A stretch of 64,000 nucleotides of DNA from an uncultured Gammaproteobacteria bacterium. GTDB lineage: Bacteria > Patescibacteriota > Microgenomatia > Levybacterales > GWA1-39-11. A model generated the notes under the pieces. It did no database searches and was not told the DNA's origin. It worked only from the letters and a program-made list of their open reading frames with translations. The position numbers and the translations under genes are program-made. The stretch spans positions 1,005 to 65,004 of the forward strand of contig CAZXND010000002.1 in assembly GCA_964641355.1 (NCBI GenBank), in the 5' to 3' direction. Positions within the stretch are counted from its first letter, which is position 1; every line of letters begins with the position of its first letter. This document shows positions 1 to 64,000 of the stretch, piece after piece.

Positions 1-725
1 TCTATCGATTGTGGTTGAGCATCTAGGTTAGCTGCATCCTGATAGGAAAAAGTGCTTACCCATGGAACAAAAACCTGAGAATACGCAGACTCAACTCTCA
101 TCATCCTATCTGCAAGCTTCCTCATGTCGGACTCACTGAAACCTAACTCTGGGTGTTTTATGCTTTCATGTAAAACTCGAGATAAGACTTCAGGAAACGC
201 AAAATATCTATGTGGAACTTTTACAGGGACTCTGTTACCTGCTTCTATTACCCCTATAATATTTCTCGGACTTAATTCGGCACTTTCCTGTGTTGCGACA
301 GATCGAGCTGTAAAATCTTGAGCATCAACATGAAATCGGTTATTAAGCATTTTTTCAACCTCATCGTAATGAGTATTTACTTGAGTTAAGTGCTGTTTGA
401 AGTCTCCTGCTCCAAACATGATATCCTTCAAGATATTGCCAAATTGTTCATCATAGTAGAGAAGTGAGGCGTCATTTGGATTTTCCTCGAGTAGTATTCG
501 TTTTTGACGGTCTCCATATAAAAGAGGCATGACAAGGATTGGTTGCTCCATCCCAGCTGATGCAAACCTTTTGCTTACTTCTCTCCCAATCGCTGTAGCA
601 AGAATATATGGCTCATTTCCATGTCCTGGATTTAAAACGAGTATAGGCTTACCTTCGGTATGGGCAATGGCAGTCTCTTTACTTGAAGATAATTTCGGTG
701 CGATATCTTGACCTGCTTCAGACAT
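1..725 (-). CDS. hypothetical protein, C-terminally truncated by window edge (starts MSEAGQDIAPK...)
   Basis: Open frame on the minus strand from ATG (plus 'cat' at 723-725) to position 1 with no stop. Absent from the ORF track, probably because it runs off the edge. The N-terminus 'ILVLNPGHGNEPYILATAIGREV' loosely resembles the first beta-alpha unit of GT-B glycosyltransferases. TATAAT lies 7 nt upstream of the ATG. Confidence 0.4.
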   Translation of the reverse strand, partial: MSEAGQDIAPKLSSSKETAIAHTEGKPILVLNPGHGNEPYILATAIGREVSKRFASAGMEQPILVMPLLYGDRQKRILLEENPNDASLLYYDEQFGNILKDIMFGAGDFKQHLTQVNTHYDEVEKMLNNRFHVDAQDFTARSVATQESAELSPRNIIGVIEAGNRVPVKVPHRYFAFPEVLSRVLHESIKHPELGFSESDMRKLADRMMRVESAYSQVFVPWVSTFSYQDAANLDAQPQSI

Positions 726-1026
726 AATGCAATTATATCATCTGCTATATGTGCACTAAGCCCCAACTTTACTCCCACCTTGGTTACCATTGGGACTCCC
801 AAATATTTTTACACACCATCCCAACCATGTTGAATGGTTCAACAACAAGACCTTAATCTGTGTAATCATTACACAAAATTTAAGAAAGAAAAAAAGTAGC
901 AAAAAAAGAAAGAATAAATTTAGAAGGTCTTGTATAGGTCAATGATATTGTTTATCAGCTCGTTCGGATTTGGTATAGTTAGGGTCACAGTTGAATTCTG
1001 TGAACTTTAGTTTGTGGAATTCAGAA

Positions 1027-2055
1027 CTAAGACTTTCTACTCGACTTATTAACTCTAGCAGTATTTTCTACCAAAAATATTAGAATCCCCATATAGAGCA
1101 TTAGTTCTGCAAATTCTGAAAATTCTCCAAATGAATGTTTTCCAACTATTGTCGAGAAGTTATAGAGAAAAGCTGTAGCAAAATAAGGAAAAATAAAATA
1201 CGGAGGAATTAAAAGATAGGAAAATTTTGACTTGAAAAACCCACCGATCATCCACGCAAATGATCCATAAAATCCAATCAGTGTATAGGTATAAGGAATA
1301 AATCCACCAACGCTTTTTACATTGTGAAAGGTTATTTCTCCTTGTGAATTTTCACTTGAAATAATCACAGGTGTAGCAATTCCTAAAAGTCTTTGCCCCC
1401 AAGAAATTTCATCCCCAGCAACAAAAAATAGAGCAATTCCGACTGCTAAGAATAAAAGAGAGAAAGACTTTACTCTTCTTTTAAAAAGAGCATAAGACAA
1501 TATAAAAGATACAACAGAGGAAGAAATAAGTACAAAAAATTGAGTATTCTCAATAATATTATCTTCTGCTGATATTTTTTTAAAAACATCTGCCGGCCAC
1601 ATACTTATATGAATTGCAACAACAATAAGAAGAAATCCAGAAAGTAATATAAATTGTTTCCAATTCTTTTTTAGTACTTTTTCTCTAAGAGTTGTCAAAG
1701 CAATTAAGAATGAGAAAAGAACGATGTAAGATAAGCTGTCAAAATGAAAATTGGTGACGCTAAATGAATAATTTGGAAACAAAAAAGTATCAAGAACTCC
1801 CATGACAAGTACTACTAGCATTGATAATGGAAGTATTATGTAGTTATTTATTTTATGAATAACAGATGATAGATATATTTTCTTAAATTTGAAAAAGAGG
1901 AGCAATGCAAAAAATAGAAATGGAAGAGCGCGGGGGTCAAAATGCAAAATACTTACAATCGCATTCGTATTTTTATAAGAGCTGATAACAAGAGATGCAA
2001 GAATAAGTAAGTAAAACACATTCAAAAGTGAAGAAATATGATTTTTACTCAGCAT
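1027..2055 (-). CDS. polytopic integral membrane protein, unknown function
   Basis: 342-aa ORF that is very hydrophobic with multiple predicted TM segments; no recognisable catalytic motif. Confidence 0.5.
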   Translation of the reverse strand: MLSKNHISSLLNVFYLLILASLVISSYKNTNAIVSILHFDPRALPFLFFALLLFFKFKKIYLSSVIHKINNYIILPLSMLVVLVMGVLDTFLFPNYSFSVTNFHFDSLSYIVLFSFLIALTTLREKVLKKNWKQFILLSGFLLIVVAIHISMWPADVFKKISAEDNIIENTQFFVLISSSVVSFILSYALFKRRVKSFSLLFLAVGIALFFVAGDEISWGQRLLGIATPVIISSENSQGEITFHNVKSVGGFIPYTYTLIGFYGSFAWMIGGFFKSKFSYLLIPPYFIFPYFATAFLYNFSTIVGKHSFGEFSEFAELMLYMGILIFLVENTARVNKSSRKS

Positions 2056-2099
2056 ATCTTTATCCTAGCACATTCGAAAGTCTCTGTTATAATTACAAG

Positions 2100-2720
2100 A
2101 TGAAAATTTATTTTATCAGGCATGGAGAAAGTGAATGGAATGCACGCGGACTCCATCAACATGAAGGGATACCCCTCTCAACAAAAGGTGAAGACCAAAC
2201 AGTGCAACTCGCTAAGAGGTTTTTAAAAATCCAGGTGGATCGAATTGTCGCAAGTCCATTTGAGCGCACCAAACAAACAGCTGAGGCTATTTCTTCACTT
2301 ATTAACAAACCAATTGACTATAATACTTTATTTCGCGAAGTAAAAAGACCTACATCTGTTATAGGCAAATCTTACACAGACTCTGAAGCACTTTCAATTC
2401 GAAATCTTATGAGTGAAAACTTTGAAGAAGAAGACTGGCATCACTCAGATGAAGAAAATTTCTTCGACTTTAAAAATCGTGGACTTGAAGCACTAAAGTT
2501 TCTCGAATCACTGAATGATAAGAACGTTTTGGTTGTAAGCCATTCAGAAATGATAAAAATGGTAATTGCATTAATGATGTTTGGAGATAAATTACTTCCA
2601 GTTGAATTCTTAAGTGTTGCAAATTTCTTTAGAACCAGCAACACCGGAATAACTGTTTGTGAGTATAAAAAAAGCAAGTGGGACATGTACACTTGGAACG
2701 ACCACGCCCACCTAGGATAA
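2100..2720 (+). CDS. histidine phosphatase family protein (phosphoglycerate mutase-like)
   Basis: The 'MKIYFIRHGESEWN' RHGE catalytic motif is at the N-terminus. The likely true start is the internal ATG at 2100, not the ORF-track start at 2028, which overlaps the divergent upstream gene. Confidence 0.7.
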   Translation: MKIYFIRHGESEWNARGLHQHEGIPLSTKGEDQTVQLAKRFLKIQVDRIVASPFERTKQTAEAISSLINKPIDYNTLFREVKRPTSVIGKSYTDSEALSIRNLMSENFEEEDWHHSDEENFFDFKNRGLEALKFLESLNDKNVLVVSHSEMIKMVIALMMFGDKLLPVEFLSVANFFRTSNTGITVCEYKKSKWDMYTWNDHAHLG

Positions 2721-2721
2721 A

Positions 2722-4206
2722 CTAAATTTTTCCAACCTCATCCAAGAGCTCATCTGACCAATTGACTAATTTACAGTCGGGAAGTAAGAGCGCTCGGTCC
2801 GGCCTTAACTCCTTTATAAAGTCCTCTGTGTGACTTACTATTAAAACTGCTCCAGTATATTTTTTAAGTGCTTCAAGTATGACTCTTTGTGAAAGTACAT
2901 CAAGATATGTTGTTGGCTCATCCAAAACCAAAAGATTGTGATTATTAAGAAGCAAAGTTGCAATCGCAAGGCGAGTCTTCTCTCCACCTGAAAGAGATCC
3001 TATTGTTTGAAAAACCTTTGTTCCACTGAATAAAAATGCTGCCAAAAATGGTCTTATTTTTTCTTGTGGCATTGCTCCAAGATTTGAAATAAGATCAATA
3101 AGAGTTTGGCTGAAATCAAAAGTTTCAAATTCTTGAGAATAATAACCAAGTGAAAGATTCGAGTCACGAATCACTTCTCCGTCATCAGGTTTGACTAAAT
3201 CCACAATTATTTTAATTAATGTGCTTTTTCCAGCACCATTTAAGCCAATTAACGCAATTTTCTCACCTCTTCTTATTGTAAAACTAAGATTTTCAAATAA
3301 CTTTTTCTCTCCGAAACTTTTTTTTATCCCTATTACTTTTATTGGCTCATCAGACAACTGCTTTGGGATTGGTAATGAAATCTTAATTCTTTTTGCTTCT
3401 TTCGGAAGAGGAGGTAGAGCATCTTTAATTCTTTGAATTCTTTTTTGAAGCTGAACCCTTTGTCTTACACCTTTTTCAGATTTTCTTCCCATAAGCCCGA
3501 CAAGGCTCTTTTCCATCTTTTTTACATGTTTTGTCTCATTTATTATTTGTCTTGTAAAGTGAGCATCACGTTCCTTTTTCAACTTAACATACTGAGTGTA
3601 ATTTCCTTTATATTCTTCAATCTTTTGACTTAGCGGATCAATAACCAAGACTTTATCAATCGACTTATCGAGAAGCTCTAAATCATGAGAAACTAAGACC
3701 AGAGTTTTTGGGTAGGTACTTAAAAATTCCATAACCCATTCTTTTCCTTTTGTATCTAAAAAGTTGGTTGGTTCATCAAGTAATAAAACGTCTGGTTCTG
3801 CGAGTAACGCCCTTGCAATTGCTAGCTTTGTCTTTTGCCCACCGCTTAAGTGATGAGGAGGTTCATACAATTCTATATTTGAGAGCTCAAGACCTCTCAA
3901 AATATCAAGCAATTCCTTGTCTTCCCTTTCATAATTTCTATCTAAGTATTCCCTTGCGGTTGAAGACTCTTCAAGAATTGGATCGCGCTTTACTTCTTGC
4001 GGAACAAGCAGAACACTTCCTTCAGTTATGATACTTCCCTCTTTTGGTAACTCTACTTTTGTCAAAAGATTAAACAAAGTACTTTTTCCGGCACCATTTG
4101 GGCCTGCAAGCCCAACCTTTTGTCCTTCACCAATCGTAAAACTCACCTCTTTAAAAATTGGACGCAAGTGATTAAAAGAAACATTTTTTACTTGAATCAT
4201 AATCAA
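2722..4206 (-). CDS. ABC-F family ATPase (tandem ABC domains, no TM domain)
   Basis: Two Walker A motifs (GPNGAGKST, GLNGAGKST), two LSGG signatures and LLLDEPTN/LVLDEPTT Walker B. Length and the absence of a permease domain are typical of ABC-F translation factors. Confidence 0.8.
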   Translation of the reverse strand: MIMIQVKNVSFNHLRPIFKEVSFTIGEGQKVGLAGPNGAGKSTLFNLLTKVELPKEGSIITEGSVLLVPQEVKRDPILEESSTAREYLDRNYEREDKELLDILRGLELSNIELYEPPHHLSGGQKTKLAIARALLAEPDVLLLDEPTNFLDTKGKEWVMEFLSTYPKTLVLVSHDLELLDKSIDKVLVIDPLSQKIEEYKGNYTQYVKLKKERDAHFTRQIINETKHVKKMEKSLVGLMGRKSEKGVRQRVQLQKRIQRIKDALPPLPKEAKRIKISLPIPKQLSDEPIKVIGIKKSFGEKKLFENLSFTIRRGEKIALIGLNGAGKSTLIKIIVDLVKPDDGEVIRDSNLSLGYYSQEFETFDFSQTLIDLISNLGAMPQEKIRPFLAAFLFSGTKVFQTIGSLSGGEKTRLAIATLLLNNHNLLVLDEPTTYLDVLSQRVILEALKKYTGAVLIVSHTEDFIKELRPDRALLLPDCKLVNWSDELLDEVGKI

Positions 4207-4286
4207 CTATTATGGGACAAAATATGGACGAAGTCAAAGTTGCAAATTTTATAGATAACTTGATATAGTTTTTTTCGACTATCTTT

Positions 4287-5900
4287 TTACCTCTGAGTCT
4301 TTTTGCATTTTATAAAAATGACAACTAAGACAAATATTATTAAAAAAATAAAACTAATAAAATTTGATATTACACGGATTTTAGTGTCGACAAATACCAC
4401 AAGCACCCTATGATTCCCGGAGGGAATATTAAAAGTAATTAATCCTTTGTGATTTGGGTCTTGGAATTGAATTGGAACTTCATTTCCGTCAACATACACT
4501 CTCCACCCAGGAAAATAAATCGTATTATCAAGAATTATTGTTGAACTTTCCGAATTAAGATTAAACTCATGTCTATCGGATCTTACTCTTAGATTTTTAA
4601 TTCTCGCATCTCCACCAATCAATTCAATCTTACTAATCGCTCGCCTATTTGGATCTCCACCTGACCACATGGTTGTTGCTTCTCCATGATAAAAAGTAGT
4701 TCCGGGATAATCATAATAATATTTATCGGGGTAGCTTTTAAAATCTTTAACACGCACGTATTGGACTGAAAAAATAACAAAAAAAATAGTTAAAATTAAA
4801 AGAATTCTTTTATTCATTCTCTCTAAAACAAATGGTGACAGACAAGCAACAGCAAAGCTTGATATAGCAATAAATCTCCAGGGAAACTGAAACTTTTTTA
4901 GGAAGTCAGAAGCTTGCCAAATAAATATGGAGTAAGAACTTGATATATAAATTCCGAGAAGAAAAATTACTATCCAAAATACTATTTGGTTTTTTTCTTT
5001 AATTTTTACTTTCTTACTCAACAAGAAATAAAAAGCGAAAAGAACTATAAGAAATGCAACTGGACCAATTTGCGGAGACAATCCACCTAATTTATTTACT
5101 TCTGTACCGTACCCCCAAGAAGAATAAAAGAACTGATGCAACTTTGGAAATTCTTTTAAATACATGTCTCTATGAAAGAAGAGAAAACTTGTATATTTTG
5201 ATTCAACGAGTGAGGGAATCCAAAAAAGGGCTGACAACCCAAGGCCAAAAAGCATCGATAATAGCGAAAACTTAAATCCCTTCCACCCATTAATGACTCC
5301 ATAAAGAAAAATAATCGGAGAGAACATAAGACTAATTGCATTGTGAGACAAAATTATTAGAGAGTAAAAAAGACCTCCATATGCAATAAGTTTTACATTT
5401 CCCTTTTTAAGATATTTATCAAGACATAGGAATACTAAAGGTAAAAGGGAAAAGCTCAAAAACTCTCCAATTCCACTTCTAATGTAAAGAGTCAAAAATC
5501 TATATGGGAGAAGGCTATAAAAAATTGTTGAGTAAAGCGCAACTTCCTCCCCAAATTTTTCTTTAATCCAAATGTAAAAGATAATAACTCCCAAAATAGA
5601 AACTGTAAGGGCTAATAAGAAATAAGACGTCTCAATTGAAAAGCCCACTAAATGCAAAAGTCCAGAAATATAACCTGCAAGAGGATAATAGATAATAAAA
5701 AGTGGCGTACCATACCCAAAATTTAAATTTCCCGCCCATCGCGGTAAGAGCTGTCCTTCACTTATTACTTTCGCGTACTCAGCAATCCTTGCAAGGTGAG
5801 ATGTCTGATCGTGACTTTGATAATTTCCCAAAAAAAGAGGAAAAGAGAAGAATATTGATATAAAAGCGAGTATTAGTCCGTTTTTACTTAATCTAGACAT
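4287..5900 (-). CDS. polytopic membrane protein, putative GT-C fold glycosyltransferase
   Basis: 537 aa with more than 10 TM segments followed by a C-terminal soluble domain. Topology resembles ArnT/PMT-like transferases, but no clean DE motif is present. Confidence 0.35.
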   Translation of the reverse strand: MSRLSKNGLILAFISIFFSFPLFLGNYQSHDQTSHLARIAEYAKVISEGQLLPRWAGNLNFGYGTPLFIIYYPLAGYISGLLHLVGFSIETSYFLLALTVSILGVIIFYIWIKEKFGEEVALYSTIFYSLLPYRFLTLYIRSGIGEFLSFSLLPLVFLCLDKYLKKGNVKLIAYGGLFYSLIILSHNAISLMFSPIIFLYGVINGWKGFKFSLLSMLFGLGLSALFWIPSLVESKYTSFLFFHRDMYLKEFPKLHQFFYSSWGYGTEVNKLGGLSPQIGPVAFLIVLFAFYFLLSKKVKIKEKNQIVFWIVIFLLGIYISSSYSIFIWQASDFLKKFQFPWRFIAISSFAVACLSPFVLERMNKRILLILTIFFVIFSVQYVRVKDFKSYPDKYYYDYPGTTFYHGEATTMWSGGDPNRRAISKIELIGGDARIKNLRVRSDRHEFNLNSESSTIILDNTIYFPGWRVYVDGNEVPIQFQDPNHKGLITFNIPSGNHRVLVVFVDTKIRVISNFISFIFLIIFVLVVIFIKCKKTQR

Positions 5901-5934
5901 CTAATTTCAAAATATAATATTCTTCGCTTACAGA

Positions 5935-7605
5935 TTATTCAATATCCAAGTTTTTTTTAATTGCGTCATACAGATCCTTTGTTGATTGTGTAGGAAAGAG
6001 CTCAAATGACTTTTTTACGGCAAAAAGTGCTTCTTTTTTATCTCCAAGTTTATATTCTATTATTCCAAGAGTTGCCCAAAGACTTGGACTTTTTGGATTT
6101 TTTTTAAGTGCTTTTTTTATAAATGATTTTCCCAAGTCATACTTTTTTTGAAGTAAGTAATTTCTCGCCAAATTTTCATAAGCTGGTGGATAATTCCCTT
6201 CAAGAGATTTTTTATAATATTTCTCTGCTTTTTTATGATCTCCTCGATCATCATAATAAATTCCCAAGTTGTTCCATGCAATCCACCACTTCGGATTCAT
6301 TTTTAGAGCTTTTTCAAAACGAATTCTTGCCTCTTCCTTTTTTTCTAATTTAAATAATTCATCTCCTAAATTATTCTCAACTATATAGCTTTTGGCACTG
6401 GTAGAGTCGTGAGAAAAAAGAGCATAAGCATTTTTCCAATCCATATTTCTAACTATCACTCTTATTGAGAAAATAAAAAGCAAAAAAATAAGAATTAAAT
6501 ATGCAATTTTTTCTCTTTTTTTAGTCAATACCTTTTCTAATCCAACCCCTACGATTCCAAGCACTCCAACCATAGGGAAATAAGTCCAACGATTAGCAAC
6601 AGTCATATCAAGAGGAATAATGTGTAAATTCGGCAAAAACCCTATCACTAGCCATATTAAGAAAAAGATAAATACGCGCTTTAATTTAAGTTTTAAATAG
6701 AAAAAGAAAACAAAACAAAAAATCAACAAAATTAGAATAGCAGGTATAAAAAAATCTTCGATACTCGCACTCTTCACTATCCACTGTTGTGAAAACGATA
6801 AATCTATTGGGAGAACTATAGTTTTAAAGTAATAAAAAATTATCTTCGGAGTGTTGATAAGTCTTTCGCTTAAATCTAAATTCATTATAGGTGCATCTTC
6901 AATTTTTGATGTGAAAACGCTAACTATTGAAGATCTAAGCACTAAATAAATGAAGAGAACGGCCGTTTCCAAGAATAAAAGAGTCTTAAAGTATTCTTTT
7001 TTACAAAGGTACGAAAAAATCAAAATTATCGGAAAAAAAAGAACACCAGACTCCTTAGATAGAAGGGCAAAAAATAAGAGAAAAGAAAATGAAATTTTCT
7101 TAACTAAATCAAACTTGCTGTAAATAATTAATAAAAGAGCGCCTCCTCCAAAAAAGAAGAAAAGCACATCCTGATATGAAGAGATGCTTTGGACCGCCTC
7201 TTGGTTAATTGGGTGAAGTAAAAAAAATAAAGAGAGAAAAAACGAGATATTCTTACTAAAAAAGCGTTTAAAAATAAGAAAAACTACAAAAGCATTAGCA
7301 ACATGAATTAAAAGTTGAAACAGGTGAAAAAAGAAAGGATTTGGACCTGAAATAGAATACATCAAGTTAAAAGCTATCGGCATTAATGGCTTATAATATA
7401 TATTTGCTATGCCATTTCCGGAAGATTTGATTCCATAGGAAAACAATGTTGGAATGCTATTAATTGAGTGGACATATGGATTATTTAAAATCTGCTCTTT
7501 ATCATCCCCGATAAACTCATTAAACAATCCATTAAAGTAGACGACAAACGCCAATAAGACGATGATTCCTAAAATTTTAATCTTACTCATATTAAAAGTA
7601 TACAA
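5935..7605 (-). CDS. TMTC-like membrane glycosyltransferase (GT-C) with C-terminal TPR repeats
   Basis: The N-terminal loop 'NEFIGDDKEQILNNPYV' matches the F-x-DD-x3-I-x-NNP motif of the TMTC/DUF2723 family. About 11 TM segments follow. The C-terminal ~170 aa contain TPR-like repeats (AWNNLGIYY..., YENLARNY...). Confidence 0.6.
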   Translation of the reverse strand: MYTFNMSKIKILGIIVLLAFVVYFNGLFNEFIGDDKEQILNNPYVHSINSIPTLFSYGIKSSGNGIANIYYKPLMPIAFNLMYSISGPNPFFFHLFQLLIHVANAFVVFLIFKRFFSKNISFFLSLFFLLHPINQEAVQSISSYQDVLFFFFGGGALLLIIYSKFDLVKKISFSFLLFFALLSKESGVLFFPIILIFSYLCKKEYFKTLLFLETAVLFIYLVLRSSIVSVFTSKIEDAPIMNLDLSERLINTPKIIFYYFKTIVLPIDLSFSQQWIVKSASIEDFFIPAILILLIFCFVFFFYLKLKLKRVFIFFLIWLVIGFLPNLHIIPLDMTVANRWTYFPMVGVLGIVGVGLEKVLTKKREKIAYLILIFLLFIFSIRVIVRNMDWKNAYALFSHDSTSAKSYIVENNLGDELFKLEKKEEARIRFEKALKMNPKWWIAWNNLGIYYDDRGDHKKAEKYYKKSLEGNYPPAYENLARNYLLQKKYDLGKSFIKKALKKNPKSPSLWATLGIIEYKLGDKKEALFAVKKSFELFPTQSTKDLYDAIKKNLDIE

Positions 7606-7643
7606 AATTTGACAAAAGCTAACCTTTTCTTTTTAATAAATAT

Positions 7644-7976
7644 ATGGCGAAAAATCAAAGTTTAAAAAAGAAAGTCTTTACACGTGACTCAATCCTAATC
7701 GTATCCTTTATCTACGTTGTTCTTCTTGCTCTATATCTTATACTTGCAACTGGTCCTATTGTAGCCTTAAGTCTTAAGACTTATCTAACGGCAAAAGAGG
7801 TTACACCGTTATTTTGGCTAACACTATCCCCTTTCTTTATTTTTCCACTAGTTCTTTTTGTTTCGCTAATATTTATGCTCGTTTTTTACAAGAAAAAAAG
7901 AGTAAATTACTCACTAATAACGGCTTTGATTCCAATGATTAACCTCCTGATAATAGGTCTCATCTTGAATCTGTAA
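7644..7976 (+). CDS. small membrane protein, hypothetical
   Basis: 110 aa with 3 hydrophobic segments. Divergent from the gene at 7605. Confidence 0.3.
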   Translation: MAKNQSLKKKVFTRDSILIVSFIYVVLLALYLILATGPIVALSLKTYLTAKEVTPLFWLTLSPFFIFPLVLFVSLIFMLVFYKKKRVNYSLITALIPMINLLIIGLILNL

Positions 7977-7987
7977 AGTATTTTCAC

Positions 7988-8488
7988 TTATAAACCGCAT
8001 GCTCTCCATAATCCAAGGTTATTTTCTCTTGCATAATTCTCAGCATCTTTGAAAAGATTTTGATATTTTATGTCTGGAGGAAAGGATGCAGCCTTTGCGT
8101 ATCCATTTCTTACTAAATACTGATTTACAAATATTTCTCCCACCCAAACGTAACGAAGAAGTCTCCCATACCTATCCGTTTCAGACACATCCTTTTCAAG
8201 TCTCACCTCTTTTCCTTCTACAAGTTCTTTATTTTTATCTGATGCGATATCTCCAAAACAGCCAACAGGCTTTCTAGGATCCTTAGTCTCAGGCGTGTCA
8301 ATTCCTATATATCTTAATTTTTGTCCATCAGAAAGAAGAATAGTATCTCCATCTATTACCTTCTCAACAATTGCACTTGTAGAGCTTACTCCTTTTATCT
8401 CCTCTTTTGGTTTGGCTAAATAAGTAGTAAGAAGAAAAAATAAAAAAACTACCGAATATAAAACTAATTTAACAACAGGTTTTCTCAC
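7988..8488 (-). CDS. thermonuclease (staphylococcal nuclease, SNase-like) family protein, membrane-anchored or secreted
   Basis: N-terminal signal anchor, then the 'IGIDTPET', 'DRYGRLLRYVW' and 'VNQYLVRNGYA' SNase motifs. Confidence 0.75.
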   Translation of the reverse strand: MRKPVVKLVLYSVVFLFFLLTTYLAKPKEEIKGVSSTSAIVEKVIDGDTILLSDGQKLRYIGIDTPETKDPRKPVGCFGDIASDKNKELVEGKEVRLEKDVSETDRYGRLLRYVWVGEIFVNQYLVRNGYAKAASFPPDIKYQNLFKDAENYARENNLGLWRACGL

Positions 8489-8490
8489 TG

Positions 8491-8838
8491 TTAAAAAGTA
8501 ATATTTTGAATATGGTCTATTTTAAATTCATCTCCTAACGCATAAATCTCAAGAGCGTCGAAGCGAATATTTTGACTGGATTTATTAAGCATGTAAAATT
8601 GTGAAGTTTTAATCATTTTTGATAACTTACTTCTAGTGATTGCTTCAAGAGGAGTGCCAAATTTGTCCCCTCCTCGAAGTTTTACTTCAACAAATACTGT
8701 TGTGTCGTTGTCTTTTGCAATGAGATCTATTTCACCAAAGCGTGAATGGTAGTTTTTTTCAAGAATTTGATAACCGTGGGCACGGAGGAATTTTTCAGCT
8801 TGCTCTTCACCGATTCTCCCTAGAGATAGGCGGTTCAC
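8491..8838 (-). CDS. yraN: YraN family (UPF0102) endonuclease-like protein
   Basis: 'GEEQAEKFLRAHGYQILEKNYHSRFGEIDLIAKD...VFVEVKLR' is characteristic of YraN. It sits downstream of rplS, as in many bacteria. Confidence 0.75.
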   Translation of the reverse strand: MNRLSLGRIGEEQAEKFLRAHGYQILEKNYHSRFGEIDLIAKDNDTTVFVEVKLRGGDKFGTPLEAITRSKLSKMIKTSQFYMLNKSSQNIRFDALEIYALGDEFKIDHIQNITF

Positions 8839-8899
8839 AAGAACATATTAGAAAATTAGAATATAAAAGTCAAAGACTAAATTAAGAGGATTCAATCAA

Positions 8900-9175
8900 C
8901 TACTTCACAAACCTTTTGAGGACTGCTTTGTGTACTACCTTTTTAGGATTTGCGACAACTTCAATTCTTAAAAGATTTGGCATGGAAAGAGGAACAATTC
9001 TATCTACCTCTACTCCATCCAAAACCTGTCTAACGGTAAAAGATCGATTTATTCCTTTTCCACGAACTTTCATGACTTGTCCTGAAAAAGCCACTGTTCT
9101 TTCCTTTTTACCTTCGCCTTCTGAAACCTTTTCAAAAAGCTTTATTTTGTCTCCGACCTTGAAATTTTGATCCAT
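8900..9175 (-). CDS. rplS: 50S ribosomal protein L19
   Basis: 'FKVGDKIKLFEKVSEG..ERTVAFSGQVMKVRGKGINRSFTVRQV..GVEVDRIVPLSMPNLLRIEVV' matches the L19 family pattern. Confidence 0.85.
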   Translation of the reverse strand: MDQNFKVGDKIKLFEKVSEGEGKKERTVAFSGQVMKVRGKGINRSFTVRQVLDGVEVDRIVPLSMPNLLRIEVVANPKKVVHKAVLKRFVK

Positions 9176-9214
9176 AATTTAAGAATTATACAGTTTTGGC
9201 CTCAGCTTTTCAAG

Positions 9215-10873
9215 CTACATCGCTTTGAGAAACTCTACAAAGAGAGGATGAGGATTGGTTGGTCTACTTTTATATTCAGGATGACCTTGAATTCCAAGAA
9301 AAAAGGGATGAACTTCTTTAGGAAGTTCGATCATTTCAACTAATCCTTCAACAACTGATTTTGCGGATATAACAAGCCCTGCGCGCTCAAAATTCTCTTC
9401 AAATTCTTTATTAAATTCATATCGATGTCTGTGTCTTTCAGACACAATACCCTTCTCTTTGTCAGAAAAACCCTTATGAGTTTCGAATACTTCCCATGCT
9501 CTTGTACCCTCCTTGACCTTTGCATCCCAAGCCCCGAGCCTCATAGTACCACCATAGGCTCGTCTCTCCATTATTTCTTTTTGCTTTGGAATCAAGTGAA
9601 TAACAGGGTGAATGGTTTCCTGATTGTTTTCCTGAGTGTTGGCATCTTTCCAACCCAACACGTCACGAGCGAATGAAACTACCGCAAGTTGCATTCCATA
9701 ACAAAGACCAAGATACGGAATTTTATTTTCTCGGGCATAAGAAATAGCATCTATCATACCCTCTGCTCCTCGCTCACCCCATCCGATAGGAACAATTATT
9801 CCATCAACCTTCCCGATTACTTCTGCACCTTCTTTTTTTACTTTTTCAGCGTCAACCCAAACTGTTTTAGTTTCAAGACAGACGTCCCATGCAGCATGAT
9901 CGATTGCATCAAATAATGCAGCATATGAATCTCTAAGCTTGTAATCTCCTGTTGCAAAGTATTTTCCGACAATCGCGATTGTTACTGTCTTCTTTTTAGG
10001 AGTTTTTATTTTAGCAATAAGATCCTTCCAGACAGAAAGGTTTGGTTCCTTCTCAACAAGTCCAAGACTCTTCATTATCTTTTTGGGCAAATCCTGCTCT
10101 GCTAAAACTAGAGGAATTTCATAGACACTTTCAACATCAGGTGATGAGATTATGTGTCCAGGTCTTACGTTACAAAAAAGCGCAAATCTATCAAGCCTTC
10201 TTTGATCAAGCTTCTTTTCAGATCTGGCAATTATAAAATCAGGCTGAATTCCCATCGAATTTAGCGCCTTAACTGAAAGTTGAGTTGGTTTTGTTTTGGG
10301 TTCTCCAAGATGCGCTGGCGCTGGAACATAACTTACATGCACATGAATCACATCTCCTGGCTTTCTTAGAGTCAAAATTCTTGAAGCTTCATAATAAAGC
10401 ACATTTTGATACTCCCCTGCTGTTCCACCAAGCTCCACCAAAACAACATCCGCGTGAACCTTTTTTGTGACCTTCTCTATTCTTTGAATAATTTCATCCG
10501 TAACGTGCGGAATAGCTTCAACATCTTCTCCGTTATATTCAAATCTTCTTTCACGCTCAATTACAGTATTGTAAATTTTTCCCATGGTTACGAAATTATC
10601 ACTTCCCATGTCTTCGTTAAGATATTTTTCGTAGGAACCGATGTCCATGTCGGCTTCTGTTCCGTCATCACATAAAAAGGGATCACCGTGCTCTATTGGG
10701 TTAATTGTTCCAGAATCAAGATTAAGATAGTTTTCAAACTTTATAGGGGCGACTTTATATCCTGCACTTTTGAGTAGAAGGGCGATGGAGGCAACCGTAA
10801 TTCCCTTACCTATTCCAGAAATTACGCCACCAGAAACAAAAATATACTTTGTGCGAGAGTTTTTGAGCGGCAC
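9215..10873 (-). CDS. pyrG: CTP synthase
   Basis: N-terminal 'KYIFVSGGVISGIGKG' synthetase motif and C-terminal GATase 'GLCYGMQLAV' catalytic Cys motif. 552 aa. Confidence 0.95.
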   Translation of the reverse strand: MPLKNSRTKYIFVSGGVISGIGKGITVASIALLLKSAGYKVAPIKFENYLNLDSGTINPIEHGDPFLCDDGTEADMDIGSYEKYLNEDMGSDNFVTMGKIYNTVIERERRFEYNGEDVEAIPHVTDEIIQRIEKVTKKVHADVVLVELGGTAGEYQNVLYYEASRILTLRKPGDVIHVHVSYVPAPAHLGEPKTKPTQLSVKALNSMGIQPDFIIARSEKKLDQRRLDRFALFCNVRPGHIISSPDVESVYEIPLVLAEQDLPKKIMKSLGLVEKEPNLSVWKDLIAKIKTPKKKTVTIAIVGKYFATGDYKLRDSYAALFDAIDHAAWDVCLETKTVWVDAEKVKKEGAEVIGKVDGIIVPIGWGERGAEGMIDAISYARENKIPYLGLCYGMQLAVVSFARDVLGWKDANTQENNQETIHPVIHLIPKQKEIMERRAYGGTMRLGAWDAKVKEGTRAWEVFETHKGFSDKEKGIVSERHRHRYEFNKEFEENFERAGLVISAKSVVEGLVEMIELPKEVHPFFLGIQGHPEYKSRPTNPHPLFVEFLKAM

Positions 10874-10903
10874 GATTTATAATATCAAAATCACCCACTA
10901 GTG

Positions 10904-11872
10904 TCAAATTGCCTTATTTTTCCCTCTAGTTGCCCAGAGTGTCAAAAAAACCTTCTTATTGAGTAAGGCTATATCTTTTACTCTGAGAGTTGAGATTTCT
11001 CTTTTGCTCCTCATTCCATTTCCTAAAGTTATATGAGCTCCCAAAAGATCAAACCCACCTGTCTGCAAAATATCTAACATTTCAATTAATGAATTTGCAG
11101 GATAACTCGTAGGGTCATGGTGAAACTCCATTACGATCTCTTCTACCTGTTTTAACTTTCCTGATTTTGCCAACTCACGCATAACATATCCCTCCGACCC
11201 CTCAATATCCACTTTTAATAAGTCTATTTTTTCTTCTTCGGTAATTAAATCTGATAATTTTACTTTTGGAATATCAACAAAATACTCATCAGGAGTAACT
11301 TGTGCGCTTCTCAATTCTATATAATCTTGAGTATGCCATCCACTTCTTGGTCCATGTAAATGAAGACTTGCACTTCCATTCAGATCTCCCATAACAGCTG
11401 CATTAATTATCTGAACATTTTTTAGTCTCCTACGCATTGAATTTTCCCGCATAACATTCACAGTTGCAGGATTAGCTTCAACAATCGTTACTCGTGCATC
11501 TGGTGCTCTGTGTTTCCAATAAAGAACAGAGTATATGCCAGGATCTCCTCCTAAATCTATCACTTTGGGTGAATTTGTATTTGGTTGCCAACTTTTATAT
11601 TCTCCTCTTACAAAGATTTCAGAAAATATGTATCCAATTTCTATCATACGCTGTATATAGACAAACGGCCGAACAAGTCTTAAATTCCTCGTCTTACGAT
11701 GCATACCTTCCATCTGAGATAGATCTTCTTGAGCTATTTTTCTCAAAACCCATGTAAATTCTCTTGGAAAGTCAGATTTTTTTCCAACTTTCTCAAAGGC
11801 ATTCACTGATCTAACAAGTTCCACTAAATTAGCCACAGCGAGTATTATACATAAGTTAACTTCACCAAACAA
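10904..11872 (-). CDS. FkbM family methyltransferase
   Basis: 'VIDLGGDPGIYS' SAM-binding G-x-G-type motif and the later 'KVDIEGSEGYVM' are typical of Methyltransf_21/FkbM. Confidence 0.7.
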   Translation of the reverse strand: MFGEVNLCIILAVANLVELVRSVNAFEKVGKKSDFPREFTWVLRKIAQEDLSQMEGMHRKTRNLRLVRPFVYIQRMIEIGYIFSEIFVRGEYKSWQPNTNSPKVIDLGGDPGIYSVLYWKHRAPDARVTIVEANPATVNVMRENSMRRRLKNVQIINAAVMGDLNGSASLHLHGPRSGWHTQDYIELRSAQVTPDEYFVDIPKVKLSDLITEEEKIDLLKVDIEGSEGYVMRELAKSGKLKQVEEIVMEFHHDPTSYPANSLIEMLDILQTGGFDLLGAHITLGNGMRSKREISTLRVKDIALLNKKVFLTLWATRGKNKAI

Positions 11873-11901
11873 ACAACTATTTTCTATGTTTGAGAGGAAG
11901 A

Positions 11902-12756
11902 TTAAATTTCTAAGTACGCTACGAGAGGTTTGTGGTCAGACCCATCTAACGATAACTTTTCACATTTTGAAGATGAAATATTTTTTACCCATAGGTAGTC
12001 TAGCTTTTTTCTAATATGAACTTGGAGCTTTTTTATTAGAAATTCTAAAACCTTTCTTCCTTTGACTAAGTTAATATTGTTTAAATCCGCAGTCCATCCA
12101 GTATCTTTTGAAATGTCTCTAAATTCTCCACCCATAACCTCCTTGTGCATTACCATTTCTTTTCCGCTTTCTAGCAAATCAAAACTATTGAAATCCCCAC
12201 AAACTATTTCGTGATAAAACTTATTTTTTTGTAAATTATTCATTAAATATTCAAGTTGTCTTTTTCTATTTTTCAAACCCCCATTTTGATCGAGGTGTAC
12301 ATTAGTCACTCTAACCTTCTTTGTATTAGTGAGCTCGAAACAGCCAATTATTACCCTCCTCTGAAAAGATTCCATAACACCACCCACAATCCATGAGAAA
12401 ACTTTCTCATGAATTGCTAAAGTGGAATATTTAGGAAGAAACACTTTCTGTTCGCTTTCTAGCTTTAGTACCTTTGTATTCCAAATAATGCAGTTACCCA
12501 TTCCCAATATAGATTTTTCTGCGCCGAGATTACAGATAGCCTTCCACTCCCCACCTAATTCTTTCAATAACATGTCCACCATAAAGGTTTTACCAGGACC
12601 CCAAACGACCTCTTGCAAACAAAATAGGGACACACCCTTATTTGTCATATTTATAATATTATCTATCAGCCTCTCTCGATTAATAGAAAACTGAATATTA
12701 TAAGTGGCAATTATTAATTCTTTTTTTGCTTTTATATTTATATTATACCTTTCCAA
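11902..12756 (-). CDS. endonuclease/exonuclease/phosphatase (EEP) family protein
   Basis: 'ATYNIQ', 'FCLQEV', 'TNVHLD', 'GDFNS' and C-terminal 'SDHKPLVAYLEI' are EEP catalytic-site signatures. Its start overlaps the stop of the upstream PHP gene. Confidence 0.65.
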   Translation of the reverse strand: MERYNINIKAKKELIIATYNIQFSINRERLIDNIINMTNKGVSLFCLQEVVWGPGKTFMVDMLLKELGGEWKAICNLGAEKSILGMGNCIIWNTKVLKLESEQKVFLPKYSTLAIHEKVFSWIVGGVMESFQRRVIIGCFELTNTKKVRVTNVHLDQNGGLKNRKRQLEYLMNNLQKNKFYHEIVCGDFNSFDLLESGKEMVMHKEVMGGEFRDISKDTGWTADLNNINLVKGRKVLEFLIKKLQVHIRKKLDYLWVKNISSSKCEKLSLDGSDHKPLVAYLEI

Positions 12757-13546
12757 CTAGATGACTTCTTATAACAGAACGCAAAGATCTCATAGATTCA
12801 ACTATATCCTCTTGCAATGTCGTTATCGCAACCATTGGTATTGTTCTCCTCCTAGTTATCGCCTCTAAAATAGACTCGCAGTTGTAAACACTAATTCCAT
12901 AACCAACGCCTTCAGTATGCGCATCAGTATTCCCCACTAAAGCTCCCAGCTTTGGATTATTTACGTTTGTCCTAATAAAATCACTTAGCTTTAAACTACC
13001 CGACTTAAACACTACACCTTTTCTACTAATTCTATGCAACCTCGCTTCATTCGCATTAAAAACTTCAATACCATCCATATACAAATTTTCATCGTCCGAA
13101 TTAATAACTTCTCTCAGCAAGTCCAATGATACAGAAGAAGCTATTTTTAAACCCGGATGTGCTATTATTGCAAGCCCATTTTGTTTATGAATCTTTTTTA
13201 ACGTATCTTCTAATGATAAACCTGGCTCTATCTCACTGACTACATTAAGTGCTAATACGTGCCCATCTTTTGAAGAAACTTCAACCCCGGGAATAATCTC
13301 AATAGGTAATTTTTTTTGTGCAACATAATCCACTGCGATACTTGAAGAGGTAATTACATTATGGTCTGTAACCGCAATGGCATCAATACCCGTTGAGATA
13401 GCGAAATCAACCATTTTCTCGGGAGATAGAGTCCCATCTGTCCAGTTCGTATGCAAATGTAAATCTGCTCTTTTATAATTCTCCATTCCACCAAATTGAG
13501 TAGGACGTGGAAGACATACCGGTCTATATTCTCTATGTTCATGCAT
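12743..13546 (-). CDS. PHP-domain phosphoesterase
   Basis: 'ADLHLHTNWTDGTLSPEKMVDFA...DAIAVTDHN' is the PHP (polymerase/histidinol phosphatase) metal-binding signature. The true start may be the internal Met (MENYKRADLH...) about 60 nt downstream. Confidence 0.65.
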   Translation of the reverse strand: MHEHREYRPVCLPRPTQFGGMENYKRADLHLHTNWTDGTLSPEKMVDFAISTGIDAIAVTDHNVITSSSIAVDYVAQKKLPIEIIPGVEVSSKDGHVLALNVVSEIEPGLSLEDTLKKIHKQNGLAIIAHPGLKIASSVSLDLLREVINSDDENLYMDGIEVFNANEARLHRISRKGVVFKSGSLKLSDFIRTNVNNPKLGALVGNTDAHTEGVGYGISVYNCESILEAITRRRTIPMVAITTLQEDIVESMRSLRSVIRSHLVGKV

Positions 13547-13549
13547 AAT

Positions 13550-14653
13550 TTAAGTATTAGAATATGTAAGTCTCAGCCGTTTACAAAACTGAATTAATTG
13601 CGATACTATTTCTGGTTGCTTTGTAAACAAAGATATCTCCTCTGTCCCCAGCTTTACGAATAGTTCATCAAAATTATGAGATCCGATTATGGCAGAGTGA
13701 TCCCCAAGCAATAAAGCTTTTGCATGAATAATGCCTGGATATCTATTTACTCTGAATAGAGGCTTTTGTTGTCTTAAGTTGTGAACCTTCTGAGACATTC
13801 TCGGAGTAAATCCTAATTGGTCTTCTTGCGATGTAACAACACTAACATCTACACCCCTAATTACCGCTCTATTTAGTGCTTTTCTCAAATTTCCAGAAGG
13901 CAGAAAAGGTGATACTAAGGTGATGCTTTCATCTTCCTTAAGGATCTCATTATATGCGTATTCCATAATAATCGAATCGCTTCGCCTTCCTTCATCCACT
14001 AACAAGACATTATTAATATCACAGACATAAATCATATTTGATACAAATGACTCTTGAAAAGATCCATTAAAGACTACTGAAAGATTTTCCACTAAAGCAG
14101 GGTTATTTGTCTTTACCATGAAATCCATCCTTTGTGCGTCAAGAGGAGTCTGGTTTACGCCACCTATATAGGCATTGTCATCAATTATAGAAATTTTTTT
14201 ATGATCCCTTCCCCATACAATGCTTAAGGGAACGTGACGAAAAAAATTTCCCAACCTATTAGTTTGAAAAGTCCAACAATATCTACTTAGTGAATCGAGT
14301 ATTTTTTTTTGCTCTTCGCGAACAAATTTCATATAGTTCTTCTGCTTCCCCAAATAAGGTAGTTGATTAAAGGCATTATCAGTAATAAATTCAGAGTATG
14401 TATCGTATAAAATTTTTACATCTACGCCTCTATTGCTCGCCTCAATCAATCGTTTTGCTAATAGATTTGTAAAATGTCCAGATTCTAAGGCCATAGTCTG
14501 TATCCATACCCTTTCTTTCGCCTTCTGAATTTCTATCAGTTGATCTGTAAGAAAATCAACGGTCTCATATATATTATAGGTTATTTTTTCTCTTTTAAAT
14601 ATTTCAAACATTCTGATATCACTAGCTTTTTCCATAGTCATATTATACACCAA
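13550..14653 (-). CDS. phospholipase D family protein with two HKD motifs
   Basis: Two H-x-K-x4-D motifs (RDHKKISIIDD and HAKALLLGDHSAIIGSHN). No TM segment, so it is soluble and PLD/Nuc-like. Confidence 0.65.
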   Translation of the reverse strand: MVYNMTMEKASDIRMFEIFKREKITYNIYETVDFLTDQLIEIQKAKERVWIQTMALESGHFTNLLAKRLIEASNRGVDVKILYDTYSEFITDNAFNQLPYLGKQKNYMKFVREEQKKILDSLSRYCWTFQTNRLGNFFRHVPLSIVWGRDHKKISIIDDNAYIGGVNQTPLDAQRMDFMVKTNNPALVENLSVVFNGSFQESFVSNMIYVCDINNVLLVDEGRRSDSIIMEYAYNEILKEDESITLVSPFLPSGNLRKALNRAVIRGVDVSVVTSQEDQLGFTPRMSQKVHNLRQQKPLFRVNRYPGIIHAKALLLGDHSAIIGSHNFDELFVKLGTEEISLFTKQPEIVSQLIQFCKRLRLTYSNT

Positions 14654-14739
14654 AATATGGGATACTTGGGTAATCTAATATTGTTTGTTATGTTAAATCA
14701 ATATATTGACTTCCAAAAAAAATGTGATAAAAAAAATTT

Positions 14740-15402
14740 ATGTCTTTCCAGGAAAGAATAGATGACGCAAGAAGAGAAATTAATAGGGAAGTTGCTCTAA
14801 AGAAAAGGGAAAGTGCTCTACAAGAAGAGGAGATTAAAAAGCTAATGGACGAAGGGATGAATGCGGCTCGTAATCGACAAGCAGACCGTTATCTCGAGCT
14901 TGAAGCAACAGGATTAATTGATCTAATTGAGGAAGTTACATACCATCGCATTATCGTTTCACGTCCAGTCCCACCAGGGGAGCAAGAGAAAACTTCACAA
15001 GGATTTGATCCGAAATTCAGGATAATAAATAGAGAAGATACTAAAAGAATAATTGACGAAGCAAGCAATGCAATGCAGTGGGGTGTAACCACCTCAACTC
15101 CCTCACTTAATGAGCGAGGAGTCTGGGATACATCCCTTAAAATATTTATAACTAAACGAGAAACATTCTTTGGTAGTCCTTCCGAAACAACTTTCATTTT
15201 TTACCATGACCCTAGCAAGAGACTTAGAATAAGCGGAAGACAAACAACCTTCTGGGGACCGGTTCCAGAGGGAGATGAAGGAAAAAAAGTACTCGAAAAT
15301 TCCTTAGCAAAAGCATTTGCCGATCCTTTCATACATAGATATACATCTAAGGAAGTTCCACCACATTCACACTTCGGGCCTGATCAAAAGATTAGATATT
15401 AA
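14740..15402 (+). CDS. hypothetical protein (N-terminal coiled-coil)
   Basis: 220-aa ORF. It is the only plus-strand gene in a long minus-strand stretch and is slightly GC-richer than its neighbours. No recognisable family. Confidence 0.4.
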   Translation: MSFQERIDDARREINREVALKKRESALQEEEIKKLMDEGMNAARNRQADRYLELEATGLIDLIEEVTYHRIIVSRPVPPGEQEKTSQGFDPKFRIINREDTKRIIDEASNAMQWGVTTSTPSLNERGVWDTSLKIFITKRETFFGSPSETTFIFYHDPSKRLRISGRQTTFWGPVPEGDEGKKVLENSLAKAFADPFIHRYTSKEVPPHSHFGPDQKIRY

Positions 15403-15423
15403 AATGACCAAACTATAAATATG

Positions 15424-15495
15424 AGCGGCGGACCGGATTCGAACCGGCGACCTCTTCCTTGGGAAGGAAGCATTCTACCACTGAACTACCACCGC
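15424..15495 (-). tRNA. tRNA-Gly (anticodon CCC)
   Basis: Cloverleaf folded by hand: acceptor GCGGTGG/CCGCCGC, D arm GTTC-AGTGGTA-GAAT, anticodon stem CTTCC/GGAAG with loop TTCCCAA, T arm GCCGG-TTCGAAT-CCGGT, discriminator U. CCA is not encoded. Confidence 0.85.
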
Positions 15496-15511
15496 ACGAT
15501 ACATATTATAC

Positions 15512-16012
15512 TTAATGCAAATCTAAGTGTCTCTCAATATAAAAAGTCGTTTTGGCAGCACTTGGCAAGGTTATTCGGAAAGGATTAGGCTTTGGTACAA
15601 AGCCCTCATCATCATTCCTTGGCAATCTAAACCATCTAAGAATTTGTATACGATCTTGAATTAACTCAGGCTCACCTAAATATCTTCTACCTTCAAAACC
15701 AAAAGAAATTTCATATGCATTTTTAAATTTTTTAATAAAGTCTTTATTTTCCCAGAAACCGCTACGTACTTTATTTATCTCAACACCAAGAAGATATAAT
15801 TCATTATCTTCAAAAGTTCTTTCTTCTCTATCGAAATTAAGTCCAGGTCTAATAGGTGGAATTGAATTATCACTTAGTGAATTCAGTACAAATTCTAATG
15901 AAACCCTGCCTGACAACCTAACATGTTGTCCCACAATACGTTCATCAGCTTCCATAGTTTTTTCAAAAGGAGAAAACGAAATACTAGGCGGTAAAGATAG
16001 TCTTTCTATCAT
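15512..16012 (-). CDS. hypothetical protein
   Basis: 166-aa ORF with no recognisable motif. Confidence 0.4.
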   Translation of the reverse strand: MIERLSLPPSISFSPFEKTMEADERIVGQHVRLSGRVSLEFVLNSLSDNSIPPIRPGLNFDREERTFEDNELYLLGVEINKVRSGFWENKDFIKKFKNAYEISFGFEGRRYLGEPELIQDRIQILRWFRLPRNDDEGFVPKPNPFRITLPSAAKTTFYIERHLDLH

Positions 16013-16393
16013 CTATTTATTAGGAATCTTAAGGACCATCCCTTCAGTAATACTATCAGGACTTGATAGGTTATTTGCTTGAGCTATATCTATCCAACGA
16101 AACCCATCCCCATATACACTTACTGCAACATCCCAAAGACCTTCTCCGGCTTTAACAGTGTAACTATTTCCATTAAATTTTTCCTTTGCTTTTTGAGAGG
16201 TTGACTCTGTTTTTACACCTCTGGTTTCAGTTGAAACAGGCTTTTGTCTTTTTGAGAGAAGCAAAACACTTGAAAGGATTAAGGAAAGAACAACCGTCAC
16301 GGTAACCATTCCATATAGAAGGCTCTTGAATGAATCCGTCGACTCAAGGGGAGAAGGAATATTTGTATTTTCTCTTTTTTTTAATTTAACCAT
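16013..16393 (-). CDS. LysM domain protein with N-terminal membrane anchor
   Basis: TM helix at residues ~30-50. The C-terminus 'YTVKAGEGLWDVAVSVYGDGFRWIDIAQANNLSSPDSITEGMVLKIP' fits the LysM consensus. Confidence 0.65.
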   Translation of the reverse strand: MVKLKKRENTNIPSPLESTDSFKSLLYGMVTVTVVLSLILSSVLLLSKRQKPVSTETRGVKTESTSQKAKEKFNGNSYTVKAGEGLWDVAVSVYGDGFRWIDIAQANNLSSPDSITEGMVLKIPNK

Positions 16394-16428
16394 TTTTATT
16401 AACGTGCCTACATTATTAAAATAACTTG

Positions 16429-16502
16429 CGGGAGTGACGGGGCTCGAACCCGCGACCTCTTCCGTGACAGGGAAGCGCTCTAGCCAACTGAGCTACACCC
16501 CC
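16429..16502 (-). tRNA. tRNA-Asp (anticodon GTC)
   Basis: Acceptor GGGGGTG/CACTCCC, D arm GCTC-AGTTGGCTA-GAGC, anticodon stem CTTCC/GGAAG with loop CTGTCAC, T arm GCGGG-TTCGAGC-CCCGT, discriminator G. CCA is not encoded. Confidence 0.85.
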
Positions 16503-16597
16503 AAGTTTGCAAATCAAACTCAGGCTAAGGTGAACGTTGTAATTGTACAGAATTATTGAAGCAAGGTCAATCTCGTGGTAACATAAGTTGAGTATAA

Positions 16598-18376
16598 ATG
16601 CACACTTTTAGCAATCAAGATATCGCTCGACTTTTCAGAAACGTAGCCGCGGCTTACTCCATAAAGAATGAAGCAAAGTATAGATTCCAAATAATTGCAT
16701 ATACAAAGGCCTCAGATATTATTTCGGGAATGAATACGGAAATCAAAGATTTGCTTTATGAAGGAAAATTAAAAGTCCCCGGGGTTGGAACCTCCATGAT
16801 GACACATATCGAAGAACTGTTTGAAACAGGACAAGTAACACACTTTGAGACAGTTATGAAGGAAATTCCAAAATCTGTTTTTGTTCTACTTGATGTGCCT
16901 TCTTTTGGTCCAAAAAGAGCTTTTAAAATAGTTGACGCTCTTAAGCTTGAAAACGCAAATACCATAATCGAGGATGTTGAACGCGCAGCAAGTGAAGGAA
17001 AAATTGCTCCACTAGATGGATTTGGCGAAAAATCCCAGGAAGACATTTTAAAAGCTCTACAGGAATATAAAGTAGGAAAAACAAAATCCAGAAGAATGGT
17101 ATTACCCTACGCTTTCGATATTTCAGAAAAGATCATTTCTTATCTTAAAAAGTCTCCATATGTAAGGCAGATTTATCCTCTAGGAAGTCTGAGACGCATG
17201 ATGTCTACTGTTGGAGATGTAGATATTGCGGTTGACTCTGATCACCCAGAAGAGGTTTTAAATTATTTTGTTAAGTACCCAGGTATCGAAAGAGTTCTAT
17301 CAAAAGGAGATGCAAAATCCTCTATAAACGTTTCGGGTGGAAGACAAGTGGATCTTATGATTCAGCCACCTGATGCATTCGGATCACTCCTTCAGCATTT
17401 TACTGGCTCAAAGCATCATAACGTGGCTCTTCGCGAATATGCGCTAAAAAAGGGAATGTCACTATCTGAATATGGAATAAAAGTTAGGGAAAAAGGTAAA
17501 GAGGTTCAAAAGAAATTTGAGCTTGAAAAGGATTTTTACAAATTCATTGGTCTTGAATTTATCCCACCGGAAATTAGAGAAAACCAAGGAGAAATAGAGC
17601 TTGCAGCAAAAAATACTCTCCCACGTCTTATCGAGCTAAGCGATATGAAGGGTGATCTACATATTCACTCAAGCTACCCAATAGAACCGAGTCATGATCT
17701 TGGAAAAAATACAATGGAGGAAATGCTTGAGAGAGCTATATCACTTAAATATGAATATCTTGCATTTTCAGAACACAATCCAAGCGTTGGAAATCATACA
17801 AAAGACGAAATCTATAGAATATTAGAAACAAGACTTAAAACTATTGAAAAACTTCGCGATAAATACAAAGGAAAAATAAAAATAATAAACCTCATGGAAA
17901 CAGACATCCTTGCGAGTGGAGAATTAGCATTAGACGACAAAGCTCTGTCTTTTCTTGATGCCACGATTGCCTCAATTCATAGCGTCTTCTCAACTCCAAA
18001 AGAAGAAATGACAAAGAGGGTTCTTTACGGCCTTGAGAATCCTAAGGTCAAAGTATTTGCTCATCCATCAGGAAGACTCCTCAACAGTCGCGCTGGATAC
18101 GAACTAGATTGGGAAAAGCTTTTTAAATTCGTTGTGAAGAGGAATTTAGCTCTTGAAATAAATGCATGGCCAACAAGACTTGATCTCTCCGATACTTTAG
18201 TAAAGCAAGCAAAAGACATGGGAGCAAAATTTGTAATTGACACAGACAGCCATGCTGTACATCATATGGATAATATGTTTTACGGAGTAGCGGTAGCAAG
18301 GCGTGGCTGGTGTGAAACAAAAGACATTTGGAATGCCCAACCTTTTGAAAAATTCAACTCTTGGATTAAAAGTTGA
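16598..18376 (+). CDS. DNA polymerase X family protein with C-terminal PHP domain
   Basis: Pol-beta-like nucleotidyltransferase motif 'GSLRRMMSTVGDVDIAVDSD'. C-terminal PHP signature 'GDLHIHSSYP...AFSEHN...HPSGR'. Confidence 0.85.
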   Translation: MHTFSNQDIARLFRNVAAAYSIKNEAKYRFQIIAYTKASDIISGMNTEIKDLLYEGKLKVPGVGTSMMTHIEELFETGQVTHFETVMKEIPKSVFVLLDVPSFGPKRAFKIVDALKLENANTIIEDVERAASEGKIAPLDGFGEKSQEDILKALQEYKVGKTKSRRMVLPYAFDISEKIISYLKKSPYVRQIYPLGSLRRMMSTVGDVDIAVDSDHPEEVLNYFVKYPGIERVLSKGDAKSSINVSGGRQVDLMIQPPDAFGSLLQHFTGSKHHNVALREYALKKGMSLSEYGIKVREKGKEVQKKFELEKDFYKFIGLEFIPPEIRENQGEIELAAKNTLPRLIELSDMKGDLHIHSSYPIEPSHDLGKNTMEEMLERAISLKYEYLAFSEHNPSVGNHTKDEIYRILETRLKTIEKLRDKYKGKIKIINLMETDILASGELALDDKALSFLDATIASIHSVFSTPKEEMTKRVLYGLENPKVKVFAHPSGRLLNSRAGYELDWEKLFKFVVKRNLALEINAWPTRLDLSDTLVKQAKDMGAKFVIDTDSHAVHHMDNMFYGVAVARRGWCETKDIWNAQPFEKFNSWIKS

Positions 18377-18421
18377 AGCAAATAATTTGACTTTGGGCAT
18401 AGCGTGTGACAAAATATATTC

Positions 18422-18976
18422 ATGAGTTTGCCAGTATGGATTGCACTTGGAGTAATAATCGTCGCCATTCTCTTCATATGGATGACCTACAACTCCCTCA
18501 TCGTCCTTCGCGAAAGAATAAAAGAGGCTTTATCTTCAATCGACATTCAACTTAAAAGACGTGTTGATCTTATTCCTAATCTTATAGAAACAGTAAAGGG
18601 CTATGCAAAACACGAAAAAGAGGTTTTTGAAAAGGTAACAGCTGCAAGAAGTTCTTTAATGAATGCAGAATCCCCAGTCGAGAAAGCAAAAGCAGAAAAT
18701 ATGCTTGAAAAGACACTTAAGTCTCTTTTTGCCGTAGCAGAAGCATACCCAGATCTTAAAGCAAGCAATAACTTTTTGGAGCTGCAAGAAGAATTATCAG
18801 ATACAGAGAATAAGATTGCCTATTCAAGACAATTTTACAATGCAAATGTCTTAGAATATAATTCAAAACTTAAAACTTTCCCAACTGTAGTAATCGCCAA
18901 TTTCTTCTCCTTTAAGGAAGAAGAATTCTTCGCTGCAACAGAGGAAGAAAAAAAGAGCATCAAAGTTAGTTTTTAA
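18422..18976 (+). CDS. lemA: LemA family protein
   Basis: N-terminal TM segment. '[48 protein letters not shown]' and '[36 protein letters not shown]' match the LemA family. Confidence 0.85.
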
Positions 18977-19003
18977 TCCAAAAGCTCCTTCCCTGCTTTT
19001 CAT

Positions 19004-19903
19004 ATGACTATTTACAATTCAATTTCATCAAACAAAAGGAAAACGTTTTTTATAATTGTTTTCTTCATTATTTTTATTGCAACAGTCTCATATATCTTAT
19101 CTCGAGCGCTTGGATATGGACTTTCTTTTGTTGGAGTAATGCTAGTAATTTCGGGACTTATGTCATTTTTCTCATATTACTACTCCGATAAGATTGTCCT
19201 TTCTATGTCAGGAGCAAAACCGGCAACAAAGGAAGAATTTCCCGATCTTTTCAATATAGTTGAAAACTTAACAATTGCATCAGGAGTTCCTATGCCAAAA
19301 GTATTTATAATTGATGACCCAGCGCCTAATGCATTTGCAACCGGACGCGACCCAAAACATGCAGTTGTTGCCGCAACAACTGGCATTTTGTCGATTCTTA
19401 AAAAAGCTGAACTCGAGGGAGTCATGGCACACGAACTTTCACACGTCAAAAATTATGATACAAGACTTATGGGTGTTGTCGCTATTCTTGCAGGATCAGT
19501 CGCTCTTCTAGCAGATTTTTTTATGAGAAGTCTTTGGATGAGAGGGGATGATGACGACAGAAATGGAAATACTTTAATATTTATCGCCGCAATTTTGGTA
19601 TCAATTTTAGCGCCAATTGTCGCAACTCTAATTCAACTTGCTATTTCTCGAAGAAGAGAGTTTTTAGCAGATGCCGACGGTGCACTTCTCACTCGATACC
19701 CTGAGGGACTTGCATTAGCGCTTGAAAAAATTTCATCCGATCCCAAAATTCTTAGAAGCGCAAGCGTTGCAACTGCTCACTTTTTCATAGAAGATCCATT
19801 TAAAGCAGATGCTGAAAAAAGAAGTAAGTCGTCTTGGTTTGTTAATCTTTTCAACACACATCCTCCGATTGAAGAGCGAGTAAAGATACTTCGCTCGATG
19901 TAA
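19004..19903 (+). CDS. htpX: zinc metalloprotease HtpX (peptidase M48)
   Basis: HEXXH motif 'MAHELSHVKNYD' and 4 TM segments. Forms the commonly conserved lemA-htpX pair. Confidence 0.85.
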   Translation: MTIYNSISSNKRKTFFIIVFFIIFIATVSYILSRALGYGLSFVGVMLVISGLMSFFSYYYSDKIVLSMSGAKPATKEEFPDLFNIVENLTIASGVPMPKVFIIDDPAPNAFATGRDPKHAVVAATTGILSILKKAELEGVMAHELSHVKNYDTRLMGVVAILAGSVALLADFFMRSLWMRGDDDDRNGNTLIFIAAILVSILAPIVATLIQLAISRRREFLADADGALLTRYPEGLALALEKISSDPKILRSASVATAHFFIEDPFKADAEKRSKSSWFVNLFNTHPPIEERVKILRSM

Positions 19904-19934
19904 TTTTTTCTCCACCTATTCGAGAGATAGCGAG

Positions 19935-21269
19935 TTGAACTATAATATATTTATGGAAATCCCATTTATTATATTCTTTTCTAAATTAACATCATTTATA
20001 TCGAAGATAACAAAAAGAGGATCAGGATCTACCTGGCCTGGACATCTTGCTTTAAAGGCTGATAAAAATTTTATACCAGATATTATTAAAAAAAATCCTA
20101 ATTTAAAAATAATTCTTGTTGCAGGGACAAATGGTAAAACAACAACTTCAAAGCTTATTCAATTTATTTTAAAAAAAAGTGGCATTAACACATTTCATAA
20201 TGAATCAGGAGCAAATTTATTAAACGGAATCGCTTCAAGTCTTATCAAACACTCAAGTCTTCTTGGCAAACTTAATTTTGAAGTCGCAATTTTTGAAACT
20301 GATGAAAATACTCTACCCTCTCTTCTTAAATTAGTAAAGACCCCTTATGCACTGGTCGTTCTAAATTTATTTCGTGATCAACTAGACAGGTATGGTGAAG
20401 TCAATCTGATCGCAAAAAAATGGGAAGAGGCACTACGTAAACTACCCGAAGACACTACACTTTTTATTAACGCGGATGACCCACAACTTTCTTTTATTGG
20501 TAAAGGTCTTAAAAATAAAAAGTACTTCTTTGGAATTGATGAAAAATTAATGAAAAAGAAAGAATTAGCCCATGACTCTGATTTTTCTTATTGTCCAAAC
20601 TGCAGATCAAGACTTAATTTTGAAAAGATTTCCTATTCTCATCTGGGAAAATACTCTTGTCCCAAATGTGGATTTGAGAATCCTAGAAAAATCACTCTTC
20701 CTGCTTTGCCTCAAAAAATGCTTGGAATTTATAATGTTTATAATGTTAATGTAGCAAGTCTTATCTCTAGCATTTTAGGAGTAGAAAATAACAAAATAAG
20801 AGATTCACTTTTAGAATTTGATCCGGCATTCGGAAGACAAGAAAGCCTGAGTTATAAAGGAAAAGATATTACCATTCTTCTTTCTAAAAATCCGACAGGT
20901 TTTAATCAGTCAATTGAAGCTATTTTTGAAATATCAAAAAAACCGAATGTTTTACTAGTTTTAAATGATAGAATTCCAGATGGACGCGATGTTTCTTGGA
21001 TTTGGGATATAGATACTGAGTATTTAGTGAATAATAATTCCAATCTCTTTATTGCGGGCGACAGAGTATTTGATATGGGACTAAGAATCAAATATTGTCT
21101 TGAAAAATCAGAGCTATCGAGTAGCAAATACCATGTTTTTGAAAAATTAAAAGATGCAATTGAAGAGGCGGTAAATACTACTCCCAAAGATGAAGTTTTA
21201 TTCATATTACCGACATATTCTGCGATGCTTGAAGTTAGGAAGATTCTTTCTGGAAGAAAAATATTATGA
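19935..21269 (+). CDS. murT: Mur ligase family protein MurT (lipid II isoglutaminyl synthase, ligase subunit)
   Basis: Mur-ligase P-loop 'ILVAGTNGKTTTSKLI'. Cys4 ribbon 'CPNCRSRL...CPKCGFENP' is typical of MurT. It is followed directly by a GatD-like amidotransferase. Confidence 0.7.
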   Translation: MNYNIFMEIPFIIFFSKLTSFISKITKRGSGSTWPGHLALKADKNFIPDIIKKNPNLKIILVAGTNGKTTTSKLIQFILKKSGINTFHNESGANLLNGIASSLIKHSSLLGKLNFEVAIFETDENTLPSLLKLVKTPYALVVLNLFRDQLDRYGEVNLIAKKWEEALRKLPEDTTLFINADDPQLSFIGKGLKNKKYFFGIDEKLMKKKELAHDSDFSYCPNCRSRLNFEKISYSHLGKYSCPKCGFENPRKITLPALPQKMLGIYNVYNVNVASLISSILGVENNKIRDSLLEFDPAFGRQESLSYKGKDITILLSKNPTGFNQSIEAIFEISKKPNVLLVLNDRIPDGRDVSWIWDIDTEYLVNNNSNLFIAGDRVFDMGLRIKYCLEKSELSSSKYHVFEKLKDAIEEAVNTTPKDEVLFILPTYSAMLEVRKILSGRKIL

Positions 21270-21284
21270 AAAATAAGAGATTTT

Positions 21285-21350
21285 TGAATTTCATTCCTTT
21301 CACTCATGAAAATAAGACGAGCTTGAATTTCATTCCTTTCACTCATGAAA
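21285..21350 (+). repeat. tandem direct repeat, 2 x 27 bp (TGAATTTCATTCCTTTCACTCATGAAA), period 39 bp, at the murT-gatD junction
   Basis: Exact 27-bp copies at 21285-21311 and 21324-21350. The second copy contains the gatD start codon. The first copy creates a 6-codon uORF (MKIRRA*). Confidence 0.9.
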
Positions 21351-22103
21351 TATAAAATAAACATTGCATGGCTATACCCTGATCTTATGAGCACATATGG
21401 TGATCGTGGGAATATTATTACGCTCCAAAAAAGATGTGAATGGAGAGATATTGAAGTTGAAATTTTAAAAATAACACTAGATACAAAAGCTGAAATATTA
21501 AATACTTGTGACCTAATCTTCATGGGAGGCGCACAAGATACACAGCAAGAAATTGTAAATCATGATTTAATAAAAAATAAAGGAAAAATACTTATAAAAA
21601 AAATTGAAGAAAAAACTCCCGGACTATTTATTTGTGGAGCTTACCAATTCTTAGGGAAATACTACAAAACAAGCGAAGGTAAAAAAATTCCCGGATTAGG
21701 ACTCTTTCCCTTGCACACAGATAACCCCGGAGAAAACACTCCACGTTTAATAGGAAATGTGGTCGCCGAAACTTCATTTAATTCAAACTCAGAGAGTACT
21801 AAACTGGTAGGATTTGAAAATCATGGAGGAAGGACTTATTTAGAAGATAGTTCCTCCGCTTTTGCAAAAGTGTTAAAAGGTTCAGGAAATAATGGAAAGG
21901 ATAGAACCGAAGGGATAAAATACAAAAATACCATTGGAAGTTATTTCCACGGACCAATTCTTCCTAAAAATGTCGAGATTGCAGATTGGCTAATAAGAAA
22001 ATCTTTAAAAATAAAATATAAAGAAGAGGTAAATCTTGCAGACCTCAATGATGATCTTGAGAAAAAGGCAAAAAAAGTAATACTTTCACGTCTTCTCACT
22101 TGA
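21345..22103 (+). CDS. gatD: GatD-like glutamine amidotransferase (CobQ/GATase_3 type), partner of MurT
   Basis: Catalytic Cys in 'LFICGAYQFLGKYY' and His in 'GSYFHGPILPKN'. Adjacent to murT. Confidence 0.7.
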   Translation: MKYKINIAWLYPDLMSTYGDRGNIITLQKRCEWRDIEVEILKITLDTKAEILNTCDLIFMGGAQDTQQEIVNHDLIKNKGKILIKKIEEKTPGLFICGAYQFLGKYYKTSEGKKIPGLGLFPLHTDNPGENTPRLIGNVVAETSFNSNSESTKLVGFENHGGRTYLEDSSSAFAKVLKGSGNNGKDRTEGIKYKNTIGSYFHGPILPKNVEIADWLIRKSLKIKYKEEVNLADLNDDLEKKAKKVILSRLLT

Positions 22104-22152
22104 AGCGGAAAATACCTAGCCATATAATATACTTTGTTAAAAGAATATATAT

Positions 22153-22449
22153 TTGAAAACAAAAATGAGAGTAGACGTAAAGAAAATTTCGAAATTAGCA
22201 AATCTTCCAATAAAAGATGAAGAAATTCCTTCTCTTGAAAAAGCCATTGAAGATACGCTTTCGTATATTAAAATCCTTGAAGAAGTAGATACTAAGGAAA
22301 TCACCCCAACAAGCCAAGTTACAGGTCTTGAAAATATTACACGAAACGATATAGCAAATCCTTCTTTAACGATAGAAGACGCTCTAAGAAATACTAAGAA
22401 AACTCATAATGGGATGTTTGAGGTAGATGCGATTCTAAATAAAGACTAA
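22153..22449 (+). CDS. gatC: Asp-tRNA(Asn)/Glu-tRNA(Gln) amidotransferase subunit C
   Basis: ~95-aa protein 'VDVKKISKLANLPIKDEEIPSLEKAIEDTLSYIKILEEVDT' immediately upstream of gatA/gatB. Confidence 0.8.
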   Translation: MKTKMRVDVKKISKLANLPIKDEEIPSLEKAIEDTLSYIKILEEVDTKEITPTSQVTGLENITRNDIANPSLTIEDALRNTKKTHNGMFEVDAILNKD

Positions 22450-22450
22450 C

Positions 22451-23869
22451 ATGGCAAAATTAAACGAATTAACATTAGTCGAAACCCTGGAAGGACTTTC
22501 CGCTAAAAGGTTCTCATCTGAAGAACTTGTGGAAGAATGTATTGATCAAATAGAAATTCTCGAACCAGAAATAAATGCGCTTGTAACAAAAACTTTTGAC
22601 GAAGCAAGAAGTGCTGCAAAAAGAGCTGACAAAATGATCTCAGACGGGAACACTGCTACACTCTCTGGAGTTCCACTGATTTTAAAAGACAACTTTTCAA
22701 CAAAAGGAATTAGAACAACAGCCTCAAGTAAGGTTCTTGATAATTATATTCCGCCTTATGATGCTACAGTCGTTTCCTTACTTAAAAGTGCCGGAGCAAT
22801 TATTTTAGGGAAAGCAAATATGGATGCATGGGCACATGGCTCGTCTACCGAAACCTCAGATTTTGGATCTACAAAAAATCCATGGAACACTAATCATCTT
22901 CCAGGTGGATCATCTGGAGGATCTGCTGCTGCTGTAGCAGCACAGGAAGCAATAGCATCTATCGGAACAGAAACTGCCGGATCAATAAGACAACCTGCTT
23001 CTTGGTCTGGTGTTGTAGGAATGAAACCCACATATGGAAGAGTCTCTCGCTATGGAGTAATCGCCATGGGATCCTCCCTTGACTCACCCGGTCCAATTAC
23101 TAAAACAGTCGAAGATGCGGCAATTCTTCTTCAAATTATCGCGGGAAAAGATGATCATGATGCTACTACTCTTCCAGATAAAGTACCAGATTATAGAAAT
23201 AGCTTAAATAACTCAATTAATGGAGTAAAAATCGGGATTTCTGATGATTATTTTGTGGATGTAAATCCTGAAGTAGAAGAAAAAATAATGAGCGCAATCA
23301 GAGTTTTTGAAGATATGGGCGCTTCAGTCAAAAAAATAAGACTTTTTCCACCTCGATATTCGATTGCTGTATATACTATTATTCAAAGAGCGGAAGTATC
23401 ATCCAATCTTGCACGATATGATAGCGTACGTTATGGTAAAGGTCGAGATTTTTTTGGCGACGAGGCAAAAAGAAGAATTATACTAGGAACCTACACTTTG
23501 TCTTCTGGATATTACGATCAATACTACAATAAAGCGCAGAAAGTTAGAACAATAATAATAGAAGATTTCAAAAAAGCATTTGGCGAGGTTGATATAATTA
23601 TTGCACCAACCAGCCCAACAACAGCTTTAAAACTCGGAGCAAGCAAACAAAGTTCTATGTTTGGGGAATTACAAGATGTACTTGTCGAACCATCATCAAT
23701 TGCTGGACTTCCAGGAATTAGCGTACCGGCAGGATTTGATTCGAATGGCCTTCCTATAGGAATGCAAATTATTGGACCTCAGCTCTCTGAAGAAAAAATT
23801 CTTAATGTAGCAAGCATGTTTGAAAAAGCAACAGATTTCCATACATTTATACCTGAAATTGCTAAATAA
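22451..23869 (+). CDS. gatA: Asp-tRNA(Asn)/Glu-tRNA(Gln) amidotransferase subunit A
   Basis: Amidase signature 'GGSSGGSAAAVAA' with the Ser-cisSer-Lys triad context. 472 aa. Confidence 0.95.
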   Translation: MAKLNELTLVETLEGLSAKRFSSEELVEECIDQIEILEPEINALVTKTFDEARSAAKRADKMISDGNTATLSGVPLILKDNFSTKGIRTTASSKVLDNYIPPYDATVVSLLKSAGAIILGKANMDAWAHGSSTETSDFGSTKNPWNTNHLPGGSSGGSAAAVAAQEAIASIGTETAGSIRQPASWSGVVGMKPTYGRVSRYGVIAMGSSLDSPGPITKTVEDAAILLQIIAGKDDHDATTLPDKVPDYRNSLNNSINGVKIGISDDYFVDVNPEVEEKIMSAIRVFEDMGASVKKIRLFPPRYSIAVYTIIQRAEVSSNLARYDSVRYGKGRDFFGDEAKRRIILGTYTLSSGYYDQYYNKAQKVRTIIIEDFKKAFGEVDIIIAPTSPTTALKLGASKQSSMFGELQDVLVEPSSIAGLPGISVPAGFDSNGLPIGMQIIGPQLSEEKILNVASMFEKATDFHTFIPEIAK

Positions 23870-23874
23870 TTAAA

Positions 23875-25215
23875 ATGAATTACAAACCAGTTGTTGGACT
23901 TGAAGTACATGTAGAACTTGCAACAGAATCAAAAATGTTCTGTTCTTGCTCGGCAAAATATTTTGGTAAAAAACCAAATACTTACACTTGCCCAGTTTGT
24001 CTTGGCTTACCCGGGGCGCTCCCCGTCCCAAATCAAAGAGCAATTGATTGGTGTATCAAAATTGCTCTTGCCTTAAATTGTAAAATTCAAGAGTTTTCAA
24101 AATTTGATAGAAAAAATTATTTTTACCCGGACCTAGCAAAAGGTTATCAAATATCACAATACGACAAACCTTTCGGTCTAAATGGGTCTATAGAAGTAAC
24201 CTCCTCTAATGGACAAAAAAGAGTAATAAGAATAAGAAGGGTTCACATGGAAGAAGACACTGGAAAACTTACTCATGCAACAGTGAGTGGAAAGAGAGTA
24301 AGTCTAATAGATTTCAATCGCTCTGGAGTACCGCTTGTTGAAATTGTTACCGAACCAGATTTTCAAAACGCAACTGAAGTAAAAAATTATCTAGAATCTC
24401 TTCAGCAAGTTGTAAGATACCTTGGAGTTTCAAATGCTGATATGGAAAAGGGAGAAATGAGACTAGAACCAAATATTTCACTTCAAGAAGTTAATATAAG
24501 CGAACTACCAAAATATAAAGTTGAGGTAAAAAATATAAATTCTTTTCGATTCGTTGAAAAAGCTATTAATTTTGAGGTTGAAAGACAAAAAGAAATTCTT
24601 GACGCAGGAAAGACCCCTACTCAAGAAACTCGAGGATGGGATGAATTATCAAATACAACAATCTCACAGCGAGAGAAAGAGGATGCTCATGACTATCGAT
24701 ATTTCCCAGAACCAGATATCCCTCCTATTGTTACCGACATAAGCAAGATTGAGGAGTTGAAGAATGACCTTCCAGAAATGCCTAAAAAAAAGATGAAAAG
24801 ATTTACTAATGATTATTTACTATCAAACTACGATACAGAAATTCTTATTAGAGAGAGATCTCTTGCTGAATTTTTTGAAAAAACAGTAGCAGATGGGAAA
24901 GAATTTAATTTAACTCCAAAGCAGATTGCAAATTTTATTATCAATAGAAAGATCGATATTGATAAAAACCTACCTGGTGAAATTGTGAAACGAATTATCG
25001 CATCAAACCAAAAAGTAACTATTGATGAAGATAAATTAAAAAAAGTTGCAAAAAGTGTTTTATCTAACAACTCAAAAGCAGTAGAAGATTATAAAAAAGG
25101 CAAAACACAAGTTTTAGGCTTTCTTATTGGACAGGTAAAAAGAGAACTTGGTAATGTTGAGACCGAATCCATAAAAAATGTCCTTGTTGAATTGATGGAT
25201 AAAGATGTAGAATAA
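23875..25215 (+). CDS. gatB: Asp-tRNA(Asn)/Glu-tRNA(Gln) amidotransferase subunit B
   Basis: 'KPVVGLEVHVELATESKMFCSC', 'RVHMEEDTGKLTH' and the C-terminal YqeY-like tail are classic GatB. Confidence 0.95.
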   Translation: MNYKPVVGLEVHVELATESKMFCSCSAKYFGKKPNTYTCPVCLGLPGALPVPNQRAIDWCIKIALALNCKIQEFSKFDRKNYFYPDLAKGYQISQYDKPFGLNGSIEVTSSNGQKRVIRIRRVHMEEDTGKLTHATVSGKRVSLIDFNRSGVPLVEIVTEPDFQNATEVKNYLESLQQVVRYLGVSNADMEKGEMRLEPNISLQEVNISELPKYKVEVKNINSFRFVEKAINFEVERQKEILDAGKTPTQETRGWDELSNTTISQREKEDAHDYRYFPEPDIPPIVTDISKIEELKNDLPEMPKKKMKRFTNDYLLSNYDTEILIRERSLAEFFEKTVADGKEFNLTPKQIANFIINRKIDIDKNLPGEIVKRIIASNQKVTIDEDKLKKVAKSVLSNNSKAVEDYKKGKTQVLGFLIGQVKRELGNVETESIKNVLVELMDKDVE

Positions 25216-25218
25216 ATT

Positions 25219-25974
25219 ATGCCAGAGCCACAAGAACAACCTCAGGAAGAATTTGGCTACAAAAGAGCATATTATGAATCCCCAATAAAAAGAGCAAGAG
25301 AGATATATGGAAACGAACCATTTAAAGAACTGTTAGAAGAAAGAAGAGATAAACCTCAAGAGAAAGAAGATGTAGGCAAGAAAATTAAAAAAAGAAGAAC
25401 TGAAAGGAAAAAAGTAATAGAAGAGTTCAGGCGACTTGAAGATATTGGATACAGGGATGAATTAACAGGAATATACAATAGAGCTGGTTTTGAAAAAAGA
25501 TTACAAGAAGAAGTCGCAAGATTGAAAAGAATGGGAGGGGAAGCAGTTATAATAAATTTTGACTTAAATAAATTAAAAGAAGTTAACGATAAAGGAGGAC
25601 ACAAAGCAGGAGATGAATATATAAAAAGTGCGGCCAAAACGATGCAAGAAGTAACAAGACCAAATGATCCAGTAGCAAGAACAGGTGGAGACGAATTTAC
25701 AATAATTCTACAAGGATCTGATGAAGAAGGGGCTCTAAAGTATTGGGAAAGACTAAAAAGCATGTTAGACTCAAGAGGAATAAGTCTTGCAGCGGGTGTA
25801 GCACCACTCGATCCACGAGAAGTGGAAGAATCAAAAAATTTAGCTGACATCTCTATGTATAAAGCAAAAGTACTCGGAAATGGTGAAAGTAGAATTGAAA
25901 CAGCGTATAATTTAACAGCTGAAGAAATAGAAGGAGGCCCAGAAGAGGTCAAGAAAAAATTCTCTCTACGGTAA
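25219..25974 (+). CDS. GGDEF domain protein (putative diguanylate cyclase), no sensor domain
   Basis: Active-site 'RTGGDEFTIIL' and 'GGHKAGDEYIK'. The N-terminal ~75 aa are a charged, Lys/Glu-rich coiled-coil. Confidence 0.75.
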   Translation: MPEPQEQPQEEFGYKRAYYESPIKRAREIYGNEPFKELLEERRDKPQEKEDVGKKIKKRRTERKKVIEEFRRLEDIGYRDELTGIYNRAGFEKRLQEEVARLKRMGGEAVIINFDLNKLKEVNDKGGHKAGDEYIKSAAKTMQEVTRPNDPVARTGGDEFTIILQGSDEEGALKYWERLKSMLDSRGISLAAGVAPLDPREVEESKNLADISMYKAKVLGNGESRIETAYNLTAEEIEGGPEEVKKKFSLR

Positions 25975-25975
25975 A

Positions 25976-28900
25976 ATGGCAGGGTTTGTTCATCTTCATA
26001 ATCACTCAGAGTATTCTTTATTGGATGGATTGTCCAAATTTTCCCCCATGGTAAAGAGGGCAAAGGAATTGGGAATGAATGCAATTGCACTCACAGACCA
26101 TGGAAACCTGTACGGAACACTGAAGTTTTATCACGAGTGTATAAACCAAGGAATAAAGCCAATCATAGGATGCGAAATGTATCTTGCAAAAAGATCGAGA
26201 CTAGATAAAGAACAAGATATAGATTCTAACTACAACCACTTAATTTTACTAGCAAAAAATCAAGAAGGTTATAAAAATTTAATAAAACTAGTCTCGCTGG
26301 GTTATCTCGAAGGTTTTTATTACAAACCAAGAATAGATCTTGAGCTTCTTGAGAAGTACCATAATGGATTAATTGCTTTATCTGCTTGTTTAAATGGTTA
26401 TTTTGCAGACGAAATTCTCCATGGAAGGATGGAAGAAGCAGAGGTAAAAGCTGAAAAATTAGCACAAATCTTTGGGGAAGGAAATTTTTATTTAGAACTT
26501 CAAAAGCACCCGAAAATTCCCGACCAAGAAAAACTTAACGATGGACTAATTAAAATTTCTAAGAACCTTGGACTACCACTAGTAGCTACAAATGATAATC
26601 ATTATATAAACAAGGAAGATGCCGACGCACAAGATATTTTGCTTGCAATACAAACTCAAACTACTATTCTTGATCAAAATAGACCCCTTCGCATGATAGA
26701 TTCTCCAGACTTTTACATAAAATCTACAGAGGAAATGAGGGAAATGTTTTCTGATACTTTAGACGCTGTTGAAAATACTCAAAAAATTGCCGACAAAATA
26801 GATCTCACCATCGAAACTGGAAAATGGGTACTTCCACACTATGATGTACCAAATGGAATGACACATAATGATTATCTAACAAAAATGATTGATGAAAAGC
26901 TTCCAACAAGATACAAAGAAATTACCCAAGAATTAAAGGAAAGAATCGATTACGAATTGTCTGTAATTACCAGTAAAGGCTATACCACTTACTTCCTTAT
27001 AGTACAAGACTTTGTGAACTGGGCAAAAAACCAAGGCATAGCTGTGGGCCCTGGAAGAGGATCAGTCGCTGGAAGTGTTGTGGCGTATATTTTAAGGATT
27101 ACCGAATTAGACCCCATTGCTTATGGGCTACCATTTGAGAGATTTTTAAATCCTCATCGCCCTACCCCTCCTGATATTGATATGGATTTTGCTGATGACA
27201 AAAGAGATGCAGTAATCGAATACGTAACACAAAAATACGGAAAAGAAAAAGTTGCGCAGATCATAACTTTTGGAACAATGGAAGCAAGAGCCGCTGTAAG
27301 AGATACAGGACGAGCTCTTGGAATGCCCTATGCCGGCCCAGACAGAATCGCAAAGATGATTCCACCTGGCGCACAAGGATTCCCAATGTCTATCGAAAAA
27401 GCGATAGAACTCAATCCCGATTTAGATAGAGCGTATAGAACCGAGTCTGATACGAAAAAACTTTTGGACCTTGCGAAAAAACTTGAGAAAGTGGCAAGAC
27501 ATGCCTCAACACATGCGGCTGGTGTAATAATAGCTGATGAGGATCTTACTAACTATACTCCACTCCAAAAAGAAGTAAATGGAGAAAAAATTATTACTCA
27601 GTACGATATGTATGATCTTGATATGAATATTTCCGACCATGCTTTAGGGCTTCTCAAAATAGACTTTCTTGGGCTTAGAAATCTAACTATTATTCAAAAT
27701 GCTTTAAACTTTATTAAAGTTAATCAAGGTAAAGAAATTGATCTCTCAAAACTTACGCTTGATGACTCCGAGGTCTTCAAAACAATTTCTAGCGGGGAAA
27801 CTACAGGGATATTCCAACTTGAATCCTCTGGAATGAGACGCTTAGCAAAAGACCTTAGACCTTCAAAGATCTCTGACCTTTCGGCTATGATTGCTCTTTT
27901 TAGACCCGGACCTATGGCTTGGATTGATGATTTTATTCAGGCAAAAAATTATGCAGGAAAAGTAAACTATCCTCATCCAGATTTAAAACCTATTCTTGAA
28001 GAAACATATGGAATAGCCGTTTATCAAGAACAATGTATGATGATTGCAAATAGAATGGCTTCATACACTATGGCTGAAGCCGACAATCTCCGAAAAGCAA
28101 TTGGAAAGAAAAAACCAGAGCTAATGAAAAAGGAAAGAGAGAAATTTATCGCTGGATGTCTAAAAAATAACTACTCACAAAAAATAGCAGAAGATGTATT
28201 CTCACTTATTGAAAAGTTTGTAGGTTACGGTTTTAACAAAGCTCACAGCGCCTCCTATGCAATTATCGCGTATCATACCGGATTCCTAAAAACGTATTAC
28301 CCAGTAGAATTCATGACAGCAGTACTCACTGCTGAATCTCGTGGATCGTCTGGACCTGTTAGGAATGAGAAAATCTCACAGGCTATTTCAGAATGTAAGA
28401 GACTTAAAATCGAAGTACTACCACCATCTCTTAACAAGTCAGTGGCAGAATTTAGCATAGAAGATGGAAAAAAAATTAGATTTGGATTATCCGCTATTAA
28501 AAATGTTGGAGGAGCAGCTATTGGTACAATTCTTGAAGCAAGAACCAAAGGATCTTTTGTTTCGTTTACAGATTTTTTGCGACGAGTCGACTTGTCGAAG
28601 GTTAACAAAAAAACTCTTGAAAGTCTTATTAAGGCTGGTGGAATGGATGAATTTGGTAAGAGATCAGTATTACTTTCTTCGTTTGGACTATTAGTAGACA
28701 AGATTAACAAAGAAGAGAAGCAAAAAATAAAAAATCAAGCAAGTCTTTTCGGCGACGATGAAGCAGTTATTGTTTCATCAATCGATAAGTTTGATATCGA
28801 TATTGAAGAATTTACAGAAAAAGAAAAATTAATGTTTGAAAAAGAACTTTTAGGTTTTTTTCTCACCAACCACCCCTTGAGTCAAGAAGTTGGAAGGATT

Positions 28901-29206
28901 GAAAGCCGTATTTCTCATAAAATTTCAGAACTACATGGTGACAAGGAGGGTGTATCAATAAAAATTGGAGGCTTTGTTTCAAGCATTAAAAAAATTCTTA
29001 CAAAAAAGGGAAACAATGAGATGGCCTTTGTAACGCTTGAAGACCATTCGGGTTCTTTTTGTGAATGTGTTGTTTTTCCAAGAATTTATGAAAGCTTCAA
29101 AAACTTACTTCTAAGAGATTCTATTGTAATTATTGAAGGAAAACTACAGTTCAAAGATGAGAGACCTGTCGTCATTGTAGAGATGGTAAAAACTCTACCT
29201 AACTAA
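25976..29206 (+). CDS. dnaE: DNA polymerase III subunit alpha
   Basis: N-terminal PHP 'FVHLHNHSEYSLLDG', Pol IIIα core motifs and a C-terminal OB fold. 1076 aa. Confidence 0.95.
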   Translation: MAGFVHLHNHSEYSLLDGLSKFSPMVKRAKELGMNAIALTDHGNLYGTLKFYHECINQGIKPIIGCEMYLAKRSRLDKEQDIDSNYNHLILLAKNQEGYKNLIKLVSLGYLEGFYYKPRIDLELLEKYHNGLIALSACLNGYFADEILHGRMEEAEVKAEKLAQIFGEGNFYLELQKHPKIPDQEKLNDGLIKISKNLGLPLVATNDNHYINKEDADAQDILLAIQTQTTILDQNRPLRMIDSPDFYIKSTEEMREMFSDTLDAVENTQKIADKIDLTIETGKWVLPHYDVPNGMTHNDYLTKMIDEKLPTRYKEITQELKERIDYELSVITSKGYTTYFLIVQDFVNWAKNQGIAVGPGRGSVAGSVVAYILRITELDPIAYGLPFERFLNPHRPTPPDIDMDFADDKRDAVIEYVTQKYGKEKVAQIITFGTMEARAAVRDTGRALGMPYAGPDRIAKMIPPGAQGFPMSIEKAIELNPDLDRAYRTESDTKKLLDLAKKLEKVARHASTHAAGVIIADEDLTNYTPLQKEVNGEKIITQYDMYDLDMNISDHALGLLKIDFLGLRNLTIIQNALNFIKVNQGKEIDLSKLTLDDSEVFKTISSGETTGIFQLESSGMRRLAKDLRPSKISDLSAMIALFRPGPMAWIDDFIQAKNYAGKVNYPHPDLKPILEETYGIAVYQEQCMMIANRMASYTMAEADNLRKAIGKKKPELMKKEREKFIAGCLKNNYSQKIAEDVFSLIEKFVGYGFNKAHSASYAIIAYHTGFLKTYYPVEFMTAVLTAESRGSSGPVRNEKISQAISECKRLKIEVLPPSLNKSVAEFSIEDGKKIRFGLSAIKNVGGAAIGTILEARTKGSFVSFTDFLRRVDLSKVNKKTLESLIKAGGMDEFGKRSVLLSSFGLLVDKINKEEKQKIKNQASLFGDDEAVIVSSIDKFDIDIEEFTEKEKLMFEKELLGFFLTNHPLSQEVGRIESRISHKISELHGDKEGVSIKIGGFVSSIKKILTKKGNNEMAFVTLEDHSGSFCECVVFPRIYESFKNLLLRDSIVIIEGKLQFKDERPVVIVEMVKTLPN

Positions 29207-29215
29207 GAAAACTTC

Positions 29216-29243
29216 TTGACGATCCTCGTGTATTTATTATAAA
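29216..29243 (+). promoter_or_regulatory. putative sigma70-type promoter of the atp operon (TTGACG-N16-TATAAA)
   Basis: -35 TTGACG at 29216-29221 and -10 TATAAA at 29238-29243, about 65 nt upstream of atpB. Confidence 0.45.
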
Positions 29244-29308
29244 ATAGCTTTAAATACCCAACATCGTGATTTGGCGATGCGGTATTTTTTTAATTAAAAA
29301 TATTATCA

Positions 29309-30049
29309 ATGACCACAATAGAACCTGAGATTATCTACAAGTTTCTTGGTTTTAATATTACAAATACCATTATTGCAACACTTCTCACCGACTCTATAAT
29401 TCTTTTTGTCATTTACAAAATTCACAAAAATGTTAAATCAATTCCGGGCAAAATACAAAGCATCGCAGAAATGATAATAGATTACTTCTATACAACAACC
29501 GAACAGATTGCTGGAAACAGAACAAAGTCGATTTTTCCCTGGTTTATGAGCTTCTTCTTATACATATTCTTTGCTAATTTCCTTGGTCTTTTTCCGGGTT
29601 TTGGTTCGATAGGCATTTTTGAACACGGACATGAAGGAAAAACACTTATCCCAATCCTTCGCGCTTCAACCAGTGATTTTAACACCACCCTTGCTCTTGC
29701 TATTATTTCACTTGTAGCTACTCACGCTCTAAGTATTAAATATAATGGAATCAAGGACTACTTAAAAAGATTCTTTTCTTTTAATCCGATTTTACTATTT
29801 GTGGGTTTATTAGAACTTGTTTCAGAATTAACTAAAGTATTTTCGCTTTCTTTCAGACTATTCGGTAACATTTTTGCAGGAGAAGTTGTACTAGCAACAA
29901 TCTCCTCTCTTGCAGCCTATGTTGCACCTATTCCCTTCTTGCTTCTTGAATCTATAGTTGCTATAGTTCAAGCACTAGTTTTCTCAATGCTGACAATGGT
30001 TTTTATGTCTATACTAACATCGCCACACAGTGAAGGAGGTGAGCATTAA
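29309..30049 (+). CDS. atpB: F0F1 ATP synthase subunit a
   Basis: 'LSFRLFGNIFAGE' with the conserved Arg, and 5-6 TM segments. Confidence 0.9.
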   Translation: MTTIEPEIIYKFLGFNITNTIIATLLTDSIILFVIYKIHKNVKSIPGKIQSIAEMIIDYFYTTTEQIAGNRTKSIFPWFMSFFLYIFFANFLGLFPGFGSIGIFEHGHEGKTLIPILRASTSDFNTTLALAIISLVATHALSIKYNGIKDYLKRFFSFNPILLFVGLLELVSELTKVFSLSFRLFGNIFAGEVVLATISSLAAYVAPIPFLLLESIVAIVQALVFSMLTMVFMSILTSPHSEGGEH

Positions 30050-30051
30050 TT

Positions 30052-30258
30052 ATGGAGTTCTCAATTACAGGAGGACTTGTTGTAGCTCTTGGAGGTTTAG
30101 CCCCATCACTAGCTATTGCAATAATCGGACTCAAGGCAATGGAAGCTATCGGAAGAAATCCTGAAGCATCGTCTAGAATTTTACCAGGAATGCTTCTTGG
30201 AATGGCATTTGCTGAAGCTATTGCTATTTATTCGCTAATTCTTGCTTTCCTTAAATAG
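30052..30258 (+). CDS. atpE: F0F1 ATP synthase subunit c
   Basis: 68-aa hairpin proteolipid 'GLAIAIIGLKAMEAIGRNPEA...AFAEAIAIYSL' with the conserved carboxylate Glu. Confidence 0.9.
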   Translation: MEFSITGGLVVALGGLAPSLAIAIIGLKAMEAIGRNPEASSRILPGMLLGMAFAEAIAIYSLILAFLK

Positions 30259-30273
30259 TTCTAAGGTATTATT

Positions 30274-30783
30274 ATGGAAATTTTAAAAGAGTTTGGCTTT
30301 GATCCAGCCTTGTTCTTTGCTCAAATAGTAAATTTCTTGATCTTAGCTTTTATATTTAAAAGGTTTTTATACAAACCCATTCTTAAGGTTTTAAAAGATA
30401 GACAAGATAAGATCAAAAAAAGCATCGAGGACGCAGAAAATGCGAGAGTTTCGCTTGAGAATGCTAATTCTGAGCGAGACGAAATAATAAAGCGCGCTGG
30501 AAATGAAGCTGAAAAAATAATTGAAGAAACAAGAATCACGGCCTCAGAAATTAAAAACAAAATCCTTGAAGAGGCAAAAAGTGAATCAGATAAAATAATT
30601 AAAGACGCAAAAGAGCAAGCTAGGCTTGAAATGGAAAAAATGGAAGGTAAAGTAGGAGAAATGTCACTTAATCTTTCAGAGAAGATACTTGAAAAAGTCT
30701 TAGGAGGAGTATTCACTGAAAGCGAAAAGAAACAAATCCTAAGAAAGGGAGTAGAAAAAATTTCAAAGTTAAATGTCGACTAG
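30274..30783 (+). CDS. atpF: F0F1 ATP synthase subunit b
   Basis: Single N-terminal TM segment followed by a long charged helix. Position fits the operon order. Confidence 0.8.
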   Translation: MEILKEFGFDPALFFAQIVNFLILAFIFKRFLYKPILKVLKDRQDKIKKSIEDAENARVSLENANSERDEIIKRAGNEAEKIIEETRITASEIKNKILEEAKSESDKIIKDAKEQARLEMEKMEGKVGEMSLNLSEKILEKVLGGVFTESEKKQILRKGVEKISKLNVD

Positions 30784-30792
30784 CTAGTAAAA

Positions 30793-31143
30793 ATGAAAAA
30801 AAGAGAAATTAAAGAATTAGCAAAACTTTTGGTAGCAAATGATAAAATTGCACCAAAAACAGCTGAATACATTCTTAACAACCTAAGCAAAAAAGATCTT
30901 AAAGATCTACTCTTCTCCTTAAGAGTTGAAGGGCAAAAGAGAAGAGTTGTAATAAAAACAAGTGAGGAAATCGATGATAGCACCAAAATGCAACTTGAAG
31001 AAAGATTTGACGGGAGAGATATTGTTTGGGAGGAAGACGAAAATTTAGGCGGAGGAATTATCATAGAAGATGCAGATGATACAATGGATTTTAGCATGAG
31101 AAGTTTGATTAAAAAAACTGTTGATGAACTAAAAAGTAATTAA
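30793..31143 (+). CDS. atpH: F0F1 ATP synthase subunit delta (short, 116 aa)
   Basis: Operon position is between b and alpha. The C-terminal '[21 protein letters not shown]' resembles the delta C-terminal domain. The N-terminal domain is strongly reduced. Confidence 0.6.
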
Positions 31144-31153
31144 CATAATTAAA

Positions 31154-32662
31154 ATGAAACCAGAAGATTTAATTGCACAAATAGAAAAAAGGCTTAATGA
31201 AGTCAGCGTCTCTGCAGAGGTAACAAACAAAGGAGTGGTCGAAACTGTTGGGGACGGAATAGTAAAAGCAACAGGACTATCAAAGGCAGGATTCGGTGAA
31301 GAAGTAGAGTTTGAGGATGGAACCCGAGGTCTTGTACTTAACCTTGATGAGGACTATACATCAATAATTCTTCTTTCAGAAGGAAAAAACTTGAAAGAAG
31401 GAGACAAGGTTAAAACGACAGGAAGAATTTTAAGTGTGAAAGTAGGAGATTTCCTCTTAGGCAGAGTCGTAAACCCTCTTCTTGCCCCGCTTGATGGAAA
31501 AGCTTTAAATACAACCAAGGGAAAAGATTATCCTCTTGAAAAAATCGCCCCAGGAGTTGTGGAAAGAACTCCAGTATCAGAACCTATTAAAACCGGTATA
31601 AAAGCAGTTGATGGGATGATTCCAATCGGAAGAGGACAAAGAGAGCTTATCATTGGAGACAGAAGTACTGGAAAAACCGCTATAGCAATCGACACTATTA
31701 TAAACCAGAAAAAGCGCGATTTAGGTCTTAAACAAGTTATATGCATATACTGTGCAATTGGCCAAAAAAGAGGAAATATTGCACGTACCGTTGCTGTTCT
31801 TTCTGAAAAAGGTGCTATTGATTATTCTGTAGTTGTAGCAGCAAGTGCATCAGACCCAGCCTCACTTCAATACCTTGCTCCGTATACCGCAACAAGTATA
31901 GCAGAATACTTTATGGATGAAGGAAAAGATGTTCTGATAGTATATGACGATCTTTCTAAACACGCATGGGCATATCGCCAAATATCACTACTCTTAAGAC
32001 GTCCTGCAGGGCGTGAAGCATATCCAGGAGACGTATTTTACCTTCATTCAAGACTTCTTGAGCGTGCATCCAAACTAAAAAAGGGTGGGTCAATAACTGC
32101 TCTACCAATTATAGAAACACAAGCTGGAGATATTTCTGCCTATATTCCAACGAATGTTATTTCGATCACTGATGGACAAATTTTTCTTGAAACAGATCTT
32201 TTCAATTCAGGAATCAGACCAGCAATCAATATAGGACTTTCTGTTTCAAGAGTAGGAGGAGCAGCTCAAACAAAAGCAATGAAACAAGTAGGAGGGCCTT
32301 TAAAACTTGAACTGGCACAATTTAGAGAACTCGCAGCCTTTGCGCAATTTGGAGCAGATCTTGACGAAGCAACGCAAAAAAGCATTGAAAGAGGTAAAAG
32401 AGTTCTTGAGGTCATGAAACAACCACAGTATCAGCCTCTTGACGAAGCGTCAGAACTTATTGCTATTTTTGCAGCAACCTCAGGTGTTTTAGACGACCTA
32501 TCCGTTGAAAAGGTCGCAGAGTTTGAAGCAAAATCCGTTGACTACGTTAGAGTAAAAAACAAGAAGTTATTTGAAAAACTAGCTGCAGGTGAAAAAATGG
32601 ATGATAAAACAACGGAAGAACTTACAAAAACATTAGAAGAATTTAAAAAAACCTTAAAATAA
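31154..32662 (+). CDS. atpA: F0F1 ATP synthase subunit alpha
   Basis: P-loop '[11 protein letters not shown]' and 'DDLSKHA'. 502 aa. Confidence 0.95.
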
Positions 32663-32664
32663 AT

Positions 32665-33516
32665 ATGGCACAAAATTTACTATCACTTAAAGCAAGAAGA
32701 AATACCGCACAAAACATCGCACAAATTGCAAAGGCAATGGAAATGATCGCTGCATCAAAAATTAAAAGAGCACAGAATACAGTTGAAACACATAAGCCCT
32801 ACGCTCAAAAAATATCAGAATTAACCTCTAGATTACTATCGAATGTCAACCGCAAAACCTACAAAAATGTTTATTTAGAAAGTAATTCTTCTGAAAAAAG
32901 ATTATTAATTCTTATAACACCAGACCGAGGACTTTGTGGCTCGCTAAACACAAATATAGCAAAAAAGTTTTTCGAAATAGAAAAAGAGAATACGCTAATA
33001 GTCACTCTTGGAAAAAGAGGAGAGAGAATTGCATCTAGACTTGGATTTGAGATAGTTGCATCTTTTCCTATGGGCACAAGACTCCCGGATTACTCTACTA
33101 CATATCAGCTTCTTAAAATTATAGAAGAATACTTTACTAGTGGAAAAGTCTCATCGGTTGACTTCCTTTTTCCTGAATTTGATTCCATCTTCTCTCAAAT
33201 TCCAAAAGTAGAACGACTTCTTCCACTCATCGCTCCTATGGAAAAAGAAGACATGGATACTATTTTTAAATTTGAACCAAATATAAAAACTATGCTTGAT
33301 GCATTAATTCCTCACCTTATAGAAATTAGAATTTTTGATACAATTGTACAATCCTATACATCTGAGCAAGCTGCCAGAATGATTGCGATGCAAAATGCGA
33401 AAAACAACGCCAGAGATGTTGCATCCTATCTTACTCTTTTGTATAACAAAAGCCGACAAGAAAAAATTACAAACGAACTTTTGGATATTTCAAATAGTCA
33501 AACCTTAAGTGCTTAA
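32665..33516 (+). CDS. atpG: F0F1 ATP synthase subunit gamma
   Basis: 'LKARRNTAQNIAQIAKAMEMIAASKIKRAQ' N-terminal helix and the C-terminal 'TNELLDI' helix. Confidence 0.9.
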   Translation: MAQNLLSLKARRNTAQNIAQIAKAMEMIAASKIKRAQNTVETHKPYAQKISELTSRLLSNVNRKTYKNVYLESNSSEKRLLILITPDRGLCGSLNTNIAKKFFEIEKENTLIVTLGKRGERIASRLGFEIVASFPMGTRLPDYSTTYQLLKIIEEYFTSGKVSSVDFLFPEFDSIFSQIPKVERLLPLIAPMEKEDMDTIFKFEPNIKTMLDALIPHLIEIRIFDTIVQSYTSEQAARMIAMQNAKNNARDVASYLTLLYNKSRQEKITNELLDISNSQTLSA

Positions 33517-34920
<1,404 letters not shown>

Positions 34921-34937
34921 CTTTGTTCTGACGTTTT

Positions 34938-35363
34938 ATGGACAAAATTTTGGCAGTAGAAATATCATCCCCAGAAGGTATAATCTTACGAGATACTGCA
35001 AGTGAAGTAGTTGTTCCCACCGATCAAGGTGAAACTGTTATTCTTCCCCTGCACACTCCTATCTATATCCAACTTAGCGAAGGGGAAGTAATCGTTAAGT
35101 CGGAAAAACAAGAGACATCGATTGCAATTACTGGAGGATTTTTAGAAGTTGAAAACAATAAGGTAACAATTCTATCAGACTATGCAATAAAATCAGAAAA
35201 GATTGAAAGGATGAGAGCTGAAGAAGCAAAAATGAGAGCTGAAGAAGCAATGAGGAACAGAGCAGAAAATGAAAATATGTACGAGGCTGAAAAAGACATG
35301 CGAAGAGCACTTTTGGAGTTAAAAGTAGCAGATAAAATTCGGAAGAAGCAAAAAACAATGTAG
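34938..35363 (+). CDS. atpC: F0F1 ATP synthase subunit epsilon
   Basis: N-terminal beta-sandwich 'LAVEISSPEGIIL...VVVPTDQGE' followed by a C-terminal helical region with an internal RAEEA repeat. Confidence 0.85.
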   Translation: MDKILAVEISSPEGIILRDTASEVVVPTDQGETVILPLHTPIYIQLSEGEVIVKSEKQETSIAITGGFLEVENNKVTILSDYAIKSEKIERMRAEEAKMRAEEAMRNRAENENMYEAEKDMRRALLELKVADKIRKKQKTM

Positions 35364-35367
35364 CATT

Positions 35368-36066
35368 ATGCCATACTCAAGACTCTCAAGACGAATAGAG
35401 AATAAGAGTAAAAAACAAACCTATTTTTTTTTAGGTGGGATATTAATTATTGTTGTTTTTCTTTTCAAGTTTGGAGTCCCCACGCTCGAAATACTTACCA
35501 ACGCTTTATCTAGAAATAAAGGAAACAACTTAAGTGTTGCAGGTAAAGAATTTTTAGAACCACCTTCATTAATAATTCCCGAAGCTACAAATAGTGCAAT
35601 CTTGATTGTTAATGGAACAGCACCAGATGATAGTGGAGAAATTGAAATTTATGTTAACTCTAACCTTGAAAACACAATGACATTGGACCAAATGGGATTT
35701 AATATGAAGGTTTCTTTAAAAAACGGCGATAATTCTATTAAAGCAAGATACGTAAAGGGAGACAAAAAGAGTGAGTTTAGCGAAGAATACCACGTAAGCT
35801 TTGTTAAAGGAGAACCCAAGCTAGAAATATCTAATCCACGCGATGGAGATCATTTCACAAAAGCTGATCAGCAAATTTTAGTTAGTGGAATTACTGATTC
35901 AGAAAACACTGTAACTGTAAATGGTTTTGTTGCAATAGTAGATACTAGCGGAAACTTCACTTATAATCTAAATCTTTCCGAAGGAGATAACGATATAAAA
36001 ATAGCAGCAACAAATCCTGCAGGTAATACCACAACTAAAACTATGAAAGTTAATTATTCCAAATAA
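35368..36066 (+). CDS. hypothetical membrane-anchored protein with beta-sandwich (Ig-like) repeats
   Basis: N-terminal TM segment. Repeated 'NG..D.SG.F.Y.L.LSEG.N.I' segments are typical of bacterial Ig-like domains. Confidence 0.4.
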   Translation: MPYSRLSRRIENKSKKQTYFFLGGILIIVVFLFKFGVPTLEILTNALSRNKGNNLSVAGKEFLEPPSLIIPEATNSAILIVNGTAPDDSGEIEIYVNSNLENTMTLDQMGFNMKVSLKNGDNSIKARYVKGDKKSEFSEEYHVSFVKGEPKLEISNPRDGDHFTKADQQILVSGITDSENTVTVNGFVAIVDTSGNFTYNLNLSEGDNDIKIAATNPAGNTTTKTMKVNYSK

Positions 36067-37269
36067 TTAGCTTTTATGATCAACATTCTCACTCGTTAGC
36101 AAACCAGACAATAAAAAAAGGAAACATGCTATAAATGGAAAAAAAATTGTATTTTCAAATAAACCTTGCACCAAAACAGCAGTAATTACTCCCAAAAATA
36201 ACCCCCTTCTCTCTCTATCGATATCTTCAAATACAGAGGTAATAAAAATTCTAACAAAATTAAAAAATAGCAAAGTTCCAAAGATACCCGAGGTTGCCAA
36301 AAGAAAAATATAACTATTTGCAACTCCTGCACCAGCATTTGAGCTCTTCCACTTTTTATCCGTTAAAAAACCGTATTTATTTTGTGCATACCTAAAAGAA
36401 TTAAAACCTGATCCAATTAAAGGGCTTTTATTAAAGACCCTTAAACCAGTTTTATAACTCTCACCTCTTGCAACTATAGAGGCCGTTCTAAGAACATTAA
36501 CCCCTTCACTTTTCAAGTCGTGAGGAACAATAAGTATTCCAAGCAAAACTACTACTAGAAAGGGGACTAGTATTTTTTTTCTACCTAAGTATATTAAGTA
36601 AACAATTCCTGAAATGATTAAAGCAGTATATGATGACCTAGAATAAGTTAAAAATATAGAAATCAAAGTAAGAAAAATAGCAAATAAATAAAAGAATTTC
36701 AGTTTTTCCTTAAATTTATTTAATAAGTATAAAAATAAGAATAGGGATAAAATCAAGAATGATCCAGTAAAATTAGGATCAAAAAAAGTTGAGAATAGTC
36801 TATATAAGTGTTCATCCCATCCTAAATAAGTCAAAGGTCTAAGATCAGAAAAGAAAAAATATTGAGACATACCAATTAAGACAAAAATAAAAGTCGATAA
36901 TGACAAATAAAGTAGACACTTTTTTTTAAAAGAGGAATCTAAAAAATAAGAAACATAAAACACTGAAAATATTGCAATGTATCTTATAAGGTAAGATAGT
37001 GAAATAAGAAATGTAAGAATATTTAACTTAAGAAGATTAATATTTACTACTAAAGAGATAAGTGAAAATAAACAAAAAAATGCAAAAGCAATAGTAGTTT
37101 TTAAATAAGCTATCTTTTTTGTTTTATATGATATAAAAATCGAATATGCAAAAATTAGTCCAAGTAATACATCAAGAGGATAGATGTAAACTGAGTCCAT
37201 GGGGTTTATTCGTACGATAGCCCCCAAGGGAAGAATTACTAGCAATAAAAGTAAAAAAAGCTTTAGCAT
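36067..37269 (-). CDS. O-antigen ligase family (Wzy_C) membrane protein
   Basis: About 10 TM segments. 'YSRSSYTALI' and 'AGVANSYIFLLATSGIFGTLLF' match the Wzy_C loop/helix consensus (H-N-x-Y-L..E.GiiG). Confidence 0.6.
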   Translation of the reverse strand: MLKLFLLLLLVILPLGAIVRINPMDSVYIYPLDVLLGLIFAYSIFISYKTKKIAYLKTTIAFAFFCLFSLISLVVNINLLKLNILTFLISLSYLIRYIAIFSVFYVSYFLDSSFKKKCLLYLSLSTFIFVLIGMSQYFFFSDLRPLTYLGWDEHLYRLFSTFFDPNFTGSFLILSLFLFLYLLNKFKEKLKFFYLFAIFLTLISIFLTYSRSSYTALIISGIVYLIYLGRKKILVPFLVVVLLGILIVPHDLKSEGVNVLRTASIVARGESYKTGLRVFNKSPLIGSGFNSFRYAQNKYGFLTDKKWKSSNAGAGVANSYIFLLATSGIFGTLLFFNFVRIFITSVFEDIDRERRGLFLGVITAVLVQGLFENTIFFPFIACFLFLLSGLLTSENVDHKS

Positions 37270-38816
37270 TACCTTATTTGATACAGTTTAGCATGGGTAA
37301 GATCGTTTTCATATATCTTTTGGTAATTTTTTAATTCAGAAGGAAATGCATCGCCGATAGTGAGTATATAGTTGAACCTGTCTTTTCTATTTGCGAATGA
37401 CTCGTGGGTGAATGGAAAATCAACATAATATAGATTGTGACCACCGAAAATCAATACCTTTTGATCATGCGTCAATTTTTTAATTATTCCACCCTGATCT
37501 AAAAAGTCTCCAAATTCGAAGTTTAAGTGCTTTTCAAGAAAGTCTTCTTGAGTTTCCTTACCTAAAACAACAGGAATAAATTTCAAATTAGCGACAGACC
37601 TATACCCTATCGAAATTAGAGAACATACAATCACCAATAAAATTAGATACTTGCTTAGAAGTCTGTTCTTAATTTTACTGAATGTTAGAACACAAAGTAC
37701 AGAAAAAACAGGCAAATAAGGAAGAATAAATCTTCCGCCACCGGTTCTCGGAGTCAGATACCAAATGACTAGTGCGCAAAGTGAGTACAACAATAATAAT
37801 TTTTCCTCTTTGCTAAAACTTCTTAATAGGTAAAAAGTGAGCGGAATAAATATTATATATATTGGAGAAATTGGATCTGCTGCATTCAGAAATAACGTAT
37901 AGAGTTCCTTTGGTAAATCTTGCAAAGATATAACTGGGCTTACCTCATAAATCGAAGAGAAAAATGGGTAAAAGGGATTTCCGGTCGATAAAAATGAATA
38001 AACAAAATAAGGTAATGGTATTAATAAAGAGAAGAAAACGAATTGTAAACAATCTATGATAGTTATCCTTATTTTCTTGCCATTTTTGTAGAAGATTAAG
38101 ACTAAAAATATAAATATTGATCCTATCACAAGAACCTTTGTCGCTATGGCAAAACCTAATGAAATAGCTGCAAAAATTAGATATTTATCTTTTTTGCTTT
38201 TCGAATAAAGAATAAATGCATAAATAGCCAAGACCTCGTAAAGGCTTCTTCCTAGATCTACATACGCAGTAATCGTTTCCCATCCGACAACTAAATTCGA
38301 GTAAAAAATTAATACAGCAAGTAGAGCAGGAGTTTTAGAAACAAACTGACGCGAAAACTTATAAATGGCTAATAAACATAATATTCCAAGAAAAAAATGA
38401 ATAATTTTGGCACCTGCTGCACCTAGCATCAAAATCCCCGGAATATATAGATTTTCGACAAGTTTAGACATAACAGAATAATAGTAAACCCCACCGGGGA
38501 TAAAAAATATTTTGGATTCTTGAATAAATATTTTAGGAAGAGTTAGATGGTACCAAAGAGAATCAAAAGATATTTCAGGTCCCAATACTCCAATAAAGTT
38601 AATTGCAGTTTGTATCAATATCAATGCGAGAATAAAAAAATCTAACTTTGACCCTAGTCTAAATTTAAATCTTTCTTTTCTCGTAAAAAAAGTGATCACT
38701 AACAAAAAATAAAACGCCGAAACAACTATAATTTGCAAAGTCTTCAACCACCCAAAAAGACCTAAAAAGTAAATAATATAAGAGTAAATTCCGATTGAAA
38801 TTGGTAGTATAAACAT
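37269..38816 (-). CDS. polytopic membrane protein, putative GT-C glycosyltransferase
   Basis: 515 aa with more than 10 TM segments. The loop 'FDSLWYHLTLPKIFI' only weakly resembles the ArnT/PMT first loop. Confidence 0.4.
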   Translation of the reverse strand: MFILPISIGIYSYIIYFLGLFGWLKTLQIIVVSAFYFLLVITFFTRKERFKFRLGSKLDFFILALILIQTAINFIGVLGPEISFDSLWYHLTLPKIFIQESKIFFIPGGVYYYSVMSKLVENLYIPGILMLGAAGAKIIHFFLGILCLLAIYKFSRQFVSKTPALLAVLIFYSNLVVGWETITAYVDLGRSLYEVLAIYAFILYSKSKKDKYLIFAAISLGFAIATKVLVIGSIFIFLVLIFYKNGKKIRITIIDCLQFVFFSLLIPLPYFVYSFLSTGNPFYPFFSSIYEVSPVISLQDLPKELYTLFLNAADPISPIYIIFIPLTFYLLRSFSKEEKLLLLYSLCALVIWYLTPRTGGGRFILPYLPVFSVLCVLTFSKIKNRLLSKYLILLVIVCSLISIGYRSVANLKFIPVVLGKETQEDFLEKHLNFEFGDFLDQGGIIKKLTHDQKVLIFGGHNLYYVDFPFTHESFANRKDRFNYILTIGDAFPSELKNYQKIYENDLTHAKLYQIR

Positions 38817-40357
38817 TAAATATTAAGCTTAAATCTCTTACCCGTGCAGGTTTTTGCATAATAAATACTAACCGAACCTTCCCCATAAGGGTTCCTAAAT
38901 TCCTTTTCAAGTACAAAATATTTATCCAGTCCTACAAGCTCTCTATTTCGGGAGACGAAATAAACGGGAATATTAGTCTCAAAACAGTCATATTTTTCGA
39001 AAGGGACACTTTTCATTCTTGTATCTATGTAAAACACGCGAGTATTCGAATTCTTATTGAAGTAAACAATTACTGCGCTCTCCGGATTTCCTGTATTTAG
39101 ACCGATCCCTACTCCCAATCGCCCGCTCTTAGTTTTATCTTCAAGAGCCTTGATTGCCTGATTTGTCGCAAATCCTGATGTTCCAGAGCTTACATACTCT
39201 ACTCTTCCTAGGTCTCTTGATAAAAGATCCAAAATGTCGAAATATTTAACAGGGATAAATGTTTGGAGGATTGTAAAGCTCAAGGGAATTGAAAATAAGA
39301 TAAATCCAACAACCCATTCATTATATCTTTGCATAAGAGTAACAATCGCATAGGCTGGAAAAAGAGTCAACAAAGGAAGAAATGAAACCAAGTATCTAAC
39401 ATTTGCATTCCTAACTAGTAATATCTCAAGTAGTATTCCAGAAAAGATGAAAAATATAAGCAAGCTCTGTTTTTTTTTAAGAAGAACCAAACCATAGATA
39501 AGCGCAATAAACATTAGGGGAGTAAAGAAAATAAACAGAATCTCAAAGTTCTTGATTATATTTGTCACCCAAAACCAAATAGGAAAACGGAGAAGATCTG
39601 ATAATCCAAATGAATAACGGTTGTTTGTAGGCAATGTTTTCCAGAATAACGGTTGAATCAACAGGATAAAATCAATCGCTAAGAATGAAATTATCATAAT
39701 TAACAAATTATTAACTTTTATTTTTTTATTTTTTGTAGATAAATAGAAAAGCGATATTGCTGAAGAAAGGAAAAATATGAAAGCCGTTGATTTTATAAAA
39801 AATCCTATTCCCAAAACCAATCCTAGATAGACAAAATACTTTTTTTTCTCGCTTTGAAGTGCCTCGATAAAAAAGAAAAAAGACCAAATTCCAACTGCTC
39901 CAATCGAGGATTCCATTAATGCTTGCCTATCGTAGAATGAAAATATTGGGATGATTGAATATAGAATAAATGAAATTACACCCGTTTTTTTATCAAATAA
40001 TTTGCTTCCTACCTTATAAAGTCCAGTGGCGGCGGCAAACCCTACTACTACCGAGACAAGTCTTCCTGCAAAAAGTGGATCATAAAAAATCATTTCAGAA
40101 ATCCCAAACACCCACATTAAAAGTGGTTGCTTTGCATCATATAATGAATAAAATAAGAGTCCCGGTTCATGTAATTCACGCCACGCCCAATCAAGATATA
40201 TTGCTTCATCATTAAAAATGGGAAGAATGGTAATATTTACTAATCTCAAGCAGAAATAAAACACGCTTAACACAAACAGAGGGTGGTTTAGATACATTTT
40301 TAATTTATTCATAAACCATTTTTCCTTAGGAGATTTAGGAGATAAGTAAATAAACAA
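38816..40357 (-). CDS. ArnT/PMT_2-like (GT39/GT83) membrane glycosyltransferase
   Basis: First periplasmic loop 'NDEAIYLDWAWRE...KQPLLMW' matches the D-E-x-x-Y...K-P-P-L-x-Y-W pattern of ArnT-like enzymes. 513 aa, polytopic. Confidence 0.55.
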   Translation of the reverse strand: MFIYLSPKSPKEKWFMNKLKMYLNHPLFVLSVFYFCLRLVNITILPIFNDEAIYLDWAWRELHEPGLLFYSLYDAKQPLLMWVFGISEMIFYDPLFAGRLVSVVVGFAAATGLYKVGSKLFDKKTGVISFILYSIIPIFSFYDRQALMESSIGAVGIWSFFFFIEALQSEKKKYFVYLGLVLGIGFFIKSTAFIFFLSSAISLFYLSTKNKKIKVNNLLIMIISFLAIDFILLIQPLFWKTLPTNNRYSFGLSDLLRFPIWFWVTNIIKNFEILFIFFTPLMFIALIYGLVLLKKKQSLLIFFIFSGILLEILLVRNANVRYLVSFLPLLTLFPAYAIVTLMQRYNEWVVGFILFSIPLSFTILQTFIPVKYFDILDLLSRDLGRVEYVSSGTSGFATNQAIKALEDKTKSGRLGVGIGLNTGNPESAVIVYFNKNSNTRVFYIDTRMKSVPFEKYDCFETNIPVYFVSRNRELVGLDKYFVLEKEFRNPYGEGSVSIYYAKTCTGKRFKLNI

Positions 40358-40393
40358 AGTAAAGACCAGATAATAAAAATGATAACTATAAAT

Positions 40394-41158
40394 TTATCTT
40401 TCTTTATTTTCATTATTATAAATAAGATAAAGTTTTCCCCTTACAAGAAATGAATAGAGGCTCATAAACACAGACATAACGAATCCTTGAATTCCATCGA
40501 AAAATCCTAATTTAATAAAATAATTATAACTAAACTTTCCAATTGGAAAGGCAATTATTCCTAGCAGTCCTACCTTTATTCCTTGCTCATACAGTTCATT
40601 TGCTCTTAAAGTCGAATAATAATTAATCTCAGAAAGAAATTCACTAATTTGCGTATGTGAAGTGTGAAGAAGATCTCCTTGAATAAAAGCCACATTCTTT
40701 ATTTTCCAAATTTCATGAACCTTACCCGTCCATTCTCCTCTTCCCTTTCTCCCCAACCTTGTTAATCTAATATTTTTTGTTTCACCAAACTTTAGTTTTT
40801 TTCCACCAAAAATATCTACTCGCTTTATCTTGTATCCATCGTATTTTGAATCTGAATTAACAACTCTTCTAATATTTTCCTTCAGAGTAGAGCTTAATTC
40901 TTCATCTGCATCAAGGAATAAAATCCAATCTGTCTTGCATTTCTCAATGGCAAAGTTTCTTTGTGCAGAAAAATCATTATTGAGATCTCTCTCATATAAT
41001 TGAACCTTTTTTGATTTAAAGCTTTTTACTACTTCAACGGTATGATCTGAGGAATTATCATCAACTATAATTACATCTCCAAGATCTTTTACGCTTTCGA
41101 TACGATTAACTATGTTAGCTTCTTCGTTTTTTGTCAGAATAACAGTCGTTATATTCAT
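40394..41158 (-). CDS. glycosyltransferase family 2
   Basis: 'VILTKNEEANI', 'VIIVDDNSSDHT' and the 'FLDADEEL' DxD motif. Confidence 0.8.
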   Translation of the reverse strand: MNITTVILTKNEEANIVNRIESVKDLGDVIIVDDNSSDHTVEVVKSFKSKKVQLYERDLNNDFSAQRNFAIEKCKTDWILFLDADEELSSTLKENIRRVVNSDSKYDGYKIKRVDIFGGKKLKFGETKNIRLTRLGRKGRGEWTGKVHEIWKIKNVAFIQGDLLHTSHTQISEFLSEINYYSTLRANELYEQGIKVGLLGIIAFPIGKFSYNYFIKLGFFDGIQGFVMSVFMSLYSFLVRGKLYLIYNNENKER

Positions 41159-42525
41159 CTTTTTTGCCGATATAAATATATTTTACCGTCTTTCTCTTCA
41201 ATTACAAACTCCAAATCTGCTTTTTTAGATAAATTCCCACCTAAATACCACGTCAAATAATCATAGTTATTTGTAAAGCTTGAGAATTCACTTCCCTCAC
41301 CCTTTCCTTTAAGTAAAAAAGTTGAATTATTTGCAGATTTTATTATTTTTTTTGAAATTCGAAGTCTATCTTTATAAAAGTTTTGATTAGTGCCTGAAAA
41401 ATAATTACTCGAGAGTAAGGAATAAATATTAACCGAAGAAATAATTAACGCGATGAATATTCCTAAATGTTTTTTTTTGATTGAATCAAGAAAAAGAGCT
41501 AATGAAATAATAACTATAGGAAAAAATATTGGCAAATATGCATCTGATGGCGTTTTGTTTATAGTAAACGCAATAAGCGGAATAAATATTGTGATAAACA
41601 ATGTTAAATCTTTTATGTTCTTCCTTTTTTTATAAATATAAAGTAAAGAGAACATTGAAGACAAAAACAAAAAAAGAGAAATTGGTAAGCTCAGAGGAAA
41701 TATTGTTTTTTTTAAAAAAAGTGAAAAAAAAGTCAGGAAATCAATCATAAAGTTACTAGAACTCCCTCCGAAGATCAATGATCTTAAGGGAGAAATAAAA
41801 ACCCATGCAGCGAATTTTAAGGTCTGATTGAATCCATGTGAAAAATCATAAATTATTACCGGAATTAAAGGAAAAACGAAGCAGGCAATACTACTTACAA
41901 ATAATTTCTTATTCATGTGACTTTTAATATACTTAAAATTTATAAAAACCACCGATGCAAAAACAAGCCAAAGAACTTGAGTTGCAAGCTCAAAGTTATA
42001 TAAGATCGAAAGAAATAAGATAACTAGTGGCACCGATTCAATTTTTTTCAAAGAAACTTTCACAAGAAAATAAAAGAACAAGAGAGTGAATAAGGGAATT
42101 AGACTCGTATGATACGGCATTCGAGATGAGAGAATTATATAAGGAGAGAAGGCATAAAGGATTGACGAAAAAATTGCCACTTTCTGAGAGTACAATTTTA
42201 GACTTATATAGTAAACCAAGACAACACAAATGGCGTCAAGAAAAGCAGAAAAGTAACCAGGGGCAAGTGGGTTAAATCCAAATAACGTAAAAATAACACT
42301 CAAAATATAGGTCCAAAATGGACCTTGATGAACCCAAACATGACTCGATGCAATTCCCACAAGAGGAATAGATTTTTCTAAAATAAAACTCCGCGCTGAT
42401 AAGTAAAACCATCCCTGATCTCCAATAAAATACATCAAGTCATTAATTTTATATATTCTCAAAAGAAATGAGGTGAAGAAAATCAATAAAATAAAAATAA
42501 CGGAGACTTTTTTCTTGGATATCAT
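41155..42525 (-). CDS. ArnT/PMT_2-like (GT83) membrane glycosyltransferase
   Basis: 'GDQGWFYLSARSFILEKSIPLVGIASSHVWVHQGPFWTYIL' aligns to the ArnT loop 'DE.RYAEIAREML.SGDWLVP.LNGEPYFEKPPLFYWL'. 456 aa, polytopic. Confidence 0.6.
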   Translation of the reverse strand: MISKKKVSVIFILLIFFTSFLLRIYKINDLMYFIGDQGWFYLSARSFILEKSIPLVGIASSHVWVHQGPFWTYILSVIFTLFGFNPLAPGYFSAFLDAICVVLVYYISLKLYSQKVAIFSSILYAFSPYIILSSRMPYHTSLIPLFTLLFFYFLVKVSLKKIESVPLVILFLSILYNFELATQVLWLVFASVVFINFKYIKSHMNKKLFVSSIACFVFPLIPVIIYDFSHGFNQTLKFAAWVFISPLRSLIFGGSSSNFMIDFLTFFSLFLKKTIFPLSLPISLFLFLSSMFSLLYIYKKRKNIKDLTLFITIFIPLIAFTINKTPSDAYLPIFFPIVIISLALFLDSIKKKHLGIFIALIISSVNIYSLLSSNYFSGTNQNFYKDRLRISKKIIKSANNSTFLLKGKGEGSEFSSFTNNYDYLTWYLGGNLSKKADLEFVIEEKDGKIYLYRQKR

Positions 42526-43373
42526 TGGAACATTTCGGGACGTACTATCTTCAAAATATTTTTTTCAACTTTCAGCAGTAGGAAAAGTAAAAATCCTAAA
42601 GTGCCGCTTCCATTCTTCTTATAATAATAAAGCAAGTCATTATAGTAAATATCAAGCTTTTTCCAACCAAGTTTTTTAACACTTGCAGAAACAGTATGAA
42701 TAACTTTCGCATTCCCAAGATGTAGAATTCTATACCCTTTCTTCTTTATTCTGAGACAGAGATCGTTTTCTGTATAATAAAGCAAGAATTTAGAGTCATA
42801 CCCACCAATCTCTCTTAATATTTTCGTTCTAACCATCAAAAATGCGTCACTAGTAACGTCGACATCAAAATCAAAAAGCCTATTCTGTCTTATGTATTTA
42901 TATTTATTAATCAATTTCTTATTTTTTAATCTTTTTCCCAAAATAGATAATTCGTAAAAATCAATCAGTGGAGTTGTAAATTTAGAACCAGTGCTTATTA
43001 TTTTTCCTTCTTCATAAATCTCTAATCCACCAATCGCGCCGATACTACTCTCTTTATCTAACCTATCTACCATCTTCTTTACTGAATTATCTGTAAAATA
43101 TGTATCAGAGTTTAATATTAAAAAATACCTCCCAGAAGCCTTACTCAGAACTTCGTTGTGTGCCTTAGTAAAAAAAAGATTTTTTTTGTTCTCGATTAGT
43201 TTTATTTGTTTAAAATTACTTTTAACCATCTTTACAGATCCATCGCTAGAAGCATTATCAACTACAATAATTTCAAATGCCACGTTTTTGGTGTGTTTAT
43301 AAATAGAGTCAAGACATCTTTTGAGAAGTTCACAAGTGTTGTACGAAACTATAGAAATAGTTACATCAATCAT
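42522..43373 (-). CDS. glycosyltransferase family 2
   Basis: 'SIVSYNTCELLKRCLDSI', 'IIVVDNASSDGS' and 'LNSDT' DxD-like motif. Confidence 0.8.
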   Translation of the reverse strand: MIDVTISIVSYNTCELLKRCLDSIYKHTKNVAFEIIVVDNASSDGSVKMVKSNFKQIKLIENKKNLFFTKAHNEVLSKASGRYFLILNSDTYFTDNSVKKMVDRLDKESSIGAIGGLEIYEEGKIISTGSKFTTPLIDFYELSILGKRLKNKKLINKYKYIRQNRLFDFDVDVTSDAFLMVRTKILREIGGYDSKFLLYYTENDLCLRIKKKGYRILHLGNAKVIHTVSASVKKLGWKKLDIYYNDLLYYYKKNGSGTLGFLLFLLLKVEKNILKIVRPEMFQ

Positions 43374-44020
43374 TTTGGGTAAGCTTTTATAACCATTTGA
43401 TAGGCAAAAAGATTTGGGAAAAATCTAGATAAGAATTTACTTATCCTAGGATATCCACCACCTACGCTGTCGATCATAAATACATCCATCTTGTATCCAT
43501 TTTTTTCGAAAAGATCTTTAAATGTTTCGGTAGTAAAAAAGTGAAGATGTGTATTATCCAAAATTCCATATTCCTGATACTCAAATTTTCCAAATAACAA
43601 ATTTTTTCTGATCGACCAGTGAGAGATATTGGGAGTAGTTACTATTAAAAAGCCGTCCTTTTTTAATAAACTTCTCCACTTTCTTACCGCCTCAAATGGA
43701 TCTCTTAAGTGTTCTATAAGAGCTGAGGCTAGTATTACATCAAATTTTCCCTTTACACTTTTAATAGTTTTTAAAGTCTCTACGTCCCCTTCAATAACTG
43801 AATCTAGTTTTTTTCTTGCTACTCGAGCTTCATCTTTAGACATTTCAATTCCAACTACGATACATTTTTTATTTTTTTTAAGATATTCACCCATAAATCC
43901 AGTAGCACAACCAATATCAAGAACTCTCGTATTTTCTGGTATTAAAGACGTAGAAAGCCTATCGATACTATTTGGATCAAGTATTTCAGGCTTAAATTTT
44001 ATATTTTTACCGTACTTCAT
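43370..44020 (-). CDS. class I SAM-dependent methyltransferase
   Basis: 'VLDIGCATGFMGEYL' motif I and 'FDVILASALIEH'. Confidence 0.75.
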   Translation of the reverse strand: MKYGKNIKFKPEILDPNSIDRLSTSLIPENTRVLDIGCATGFMGEYLKKNKKCIVVGIEMSKDEARVARKKLDSVIEGDVETLKTIKSVKGKFDVILASALIEHLRDPFEAVRKWRSLLKKDGFLIVTTPNISHWSIRKNLLFGKFEYQEYGILDNTHLHFFTTETFKDLFEKNGYKMDVFMIDSVGGGYPRISKFLSRFFPNLFAYQMVIKAYPK

Positions 44021-44023
44021 TGT

Positions 44024-45838
44024 CTAAGGTTTTTTAAATATTCCGATCATCTCAGGTTCATTTCTAAAAACATTTTCTTTATGAGTCTTACTGTATAATA
44101 GTTTAAAACCTGCTCGAGTGAGCAGGGAGTCCATAAATTTTCTATTTGGAATATTTACCCAATGACTTCTTCTAACATCTTTTGCTGGCATTGGAATCGC
44201 AAAAAATAATAGCCCTCCTCGTTTTAAGAGATTGTAACAATTATTCAAAGCAAGAGACAAATCATACATGTGTTCAAAAACATGGAAAGAAAGAATTATG
44301 TCATAGCTATTTTGTTTTAATTTTTGATCCATAAAGTGAATATCGAGTTCTTTAATGTTTTTTCTTTTTGAAAATTCAAGAGCATCATTTCCGATCTCAA
44401 TCCCAGAAATTAAATTTGAGTAATTTTTCTTAAAAAAGTCATAGCTGAAAAATTCACGACATCCTACGTCTAGTATTTTCGCCTTTTTAAAATCAATCTG
44501 TTTGTCATATTTTTTTGTAAAAAAATTCAAATACCTCACAACTGCAGTTTCTATAACTTCCGGAACAAGTGCAAGGGAGTCGCTTTTTTGATCAGCAATG
44601 TATTGTTTATAATCCAGTTCTAAAATTACCTCTAAAAGACTTTTGCCATTTAAATCTAAATTAAAGTATTTCTGTACCTTGTCTCGACTTCTTTTTATAA
44701 ATCTCTCCCTCCTACTGGGATTTACAATAAGCTCTCCCAACTTTTGTGAAATCTTTTTCTCATTAAGAGACCGAAGCAGCACTCCTTCATCATTGTTTAT
44801 TAAGGAGCGTACACCGGAAATATTTGAAGCAATTATTGCCGTGCCAAAAAACATTCCCTCAACGATCACATTTGGTTGACCTTCGTAGCCTTTTTTATTA
44901 GAGTTGGGATATGGCATGAATAGAACCGAAGCATGTAGGTACTTATTAAAAAGTTCTCTACCATAAAGCCCCGTTATTACTGAAACATTTTTTTCAAGTT
45001 TATTTTCAACTATTATTTCCCTTAACTCTTTCAAGTATTCACTATCAATATCAGGCCCAATAATCTCATACTTCCACTTTTCTTTAATATTTTTAGGTAG
45101 TAGTGAAAAAGCCCTAATTCCCAACTCAAAATTTTTTTCCCTGACTACTCTCCCTACTGAAATAATTAAATTTTCTTTACTTTTTTGCTTTTTTTTAAGA
45201 GATTCTTCTACTACTTTATAGTCATTAACGGGAATGCTATTTGGACAATATAGCGCATAAGATGTGATTTTTTTTAATCTGTTAGTAGTATTTCTTTTTT
45301 CCGATAAAATTAATTGAGAATTAAAAAGTAACGTATCATACAAATAAAAACCTTTGATGCTTGGTACAAAAGATAATAAGTTAATTAATAGGTGAATTTT
45401 TGAGTAGAAACTTTTGGGCGTAAGCCTTAGAAAACTTGTAGCGCCAAAGAATAATTTCCCGAAAGATGAAATACTATCATCTGAATCTAATTTCAGCAAA
45501 GTGAGTACATTGTTTTTGTCAGCTAAATCATTAACGAATTTAGAATATGGTCTACCTCTATAGAGAATGACTGCAAAATATTTATCAATGTTTTTTCTGA
45601 GATAGTCTCTAAAACCAGTGTTATCAAGCTGTGGCCAAGAAGAATTGGCTCCAATTCGCACTATTTCTATTCCAGACGTTTGAAATGACAAATCGATGTT
45701 CTTTTTAAGCCTCGCAGTAATAAATTCTACACTAATATCATTTTTTGCAAATAATTGAGCTAAAAGCCCAATGTTCTTATTGATAGATGTCTTATCTAAA
45801 TCGTCAAATATAATAGCCAATTTTCGCTGTGGTTTCAT
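44024..45838 (-). CDS. glycosyltransferase family 4 fused to a C-terminal SAM-dependent methyltransferase domain
   Basis: N-terminal and central GT4 region 'EGQPNVIVEGMFFGTAIIASNISG'. C-terminal 'ILDVGCREFF...YDIILSFHVFEHMYD...LLKRGGLLFF' is a Methyltransf_11-type domain. Confidence 0.7.
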   Translation of the reverse strand: MKPQRKLAIIFDDLDKTSINKNIGLLAQLFAKNDISVEFITARLKKNIDLSFQTSGIEIVRIGANSSWPQLDNTGFRDYLRKNIDKYFAVILYRGRPYSKFVNDLADKNNVLTLLKLDSDDSISSFGKLFFGATSFLRLTPKSFYSKIHLLINLLSFVPSIKGFYLYDTLLFNSQLILSEKRNTTNRLKKITSYALYCPNSIPVNDYKVVEESLKKKQKSKENLIISVGRVVREKNFELGIRAFSLLPKNIKEKWKYEIIGPDIDSEYLKELREIIVENKLEKNVSVITGLYGRELFNKYLHASVLFMPYPNSNKKGYEGQPNVIVEGMFFGTAIIASNISGVRSLINNDEGVLLRSLNEKKISQKLGELIVNPSRRERFIKRSRDKVQKYFNLDLNGKSLLEVILELDYKQYIADQKSDSLALVPEVIETAVVRYLNFFTKKYDKQIDFKKAKILDVGCREFFSYDFFKKNYSNLISGIEIGNDALEFSKRKNIKELDIHFMDQKLKQNSYDIILSFHVFEHMYDLSLALNNCYNLLKRGGLLFFAIPMPAKDVRRSHWVNIPNRKFMDSLLTRAGFKLLYSKTHKENVFRNEPEMIGIFKKP

Positions 45839-45846
45839 TATAAAGT

Positions 45847-47100
45847 TTAGGATTTTTTGTTAATAAAATACAATACAAATGAGAAAAAGCAAAGAAATAT
45901 CACTACTTGAGTTGCAATAGTAGCATAAACGGCCCCTAAAATTTGAAACTTTAAAATAAAAATGATGTTCAAAAGGATATTTAATAAAGCTCCCAGAACT
46001 GATATGTATAGATAAATTTTTTGCTTTCCTAATATTATTAGAACTTTATACAAAAGCGCAGACAAAGAAAGAAAAGGAACAAAAAATATTAGTATACGAA
46101 GTATTGGTATAGCCATGTCATATTTTGCTCCGAATATTAACGGAATTATTACCGGTGAAAAGATAGAAATAAAAATTGTTGTTGGAAAACTCCAAAAACC
46201 AATAGCAATACACGATTTATAAACTGCATTTCTAAATCTTCTTTTATCTTCTATGCCTATTCTCGATAAAGCAGGGTAAACAGCCATAACGAAAGGTACA
46301 TTCAAGAGTTGAATAAGAGAGAATGCAAATGGGCTAGCTGCATTAAAAATTCCTACACTTTTATCTCCCAGCATTCTTCCTAAAATTACAGAGTCAATAT
46401 TTGTATATACAAGAGAAGCAAATGCGGCCATTCCAAGAGGTAATCCCTCAAAAATAAAATACTTTGCTAATTTTTTATCAAATTCTACCTTTGGTAAATC
46501 GTATCTGGCCAAAGATATCCAAGACACGATAACACTCAAGATCGTGCCTACCAGCATTCCCCAAAAAATACCAGGCAGACCCAGTCCTAAATTAAATAAG
46601 ATAAAAGCGCAAAGAAGGAGAAGAATCGTATTAACGGAATTTAAAATTGCTGCAACTCCCATCCTCTCAGTACCTTCAAAGAAAAAAATTGGAGCAGTGC
46701 GAGCAATAGAAAAAAAGAGAGTTAATGAGGCAACAAATATCAAAAAGTCTGTATCTTTATCTGGAATCACCAATCCTCTAACAACAAATACAATTAAAAC
46801 CGTAATAAGCGCAAATAATTGGTTTATTACTAATGAATTTCCTAGATAAATGGTTGCCTTTTTTTTATTTTTTGCAATCTCACGAATTACAATAAGCCCT
46901 ATTCCAAGATCTGGTAAAAAGGCGAAAATACCAATGAACGAATTTACTAAATTATATTTTCCGTATTCCTCAACGCTTAAAGAATGTGCTAAAAAAACAA
47001 CCCAAATAACCCCGATAAACTTTAAAAAAATTTCTGAGAATGCAAGGAATATAGTATTCTTAAAAACGAGACCAAAATTATTACGTTGAAAAAAATGCAT
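45847..47100 (-). CDS. polysaccharide biosynthesis protein / oligosaccharide flippase (Wzx-like, MOP superfamily)
   Basis: 417 aa with 12 predicted TM segments. The N-terminal 'FLKFIGVIWVVFLAHSLSVEEYGKYNLVNSFIGIF' is typical of the PST family. Confidence 0.65.
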   Translation of the reverse strand: MHFFQRNNFGLVFKNTIFLAFSEIFLKFIGVIWVVFLAHSLSVEEYGKYNLVNSFIGIFAFLPDLGIGLIVIREIAKNKKKATIYLGNSLVINQLFALITVLIVFVVRGLVIPDKDTDFLIFVASLTLFFSIARTAPIFFFEGTERMGVAAILNSVNTILLLLCAFILFNLGLGLPGIFWGMLVGTILSVIVSWISLARYDLPKVEFDKKLAKYFIFEGLPLGMAAFASLVYTNIDSVILGRMLGDKSVGIFNAASPFAFSLIQLLNVPFVMAVYPALSRIGIEDKRRFRNAVYKSCIAIGFWSFPTTIFISIFSPVIIPLIFGAKYDMAIPILRILIFFVPFLSLSALLYKVLIILGKQKIYLYISVLGALLNILLNIIFILKFQILGAVYATIATQVVIFLCFFSFVLYFINKKS

Positions 47101-47105
47101 AAACT

Positions 47106-48227
47106 TCAGATCTTAAACTTATTCACCTTTTCAACTATGTATTCTTGATCTTTTTCGGATAAATCTGGAAAAATAGGAAGAAGAAGTATTTCCTTCCATA
47201 CTCTTTCAGTTACAGGTACGTCTGCCCTATAATCAGAATAAAGTTTGTAATGGTTTGTTGGTTCATAATGAACACTTGTTGCTATTCCATTATGTGCTAG
47301 ATAGTCAGAAAGTCTATCTCTTATTTTTGAAGAAACCTTAATTACATAATTATGATGGGAACTCTGAGCATAATTTTTTACAACAGGGGTTTCTATCCAT
47401 GAAGTTTTAGCAAACAACTTGTTATAAATCTCAAAAACTTTCTTCCTTTTTTCATTGTTTTTTTTAAGCTTAGCTAGTTGAACGAGTCCAATTGCGGCAG
47501 AAATATCATTCATTTGATATTTGTAGCCAGTTGTTACAACATTATACCTCCATTTAAGCTTTTTTGACTTTGATCGTGCCCAAGTACTTTGAGATATCCC
47601 AGACCATGCGAGAATACGCGAATCATCAATAGTTTTTTTATTTCTTCCAACCAACATTCCTCCATCACCTGTGGTTAAATTTTTAATGGCAGCAAAAGAA
47701 AAAGTAGCAAGATCACCAAAACTACCTACATGTTTGTTTTTATAATACGACCCTGTTGCATGGGCACAATCCTCAATAAGCGTTATTTTTTTATCACGAC
47801 ATAACTTAATAAGAGGAGAGAGATCAACAGGATGTCCTCCATAATGAACAACGATTATTACTTTTGTCTTTTTGGTTATTTTTCTTCCTATATCATTTAC
47901 ATCTGCACATAAATTATCTCTATCCACGTCGCAAAAAACAGGGGTGGCTCCCACCATCAGAATCGGATGGTTTGTTGCTACAAAAGTTAACGCGGGAGTA
48001 ATAACTTCATCACCAGGTGCAAGGTTACATGCAAGAAGTGCAAGGTGAAGAGCTGCAGTAGCAGAGTTTGTTGCAAGAACATTTTTTGCACCAATAAATT
48101 TCGTGAATTTTTTCTCAAACTCAAGCGTTTTAGGTCCCTGACCAATCCAATTTGATTTAATTACTTCACCAACAGCATTTATTTCATCCTCACCCATGCT
48201 TGGCTTAAACACTGGAATCATCATCAA
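47106..48227 (-). CDS. DegT/DnrJ/EryC1/StrS family PLP-dependent sugar aminotransferase
   Basis: 'PGDEVITPALTFVATNHPI' and the PLP-Lys region 'SFAAIKNLTTGDGG'. Confidence 0.85.
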   Translation of the reverse strand: MMMIPVFKPSMGEDEINAVGEVIKSNWIGQGPKTLEFEKKFTKFIGAKNVLATNSATAALHLALLACNLAPGDEVITPALTFVATNHPILMVGATPVFCDVDRDNLCADVNDIGRKITKKTKVIIVVHYGGHPVDLSPLIKLCRDKKITLIEDCAHATGSYYKNKHVGSFGDLATFSFAAIKNLTTGDGGMLVGRNKKTIDDSRILAWSGISQSTWARSKSKKLKWRYNVVTTGYKYQMNDISAAIGLVQLAKLKKNNEKRKKVFEIYNKLFAKTSWIETPVVKNYAQSSHHNYVIKVSSKIRDRLSDYLAHNGIATSVHYEPTNHYKLYSDYRADVPVTERVWKEILLLPIFPDLSEKDQEYIVEKVNKFKI

Positions 48228-48238
48228 GATTATATCAT

Positions 48239-49153
48239 CTAAAATCTTTTTATGAGAGCGTAAGTTGTGCCTAAAAGAACTGCAAAATCAGAGGTAATTT
48301 GAATCATGGGTAAATAGAGAATAGATAATATATTTTTTACAAACTTGAAATTTTTTATATATATCCATAACAGGTAAACAAAGACATATGTCAACAGAAG
48401 AGATCCGAAAAACAATTTCTCTTTGAAAAATAAAAAGAAGGTAATCAAGAAAATAAAATATCTAATAAATATGAGAAACACCTTAGGCCTAAAAATATTA
48501 GCATAAACATCACCTACGGCAAAATTAAAAAACATCAAAAACGATTCGACTATGTTTTTTCTCGGTACCCAACCAACAATTGCTCTTTTGGATACTGCTA
48601 TCCTAACTCCTGCTTTCTTCATCTTTCTTGCAAAATAGTAATCCTCACTATAGTTAAGTTTTTCCGGAAATCCTCCCAATAACTCAAATGTTTCTCTTCT
48701 TATTGCCATCGAACGAGAAGAAGGCAAAAATCCGTCTTTTGGATTGGAGACCAAAACATAAGGAGTAAGACAGGCTTCAAAAGTTGTCTCTGGTAACCCT
48801 TTATAAAAACCAGCTACGACCTTTATTTTCTTATCTTTTAAAGGGCTGGTGATTTCTCTTAACCAATTACGATCAAGGATACAACCAGCATCAGAAATTG
48901 CAATCACGCTACCTGTAGATTCATAAATAGCCTTATTTCTACCAATTGATCTATTTCCCTTAACCCTAAGCAATTTAAACGAAACACCTTTTGGGGACTT
49001 GAACTTTTTAAGCAATTTCCAAGTTCCATCAGTAGAATCAGCATCTGTAATTACTATTTCATTTGGAAGCTTTGATTGAGAGATAACGGATTCAAGAAAC
49101 GGGATAAGTGTATTTCTTTCATTATAAACAGTAGCTATAAAACTAACTTTCAT
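48239..49153 (-). CDS. glycosyltransferase family 2 with C-terminal TM segments
   Basis: 'VSFIATVYNERNTL', 'IVITDADSTDGT' and 'ISDAGC'. Confidence 0.75.
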   Translation of the reverse strand: MKVSFIATVYNERNTLIPFLESVISQSKLPNEIVITDADSTDGTWKLLKKFKSPKGVSFKLLRVKGNRSIGRNKAIYESTGSVIAISDAGCILDRNWLREITSPLKDKKIKVVAGFYKGLPETTFEACLTPYVLVSNPKDGFLPSSRSMAIRRETFELLGGFPEKLNYSEDYYFARKMKKAGVRIAVSKRAIVGWVPRKNIVESFLMFFNFAVGDVYANIFRPKVFLIFIRYFIFLITFFLFFKEKLFFGSLLLTYVFVYLLWIYIKNFKFVKNILSILYLPMIQITSDFAVLLGTTYALIKRF

Positions 49154-50267
49154 TCACTTCTACCTTCCACAATTTTAAATAACTTTTAACAAGTGATCCC
49201 CAAGTTTGCTTTTTTGCCCAATGATATCCCAAATCTGACTTCTCATCAAAACTATTAGGGTTATAACGTAGTAATTTATTTAAAAGTTCGCTCGGGGAAT
49301 TTGATACATCAATAAAACCATTAAAAGGTGAACTCAAGAGATAGTCTTTTCTTACAGGATCACTGTATAAAGAAAATATTCTTTTTTTACATATTAGAGC
49401 CTCTAGCATAGATAAATAAGACGAAGAAAAAACAAGATTTGAGTTATTGAGTAATTTTTTTAATCTTTCTCTTTGAGTAATAACATTACCCACAATTTTA
49501 GCTTTTTTCTTCATAGATCCGTCACCGAACAGATTGAATATAATTTTTACTCTCTTTTTACGAAGTTTTCTTATAACCTTGATGTAACTTGACAACGAAT
49601 TTATCTCTTCAAGTCTACCTATAAAAAGTATGTTTAGTGAACTCGTACTTTTCACGGTTTTTTTAACATTACTAGTTTTTAATTCTGACTCTTCAACTCC
49701 TCCATATGTCGTGAGATCTGATTTTACTCCATACCATTTTTCCAGATATCTTCCGACATTTATCGATCCGTCTGATAATAAATGAGACACTTTTCTCACA
49801 ATTTTTGACTTAAAAGATATAGGATATCCTTCATATCCATGAGAAGTTAAGTAAAACTTCTTAGAGAAGAGAATAATTCTAAGTGGCCAAACCCAAATAA
49901 ACACATCATGAACATGTATGACATCATAATTTTTTATTACGTTTATCATAACTAGCAACTTATACCATATAACAAACTTTTTGAAGAATCCGTCACTACC
50001 AAATTCAAGGTAAATTAGCTTTATGTTTTCGTTTTTTTTTCGCATAAAAAAGCTTGATTTGACGGCCTTTTTTTTTACTTTAGCTTCGCTAGCACTCAAT
50101 GAGCTTGTCTGATAAGCATCTTGGATTAATATTTCGTTTGTCCTTGAGCTTTCTGTAAGGATTGTTACTTCGTGTTGTCTTGCAAGTATTTTTGAAATTT
50201 CCAATACATGTCGTTCAACTCCACCCCTATTTAAGGTTATATTAGGTGTAATAAACAAAATCTTCAT
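49143..50267 (-). CDS. glycosyltransferase family 4 (group 1)
   Basis: 'MKILFITPNITLNRGGVERHVLEIS' GT4 N-terminal domain. Confidence 0.75.
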   Translation of the reverse strand: MKILFITPNITLNRGGVERHVLEISKILARQHEVTILTESSRTNEILIQDAYQTSSLSASEAKVKKKAVKSSFFMRKKNENIKLIYLEFGSDGFFKKFVIWYKLLVMINVIKNYDVIHVHDVFIWVWPLRIILFSKKFYLTSHGYEGYPISFKSKIVRKVSHLLSDGSINVGRYLEKWYGVKSDLTTYGGVEESELKTSNVKKTVKSTSSLNILFIGRLEEINSLSSYIKVIRKLRKKRVKIIFNLFGDGSMKKKAKIVGNVITQRERLKKLLNNSNLVFSSSYLSMLEALICKKRIFSLYSDPVRKDYLLSSPFNGFIDVSNSPSELLNKLLRYNPNSFDEKSDLGYHWAKKQTWGSLVKSYLKLWKVEVNES

Positions 50268-50333
50268 TTTTATTGCTATAGGCTTCTATTTTTCCGAAAT
50301 AAACTATACATAAATATAGCTTGTCATCTCTTG

Positions 50334-50407
50334 TGGACTTGGAGGGACTCGAACCCCCGACCTCTTCGATGTGAACGAAGCGCTCTAACCAACTGAGCTA
50401 CAAATCC
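50334..50407 (-). tRNA. tRNA-Val (anticodon CAC)
   Basis: Acceptor GGATTTG/CAAGTCC, D arm GCTC-AGTTGGTTA-GAGC, anticodon stem CTTCG/CGAAG with loop TTCACAT, T loop TTCGAGT, discriminator A. CCA is not encoded. Confidence 0.85.
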
Positions 50408-50591
50408 TAATACTATCAGTCAAAGACTATGTCTGATAAGTAGCAGTCAAAAAAAATTCTACTTTTCACGATTTTTTAACACTTATTAACACACTTATAA
50501 AGAGCACAAAAGTGCAACAATTCTATCAAATCCGAAGATTGTTTTCCATCTGATTGACAAAAACAAGAAAAACAGTCAAAATTATACCTAC

Positions 50592-51158
50592 ATGAGCCCC
50601 GTTAGAAAATTTTATTCGCTTCTTTTGGATCTTGTTGAAACACTTGTCATAGCTGGAGCGATATTTGTAGTTGTTTACGCTTTTCTTTTCAGACCATTTC
50701 AAGTTAGTGGTCAATCTATGTTTCCAACTTTTAAAAACGGTGAATATGTTTTAACAAATATAATTGCCCTCAAAATCGGAAAAATTAGCCGTGGAGATGT
50801 CATCGTATTTAAATCACCCATAGATAAAGAAAAAGACTATATTAAACGTGTTATTGGTTTGCCTGGGGATACCGTTTCTCTTAGTGAAGGAAAAGTTTTT
50901 CTAAACAATCAATCATTAGATGAATCCCCGTACCTTTCTCCAGGCTACAATACCGGAGGAGGAGCATTTTTGGATGAAGGAGGGGAAATAACTGTACCTA
51001 CAGATTCCTACTTCGTTATGGGGGATAATAGAGATTTTAGTTCTGATTCCCGAGAATGGGGAATCGTTACAAAAGACAAATTAATAGGAAAGTCACTTTT
51101 TGTATACTGGCCATTAACAGCATTTAGAATAGTTGGACATGTAAAATACAACGAATAG
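50592..51158 (+). CDS. lepB: signal peptidase I
   Basis: 'GQSMFPTF' Ser box, 'KRVIGLPGD' Lys box and 'YFVMGDNRDFSSDSR'. Confidence 0.85.
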   Translation: MSPVRKFYSLLLDLVETLVIAGAIFVVVYAFLFRPFQVSGQSMFPTFKNGEYVLTNIIALKIGKISRGDVIVFKSPIDKEKDYIKRVIGLPGDTVSLSEGKVFLNNQSLDESPYLSPGYNTGGGAFLDEGGEITVPTDSYFVMGDNRDFSSDSREWGIVTKDKLIGKSLFVYWPLTAFRIVGHVKYNE

Positions 51159-51167
51159 AATAGAAAA

Positions 51168-51986
51168 CTATGAGGTCATTAATTTATCGTAAAGTTCTTT
51201 AAGCTTTTTCGAGGTTATTTCTTCATCACCCTTAACTACTATCGTAAGTCTCCCGAGTGCTCTAGATTGGAAAAAGTCGGCTTTTTGATAGCCATATTTT
51301 TCGCGAAGTGCCTTTGACATATCTTCCTGCTCAGGGATATATATTTTATCCCCTCTTTTTTGGGGTTCTTTCTTCTGAACCTCAGATTTTACCTGTCTTG
51401 CTACCTCTTCAGCACCTCTAACGCTTATACCCTCAATTAGAATACGCTTGAAAGCCGCTAGCATGAGCTTGTGGTCGCCAATTGATACCAAAGGCCTAAC
51501 ATGTCCCTCTGTTATAACACCAGCCGCTAAAGCGTCTTTTATAGCGTCTGGAAGAGTTAATAGTCTTATACTATTGGAAATATATGGGAGGCTTTTTCCA
51601 ACTCTCTTAGCTACCTCGGTAACAGACATTCCAAACTCATCTATGAGCCTCTTATATGCCTGAGCCCTCTCAATAGGATTAAGGTCTTCTCTTTGTACAT
51701 TCTCAACAATTGACATTTCGAGCATTCCCTGGGGAGAAGTTTCCTTAACAACTACCGGCACTTTTTCGAGTCCTAGAACCTTTGATGCACGCCATCTTCT
51801 TTCACCTGCAATTATTTGAAATCCTGCTGGAGTTTTAGCTACAACTAGAGGCTCTAAAATACCTTGCTCACGAATTGAATTTACGAGATCACTTAGAGAT
51901 TCAGGAGAAATAAGTCCTCTTGGCTGAAGAGGATTGGGCTGGAGAAGGTTTAATTCGAGCTCAACAATCCTTTTATCGTCGTCCAT
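51168..51986 (-). CDS. parB: ParB/Spo0J chromosome partitioning protein
   Basis: 'LQPNPLQPRG', 'LVNSIREQGILEPLVV' and 'GERRWRASKVLG' ParB box motifs. Confidence 0.85.
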   Translation of the reverse strand: MDDDKRIVELELNLLQPNPLQPRGLISPESLSDLVNSIREQGILEPLVVAKTPAGFQIIAGERRWRASKVLGLEKVPVVVKETSPQGMLEMSIVENVQREDLNPIERAQAYKRLIDEFGMSVTEVAKRVGKSLPYISNSIRLLTLPDAIKDALAAGVITEGHVRPLVSIGDHKLMLAAFKRILIEGISVRGAEEVARQVKSEVQKKEPQKRGDKIYIPEQEDMSKALREKYGYQKADFFQSRALGRLTIVVKGDEEITSKKLKELYDKLMTS

Positions 51987-52008
51987 CTTATAAAACTATC
52001 AAAAAAAC

Positions 52009-52254
52009 TTAGTTAACTTCTACGTATTTTTTGCCTCGGAGTGTTTTAAATCCGACAATTCCTGCTTTTACAGCAAAAATAGTGAAATCACGGCCAATTT
52101 CCGTTCCTTTACCAGCAAAAAATTTATTCCCCTTTTGTCTTACAATGATATTTCCTGCAATAACCTTTGCACCACCGAAAACCTTAACACCAAGTCTTTT
52201 GGATATGGAGTCTCTATTTCCTTTTACTGCTCCCTGGGATTTTGTATGTGCCAT
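52009..52254 (-). CDS. rpmA: 50S ribosomal protein L27
   Basis: 'MAHTKSQGAVKGNRDSISKRLGVKVFGG...IIVRQ.G' is canonical L27. Confidence 0.9.
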   Translation of the reverse strand: MAHTKSQGAVKGNRDSISKRLGVKVFGGAKVIAGNIIVRQKGNKFFAGKGTEIGRDFTIFAVKAGIVGFKTLRGKKYVEVN

Positions 52255-52286
52255 TTAAATTACCTCAAAAACTTTTCACGAGTATT

Positions 52287-52679
52287 CTAAGACTTTTTTT
52301 GAGTCTTTGCAACCCTCGTTTTTTGTACTTCTTTCTCTTCTTTTTTAGCCTCTTTTTTGATTGTACCTGCTTCGATTGTCTCTATTTGAATTCTTGAGAT
52401 TGCTTGTCTGTGACCATGTCTTGTTCGATGGCGTGATTTAGCCATGTATCTTAAGACATTAATCTTTTCTCCTTTTGCTTGCTCAAGAAGTTTTGCTTTT
52501 ACTATAACATTATCAAGATAAGGCATACCGATTTCTGCTTTACCCTCGTTTACATATAAGAGTACCTTATCAAAAGATAGTTTATCATCAATAGCACCCT
52601 CCACTCTCTCTACTTCAAGAGTGCCTCCAGGTACTACCCGGTATTGCTTTCCGCCTGTTTCTATAATTGCATAATTCAT
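52287..52679 (-). CDS. rplU: 50S ribosomal protein L21 (with Lys-rich C-terminal extension)
   Basis: 'MNYAIIETGGKQYRV..G' is canonical L21. Upstream of rpmA, as is usual. Confidence 0.9.
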   Translation of the reverse strand: MNYAIIETGGKQYRVVPGGTLEVERVEGAIDDKLSFDKVLLYVNEGKAEIGMPYLDNVIVKAKLLEQAKGEKINVLRYMAKSRHRTRHGHRQAISRIQIETIEAGTIKKEAKKEEKEVQKTRVAKTQKKS

Positions 52680-52703
52680 GAAGTCATTATTTTAACAAAT
52701 AAT

Positions 52704-53801
52704 TCAGTCAATTGAAAGAGTATTCTTGTGAGAGAACTCAAATCCGATTGAAGAAAGAATTCCAAGAATAATAAAATTTGTTAGAAGAGAACTCCCTCCA
52801 TGCGAAACAAAAGGTAGTGTGATCCCCACAATAGGCAAAATTCCAATATTCATCCCGATATTAAATAAAACATGCGTAAGTAGAAGAAAATAAAAACCAA
52901 TTACAATTAAATATGAAAACTGATCGTCAATACTACGGGAAATCTTGTAAATCCTAGACATAATTAATAAAAAGAGAATAATTATTGAGGCTGCCCCAAG
53001 GAAACCGAAGTTTTCAGATATTGTGGCAAAAATAAAATCCGTATGACGCTCAGGTAAAAACTTAAGTATTGATTGAGTTGCAGACCCGAGCCCTTTACCC
53101 ATAAATCCTCCACTTCCAATAGAGATAAGTGACTGAATCGAGTTATAAGATGATCCAAAGGGGTCTTGGGAGGAGTTTAAAAAAGATAGAATTCGCTGCT
53201 TCTGATAATCATGAAGAAGATTAAATATAAAAGGTGCAGGAATCAAAATCGCAGTACCTAATCCTAAAAAGTAAGAAATCGGAAAACCATACATAAAAAG
53301 CATAAAAACAATAGAAGAAAGATAAATTATTGCATTACCCAAATCGGGCTGTCTTAAGGTAAGAAAAAATATAGGAAAAAGCAGTAGTAAAGCTATTATA
53401 AACTTAGAAAACGATCTCGAATCATCCTTTGATAAAAATGCAGCAAAGAAAATAATTGTAAATGGCTTCATTACTTCAGAAAATTGGATTCTAAGACCAC
53501 CTATTTCAAGCCATCTAACAGCCCCTTTAACCTCAATTCCGATCAAAAATAGCAGAATTAAAAGAATTACCATGGTGATATAAATTTGCCTAGAGTATAT
53601 TCCAAATATTCTATAGTTGATATTAAGAAATACGAGATAGGCAACAAGTGAAACTACTAAAAAGACGATTTGCTCTTGAAATAAGATAGGCGAAAGAGAA
53701 AAAAATGTTGCCATACTCAACCCCACAAGAAGTAATACTGGGATTAACAGGGAAAAGTCTATTCTATTAAATGAGAATCGATGACCAGCTCGCTCACGCA
53801 T
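52704..53801 (-). CDS. SEDS family peptidoglycan glycosyltransferase (FtsW/RodA)
   Basis: 10 TM segments. 'PERHTDFIFATISENFGFLGA' and 'LPFVSHGGSSLL' are SEDS signatures. Confidence 0.85.
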   Translation of the reverse strand: MRERAGHRFSFNRIDFSLLIPVLLLVGLSMATFFSLSPILFQEQIVFLVVSLVAYLVFLNINYRIFGIYSRQIYITMVILLILLFLIGIEVKGAVRWLEIGGLRIQFSEVMKPFTIIFFAAFLSKDDSRSFSKFIIALLLLFPIFFLTLRQPDLGNAIIYLSSIVFMLFMYGFPISYFLGLGTAILIPAPFIFNLLHDYQKQRILSFLNSSQDPFGSSYNSIQSLISIGSGGFMGKGLGSATQSILKFLPERHTDFIFATISENFGFLGAASIIILFLLIMSRIYKISRSIDDQFSYLIVIGFYFLLLTHVLFNIGMNIGILPIVGITLPFVSHGGSSLLTNFIILGILSSIGFEFSHKNTLSID

Positions 53802-56688
53802 TTTTACGAGTGACTTTAAACTCTCCCATAGATAAATTATCTATAAGAGCTCTTTTCTTCATTTCCTCTGTGAAAGATTCAGGCCAAGCAGGAAGAAATA
53901 CATCGATCCTCTCGTTTAAACCGGTTCCTAGTTTTTTCCTTTCATCTTGAATTTTTCTTATCAAATCTCGAAACTCTCCTTCGGCCTCTAGCTCTGGAGT
54001 CAAATGCGTATCCAAGTTGACCTTAAACCCTGATTCATCTGTAGCTTTTACTTCCGACTTTTCATACACTACCTCTTTAACATTTAATTCGTCAGCAATA
54101 ATCTTCTCAATCTCAGAATTTAATTTCTTAGAAGAAGTGTATGTTATCTTTTTCAACGGTTGCCTAACTTTCATACCAGCTTCTTTTCTCTTTGCGTGTG
54201 CAACTTCAACTATTTGTCTTGCAAAACTCATTTCTTCCTCAAGATTCTCATCAATCAGACTTTCATCCGCATCCGGCCAATCTGCAAGATGAACAGACTC
54301 CTCACTGGTCAAATTCCTATAAATTTCCTCAGACACAAAGGGAATGAAGGGTGCTAATGCCTTGGTATACTCAGTTAATACCTCCCACAAGGTTTGGAGC
54401 GCTTCACTTCTGCCCTTTTTATCGCTTGAATTAATTCTCTCCCTATTTCCTCGAACATACCAATTTGACAGATCGTCAATAAATATTTCAGCGTCTTTTA
54501 CAGCTTCATATGCCTTATACTGTTCAATTCCTTTTTCCGTTAAATTTTTTAAACTTTTATTCATTCTCGAAATAATCCATCTGTCGAAAGTGTTCGAGGA
54601 ATAAGAATCTCTCACTTCTTTTTTTGGACTCCATTCATATAGATTAGAGTACATTACTAAGAAGGAATACACGTTCCAGTATTTTAAGATAATCATCCTT
54701 CTTATCTCGTTTGTTACGTGAATTCCAAAATTAACGTTATGCTCAGGGTTTGTACGCAGATATAACCACCTCATAGCATCTACGCCTATTTTATCTGCTG
54801 ATTCATTAAACTCTAACGAATTACCCTTACTTTTATGCATCTCCTCTCCCTTTTCGTCTCTAACTGAACCAAAACCAAGAACTCTTTTAAAAGAGTTCGT
54901 CCTTTCAAGCACGGTGCTCATTGCTATAAGAGAGTAAAACCAATTTTTAAACTGACCAGGAAAGGATTCTGTAATAAAATCTGCAGGAAACCAATTAGAA
55001 GGCATCGTTGAGAATGGCACAATGCCAGCATCAAGCCACGGATTACCTACATCGGGAATTCTAGAAATCTTTTTTCCACATTTACTACATTTTATTTTTA
55101 TTTGGTCTATCCAGGGCCGATGAGGAGAGTTACCATCAAACTTTTCCCATCCTTCCACTGCTTTATCCTTTAACTCGTCTCTTCCTCCTATGACTTCAAA
55201 AGTTCCACAATCTTTACATTCCCATATTGGCAAAGCTAGACCCCAATATCTTTTTTTACTAATTAACCAATCGTGTAAGTTTTTTAACCAGTCCAACTCT
55301 CTATCTAACCCCCACTCAGGCATCCATTTTATTCTCTTCGCCACTTCAATCATTTGCTCTCTATAGGTAGCTCTGTTTAAATCTGGTGTATCCATCGCTA
55401 TATACCATTCATCTACAACTCTCCATACAAGTTCACTCTTACATCTCCAGCAAGTTGGATATCTATGTGCATATTTTTCTGTGGAATGAATAAACAGTCC
55501 ATTATCTTTTTCTTTAAGAAAGTTAATTATTAACTCTGGATGTTTCTTTGCACTTTTTCCCGTAAATTCATTCATCCCAGATATATAAGTAGCATCTTCT
55601 TCGATAAGACTGAGTATGGGAAGATCATTTTTTTTACCAAGCTTGAAGTCTTCTTCTCCTGCACCAGGAGCAACATGAAGAAGACCGGTACCTTCTGTTT
55701 CTGTGACCACATCTCCTCCATCAATCACACGATGAACGTAATCTCCAAATGTTTTCTTGACTGAAGGCAACGAATCAAATGGACCTTCATATTTATATCC
55801 AACTAGCGACGTCCCTAGGGTCTCCTTGCCTAATAATTGACGTGAGGATAAAATTCCCTTTTTAATTAGAGCTTGGGATCTTTTTTTCATAACCCAGACA
55901 TAATTACCTCTTGTATCCTCGTATTTACCATATGTTTCCTTTCCGTTAACAGCAACTGCGACATTAGCAGGAATAGTCCAAGGGGTAGTCGTCCAAACAA
56001 GTAAAAATTCGTTCGGCTTATTTGTAATGGGAAGTTTAAAATAAATAGTTTCATGAGTAATTTCTTTATATTCTTCAGTCAAAATTTCATGTTGAGAAAT
56101 TGCTGTTCCGCATCTCGGGCACCATGGAACTGCATCATGCCCTTTATAGAGCCATCCCTTTTCATTAACTTTCTTAATAAAATTCCAAATCGTATAGTTG
56201 TTCTTATCGGAAGAAGTATGGTAAGAGTTGTCCCAATCCATAAAATAACCTAGTCTTTTAGATTGTTCTGTTTGAATTTCTGAGAATTTTTTAACTCTTT
56301 CTTTACATAGATCTATGAACTTTTCTAGACTTTTAAACTTATCTCCTGACACTAAAGTCTCTATATCCTTTTTACTCCTAAGCCCCAACTCTTTTTCAAC
56401 TTCAACCTCAACCCATAATCCCTGCTCATCAAAGCCGTTTTGAAAACGCTGTTTTTTTCCCTTCATATTCCAAAATCTTTGCCAAAAGTCCTTATACGTT
56501 CTTCCCCAAGCATGGTGTACCCCCATGGGATTATTAGCTGTAATCGGGCCATCAAGAAAGGAGAAAGTCTCTTCGGAAGAGTCATTTTTATGAAGGTATT
56601 TATCAACAATTCCACCCTCATACCAATCTCTCAAGAGCTCGTTCTCAAGCCTAATGAAGTTTATTTGAGAGGATACAGGTTTAAACAT
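53794..56688 (-). CDS. ileS: isoleucine--tRNA ligase
   Basis: HIGH-type 'PMGVHHAWGRT', KMSKS 'MHKSKGN' and a zinc-binding 'CPRCGT'. 964 aa. Confidence 0.95.
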   Translation of the reverse strand: MFKPVSSQINFIRLENELLRDWYEGGIVDKYLHKNDSSEETFSFLDGPITANNPMGVHHAWGRTYKDFWQRFWNMKGKKQRFQNGFDEQGLWVEVEVEKELGLRSKKDIETLVSGDKFKSLEKFIDLCKERVKKFSEIQTEQSKRLGYFMDWDNSYHTSSDKNNYTIWNFIKKVNEKGWLYKGHDAVPWCPRCGTAISQHEILTEEYKEITHETIYFKLPITNKPNEFLLVWTTTPWTIPANVAVAVNGKETYGKYEDTRGNYVWVMKKRSQALIKKGILSSRQLLGKETLGTSLVGYKYEGPFDSLPSVKKTFGDYVHRVIDGGDVVTETEGTGLLHVAPGAGEEDFKLGKKNDLPILSLIEEDATYISGMNEFTGKSAKKHPELIINFLKEKDNGLFIHSTEKYAHRYPTCWRCKSELVWRVVDEWYIAMDTPDLNRATYREQMIEVAKRIKWMPEWGLDRELDWLKNLHDWLISKKRYWGLALPIWECKDCGTFEVIGGRDELKDKAVEGWEKFDGNSPHRPWIDQIKIKCSKCGKKISRIPDVGNPWLDAGIVPFSTMPSNWFPADFITESFPGQFKNWFYSLIAMSTVLERTNSFKRVLGFGSVRDEKGEEMHKSKGNSLEFNESADKIGVDAMRWLYLRTNPEHNVNFGIHVTNEIRRMIILKYWNVYSFLVMYSNLYEWSPKKEVRDSYSSNTFDRWIISRMNKSLKNLTEKGIEQYKAYEAVKDAEIFIDDLSNWYVRGNRERINSSDKKGRSEALQTLWEVLTEYTKALAPFIPFVSEEIYRNLTSEESVHLADWPDADESLIDENLEEEMSFARQIVEVAHAKRKEAGMKVRQPLKKITYTSSKKLNSEIEKIIADELNVKEVVYEKSEVKATDESGFKVNLDTHLTPELEAEGEFRDLIRKIQDERKKLGTGLNERIDVFLPAWPESFTEEMKKRALIDNLSMGEFKVTRKNA

Positions 56689-56771
56689 ACATAGAATTTT
56701 AACTCAAAAAAAATACGTATTCAACTAAGAACAAGGTGAAAGATAACGTGGGAGCAGGTAGCGAAGAAAGA

Positions 56772-56936
56772 TTATCTTCTATTTTTCCTCGCTACTTGTT
56801 TTAAATTTGCACTGTAACTAATTAAACCAGTTCCATTAGAACTGCTTCCTTCACTGGAAGAACTACACAAGGCATACTTAGTATTATAGCTCTTCTCGTC
56901 AGAAATTTTGCTAACTGTTATTTTAACTCTTTTCAT
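56772..56936 (-). CDS. small ORF (54 aa), candidate RiPP precursor peptide: MKRVKITVSKISDEKSYNTKYALCSSSSEGSSSNGTGLISYSANLKQVARKNRR
   Basis: Hand-translated; below the ORF-track length cut-off. Strong SD AGGAGGTG (plus 56941-56948) 4 nt before the ATG. A Cys/Ser/Gly/Thr-rich core follows a Lys-rich N-terminal segment. Lies immediately downstream of, and co-directional with, the YcaO and SagB-type genes. Confidence 0.4.
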   Translation of the reverse strand: MKRVKITVSKISDEKSYNTKYALCSSSSEGSSSNGTGLISYSANLKQVARKNRR

Positions 56937-56957
56937 ATTTCACCTCCTTTCAATGCA

Positions 56958-56986
56958 AGGTTACCAAACAAATAAATGTTTGTCAA
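56958..56986 (-). promoter_or_regulatory. putative promoter for the small ORF (TTGACA-N17-TAACCT on the minus strand)
   Basis: Minus-strand TTGACA (plus 56981-56986), a 17-nt spacer, then a weak -10 TAACCT (plus 56958-63). Overlaps a CAAACA/TGTTTG inverted repeat. Confidence 0.25.
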
Positions 56987-57000
56987 ACAATACAAAATTA

Positions 57001-58533
57001 TTAAGGAAACGGGTGAGGCAATGGAGGGAAAGAAGTCCAAGGATTTATTTTCAGTTTCAAATCTTGAGGCACTTTTTTTATTCTATCAAATCCCAATGGT
57101 TCTAAACCATACCCAAAAGAAATCGGGACAAAACCTAATATATAAGACCTTAAAACAACAACTCCTAGCTCACTGAGATCTTTAGGTGACATATCAACTA
57201 CAATTATTTTATTATTTTTACTTATTAGAATTTCAACTAAATCTTTTAAGCTTTTTTTATTGTCTGTATTCTTCTTTTTCAGAATTTGAGTGGTCCCCTG
57301 CCACAAAAACTCGGCTTCTTTTGCAAATTTAATGTTTCTAAATAGAGATGAGTGATGTTTAACTTTCTTTACTGCCTGGGGGTTATTCACCTTAGGGGGT
57401 TTAGAGTCATCTCTATACTCCCAATAGACCGCTTGCTCAATTTCTGATAAAGCTTTATCTATTGATCGTTGAATATTCAAGTTGGCTGCAGCTCCTAATA
57501 AAATTACCGGATTATTTTTATTTTCAGCAATTGCCATAATAATTGGTATTGTGTCTAAGGTGATATCTATAAGATGAACTTTTAAACCAAGAGACTCAAT
57601 CCTGTGAACTCTAAGCTGAAAGGATCTAGAAAGAGATTTTAGATCAATCTTAGGCAAAGAAAGTCTATTGAGCCAAACAATCATAAAAGCATCTCTTTCA
57701 ATGACTTCATATAAGCCTCTCATTAATGCATCATTGTATGAAAAACCAGAAGCCACACCATTTGAATTTGCAACCGTCAATGGGTTAGGCGCATATTTTT
57801 TCTCTATTGGATAATAAATTAAGTCGATTGGAACAAAAGTGGTTTTCTCTCCAGGGAAAATCGTTGCTTTATTCCAAAAATATTTTCTCCTTTCTGAGAA
57901 CGGTCTAATTATTAAGTTTTTTCTGTATTGCTTTTTTAGATAAAAAACTAACTGCGTGGAATCAAACAATAAGTTATTAATATCTATTAACTTGCTCTCG
58001 AATATTTTCTCCTTGGGAAGAACACCACTGTAAAACCTTTCTACTCCTTCCATTATTGCTTTTAACTCTGCAATGACCGGATCCTTATCTATTCCAGAAG
58101 TCCATTCAACTCTTCTTCTAGAACCCCGCCTAGAAACAAACTTAGCACTAAATAAAGTAGTATTAATAGGTTTATATTTTGACTTTTTAGGATCGAGTTT
58201 ATAAATTTTTTTTATAAACCCACTTCTTCCTACCACTCTATTTCTCAAGCTACAAAGTGTCTCTTCCATTGTATTTGACTTCAAAACGCTTTGCGAGTTA
58301 GAAAAATTAACAATTTTTCTCTTATGTAGTAAATTAAGCACATTGATATTTTCTTCGTTTTCTTTTGCACTGTATGCTTTTTTACCTTCTAGTATTAGAT
58401 ATAACTCCTCCATCTGTTTTTTTTTGTTTTTTGGAAATTTCAAGTGAACATTTTTATCGTATGTAATAAATTCTAAACCGTTAATTATTGGTCTTAAATT
58501 CCATTTTGAATTTATTTTTACCCACTTTTTCAT
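57001..58533 (-). CDS. YcaO domain protein (ATP-dependent cyclodehydratase-type) with ~110-aa N-terminal extension
   Basis: YcaO hallmarks: 'AIMEGVERF', 'SNGVASGFSYNDALMRGLYEVIERDAF' and the Pro-rich C-terminal tail 'PPLPHPFP' (PxPxP). Its start overlaps the stop of the upstream SagB-type gene (TAATG). Confidence 0.85.
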   Translation of the reverse strand: MKKWVKINSKWNLRPIINGLEFITYDKNVHLKFPKNKKKQMEELYLILEGKKAYSAKENEENINVLNLLHKRKIVNFSNSQSVLKSNTMEETLCSLRNRVVGRSGFIKKIYKLDPKKSKYKPINTTLFSAKFVSRRGSRRRVEWTSGIDKDPVIAELKAIMEGVERFYSGVLPKEKIFESKLIDINNLLFDSTQLVFYLKKQYRKNLIIRPFSERRKYFWNKATIFPGEKTTFVPIDLIYYPIEKKYAPNPLTVANSNGVASGFSYNDALMRGLYEVIERDAFMIVWLNRLSLPKIDLKSLSRSFQLRVHRIESLGLKVHLIDITLDTIPIIMAIAENKNNPVILLGAAANLNIQRSIDKALSEIEQAVYWEYRDDSKPPKVNNPQAVKKVKHHSSLFRNIKFAKEAEFLWQGTTQILKKKNTDNKKSLKDLVEILISKNNKIIVVDMSPKDLSELGVVVLRSYILGFVPISFGYGLEPLGFDRIKKVPQDLKLKINPWTSFPPLPHPFP

Positions 58534-59519
58534 TAAACTCTTCCCCCAATAAATAAAGTTGTTAAAACAGCCTCCAAAGGAAACTTTAACTTCACAAGTC
58601 TTGAAAATTCCTCATCCTTAAACCCAGATATCTCAACGATGCCTAAATTATTCTCAGCACACCAAAGATATGCATTCTGTGCTGCATGCCCAGCCTCTAA
58701 AAGAGCGTACCGATAACCCCTATTAGAATATTTCCTCGTAGTCTTAGCAAAATCAGCAGCTATCGCAATACATAATGACGAATGTTGTAAAAACGGTTGC
58801 TTACCAAAGAATGAAGAATTCATTTCTGGAACAGAAATTTTTTTTAAAAATTTTATTTTTCCATTATGAAAACCGTACACTCCCTTTTTAAGAGACCCAA
58901 GTTTTTTCAAACAAATAACACGTATTTTTAAGGGATACAAAGCACCTCCAGAAGGAATAGTCCCAAACCCAACTCTATTTTCTAAAGAGGCTCTTTTAAT
59001 CTTTCCGTACACTGCCCATATCACTCTATTAAATTCATCCTCACTAACTGCAGTTTTGCTGAAATTTCGCATCGAACTTCTAGCTTCCATTAGCTTCTCG
59101 AGGTAAGTTCTTGATGTAAATTTGGGAGAAAATAATCGACTATTTTCTTTAAATATACTTGCTAATTGTCCACTATCTAAGGACTTGAAATAAGCCATTG
59201 GATTAGAACTTATAAAATGATAAAGCAGATAATAACTATGGACATCTACCAGTACAGAAACGTCGAGCAACTCACTAATTACAGATACGATCTCTTTCTC
59301 CTTATACTTTTTTTTCGAAATGATATTTTCAACAATTTCTTTCCCAGTTCTAAAACCGTTGCAAAGCTTGCAAATTTCATTTACCAACGCCAAATCCGCA
59401 CCATTAAGAGTGATTAGTGTATTTGGCAAAAGAAAGCTTATTGAATCATCTTCGGTATATGAATAACCAGAAACGAATGGGTAGACGGAATTAATTTCTT
59501 TTCTTTCTTTTTTGATCAT
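58533..59519 (-). CDS. SagB-type (nitroreductase-fold) dehydrogenase with N-terminal PqqD-like RRE-like segment
   Basis: Nitroreductase/SagB motifs 'EARSSMRNF' (RRSxRxF-like), 'TIPSGGALYPL' and 'YRYALLEAGHAAQNAYLWCAENNLG'. N-terminal 'ITLNGADLALVNEICKLCNGFRTGKEIVENI' resembles PqqD/RRE. Confidence 0.8.
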   Translation of the reverse strand: MIKKERKEINSVYPFVSGYSYTEDDSISFLLPNTLITLNGADLALVNEICKLCNGFRTGKEIVENIISKKKYKEKEIVSVISELLDVSVLVDVHSYYLLYHFISSNPMAYFKSLDSGQLASIFKENSRLFSPKFTSRTYLEKLMEARSSMRNFSKTAVSEDEFNRVIWAVYGKIKRASLENRVGFGTIPSGGALYPLKIRVICLKKLGSLKKGVYGFHNGKIKFLKKISVPEMNSSFFGKQPFLQHSSLCIAIAADFAKTTRKYSNRGYRYALLEAGHAAQNAYLWCAENNLGIVEISGFKDEEFSRLVKLKFPLEAVLTTLFIGGRV

Positions 59520-59721
59520 ATGGAGACATGCACGGAGACATTATAATCCAACTTATACTCAGCTTCAATGTTTTTTATTCTAGAATTAAGAAAAATTGGG
59601 AATTACTTGAGGATCAACTTTTTTAAACATAAATCACGATTTAATCAATTAGGTTCAATTTTAGCCTAAAAAGAGGATTTGTTCAACCTTAAAGTTCTAA
59701 ACCTTATTACTTAGCTAAGAA

Positions 59722-60027
59722 TTAAGACTTTTTATTTAAAACATGAACTTGATCGGGGTAAAGAATTGTGGCTTCTGAAAAATCAAAACCATCCCAAGCA
59801 AGTCTTCGAATGCGATCAAAAGCATAAACTACAGGTAAATGTGGCATTGGACAATCTTCTGTTTTTATTAAAATAGACACTTCAGGGTGCACTTTTACAT
59901 CGAATGAACTATTAACTCCCATAAGGTTTTGTCTTACAGCTCGTTTGTATTCAGCAAAATTTATACCCACAATAACTTTATCAGCTTTACTAATTGGCAA
60001 ACTCGCTACTATAGCCTCTTTTTTCAT
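59722..60027 (-). CDS. hypothetical protein (101 aa)
   Basis: ORF between ftsZ and the SagB-type gene. No recognised motif and no SD. Confidence 0.35.
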   Translation of the reverse strand: MKKEAIVASLPISKADKVIVGINFAEYKRAVRQNLMGVNSSFDVKVHPEVSILIKTEDCPMPHLPVVYAFDRIRRLAWDGFDFSEATILYPDQVHVLNKKS

Positions 60028-60043
60028 ATTATAGCGAAAGAGA

Positions 60044-61192
60044 TTAATTTTTATTTCTTAAAAATGCGGGGATATCAAAAAGGGAATCAGGGTCATCATC
60101 AACGGGTGTTTCTGGAGGAGTTGTTGATTGTTGAACTTGTTCTACTACTGGTTGAAAAAAAGGATTACTTCGATAGGGTGCTGGATCTTCAACTTTTTCT
60201 TCAGGAGAGGTATTTATAAAATTTTGGAGTGCGCGTGTGTCCTGATCGAAACCTGTTGCAATAACAGTAATTTTTACTTGATCGTGAATATTTTCATCAA
60301 TAGTTGCTCCAAAAATTATATTAGCATCAGGATCAGCAGCGGCAGAAATAATTTTTGACGCTTCATCAACCTCATACATTGTAAGATCTGGTCCCCCTGC
60401 AATGTTAAATAATACTCCACGTGCACCTTCCATAGAAACCTCCAGAAGAGGCGAGGATGTTGCTTGTCTTGCAGCAAGCTGGGCTCTATTTTCTCCAACG
60501 CCTATCCCAATTCCCATAAGAGCACTTCCTGCATTGCTCATAATGCTCTTTACATCAGCGAAATCAACATTAACAAGACCTGGAACAGTTATTAAGTCAG
60601 ATATTCCTTGAACTCCATGAGTCAGAACAGAATCCGCTACTCTAAACGCCTCAAGCAAAGTAAGTTTTTTATCTACAACCTCAAGAATTCTTTGATTTGG
60701 AATAACAATGAGAGTGTCTACTTTATCTTTTAACTCATCTATACCAGCTTCGGCTGCAACCATTCTCCTTGTTCCTTCGAATATAAATGGTTTTGTAACG
60801 ACCGCTACTGTAAGCGCACCGATATCTTTTGCAATTTGCGCAATAACTGAAGTCGCACCAGTTCCCGTTCCTCCTCCCATCCCAGCAGTTAAGAAAACCA
60901 TATCAGATCCCTCAAGCATGTCTTTGATTTTTTCAGCACTTTCTTCTGCTGCCTTTTTTCCAATTTCAGGATTCCCTCCAGATCCAAGTCCGCGAGTTAG
61001 GTTTTCGCCAATCTGAACTTTAGTCGGGGCCTGAGATGCAAGAAGTGCTTGAGCATCAGTGTTTATCGCAAGAAAGTCTACATTTTTAATTTGAGACTCT
61101 CTAATCATTGAGTTAGTAGCATTACCACCAGCTCCACCTACTCCAATTACTCTGATTTTTGCGAAACTCGCAGTCTGTGGACGTATTAACAT
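60044..61192 (-). CDS. ftsZ: cell division protein FtsZ
   Basis: 'GVGGAGGNA' and the 'GGGTGTG' tubulin signature. 382 aa. Confidence 0.95.
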
Positions 61193-61272
61193 ATTTCAAG
61201 AAATTTTCGTACCCTAGATAGTAGCACTCAAGAGGTCTTTTTGCAACGGGCTATCTTTAGACCTAGAGGAGT

Positions 61273-62559
61273 TTAAGGAATGAAGTTTTTAAAAACTTTT
61301 TTGACTTTATCCATCATGCCGCCTGGTATCTTAAAACTACCAAAAGATGGAATCATACCATCAAGCATTGACCCCTTAGAAGAATTGTCACTTCTAAAGT
61401 TTTTACCGTAAAAAAGAAGACCTACGGATGTCGAAAACGAGGGATTCTCTACATCGTCTATGAGTCCGGTAATATTTGTTGGAATTCCAATCCTAACGGG
61501 CATAGAAAGCATTCTTTTCGCTGACTCCTCTGCTCCAACTGTCTTAGACCCTCCTCCGGTTATTACGATTCCTGCTGGTGTAAGCGATGCAAGGCCAGAT
61601 TTTTTAAGATCTAATCCCACCATGGTAAAAAGCTCATTGAGTCTTGGTCGGATAATCCCTTCAACCAACGTTTTTTTAGAAACTTTTCTAACCTCTTCAG
61701 GAAGTGATAGAGAAGAAAGGTCTATTTCATCCGAAGTCATATCCTCATCTACTCTTGCTTTTTTATCTAACTTATGGGAAAGGAAAAGTTTTATTTTCTC
61801 AGCACTTTCAAGTGAAATTCTCAAACCTATCGCAAGATCGTTTGTAATATGTCTTGCACCAATTGGAATAACTGAAGTATAAGAAATAGCACCATCAACA
61901 AATATACAAATATTTGTTATCCCAGCACCAATATCTACCATTATTACTCCGAGTTCTTTTTCTGTTTCGGAAAGAACTGAGAGTGAGGAAGCAAAGCCAG
62001 AAAAAACAAGAGCATTTACTCCTACACCGGCCTCTGACTCCAAAACTCTTTGAATATTTTTAACCGAAGTAGAGTTTGCAGATATTATATGAGTATCGAC
62101 TTCAAGTCTCACTCCGGTCATTCCAATTGGGTCTTTTATCCCTGATTCACCGTCAACGGTAAAAGCTTTAGGAAGAACATGAACTATATTTCTCGTTGAT
62201 GGCATAGAGATCGCACCAGCTGCTTCAAGAACTCTATTTACATCCATTTCATTAATTTCACCATCGGGCTGTGAAATGGCTACAATTCCTTTTGAGTTTT
62301 GGCTTTCAATATGAGTTCCTGAAATTGATACAAAAACTTTATCCACGGAGTAACCAGCCATTCTTTCTGCAGAATCAAGCGAAGCATTAATACATGAAGC
62401 TGCTTCTTCTATATCAACAATTTGTCCTTTTCTGATTCCACGAGAAGAGGTTTCGGAAACCCCAAGAACATGCATTCCACTTTCTTCAACTTTTCCTATA
62501 ACAGTGGCAATCTTGGAAGTACCTATGTCTATTCCAACTACAATATTTGATTCAGGCAT
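61273..62559 (-). CDS. ftsA: cell division protein FtsA
   Basis: Actin-fold 'VGIDIGTSKI' and 'VDIGAGITNI' phosphate motifs. 428 aa. Confidence 0.9.
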   Translation of the reverse strand: MPESNIVVGIDIGTSKIATVIGKVEESGMHVLGVSETSSRGIRKGQIVDIEEAASCINASLDSAERMAGYSVDKVFVSISGTHIESQNSKGIVAISQPDGEINEMDVNRVLEAAGAISMPSTRNIVHVLPKAFTVDGESGIKDPIGMTGVRLEVDTHIISANSTSVKNIQRVLESEAGVGVNALVFSGFASSLSVLSETEKELGVIMVDIGAGITNICIFVDGAISYTSVIPIGARHITNDLAIGLRISLESAEKIKLFLSHKLDKKARVDEDMTSDEIDLSSLSLPEEVRKVSKKTLVEGIIRPRLNELFTMVGLDLKKSGLASLTPAGIVITGGGSKTVGAEESAKRMLSMPVRIGIPTNITGLIDDVENPSFSTSVGLLFYGKNFRSDNSSKGSMLDGMIPSFGSFKIPGGMMDKVKKVFKNFIP

Positions 62560-62619
62560 ATATTTATGATTGATCCTACTCTTATATTGAACAATCCTCT
62601 TTAAAAAAGCAAGGCCAAC

Positions 62620-63048
62620 TCAAAACTTGACCACAGGTTTTTCATACCTAAAGTCAATTAATTTAGGATCACTTTTGCCAGTTTTTGTTGGCCCGTCTAT
62701 TGTAAGTCTTGTTAATACTTCATGTAAAGACCTGACTTGAGTCGATACTTGTTTTTCATTTGAGAAATAAACTTTTGGACCATTTTTTAAGAAAACCACA
62801 ATATATGCACCACTTGATGCGATAGAAATATCTTTTACCTCTATTCCTGCTACGTTTAGCTTACTCTCAAAATCAAAAATTTTTCCCATTTTAACTTCCG
62901 GGCTTATAATTTTTTCATCTTGAGAAAGAAAATCTGGAAAAAAGGCTTTTGAAATAAATAAGGAGGCGAAAATAAATATAAAAATAAAAAAGACAAGCGA
63001 TATGTAAAAAAAAGTGCTTTTAGTGCGCTTCTTAAGTATTCTTCGCAC
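62620..63048 (-). CDS. FtsQ/DivIB-like cell division protein (short form)
   Basis: Single N-terminal TM segment plus a small periplasmic domain. Sits between murG and ftsA, as in dcw clusters. Overlaps the murG stop. Confidence 0.4.
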   Translation of the reverse strand: MRRILKKRTKSTFFYISLVFFIFIFIFASLFISKAFFPDFLSQDEKIISPEVKMGKIFDFESKLNVAGIEVKDISIASSGAYIVVFLKNGPKVYFSNEKQVSTQVRSLHEVLTRLTIDGPTKTGKSDPKLIDFRYEKPVVKF

Positions 63049-64000
63049 TCACAACCTCCTTTATTACTTCTATAATTTTATTTTGTGCATTTTTATCTAT
63101 AAACTCCAAACCTTGAAGATTTATCAAATAATTTTTTTTATTTTTAATTATTTCCGTAATTTTTGAAAGAAAGGTTTCTGAAGTCAAATTTTTCTGAAGC
63201 TCATACTCACCCAGTCCTATTTTTTTGATAAGTCGGGCATTATCCAGTTGCTCTCCACTTTGTCCGTGTGGAAGAGGTATTAGAAATGCAACTTTTTTAA
63301 GTACTATAATCTCACAAATTGTGTTGATACCAGATCGACCCACTATTAAATCCGCATTTTGCATAACCCAACCGATTTCAGATAAATCAATAAATTTTCT
63401 AAGTACATATCGCTTCTGTAGATTATCGGGAAGATCATTGCGTATTTTTTCCAAATCCTCATAGTCATGAAAAACGTCTGAATCGCCAGTCTGATGAATT
63501 ATTGTAAATTCTGAAAGTAATTTATTAATATTACTTCTAACCATTTCATTTATGAAATGCGAACCAGAACTTCCTCCGGTAATATAAATAATTTTAAAAG
63601 TTGATTGAGTATCGATTTTATCCTTAATTTCAAAAACTTCTTTTCTTAAAGGATTTCCAGAAAGAATTGTTTTGGATTCGGGAAAAAATTTGGCGGAAGA
63701 TGGAAAAGAAATGCAAACTCTTTTTGCAAAAAATGAAATAATTCTATTGGCAATTCCAGCTTTTTGTGTTTGTTCATGAATAACAACAGGAATCCCAAGA
63801 ACAAATGCAGAAACTGCAACTGCAAGTGCTATATATCCTCCAAAAACAACTACCACATCCGGCCTAAATCTCTTTAAAATATTATAAGAATCTACGATTC
63901 CAAGAGGTATTTTAAGCATAGAAGGTATCGTATATCTTGAGAAATTTCTTTGAAATCTTCCAGCTCTTATAGCTCTAAACGGAATATTTTTTTTAGAACA
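63032..64000 (-). CDS. murG: UDP-N-acetylglucosamine--LipidI N-acetylglucosaminyltransferase MurG (N-terminus beyond window)
   Basis: 'GGYIALAVAVSAFVLGIPVVIHEQ' and the C-terminal 'GRSGINTICEI' GT28 motifs. The reading frame continues upstream past 63919 to the window end. Confidence 0.85.
   Translation of the reverse strand, partial: CSKKNIPFRAIRAGRFQRNFSRYTIPSMLKIPLGIVDSYNILKRFRPDVVVVFGGYIALAVAVSAFVLGIPVVIHEQTQKAGIANRIISFFAKRVCISFPSSAKFFPESKTILSGNPLRKEVFEIKDKIDTQSTFKIIYITGGSSGSHFINEMVRSNINKLLSEFTIIHQTGDSDVFHDYEDLEKIRNDLPDNLQKRYVLRKFIDLSEIGWVMQNADLIVGRSGINTICEIIVLKKVAFLIPLPHGQSGEQLDNARLIKKIGLGEYELQKNLTSETFLSKITEIIKNKKNYLINLQGLEFIDKNAQNKIIEVIKEVVSAKNT

What the first reader, a model, noticed from the sequence alone, without database searches (positions are those of the whole stretch)
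57004..58533. Partner-less YcaO with a long N-terminal extension and PxPxP tail
The YcaO domain proper begins near residue ~115 (WTSGIDKDP...EGVERF). The preceding ~110 aa (WNLRPIINGLEFITYDK...ELYLILEGKKAYS...INVLNLLHKRKIV) are not part of any standard YcaO. They could be a second substrate-binding element that replaces the missing E1-like partner. The protein ends in PPLPHPFP, the proline-rich C-terminus that YcaO structures show packing into the ATP site. No TfuA, ThiF-like or RimO gene is nearby. Standalone or partner-independent YcaOs are known from bottromycin and thioamidation systems, so the chemistry could in principle be amidine or thioamide formation and not azoline. The adjacent dehydrogenase argues for azoline to azole.
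Basis: partly seen in the sequence, partly recalled or inferred. Interest (0 to 1): 0.55.

Follow-up and report, generated by a model that had tools for sequence, protein, structure and literature searches.

The report
YcaO with its own leader-binding domain
This is the cyclising enzyme of a compact three-gene operon that probably turns a small Cys/Ser-rich peptide into an azole-containing natural product, and it lacks the usual helper protein, carrying instead a small peptide-recognition-like domain on its own N-terminus.

Summary
The ORF is real: window 57001-58533, minus strand, 510 aa. It is a SagD/TOMM-type YcaO (TIGR03604 221.7 bits, cutoff 219.25) with an intact ATP/Mg site and a PPLPHPFP C-terminus. 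No ThiF/E1-like, TfuA or RimO gene lies anywhere in the 64 kb.

The YcaO module starts near residue 85, not 115, so the true extra domain is residues 1-84. AlphaFold models this domain confidently. Its best PDB matches are almost all RiPP recognition elements (PbtF, ThcOx, LynD, McbB, MccB, TbiB1), but E-values are weak and it has two helices, not three.

- The translationally coupled SagB dehydrogenase upstream carries its own PqqD-like recognition domain.
- A 54-aa precursor gene with a strong Shine-Dalgarno site lies directly downstream. Ten related loci show the same leader motif, K(L/I)xIxV(T/S)xx(R/K)(L/I/F)x(D/K)E, followed by a Cys/Ser/Gly-rich core.

Full-length relatives occur only in CPR/Patescibacteria genomes. 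The closest outgroups are single-chain RRE-SagB-YcaO fusions.

Verdict: this is an E1-less linear azol(in)e peptide synthetase. YcaO + nitroreductase LAP clusters in CPR were already reported by genome mining in 2020. The architecture is a new variant of a known kind. Leader binding by the YcaO N-domain is inferred, not shown.

The parts
57001..58533 (-). YcaO (D protein), 510 aa plus stop codon; SagD/TOMM-type cyclodehydratase
   Evidence: Pfam YcaO E 2e-53. TIGR03604 221.7 bits, cutoff 219.25. AF2 pLDDT 87.6, pTM 0.89. Foldseek: LynD E 4e-21, MusD, MJ1094, McbD.
58282..58533 (-). N-terminal extra domain of YcaO, residues 1-84; RRE-like winged-helix fold with order beta-beta-beta-beta, alpha, loop, alpha, beta
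   Evidence: AF2 model of residues 1-86, pLDDT 89.1. Top Foldseek PDB hits are RREs: 8t19 PbtF E 5e-3, TM 0.53; also ThcOx, LynD, McbB, MccB, TbiB1. No Pfam or NCBIfam hit. The profile finds only 18 proteins among 1.84 billion representatives, nearly all at the N-terminus of ~500-aa proteins of this YcaO family or in short fragments (3 weak multi-stretch hits in unrelated long proteins).
57004..58281 (-). YcaO catalytic module, residues 85-510. Includes the motifs E162/E165/R166, S257-N-G259, E276/E279/R280/D281 and K360/E364.
   Evidence: Aligns to P0016 residues 324-761. The listed residues are invariant in A1. The ExxER and SNG motifs align with MusD.
57004..57027 (-). C-terminal proline-rich tail PPLPHPFP, residues 503-510
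   Evidence: Read directly from the sequence. P504, H507 and P508 are invariant in the family. The match runs to the last position of the TIGR03604 model. Fused relatives end in FPHPYT or FPHPFP.
58533..59519 (-). SagB-type FMN dehydrogenase (B protein), 328 aa; its stop codon overlaps the YcaO start codon (TAATG)
   Evidence: TIGR03605 88.4 bits, cutoff 78.4. Pfam Nitroreductase covers residues 145-323. Profile hits McbC, ThcOx and BmdC. Gene junction read.
59226..59492 (-). N-terminal PqqD-like RRE of SagB, residues ~10-98
   Evidence: 8 of 27 family N-termini hit Pfam PqqD (best E 1e-3) and 6 of 27 hit Lant_dehydr_N. The A4 profile matches the extreme N-termini of longer YcaO-containing proteins: P0017, P0016 and L082_D clearly (E 3e-9 to 7e-6), L038_D, P0023 and P0024 marginally (E 0.007-0.02). 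hhalign against the YcaO N-domain gives probability 55%, E 1e-4. No structure model was made.
56772..56936 (-). Precursor peptide gene, 54 aa: MKRVKITVSKISDE (leader) followed by a Ser/Cys-rich core and a basic tail
   Evidence: AGGAGG lies 6 nt upstream of the ATG. A small gene with the same leader motif sits directly downstream of the YcaO gene in 10 loci. The gene is called in independent assemblies.
56943..56948 (-). Shine-Dalgarno AGGAGG of the precursor gene
   Evidence: Sequence read. The same AGGAGG-type site precedes the homologous peptides.
59540..59568 (-). Promoter-like site TTGAAG-17-TATAAT upstream of sagB (low confidence)
   Evidence: 10 of 12 consensus positions match. The number of such sites in the region is not above the shuffled expectation.

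Best explanation
The gene encodes the cyclodehydratase of a three-gene linear azol(in)e-peptide (LAP/TOMM) operon: RRE-SagB, then RRE-like-YcaO, then the precursor peptide.

Proposed mechanism:
1. The 54-aa precursor is recognised through its short N-terminal leader, consensus K(L/I)xIxV(T/S)xx(R/K)(L/I/F)x(D/K)E. This is an alternating hydrophobic pattern suited to adding a strand to a winged-helix sheet.
2. The YcaO module (residues 85-510) uses ATP to cyclodehydrate Cys, Ser and Thr residues of the core to azolines.
3. The SagB flavoenzyme oxidises the azolines to azoles.

No E1-like (C) or Ocin-ThiF-like (F) protein takes part. Recognition elements fused directly to each enzyme supply substrate recruitment instead. 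SagB carries a canonical PqqD-like RRE. The first 84 residues of YcaO form a divergent two-helix RRE-like domain.

What is shown: gene content, family membership, conserved active-site and C-terminal motifs, the fold similarity of the N-domain, the conserved precursor family, and the absence of E1, ThiF and TfuA genes in 64 kb and in the related loci.

What is inferred: that the YcaO N-domain binds the leader, that the enzymes act without any unlinked partner, and the azole chemistry itself.
For: - SagD family membership above the trusted cutoff, with the match running to the last residue. The thioamidation and S12-type models score far below their cutoffs.
- Closest solved relatives are the azoline-forming enzymes MusD, TruD and LynD.
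- The invariant ATP/Mg motifs and the C-terminal P..HPF are conserved.
- SagB is translationally coupled. Its K263-Y264 aligns with the K-Y of McbC.
- The N-domain AF2 model has pLDDT 89, and its PDB hit list is dominated by RREs. The PbtF RRE is also recovered when the full-length model is used as query.
- A weak profile-profile link connects the two N-domains.
- The SagB N-domain matches Pfam PqqD and the N-terminal domains of longer YcaO-containing proteins.
- Ten loci carry a peptide gene preceded by a Shine-Dalgarno site, with one shared leader motif and variable Cys/Ser/Gly cores.
- The SagB-then-YcaO order is conserved in the 10 distinct relative loci where the upstream side is on the contig.
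- Relatives fuse RRE-SagB-YcaO into one chain, so B plus D is the functional unit.
- No ThiF, TfuA, RimO or E1-like gene is in the window or among the called genes of the related loci.
Against: - The N-domain Foldseek E-values are weak (best 5e-3, the rest above 0.1).
- No Pfam or NCBIfam RRE model hits the YcaO N-domain.
- The fused RRE-SagB-YcaO relatives lack this domain, so it is dispensable in that context.
- TIGR03604 is passed by only 2.5 bits.
- No protease, transporter or immunity gene is adjacent in the window.
- The rest of the genome, outside the 64 kb, could not be searched for an unlinked partner.
- No complex model or binding data exist.
Confidence: 0.6

Rival explanations
1. 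The operon and chemistry are the same, but the YcaO N-domain does not read the leader. The canonical RRE on SagB recruits the precursor for both enzymes in a B-D complex. YcaO residues 1-84 would then be a vestigial RRE or a docking or stabilising domain that replaces the covalent B-D link seen in fused relatives.
For: - The fused RRE-SagB-YcaO proteins have a single RRE and no YcaO N-domain.
- The SagB N-domain is the one that matches Pfam PqqD and the N-terminal domains of the longer YcaO proteins P0016 and L082_D, whose domain composition was not confirmed. The YcaO N-domain profile A2 matches none of them.
- RRE-like domains in RiPP enzymes are documented as possibly vestigial (PMC7470986).
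Against: - The domain is conserved over its full length across members at 35-54% identity, and its fold is predicted with high confidence. This argues for a retained function.
- In known systems it is usually the dehydrogenase-borne RRE that is suspected of being vestigial.
Confidence: 0.3
2. The YcaO still needs an E1-like or Ocin-ThiF-like partner that is encoded elsewhere in the genome.
For: - Every well-characterised multi-site azoline-forming YcaO uses such a domain.
- Only 64 kb of the genome was visible.
- Distally encoded components are known in heterocycloanthracin-type systems.
Against: - No such gene lies in the window or next to the family in the 10 other distinct loci examined.
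- Gene fusion of B and D without a C domain occurs in sister lineages.
- CPR genomes are small.
Confidence: 0.08
3. The YcaO catalyses a non-azoline reaction on the peptide, either thioamidation or amidine formation, as a true standalone enzyme of the bottromycin or TfuA-independent type.
For: - It has no E1-like partner.
- Its second-best NCBIfam hit is the McrA thioamidation model, and MJ1094 is a good structural match.
- One family precursor (L005) has no Cys and few Ser.
Against: - methan_mark_1 scores 88 bits against a cutoff of 365, while the SagD model is passed.
- An obligatorily linked, sometimes fused, SagB azoline oxidase would have no substrate under this reading.
- Most cores are Cys/Ser/Gly-rich.
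- There is no TfuA gene.
Confidence: 0.05
4. It is a housekeeping E. coli-type YcaO acting on a ribosomal protein. The gene sits among ftsZ, ileS, rplU and rpmA.
For: The window neighbours are core genes, including L21 and L27.
Against: - NF040716 scores 24 bits against a cutoff of 700, and there is no RimO gene.
- The neighbours differ in every related locus, while SagB and the peptide gene travel with the YcaO.
- E. coli YcaO is the weakest YcaO hit among solved structures.
Confidence: 0.01

Closest known systems
LAP clusters of CPR bacteria reported by genome mining (Sharrar et al. 2020, mBio, PMC7298704)
   Same: A YcaO with an adjacent nitroreductase and a small Ser/Cys-rich precursor in Microgenomates and Parcubacteria genomes. 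That study counted 110 clusters in 93 genomes, 89 of them with a nitroreductase next to the YcaO. The present operon is almost certainly of this population.
   Different: In the passages I read, that paper does not describe the lack of an E1-like partner, the N-terminal domains or the leader motif. Its example has an 84-aa precursor and a peptidase gene. The window operon has a 54-aa precursor and no adjacent peptidase.
Microcin B17 synthetase McbBCD (PDB 6gos/6gri)
   Same: A YcaO (McbD) plus a SagB-type dehydrogenase (McbC, with an aligned K-Y motif) acting on a Gly/Ser/Cys-rich core. Some family cores, such as L008, look like microcin B17.
   Different: In McbBCD an E1-like McbB dimer carries the RRE and scaffolds the complex. 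Here there is no E1-like protein, and recognition domains are fused to B and D.
Fused cyclodehydratases LynD, TruD and MusD (RRE + E1-like + YcaO, ~750-780 aa)
   Same: These are the best solved-structure matches of the YcaO module. Both have an N-terminal recognition domain on the same chain as the YcaO, and both have a proline-rich C-terminus.
   Different: The ~230-aa E1-like domain between the RRE and the YcaO is absent. The N-domain here has two helices and no detectable sequence similarity to their RREs.
F-protein-dependent systems (heterocycloanthracin HcaF/HcaD; thiopeptide PbtF, TclI) and haloazolisins
   Same: In these systems the RRE is uncoupled from a full E1-like C protein. The PbtF RRE (8t19) is the top structural match of the N-domain.
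   Different: There the D protein keeps a truncated C domain but lacks the RRE, which sits on a separate Ocin-ThiF-like protein. Here the arrangement is reversed: an RRE-like domain is kept and the E1-like part is missing.
Bottromycin standalone YcaOs
   Same: No E1, ThiF or TfuA partner.
   Different: Bottromycin enzymes use a C-terminal follower peptide, carry no RRE, modify a single site and have no SagB-type dehydrogenase. The family here has an N-terminal leader, RRE-like domains, a SagB enzyme and multi-site Cys/Ser cores.
ThcOx/CyaGox cyanobactin azoline oxidase (PDB 5lq4)
   Same: A SagB-type nitroreductase domain preceded by RRE-like domain(s). It is hit both by the SagB profile and by the N-domain model.
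   Different: ThcOx has two N-terminal RRE-like domains and works alongside a separate full CD cyclodehydratase.

Membership tests
Azoline-forming TOMM/LAP YcaO (SagD family, TIGR03604) | YcaO domain with the conserved ATP/Mg2+-binding acidic and Arg motifs | tested here: met
   Pfam YcaO E 2e-53. E162/E165/R166, S257/G259, E276/E279/R280/D281 and K360/E364 are invariant and align with MusD.
Azoline-forming TOMM/LAP YcaO (SagD family, TIGR03604) | Score above the curated family cutoff | tested here: met
   221.7 bits against 219.25, a narrow margin. The alignment covers model positions 8-377 of 377.
Azoline-forming TOMM/LAP YcaO (SagD family, TIGR03604) | Proline-rich C-terminal motif (PxP/PxPxP) | tested here: met
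   The protein ends in PPLPHPFP. P504, H507 and P508 are invariant. The motif's role is cited in PMC7136475.
Azoline-forming TOMM/LAP YcaO (SagD family, TIGR03604) | E1-like (C) or Ocin-ThiF-like (F) partner, separate or fused | tested here: not met
   None found in the 64-kb window or in the related loci. Residues 1-84 are too short for an E1-like domain.
Azoline-forming TOMM/LAP YcaO (SagD family, TIGR03604) | Nearby precursor with a leader and a Cys/Ser/Thr-rich core | tested here: met
   The 54-aa gene at 56772-56936 and 9 homologous peptides.
Azoline-forming TOMM/LAP YcaO (SagD family, TIGR03604) | ATP-dependent cyclodehydration of the peptide | not testable with these tools
   Needs in vitro reconstitution and mass spectrometry.
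RiPP recognition element (RRE), applied to YcaO residues 1-84 | Fold similarity to solved RREs | tested here: met
   Foldseek: 8t19 probability 1.0, TM 0.53, E 5e-3. ThcOx, LynD, McbB, MccB, SuiB, TbiB1 and 6jx3 fill the top ranks with E values of 0.1-1.2.
RiPP recognition element (RRE), applied to YcaO residues 1-84 | [quoted passage not shown] | tested here: not met
   The model shows strands 3-7, 12-16, 19-23 and 28-32, helices 35-48 and 60-71, and strand 75-78. One helix is replaced by a loop.
RiPP recognition element (RRE), applied to YcaO residues 1-84 | Sequence match to PqqD or RRE models | tested here: not met
   No Pfam or NCBIfam hit. The only link is hhalign probability 55% to the SagB N-domain.
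RiPP recognition element (RRE), applied to YcaO residues 1-84 | Binds the leader peptide | not testable with these tools
RiPP recognition element (RRE), applied to SagB residues ~10-98 | Sequence match to PqqD or RRE models | tested here: inconclusive
   8 of 27 members hit PF05402 (best E 1e-3) and 6 of 27 hit Lant_dehydr_N. The profile matches the N-termini of longer YcaO proteins at 15-26 bits for P0017, P0016 and L082_D, and more weakly for three others. The profile search against PDB found only weak wHTH regulators. No structure was modelled.
SagB-type azoline dehydrogenase (TIGR03605) | Score above the cutoff and the conserved Lys-Tyr pair | tested here: met
   88.4 bits against 78.4. 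K263-Y264 is invariant and aligns with the K-Y of McbC. The catalytic role of the K-Y pair is recalled from the literature and was not re-read here.
TfuA-associated or McrA-type thioamide-forming YcaO | Adjacent TfuA gene, or a score above the TIGR03266 cutoff | tested here: not met
   No TfuA gene in the window. 88.5 bits against a cutoff of 365.
E. coli-type YcaO (RimO/S12 accessory, NF040716) | Score above the cutoff and association with RimO | tested here: not met
   24.1 bits against 700. No RimO gene. The match to E. coli YcaO has E 0.0078, against 8e-17 for MusD.
Bottromycin-type standalone YcaO | Follower-peptide substrate, no RRE, no dehydrogenase of SagB type | tested here: not met
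   The conserved motif is N-terminal, so it is a leader. RRE-like domains and a SagB enzyme are present. No phylogeny with bottromycin enzymes was made.

The most novel reading that the evidence does not exclude
This would be a self-sufficient, E1-independent azole synthetase. A minimal two-helix RRE-like domain fused directly to a SagD-type YcaO, together with an RRE-bearing SagB, replaces the E1-like or Ocin-ThiF scaffold that characterised multi-site azoline-forming YcaOs rely on. The system reads a leader of only ~15 residues. It would be the smallest LAP machinery known, confined to CPR/Patescibacteria, and it would show that the E1-like domain is dispensable for efficient cyclodehydration.
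Probability: 0.4. Interest if true: 0.6.

Novelty: new variant of a known kind. Interest (0 to 1): 0.45.

Why it matters
Characterised multi-site azoline-forming YcaOs depend on an E1-like or Ocin-ThiF-like partner that both binds the leader and boosts catalysis. [quoted passage not shown]

A natural family in which B and D each carry their own recognition domain, with no E1-like domain and a ~15-residue leader, would matter in three ways:
- It would test whether the E1-like domain is needed for anything beyond substrate delivery.
- It would provide a very compact two-enzyme toolkit for installing azoles in engineered peptides.
- It would give a handle on natural-product chemistry in CPR bacteria, which have small genomes and few biosynthetic clusters.

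The existence of YcaO + nitroreductase LAP clusters in CPR is already published. The added value here is architectural, not a new class.

Tried and rejected
- Pfam and NCBIfam scans of the isolated N-termini of YcaO and SagB gave nothing meaningful. The DUF7723 match (18.5 bits against a cutoff of 27) was dismissed.
- A profile search of the SagB family against PDB matched only the nitroreductase domain. The SagB N-domain profile against PDB gave only weak wHTH repressors with E above 0.1.
- The N-domain profile A2, tested against the N-termini of longer YcaOs (P0016, L038, L082, P0023, P0024), gave no significant match.
- P0016's 323-aa N-terminal region could not be assigned to an E1-like family by NCBIfam. 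I therefore do not claim it is a canonical CD fusion.
- The 101-aa ORF upstream of sagB (59722-60027) was considered as a cluster member. It has no family hit and no counterpart in related loci, so I rejected it.
- A strict regular expression for the leader found it only in family loci but missed variants. The motif was refined by eye.
- A literature search for the dehydrogenase 'Lys-Tyr motif' found nothing.
The CPR origin of the window is inferred from its relatives.
- The terminator and promoter scans were not above the shuffled expectation.
Full report
**Observation**

The reported feature is a real gene. Window 57001-58533 on the minus strand encodes a 510-aa protein. Pfam YcaO matches residues 152-464 with E 2e-53. 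NCBIfam TOMM_cyclo_SagD (TIGR03604) matches at 221.7 bits against a curated cutoff of 219.25, and the match runs from residue 154 to the very last residue.

The protein ends in FPPLPHPFP. The gene immediately upstream, 58533-59519 (-), is a SagB-type dehydrogenase (TIGR03605 88.4 bits, cutoff 78.4). Its stop codon overlaps the YcaO start codon (TAATG), and a purine-rich stretch precedes the start. The two genes are therefore translationally coupled.

I scanned essentially every ORF of at least 130 aa in the 64 kb with Pfam, and the ORFs Pfam left unassigned with NCBIfam. No ThiF/E1-like, TfuA or RimO protein turned up. The neighbours are FtsZ, FtsA, MurG, IleRS, FtsW, L21/L27, ParB, LepB, a glycosylation island, ATP synthase, GatAB, DnaE and others.

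**Where the extension really ends**

WTSGIDKDP begins at residue 144, not about 115. More importantly, residues ~85-150 are not foreign to YcaO. Three lines of evidence show this:
- Residues 85-510 align with residues 324-761 of a longer YcaO protein, P0016 (32% identity, E 2e-74).
- tblastn matches to YcaOs of unrelated phyla begin at query residues 78-88.
- Foldseek aligns ~455-470 columns of the full-length model to LynD.

The Pfam model simply does not cover the first ~65 residues of the structural YcaO module. The genuinely additional piece is residues 1 to about 84.

This piece is conserved along its full length in about 15 homologues of 502-521 aa at 35-54% identity. An exhaustive profile search of 1.84 billion representative proteins found it in only 18 proteins. 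Nearly all of these matches lie at the N-terminus of ~500-aa proteins of this YcaO family or in short fragments. By sequence, then, it is a family-specific domain.

**What the N-terminal domain is**

AlphaFold2 models the whole protein with pLDDT 87.6 and pTM 0.89, and residues 1-86 alone with pLDDT 89.1. The secondary-structure elements are:
- strands 3-7, 12-16, 19-23 and 28-32;
- helices 35-48 and 60-71;
- strand 75-78.

A Foldseek search of this domain against PDB returns the RRE of the Ocin-ThiF-like protein PbtF as the top hit (8t19, probability 1.0, TM 0.53, E 5e-3). ThcOx, LynD, McbB, MccB, SuiB, TbiB1 and a lasso B1 protein follow, and all of these carry RiPP recognition elements. The same PbtF RRE is also the best hit with a usable TM-score outside the YcaO structures when the full-length model is the query.

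The individual E-values are weak, but the concentration of RREs at the top of the list is hard to ascribe to chance. Against a clean assignment, the domain has two long helices and not three. [quoted passage not shown] No Pfam or NCBIfam model recognises it. I call it an RRE-like winged-helix domain.

The SagB protein also has a ~100-residue N-terminal domain ahead of its nitroreductase domain. Its consensus is ...YPLVVAYGF....FxLPGKEVTIEG....L..LL..CNGY.....I.........Y....I..LI..L....ILVDA.... The evidence that this is an RRE is as follows:
- 8 of 27 family members hit Pfam PqqD (best E 1e-3) and 6 of 27 hit the lanthipeptide dehydratase N-terminal family.
- A profile of the domain matches the extreme N-termini of longer YcaO-containing proteins. 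P0017, P0016 and L082_D match clearly (E 3e-9 to 7e-6). L038_D, P0023 and P0024 match only marginally (E 0.007-0.02).
- It shows a weak profile-profile relationship to the YcaO N-domain (hhalign probability 55%, E 1e-4).

It is therefore the more canonical recognition element of the pair. RREs on LAP, cyanobactin and thiopeptide dehydrogenases are known and have been suspected of being vestigial (PMC7470986).

Directly downstream of the YcaO gene lies a 54-aa gene, 56772-56936 (-), preceded by AGGAGG six bases from its ATG. It encodes MKRVKITVSKISDEKSYNTKYALCSSSSEGSSSNGTGLISYSANLKQVARKNRR.

In nine further distinct loci a small gene with a Shine-Dalgarno site occupies the same position. These peptides share the leader motif K(L/I)xIxV(T/S)xx(R/K)(L/I/F)x(D/K)E. 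The motif is followed by variable Cys/Ser/Gly-rich cores, often with basic tails. Examples are ...CGQCAGCGSGSCTSCR...CGNCGQCGGGGGNCGGQCGGGKCGGGK... and ...CSSSCGGGSSGSSSNG....

The gene is also called in independent assemblies of the same organism. This is a textbook LAP/TOMM precursor family. The alternating hydrophobic pattern of its short leader is what an RRE would bind as an added beta-strand. That last point is inference.

**Family, distribution and relatives**

The SagB-then-YcaO gene order holds in the 10 distinct relative loci where the upstream side is on the contig. The wider neighbourhood differs from locus to locus, so the three-gene unit is what is conserved.

Among 185,579 species-representative genomes, full-length relatives occur in only five. 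All five are CPR/Patescibacteria MAGs: 'Saccharibacteria'-labelled bins, Patescibacteria, Yanofskybacteria and WWE3. The next-closest YcaOs are single polypeptides of 735-782 aa that combine an N-terminal RRE, a SagB domain and a SagD-type YcaO. They end in FPHPYT and come from Paceibacterota, Moranbacteria and Uhrbacteria, plus two MAGs labelled Gammaproteobacteria and Bdellovibrionales.

These fusions lack the YcaO N-domain. The YcaO part begins at the equivalent of residue ~105-128. Other CPR loci have SagB followed by a 620-643-aa YcaO with a ~260-aa N-terminal region that starts with an RRE. The lineage thus shows a series of architectures, and B plus D is evidently the functional unit. 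The split form in this window is the only one in which D has acquired, or retained, its own small recognition-like domain.

**Mechanism proposed**

The leader of the precursor is captured by the fused recognition domain(s). The YcaO module phosphorylates the hemiorthoamide formed when a Cys, Ser or Thr side chain attacks the preceding amide, and eliminates phosphate to give azolines. SagB then oxidises the azolines to azoles.

What is shown:
- family membership;
- invariant ATP/Mg motifs (E162/E165/R166, S257/G259, E276/E279/R280/D281, K360/E364);
- the conserved C-terminal P..HPF;
- the SagB K263-Y264 pair, which aligns with the K-Y of McbC;
- the precursor family;
- the absence of E1, ThiF and TfuA genes.

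What is inferred: the chemistry, independence from any unlinked partner, and which N-domain binds the leader.

**Rivals**

- SagB's RRE alone reads the leader, and the YcaO N-domain is vestigial or a docking module. I consider this the serious rival (about 0.3), because the fused relatives manage without the YcaO N-domain.
- An unlinked E1-like partner exists (about 0.08). The fusions and the 10 other partner-free loci argue against it.
- The enzyme forms thioamides or amidines (about 0.05). The obligatory SagB enzyme and the family scores argue against it.
- It is an E. coli-type S12-associated YcaO (about 0.01). NF040716 scores 24 bits against a cutoff of 700.

**Comparison with what is known, and novelty**

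LAP clusters consisting of a YcaO, an adjacent nitroreductase and a Ser/Cys-rich precursor have already been reported in CPR genomes by genome mining. That study counted 110 clusters in 93 genomes, 89 of them with a nitroreductase next to the YcaO (Sharrar et al. 2020, PMC7298704). The cluster type as such is therefore not new.

In the passages I read, that report does not describe the lack of any E1-like or Ocin-ThiF domain, the recognition-like domains on both enzymes, or the conserved short leader. The field's working picture is that azoline-forming YcaOs need an E1-like or ThiF-like partner, apart from bottromycin-type standalone enzymes (PMC7136475). [quoted passage not shown]

This family is the mirror image of the heterocycloanthracin, thiopeptide and haloazolisin arrangement. 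There the D protein keeps a truncated C domain and the RRE sits on a separate protein. I rate this a new variant of a known kind, of moderate interest. No biochemistry exists, and the key functional claim, leader binding by the YcaO N-domain, remains untested.

Noticed in passing
window 56772-56936 (-): A 54-aa precursor peptide gene with a strong Shine-Dalgarno site lies directly downstream of the YcaO gene. Its leader is MKRVKITVSKISDE. The core has 1 Cys and 11 Ser, and the tail is basic (KQVARKNRR). It belongs to a conserved leader family found in 10 loci.
   Followed up: yes
window 59226-59492 (-), SagB residues ~10-98: The SagB dehydrogenase carries its own N-terminal PqqD-like recognition domain. 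This domain is more canonical in sequence than the YcaO N-domain. It matches the N-terminal domains of longer YcaO-containing proteins.
   Followed up: partly
L013:1836-4088, L014:1897-4149, L016:1783-4104, L018:1288-3495, L020:2095-4302; also P0017-P0020: Mostly CPR lineages (plus one MAG labelled Bdellovibrionales) encode single 735-782-aa polypeptides that combine an N-terminal RRE, SagB and a SagD-type YcaO, ending in FPHPYT. They have no E1-like domain. Downstream of L020 (4268-4495) is a candidate precursor ending in ...SSKGSSSSGSSQRCNNCRASAIQR.
   Followed up: partly
L001:7900-8751, L002:3708-4559, L005:3156-4064: In three relatives' loci, two of which (L001 and L002) carry the same YcaO from different assemblies, a DUF2268/GldB_lipo protein (predicted Zn-dependent protease family) follows the precursor gene. 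It may be the leader peptidase. No equivalent is adjacent in the window.
   Followed up: no
L001:2598-4226, L003:6428-8023, L007:3146-5317: Sensor histidine kinases (HisKA/HATPase_c; 7TM or GAF types) lie within a few kb of the operon in three of seven relatives' loci. This could be regulation or coincidence.
   Followed up: no
window 59722-60027 (-): A 101-aa ORF lies between ftsZ and sagB. It has no Pfam or NCBIfam hit and no counterpart in any related locus. Its status as a gene is uncertain.
   Followed up: partly
window 36067-50267 (-): A ~14-kb island of lower G+C (0.30-0.33) contains glycosyltransferases (GT2, GT4, GT1), three PMT_2-type membrane glycosyltransferases, a Wzy_C ligase-like protein, a flippase, a DegT aminotransferase and methyltransferases. 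It is a cell-surface glycan locus.
   Followed up: no
window 2722-4206 (-): An ABC-F type ATPase with two ABC_tran domains and the ABC_tran_Xtn linker. Such proteins can protect ribosomes from antibiotics. It is 53 kb from the operon, and no link to it was established.
   Followed up: no
window 25219-25974 (+): A GGDEF diguanylate cyclase domain protein sits between gatB and dnaE in what appears to be a small CPR-type genome.
   Followed up: no
P0016 (761 aa, metagenomic): This is the closest longer YcaO outside the family. It has a 323-aa N-terminal region that starts with a PqqD-like segment and contains a Rossmann-like stretch (VNVGVIDVGN...). NCBIfam does not recognise this region as E1-like. 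It may be a divergent CD fusion.
   Followed up: partly

Follow-up and report, generated by a model that had tools for sequence, protein, structure and literature searches.

A predicted RRE-fold domain at the N terminus of a SagB-type dehydrogenase in a compact three-gene cluster with no detectable C protein

In a 64,000-nucleotide stretch of DNA, referred to here as the window, we identified a 328-aa SagB-type dehydrogenase whose residues ~12-93 are predicted with high confidence to fold as a RiPP recognition element (RRE). This dehydrogenase is encoded in a compact three-gene cluster, in the order dehydrogenase, YcaO, precursor peptide. We consider it rather probable that the dehydrogenase, which has the domain plan of the bacillamide oxidase BmdC, uses its RRE to dock the leader of the precursor, in an azole cluster that operates without an E1-like or Ocin-ThiF partner. 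The RRE on the dehydrogenase is a real yet fairly ordinary finding, since related oxidases already have this layout, and since the YcaO encoded next door probably carries a shortened RRE-like copy.

The dehydrogenase ORF (58533..59519, minus strand) contains the quoted residues ISFLLPNTLITLNGADLALVNEICKLCNGFRTGKEIVENI...VSVISELLDVSVLVD. A coordinate check on this ORF demonstrated that 59250-59447, the segment described as PqqD/RRE-like by the initial annotation, is exactly residues 25-90 of the protein; the RRE-fold domain that we delimit from the models (aa ~12-93; 59241..59486, minus strand) is slightly wider, and this earlier segment falls within it. The domain is followed by a linker (aa 94-140; 59100..59240, minus strand) that is the counterpart of the ~45-aa wrapping loop in BmdC and McbC, as placed by an alignment with BmdC and by a sequence alignment with McbC that begins at residue 85 of the dehydrogenase. 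The remainder of the protein (aa 141-328 plus the stop codon; 58533..59099, minus strand) is an FMN-dependent SagB-type azoline dehydrogenase domain (Ox), matched by PF00881 (aa 145-323, E = 9e-17, 62.1 bits against a cut-off of 23.5) and by TIGR03605 (88.4 bits against a cut-off of 78.4). Foldseek comparison of the full-length model also indicated a nitroreductase/flavodoxin-like fold, with matches to BmdC, ThcOx and McbC at E-values from 1e-12 to 2e-15. In addition, K263-Y264, located within KYSNRGYRYALLEAGHAAQN (KYSNRGYRY) and with Y264 invariant among 78 homologues, is read as the conserved Lys-Tyr motif adjoining the FMN site in the SagB/ThcOx family, which was reportedly described by Melby et al. 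in 2014. A consensus scan located a promoter-like site in the 200-bp gap upstream of the gene (TTGAAG-17-TATAAT, 10 of 12 matches; 59540..59568, minus strand), which we regard as a tentative candidate promoter, such sites being no more numerous in this region than in shuffled sequence.

The assignment of the N-terminal domain as an RRE is carried by the predicted structure. AlphaFold2 (AF2) returned mean pLDDT values of 92.1 for the full-length dehydrogenase and 93.1 for residues 8-100 modelled alone, and both models contain strands at residues 19-23, 26-31 and 34-39, helices at residues 43-52, 59-67 and 74-86, and a short strand at residues 90-92. This strand-strand-strand-helix-helix-helix order is that of the strict RRE definition, i.e., three strands and then three helices from the N to the C terminus (PMC12710340), so that the winged-helix/three-strand fold anticipated by the initial annotation was obtained from the isolated segment as well as from the whole protein. 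When the isolated domain was compared with the PDB using Foldseek, RRE-containing RiPP enzymes made up 19 of the 20 top matches. The N-terminal RRE of the TruD/LynD enzymes was the top structural match (TruD 4bs9, E = 3e-3, TM 0.65, rmsd 2.6, 85 columns), and the other matches included LynD, the PbtF RRE, TbiB1, ThcOx, TbtB, McbB, CteB and a lasso B1 protein; for this 93-aa domain the E-values are modest, the best being 3e-3 with none at or below 1e-3.

Support for the RRE assignment from sequence comparison is weak but consistent. A Pfam scan gave no significant family match for the N-terminal part of the dehydrogenase, with PF05402 (PqqD) absent at E ≤ 1. Among 39 family members, PF05402 was matched by 14, with a best E-value of 1.2e-3 that lies below the Pfam cut-off, and matches were also seen to Lant_dehydr_N (6 members) and PaaA-like_N (1 member); PaaA and PqqD were within the top 10 PDB profile matches (E 0.6-0.8). 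The domain is conserved in ~90 full-length homologues, in which F29, C53 and G55 are invariant, and has a mean pairwise identity of 0.36, compared with 0.46 for the Ox domain.

The initial annotation regarded an RRE on the dehydrogenase as an unusual arrangement, a view that comparison with characterized enzymes contradicts. The same RRE-linker-Ox layout is known in BmdC, the thiazoline oxidase of the bacillamide NRPS (PDB 7LY4/7LY7), where a 96-aa RRE-like domain and a 45-aa wrapping loop precede an Ox domain at residues 142-325 (PMC8795117). BmdC is the best structural match of the full-length model (7ly7_B, E = 2e-15, 341 columns, TM 0.63), followed by ThcOx and McbC, and the two proteins correspond in length (329 vs 328 aa) and in domain limits (12-93, 94-140 and 141-328 in the dehydrogenase), with sequence similarity detectable in the Ox domain only. 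They differ in substrate, in that BmdC acts on a PCP-bound dipeptide without a leader, whereas the dehydrogenase is encoded, together with a YcaO, in a RiPP cluster whose precursor bears a leader. RREs are also present in two further sets of oxidases. The cyanobactin oxidase ThcOx/CyaGox (PDB 5LQ4) has N-terminal peptide-clamp domains, for which a role has been suggested (PMC5108345). Like the dehydrogenase, it is an FMN oxidase of the SagB/ThcOx family that carries a clamp (RRE) at its N terminus, and both the full model and the isolated N-domain matched it. It differs in having a tandem pair of clamp domains, with the second one buried, in lacking a wrapping loop (PMC8795117), and in belonging to pathways that include an RRE-E1-YcaO heterocyclase. 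TfxB and TfxC are reported to be the sole enzymes with an RRE in the trifolitoxin (tiarin) cluster, where the YcaO TfxE has no E1-like partner (bioRxiv 10.64898/2025.12.02.691738). By description, these are SagB-type FMN dehydrogenases with an RRE beside a partner-less YcaO, as in the window; unlike the dehydrogenase, they occur as a pair, act on another precursor type, and yield a Gln-derived chromophore plus one thiazoline.

The precursor gene (56772..56936, minus strand) is an ORF with homologous small ORFs in relatives, and encodes a 54-aa peptide, MKRVKITVSKISDEKSYNTKYAL followed by CSSSSEGSSSNGTGLISYSANLKQVARKNRR, with a leader at residues ~1-23 that contains the strand-like motif VKITVSK, and with a Cys-, Ser- and Gly-rich core. 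Sequence inspection showed that it is preceded by a strong Shine-Dalgarno sequence, AAAGGAGGTG (56950..56941, minus strand), and gene calls for the ORF exist in three independent assemblies. The three-gene set recurs across three assemblies and among relatives that share 54% identity or less, with differing flanking genes. We infer that this cluster makes a linear azole-containing peptide (LAP), in a Patescibacteria-type genome. Clusters of this general kind, comprising a YcaO, a nitroreductase and a small precursor, have been reported in CPR bacteria by Sharrar et al. 2020, who described 110 LAP clusters in 93 genomes, 89 of them with a nitroreductase adjoining the YcaO (PMC7298704). The example cluster in that paper has a peptidase gene, and the cluster in the window is without one; the passages of the paper that treat these clusters cover the YcaO, nitroreductase and peptidase genes, and within those passages an RRE, a missing C protein and fused forms are not mentioned (PMC7298704). 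A 101-aa ORF upstream of the dehydrogenase gene (59722-60027) was left out of the cluster, because it had no match in Pfam, NCBIfam or PHROGs and is not conserved beside the module in L004, a relative at 54% identity. Aminoacyl-tRNA synthetase genes lie near several of the clusters, with IleRS here, ArgRS near locus L008 and Asp/AsnRS near L005; a tiarin-like immunity link to these synthetases was considered, and we judged that chance could account for the proximity in genomes that are small and gene-dense.

The sequence of reactions expected of this cluster, i.e., YcaO cyclodehydration and then FMN oxidation of a Cys/Ser/Gly-rich core, is that of the McbBCD (microcin B17) and SagBCD systems, and McbC has the wrapping loop and the Ox domain in common with the dehydrogenase, while being without an N-terminal domain (PMC8795117). 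In McbBCD and SagBCD, however, leader binding falls to a separate C protein of the E1-like type (McbB in microcin B17); here our search, like the initial annotation, found none. We found no separate E1-like or Ocin-ThiF-like C/F gene in the flanks covered, i.e., ~10 kb on the FtsZ side and, on the other side, through IleRS, a FtsW/RodA-like gene, L21 and L27, where only housekeeping genes are present. There was no ThiF-type Pfam match in 20 mid-sized ORFs of the window and none with local probes, a result to be read with the fact that C proteins are hard to detect and that Pfam matched nothing in two distant ORFs (1027-2055 and 11902-12756). RRE profiles matched no other ORF within the window, and the window contains no detectable partner of the canonical BCD type, whether a separate E1-like or Ocin-ThiF protein or one fused to the YcaO. 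It had been proposed that an RRE carried by the dehydrogenase accounts for the lack of a SagC homologue. This proposal holds in part: an RRE fold is predicted and a C gene was not found, but the YcaO has its own N-terminal domain of ~80 aa that is probably RRE-like, so a lost C protein is probably not replaced by the dehydrogenase alone.

The YcaO gene, which we take to be translationally coupled to the dehydrogenase gene, begins within the end of the latter, with the dehydrogenase stop codon and the YcaO start codon overlapping in TAATG. It encodes a 510-aa cyclodehydratase in which the YcaO domain begins at residue ~150, leaving only ~150 aa before it, and which ends in a proline-rich tail (PPLPHPFP). 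Assignment to the SagD family by TIGR03604 is barely above the cut-off (221.7 vs 219.25 bits), the PF02624 match has an E-value of 2e-53, and the nearest solved relatives are MusD, TruD and LynD. In these three proteins an RRE is present at the extreme N terminus of the YcaO chain, as it is in the long YcaOs, and probably in shortened form in the short YcaOs, of the family studied here; they differ in keeping an E1-like domain of ~300 aa between the RRE and the YcaO domain, and the RRE-like part of the window YcaO is, unlike theirs, without one helix. We examined this N-terminal ~80-aa extension (WNLRPIINGLEFITYDKNVHLKF...ELYLILEG...NINVLNLLHKRKIV; 58294..58533, minus strand), which precedes the rest of the protein (57001..58293, minus strand), using hhalign profile comparisons. 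The N-termini of short YcaOs aligned with the N-terminal RRE profile of long YcaOs (probability 89.5%, E = 2e-6, 75 collinear columns), and the latter aligned with the dehydrogenase RRE (97.6%, E = 4e-12), with reversed-sequence controls below 1%. Compared directly with the dehydrogenase RRE, the short-YcaO N terminus reached a probability of only 55-65%, and it lacks the helix-2 region. Scans against PDB profiles and Pfam found nothing meaningful for the short-YcaO N terminus, and the YcaO N-terminal alignment used as a profile-search query recovered two fragments only. On the basis of this transitive homology, running from short to long YcaO N-termini and from there to the dehydrogenase RRE, the extension (aa ~4-80) is probably a shortened RRE-like domain that has lost the helix-2 region. 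In five long YcaO relatives (the L007 and L008 YcaOs, P0124, P0131 and P0132), NCBIfam detected no E1-like models of the TIGR03603/TIGR03882 type in the 250-390-aa extensions, and for the N-termini of the same five proteins Pfam gave nothing beyond weak generic winged-helix matches.

Our survey of relatives demonstrated a close association of the RRE-bearing oxidase with a YcaO. In all 37 non-redundant RRE-Ox loci with visible downstream context, a YcaO is present, fused to the dehydrogenase in 25 and encoded directly downstream in 12; three further RRE-Ox genes that are truncated or at contig ends, where the downstream context is invisible, were kept outside this count. In the fused RRE-Ox-YcaO proteins the spacer between Ox and YcaO has a median length of 73 aa, compared with the ~70-aa pre-domain of RRE-less YcaOs; the spacer is thus of normal RRE-less length, and therefore the fused proteins carry one RRE only. 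We found no description of such single-chain enzymes in the open-access literature. The RRE profile matched 317 representative clusters among 1.84 billion proteins, with lengths that peak at ~320 aa and ~730 aa, and with the domain nearly always N-terminal. A family-specific HMM found a YcaO near 2 of 45 RRE-less Ox homologues (190-310 aa). Small Cys/Ser/Gly-rich ORFs flank the modules, with 24 of 37 loci passing a strict filter and ~5 more identified by eye, and are ~3 times denser there than elsewhere in the same loci; an N-terminal leader motif, hydrophobic-x-hydrophobic-x-V-x-x-(R/K), is common to all three architectures. It is plausible that the dehydrogenase binds the leader, because the 25 single-chain relatives have their sole RRE at this position and because this leader motif is conserved.

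In the mechanism that we propose, the alternating-hydrophobic VKITVSK segment of the ~23-residue leader would add as a fourth strand alongside strand 3 and helix 3 of the dehydrogenase RRE, and the dehydrogenase and YcaO would work as a complex. The YcaO would then convert Cys and Ser residues of the CSSSS...SSS core into azolines, which the tethered oxidase would convert into azoles. The RRE-like domain of the YcaO would be a probable remnant of an RRE-E1-YcaO fusion minus its E1-like part, and may aid leader docking or be vestigial. A broader form of this reading, to which we give slightly less than even weight, is that a mostly Patescibacteria family has dispensed with the E1-like/Ocin-ThiF partner, with the oxidase RRE both recruiting a leader of ~15-25 residues and licensing the YcaO. 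Against the proposed mechanism, known azoline-forming YcaOs usually depend on the partner both for binding and for being activated (PMC12596934).

The strongest alternative, although in our estimation an unlikely one, is that the dehydrogenase RRE is an inherited relic that serves folding, dimerisation or contact with the YcaO, with the leader read by the YcaO N-domain or by the active site of the YcaO alone. In BmdC the same domain persists with a substrate that bears no leader; there the RRE-like domain is held to be a non-functional relic, and constructs without it still oxidise (PMC8795117). The RRE-related extension of the window YcaO could be the real leader binder. Six relatives have the dehydrogenase RRE together with a long YcaO that bears a full RRE of its own, and the dehydrogenase RRE is therefore no simple substitute for a missing one. 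Against this, the 25 fused proteins have no YcaO-side RRE, yet their precursors have the same kind of leader motif; the YcaO N-domain in the window is the more degenerate of the two, whereas the dehydrogenase RRE retains its invariant residues and a confident full predicted fold.

A second alternative, which we hold to be distinctly improbable, is that both N-domains are functional RREs, with the two enzymes docking independently and sequentially without a stable complex. Two RRE-type domains within one operon would suit such a scheme, as would the example of micrococcin, where cyclodehydratase and dehydrogenase alternate on one RRE scaffold (PMC10634744), but the stop/start overlap and the frequent fusion of the two genes suggest a physical complex, and peptide binding by the short YcaO N-domain, which is without one helix, is uncertain. 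Finally, it is very improbable that the segment is unconnected with peptide recognition, being either an ordinary winged helix that binds DNA or a generic N-terminal extension of the kind found on housekeeping nitroreductases: weak N-domain profile matches to MecI/BlaI and Lrp-like winged-helix regulators (E 0.15-0.35) and the HTH_47 matches in 6 of 39 members are outweighed by the RRE-type element order, by structural neighbours that are RiPP enzymes rather than regulators, by the lack of the segment in the 45 RRE-less Ox homologues, and by its link to a YcaO in 37 of 37 loci.

The fold assignment alone changes little, since RRE-oxidase fusions are documented by structures in ThcOx (2016) and BmdC (2022) and are also known from the trifolitoxin cluster. 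Should both steps be guided by the oxidase RRE, the cluster would form a very compact azole system, consisting of a 328-aa dehydrogenase, a 510-aa YcaO and a ~23-residue leader. The family would then contain the smallest self-contained azole synthetases, formed by two proteins or by one chain of ~730 aa, with leader recognition for cyclodehydration relocated to the dehydrogenase; this would be attractive for peptide engineering and would bear on how YcaO cyclodehydratases function without an E1-like activator. The cluster also extends what is known of secondary metabolism in the CPR/Patescibacteria, which has been little studied.

The SagB-type dehydrogenase is encoded on the minus strand (58533..59519, 328 aa), and translation places 59250-59447 at its residues 25-90, where the sequence quoted by the initial annotation is correct. 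A SagB-type FMN dehydrogenase (Ox) domain makes up the C-terminal 185 residues, with PF00881 matching residues 145-323 (E 9e-17) and TIGR03605 scoring 88.4 bits against a cut-off of 78.4. Ahead of this domain, the first ~140 residues gave no match to any curated family, and PF05402 (PqqD) did not match the protein at a threshold of E<=1. A search among 5.8 billion proteins identified 108 homologues, ~90 of them full-length (320-335 aa) and chiefly from Patescibacteria MAGs and one high-GC clade. The N-terminal consensus of these homologues is F.LPGREVTIEG..E.L..LL..CNGYRT.EEI....E...L...LL...ILVD, and residues F29, C53, and G55 are invariant in the alignment.

AlphaFold2 models of the full-length dehydrogenase (78-sequence alignment; pLDDT 92.1, pTM 0.88) and of residues 8-100 alone (39 sequences; pLDDT 93.1) agree in predicting three strands (19-23, 26-31, and 34-39) and then three helices (43-52, 59-67, and 74-86), with one more, short strand (90-92) after them. 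In both models this fits the strict definition of a RiPP recognition element (RRE), in which three strands are followed by three helices (PMC12710340). The comparison with PqqD/RRE structures that the initial annotation had proposed therefore bears out its assignment of residues ~25-90, with a slightly wider domain, at aa ~12-93 (59241-59486, minus strand), since 19 of the 20 top Foldseek matches of the isolated domain in the PDB are RRE-containing RiPP enzymes. These include TruD (E 3e-3, TM 0.65, rmsd 2.6 A), LynD, the PbtF RRE, TbiB1, ThcOx, TbtB, McbB, CteB, and a lasso B1 protein. For the predicted domain this enrichment is unambiguous, despite E-values that are modest for so short a domain. 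The evidence from sequence comparison is weaker than the structural evidence and points in the same direction: among 39 family members, PF05402 matches 14 (best E 1.2e-3), Lant_dehydr_N six, and PaaA-like_N one, and both PaaA and PqqD are within the ten best PDB profile matches of the domain. An RRE-fold domain is fused to the SagB-type oxidase.

The best structural match of the full-length model is BmdC (E 2e-15, 341 aligned columns, TM 0.63), followed by ThcOx and McbC. BmdC, the bacillamide thiazoline oxidase, consists of a 96-residue N-terminal winged helix that resembles an RRE, a 45-residue loop wrapped around the other protomer, and an Ox domain (142-325), and its authors regard the N-terminal domain as a remnant of a RiPP oxidase (PMC8795117). 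The same three parts occupy residues 12-93, 94-140, and 141-328 of the window protein. For ThcOx, a 2016 study described a pair of peptide-clamp domains at the N-terminus that fold like the domain with which TruD binds its leader (PMC5108345). The arrangement was thus already documented in both enzymes, and it is not the unusual one that had been supposed.

Immediately 3′ of the dehydrogenase gene, on the same strand, lies a gene for a 510-aa SagD-family YcaO (TIGR03604, 221.7 bits against a cut-off of 219.25) whose C-terminus reads PPLPHPFP and whose closest relatives of solved structure are MusD, TruD, and LynD. The dehydrogenase stop and YcaO start overlap in TAATG at 58531-58535, with the purine tract GGGGGAAGAG just upstream, which suggests that the two genes are translationally coupled. 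At 64 bases past the YcaO gene is a 54-aa precursor ORF, MKRVKITVSKISDEKSYNTKYALCSSSSEGSSSNGTGLISYSANLKQVARKNRR (56772-56936, minus strand), which has a ribosome-binding site (AAAGGAGGTG) and a strongly basic C-terminal tail (KQVARKNRR) and is predicted as a gene in three independent assemblies. The flanks are housekeeping genes, with FtsA, FtsZ, and dcw genes on one side and IleRS, an FtsW/RodA-like gene, L21, and L27 on the other. No E1-like or Ocin-ThiF-like gene was found in these flanks (~10 kb on the FtsZ side and through L27 on the other), no ThiF-type Pfam match in 20 mid-sized ORFs elsewhere in the window, and no match in the other window ORFs to RRE profiles or to the middle region of one long YcaO relative. 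The claim that a C protein is missing agrees with these searches, and the Cys/Ser-rich precursor, with its conserved leader motif, adjoins enzymes that have no detectable C or F partner.

A 101-aa ORF between ftsZ and the dehydrogenase gene (59722-60027, minus strand) has no Pfam, NCBIfam, or PHROGs match and is not kept beside the module in a relative of 54% identity (L004). No peptidase or transporter gene adjoins the window cluster, and a DUF2268 gene that recurs beside the module in relatives (L006 8927-9787, L008 233-874, and L009 7952-8593) is also absent there. DUF2268 is a family of predicted metalloproteases, and the gene product could be the leader peptidase. Several clusters have aminoacyl-tRNA synthetase genes within a few genes (IleRS at 53794-56688 in the window, ArgRS at L008 7232-7922, and an Asp/Asn-type enzyme at L005 1720-3039), and genes for an ABC-F-like ATPase and an S66 (MccF-like) peptidase are likewise present at L008. 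These neighbors recall the synthetase immunity genes of tiarin clusters; their proximity may be chance in small, gene-dense genomes.

The gene order dehydrogenase, YcaO, small ORF is kept in relatives, and the remaining neighbors differ. When 80 genome loci, taken at species level, were screened with local profile HMMs, they separated into three classes. In the first (12 non-redundant loci), an RRE-Ox protein is followed directly by a separate YcaO, which is of the short window type (504-515 aa) in six and long (606-666 aa) in six. In the high-GC clade (L007), the dehydrogenase gene start is overlapped by a 384-aa gene (404-1558) that has no family match and might encode an additional tailoring or partner protein; the 612-aa YcaO there is followed by a tandem pair of 64-aa precursors whose cores contain KCKCKC. 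In the second class (25 loci: L009, L016, L017, L020-L023, L026-L035, L044, L045, L047, L053, L055, L072, L074, and L085), the two enzymes form a single RRE-Ox-YcaO chain of 708-782 aa, i.e., they are frequently fused; most sources are Patescibacteria, Saccharibacteria among them, two are Clostridia MAGs, and one or more carry the label Gammaproteobacteria. The Ox-YcaO spacer of these chains has a median length of 73 aa, the same as the normal pre-domain (~70 aa) of YcaOs beside RRE-less oxidases, and the chains therefore contain a single RRE, at the oxidase N-terminus. The third class, with 45 loci, comprises Ox proteins that lack the RRE and measure 190-310 aa; their sources are archaea, Nitrospirota, Bacteroidales, and others, and the family-specific HMM detected a nearby YcaO at only two of these loci. 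An exhaustive HMMER search of 1.84 billion representative proteins with the RRE profile gave only 317 matches (E<=1e-3), whose lengths form two clusters (~320 aa and ~730 aa) and in which the domain nearly always occupies residues 1-90; the RRE subtype found here is thus tied to the Ox and YcaO module.

In the window YcaO, ~150 residues precede the YcaO domain, ~80 above the usual number, and these include a conserved N-terminal extension (WNLRPIINGLEFITYDKNVHLKF...ELYLILEG...NINVLNLLHKRKIV; aa 1-80, 58294-58533, minus strand). A clear RRE pattern occurs at the N-terminus of the long-YcaO relatives and of P0124, a long relative of 761 aa. A profile built from nine of these sequences aligned in hhalign with that of the dehydrogenase RRE (probability 97.6%, E 4e-12, 69 columns) and with the short YcaO N-termini of the window type (89.5%, E 2e-6, 75 collinear columns), the latter with a deletion of ~8 residues at the expected helix 2; reversed-sequence controls scored <1%, and direct comparison of the short N-termini with the dehydrogenase RRE reached only 55-65% probability. 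Judged from these profiles, the extension probably represents what remains, after trimming, of the RRE of an RRE-E1-YcaO ancestor, and the likeliest descent of the window YcaO would be from a LynD/TruD-like fusion that lost its E1-like part and kept the trimmed RRE. A full YcaO RRE coexists with the dehydrogenase RRE in six relatives. The proposal that the dehydrogenase RRE accounts for the missing SagC homologue therefore holds in part: the domain is there and no C protein was found, and the explanation is incomplete because the YcaO N-terminus is probably RRE-related too.

Most loci have small Cys/Ser/Gly-rich ORFs beside the module; at 24 of 37 loci such ORFs pass a strict automatic filter, a density three times that in other parts of these loci, and inspection by eye adds ~5. 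The leaders, of only 15-25 residues, share in all three architectures an N-terminal pattern of alternating hydrophobic residues. In the window peptide and the small ORFs of L004-L056, this takes the form hydrophobic-x-hydrophobic-x-V-x-x-(R/K), for example VKITVSKISDEK (window), IKIEVHRISDEK, LKIVITERRLTDEL, LQIKVTKRNLTKEL, FEITVTERDL, KIVVRVRPY, and LITVLRRPY. Leaders in separate-enzyme clusters often add R-x-L-(T/S)-D-E-(L/K), and R-P-Y is frequent in those of fused-enzyme clusters. RREs bind strand-forming recognition sequences as a fourth strand (PMC10634744), and the motif is a sequence of this kind. Since the fused enzymes have no other RRE, the oxidase-borne domain is the most economical candidate for reading it.

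The account that we favor, with some reserve, is that the leader would lie along strand 3 and helix 3 of the dehydrogenase RRE, that the YcaO and the dehydrogenase, itself probably dimeric as BmdC is, would form a complex in which the YcaO makes azolines and the oxidase azoles, and that the YcaO N-domain would help or be vestigial. That the dehydrogenase RRE is instead a relic, with recognition on the YcaO side, would suit the probably RRE-related YcaO N-terminus and sits poorly with the lone oxidase-borne RRE of the fused chains; we think it unlikely. Independent docking of both enzymes on the leader is more doubtful still.

LAP clusters with a YcaO and a nitroreductase were reported from CPR genomes in 2020 (110 clusters in 93 genomes; PMC7298704), and RRE-oxidase fusions are already known in ThcOx, BmdC, and TfxB/C. 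In the open-access literature, we found no description of RRE-type domains distributed over the two catalytic subunits instead of a C protein, or of single-chain RRE-Ox-YcaO enzymes, and the remaining interest of this family lies in the probable presence of such domains on both subunits and in the single-chain enzymes, which are widespread among the relatives studied here.
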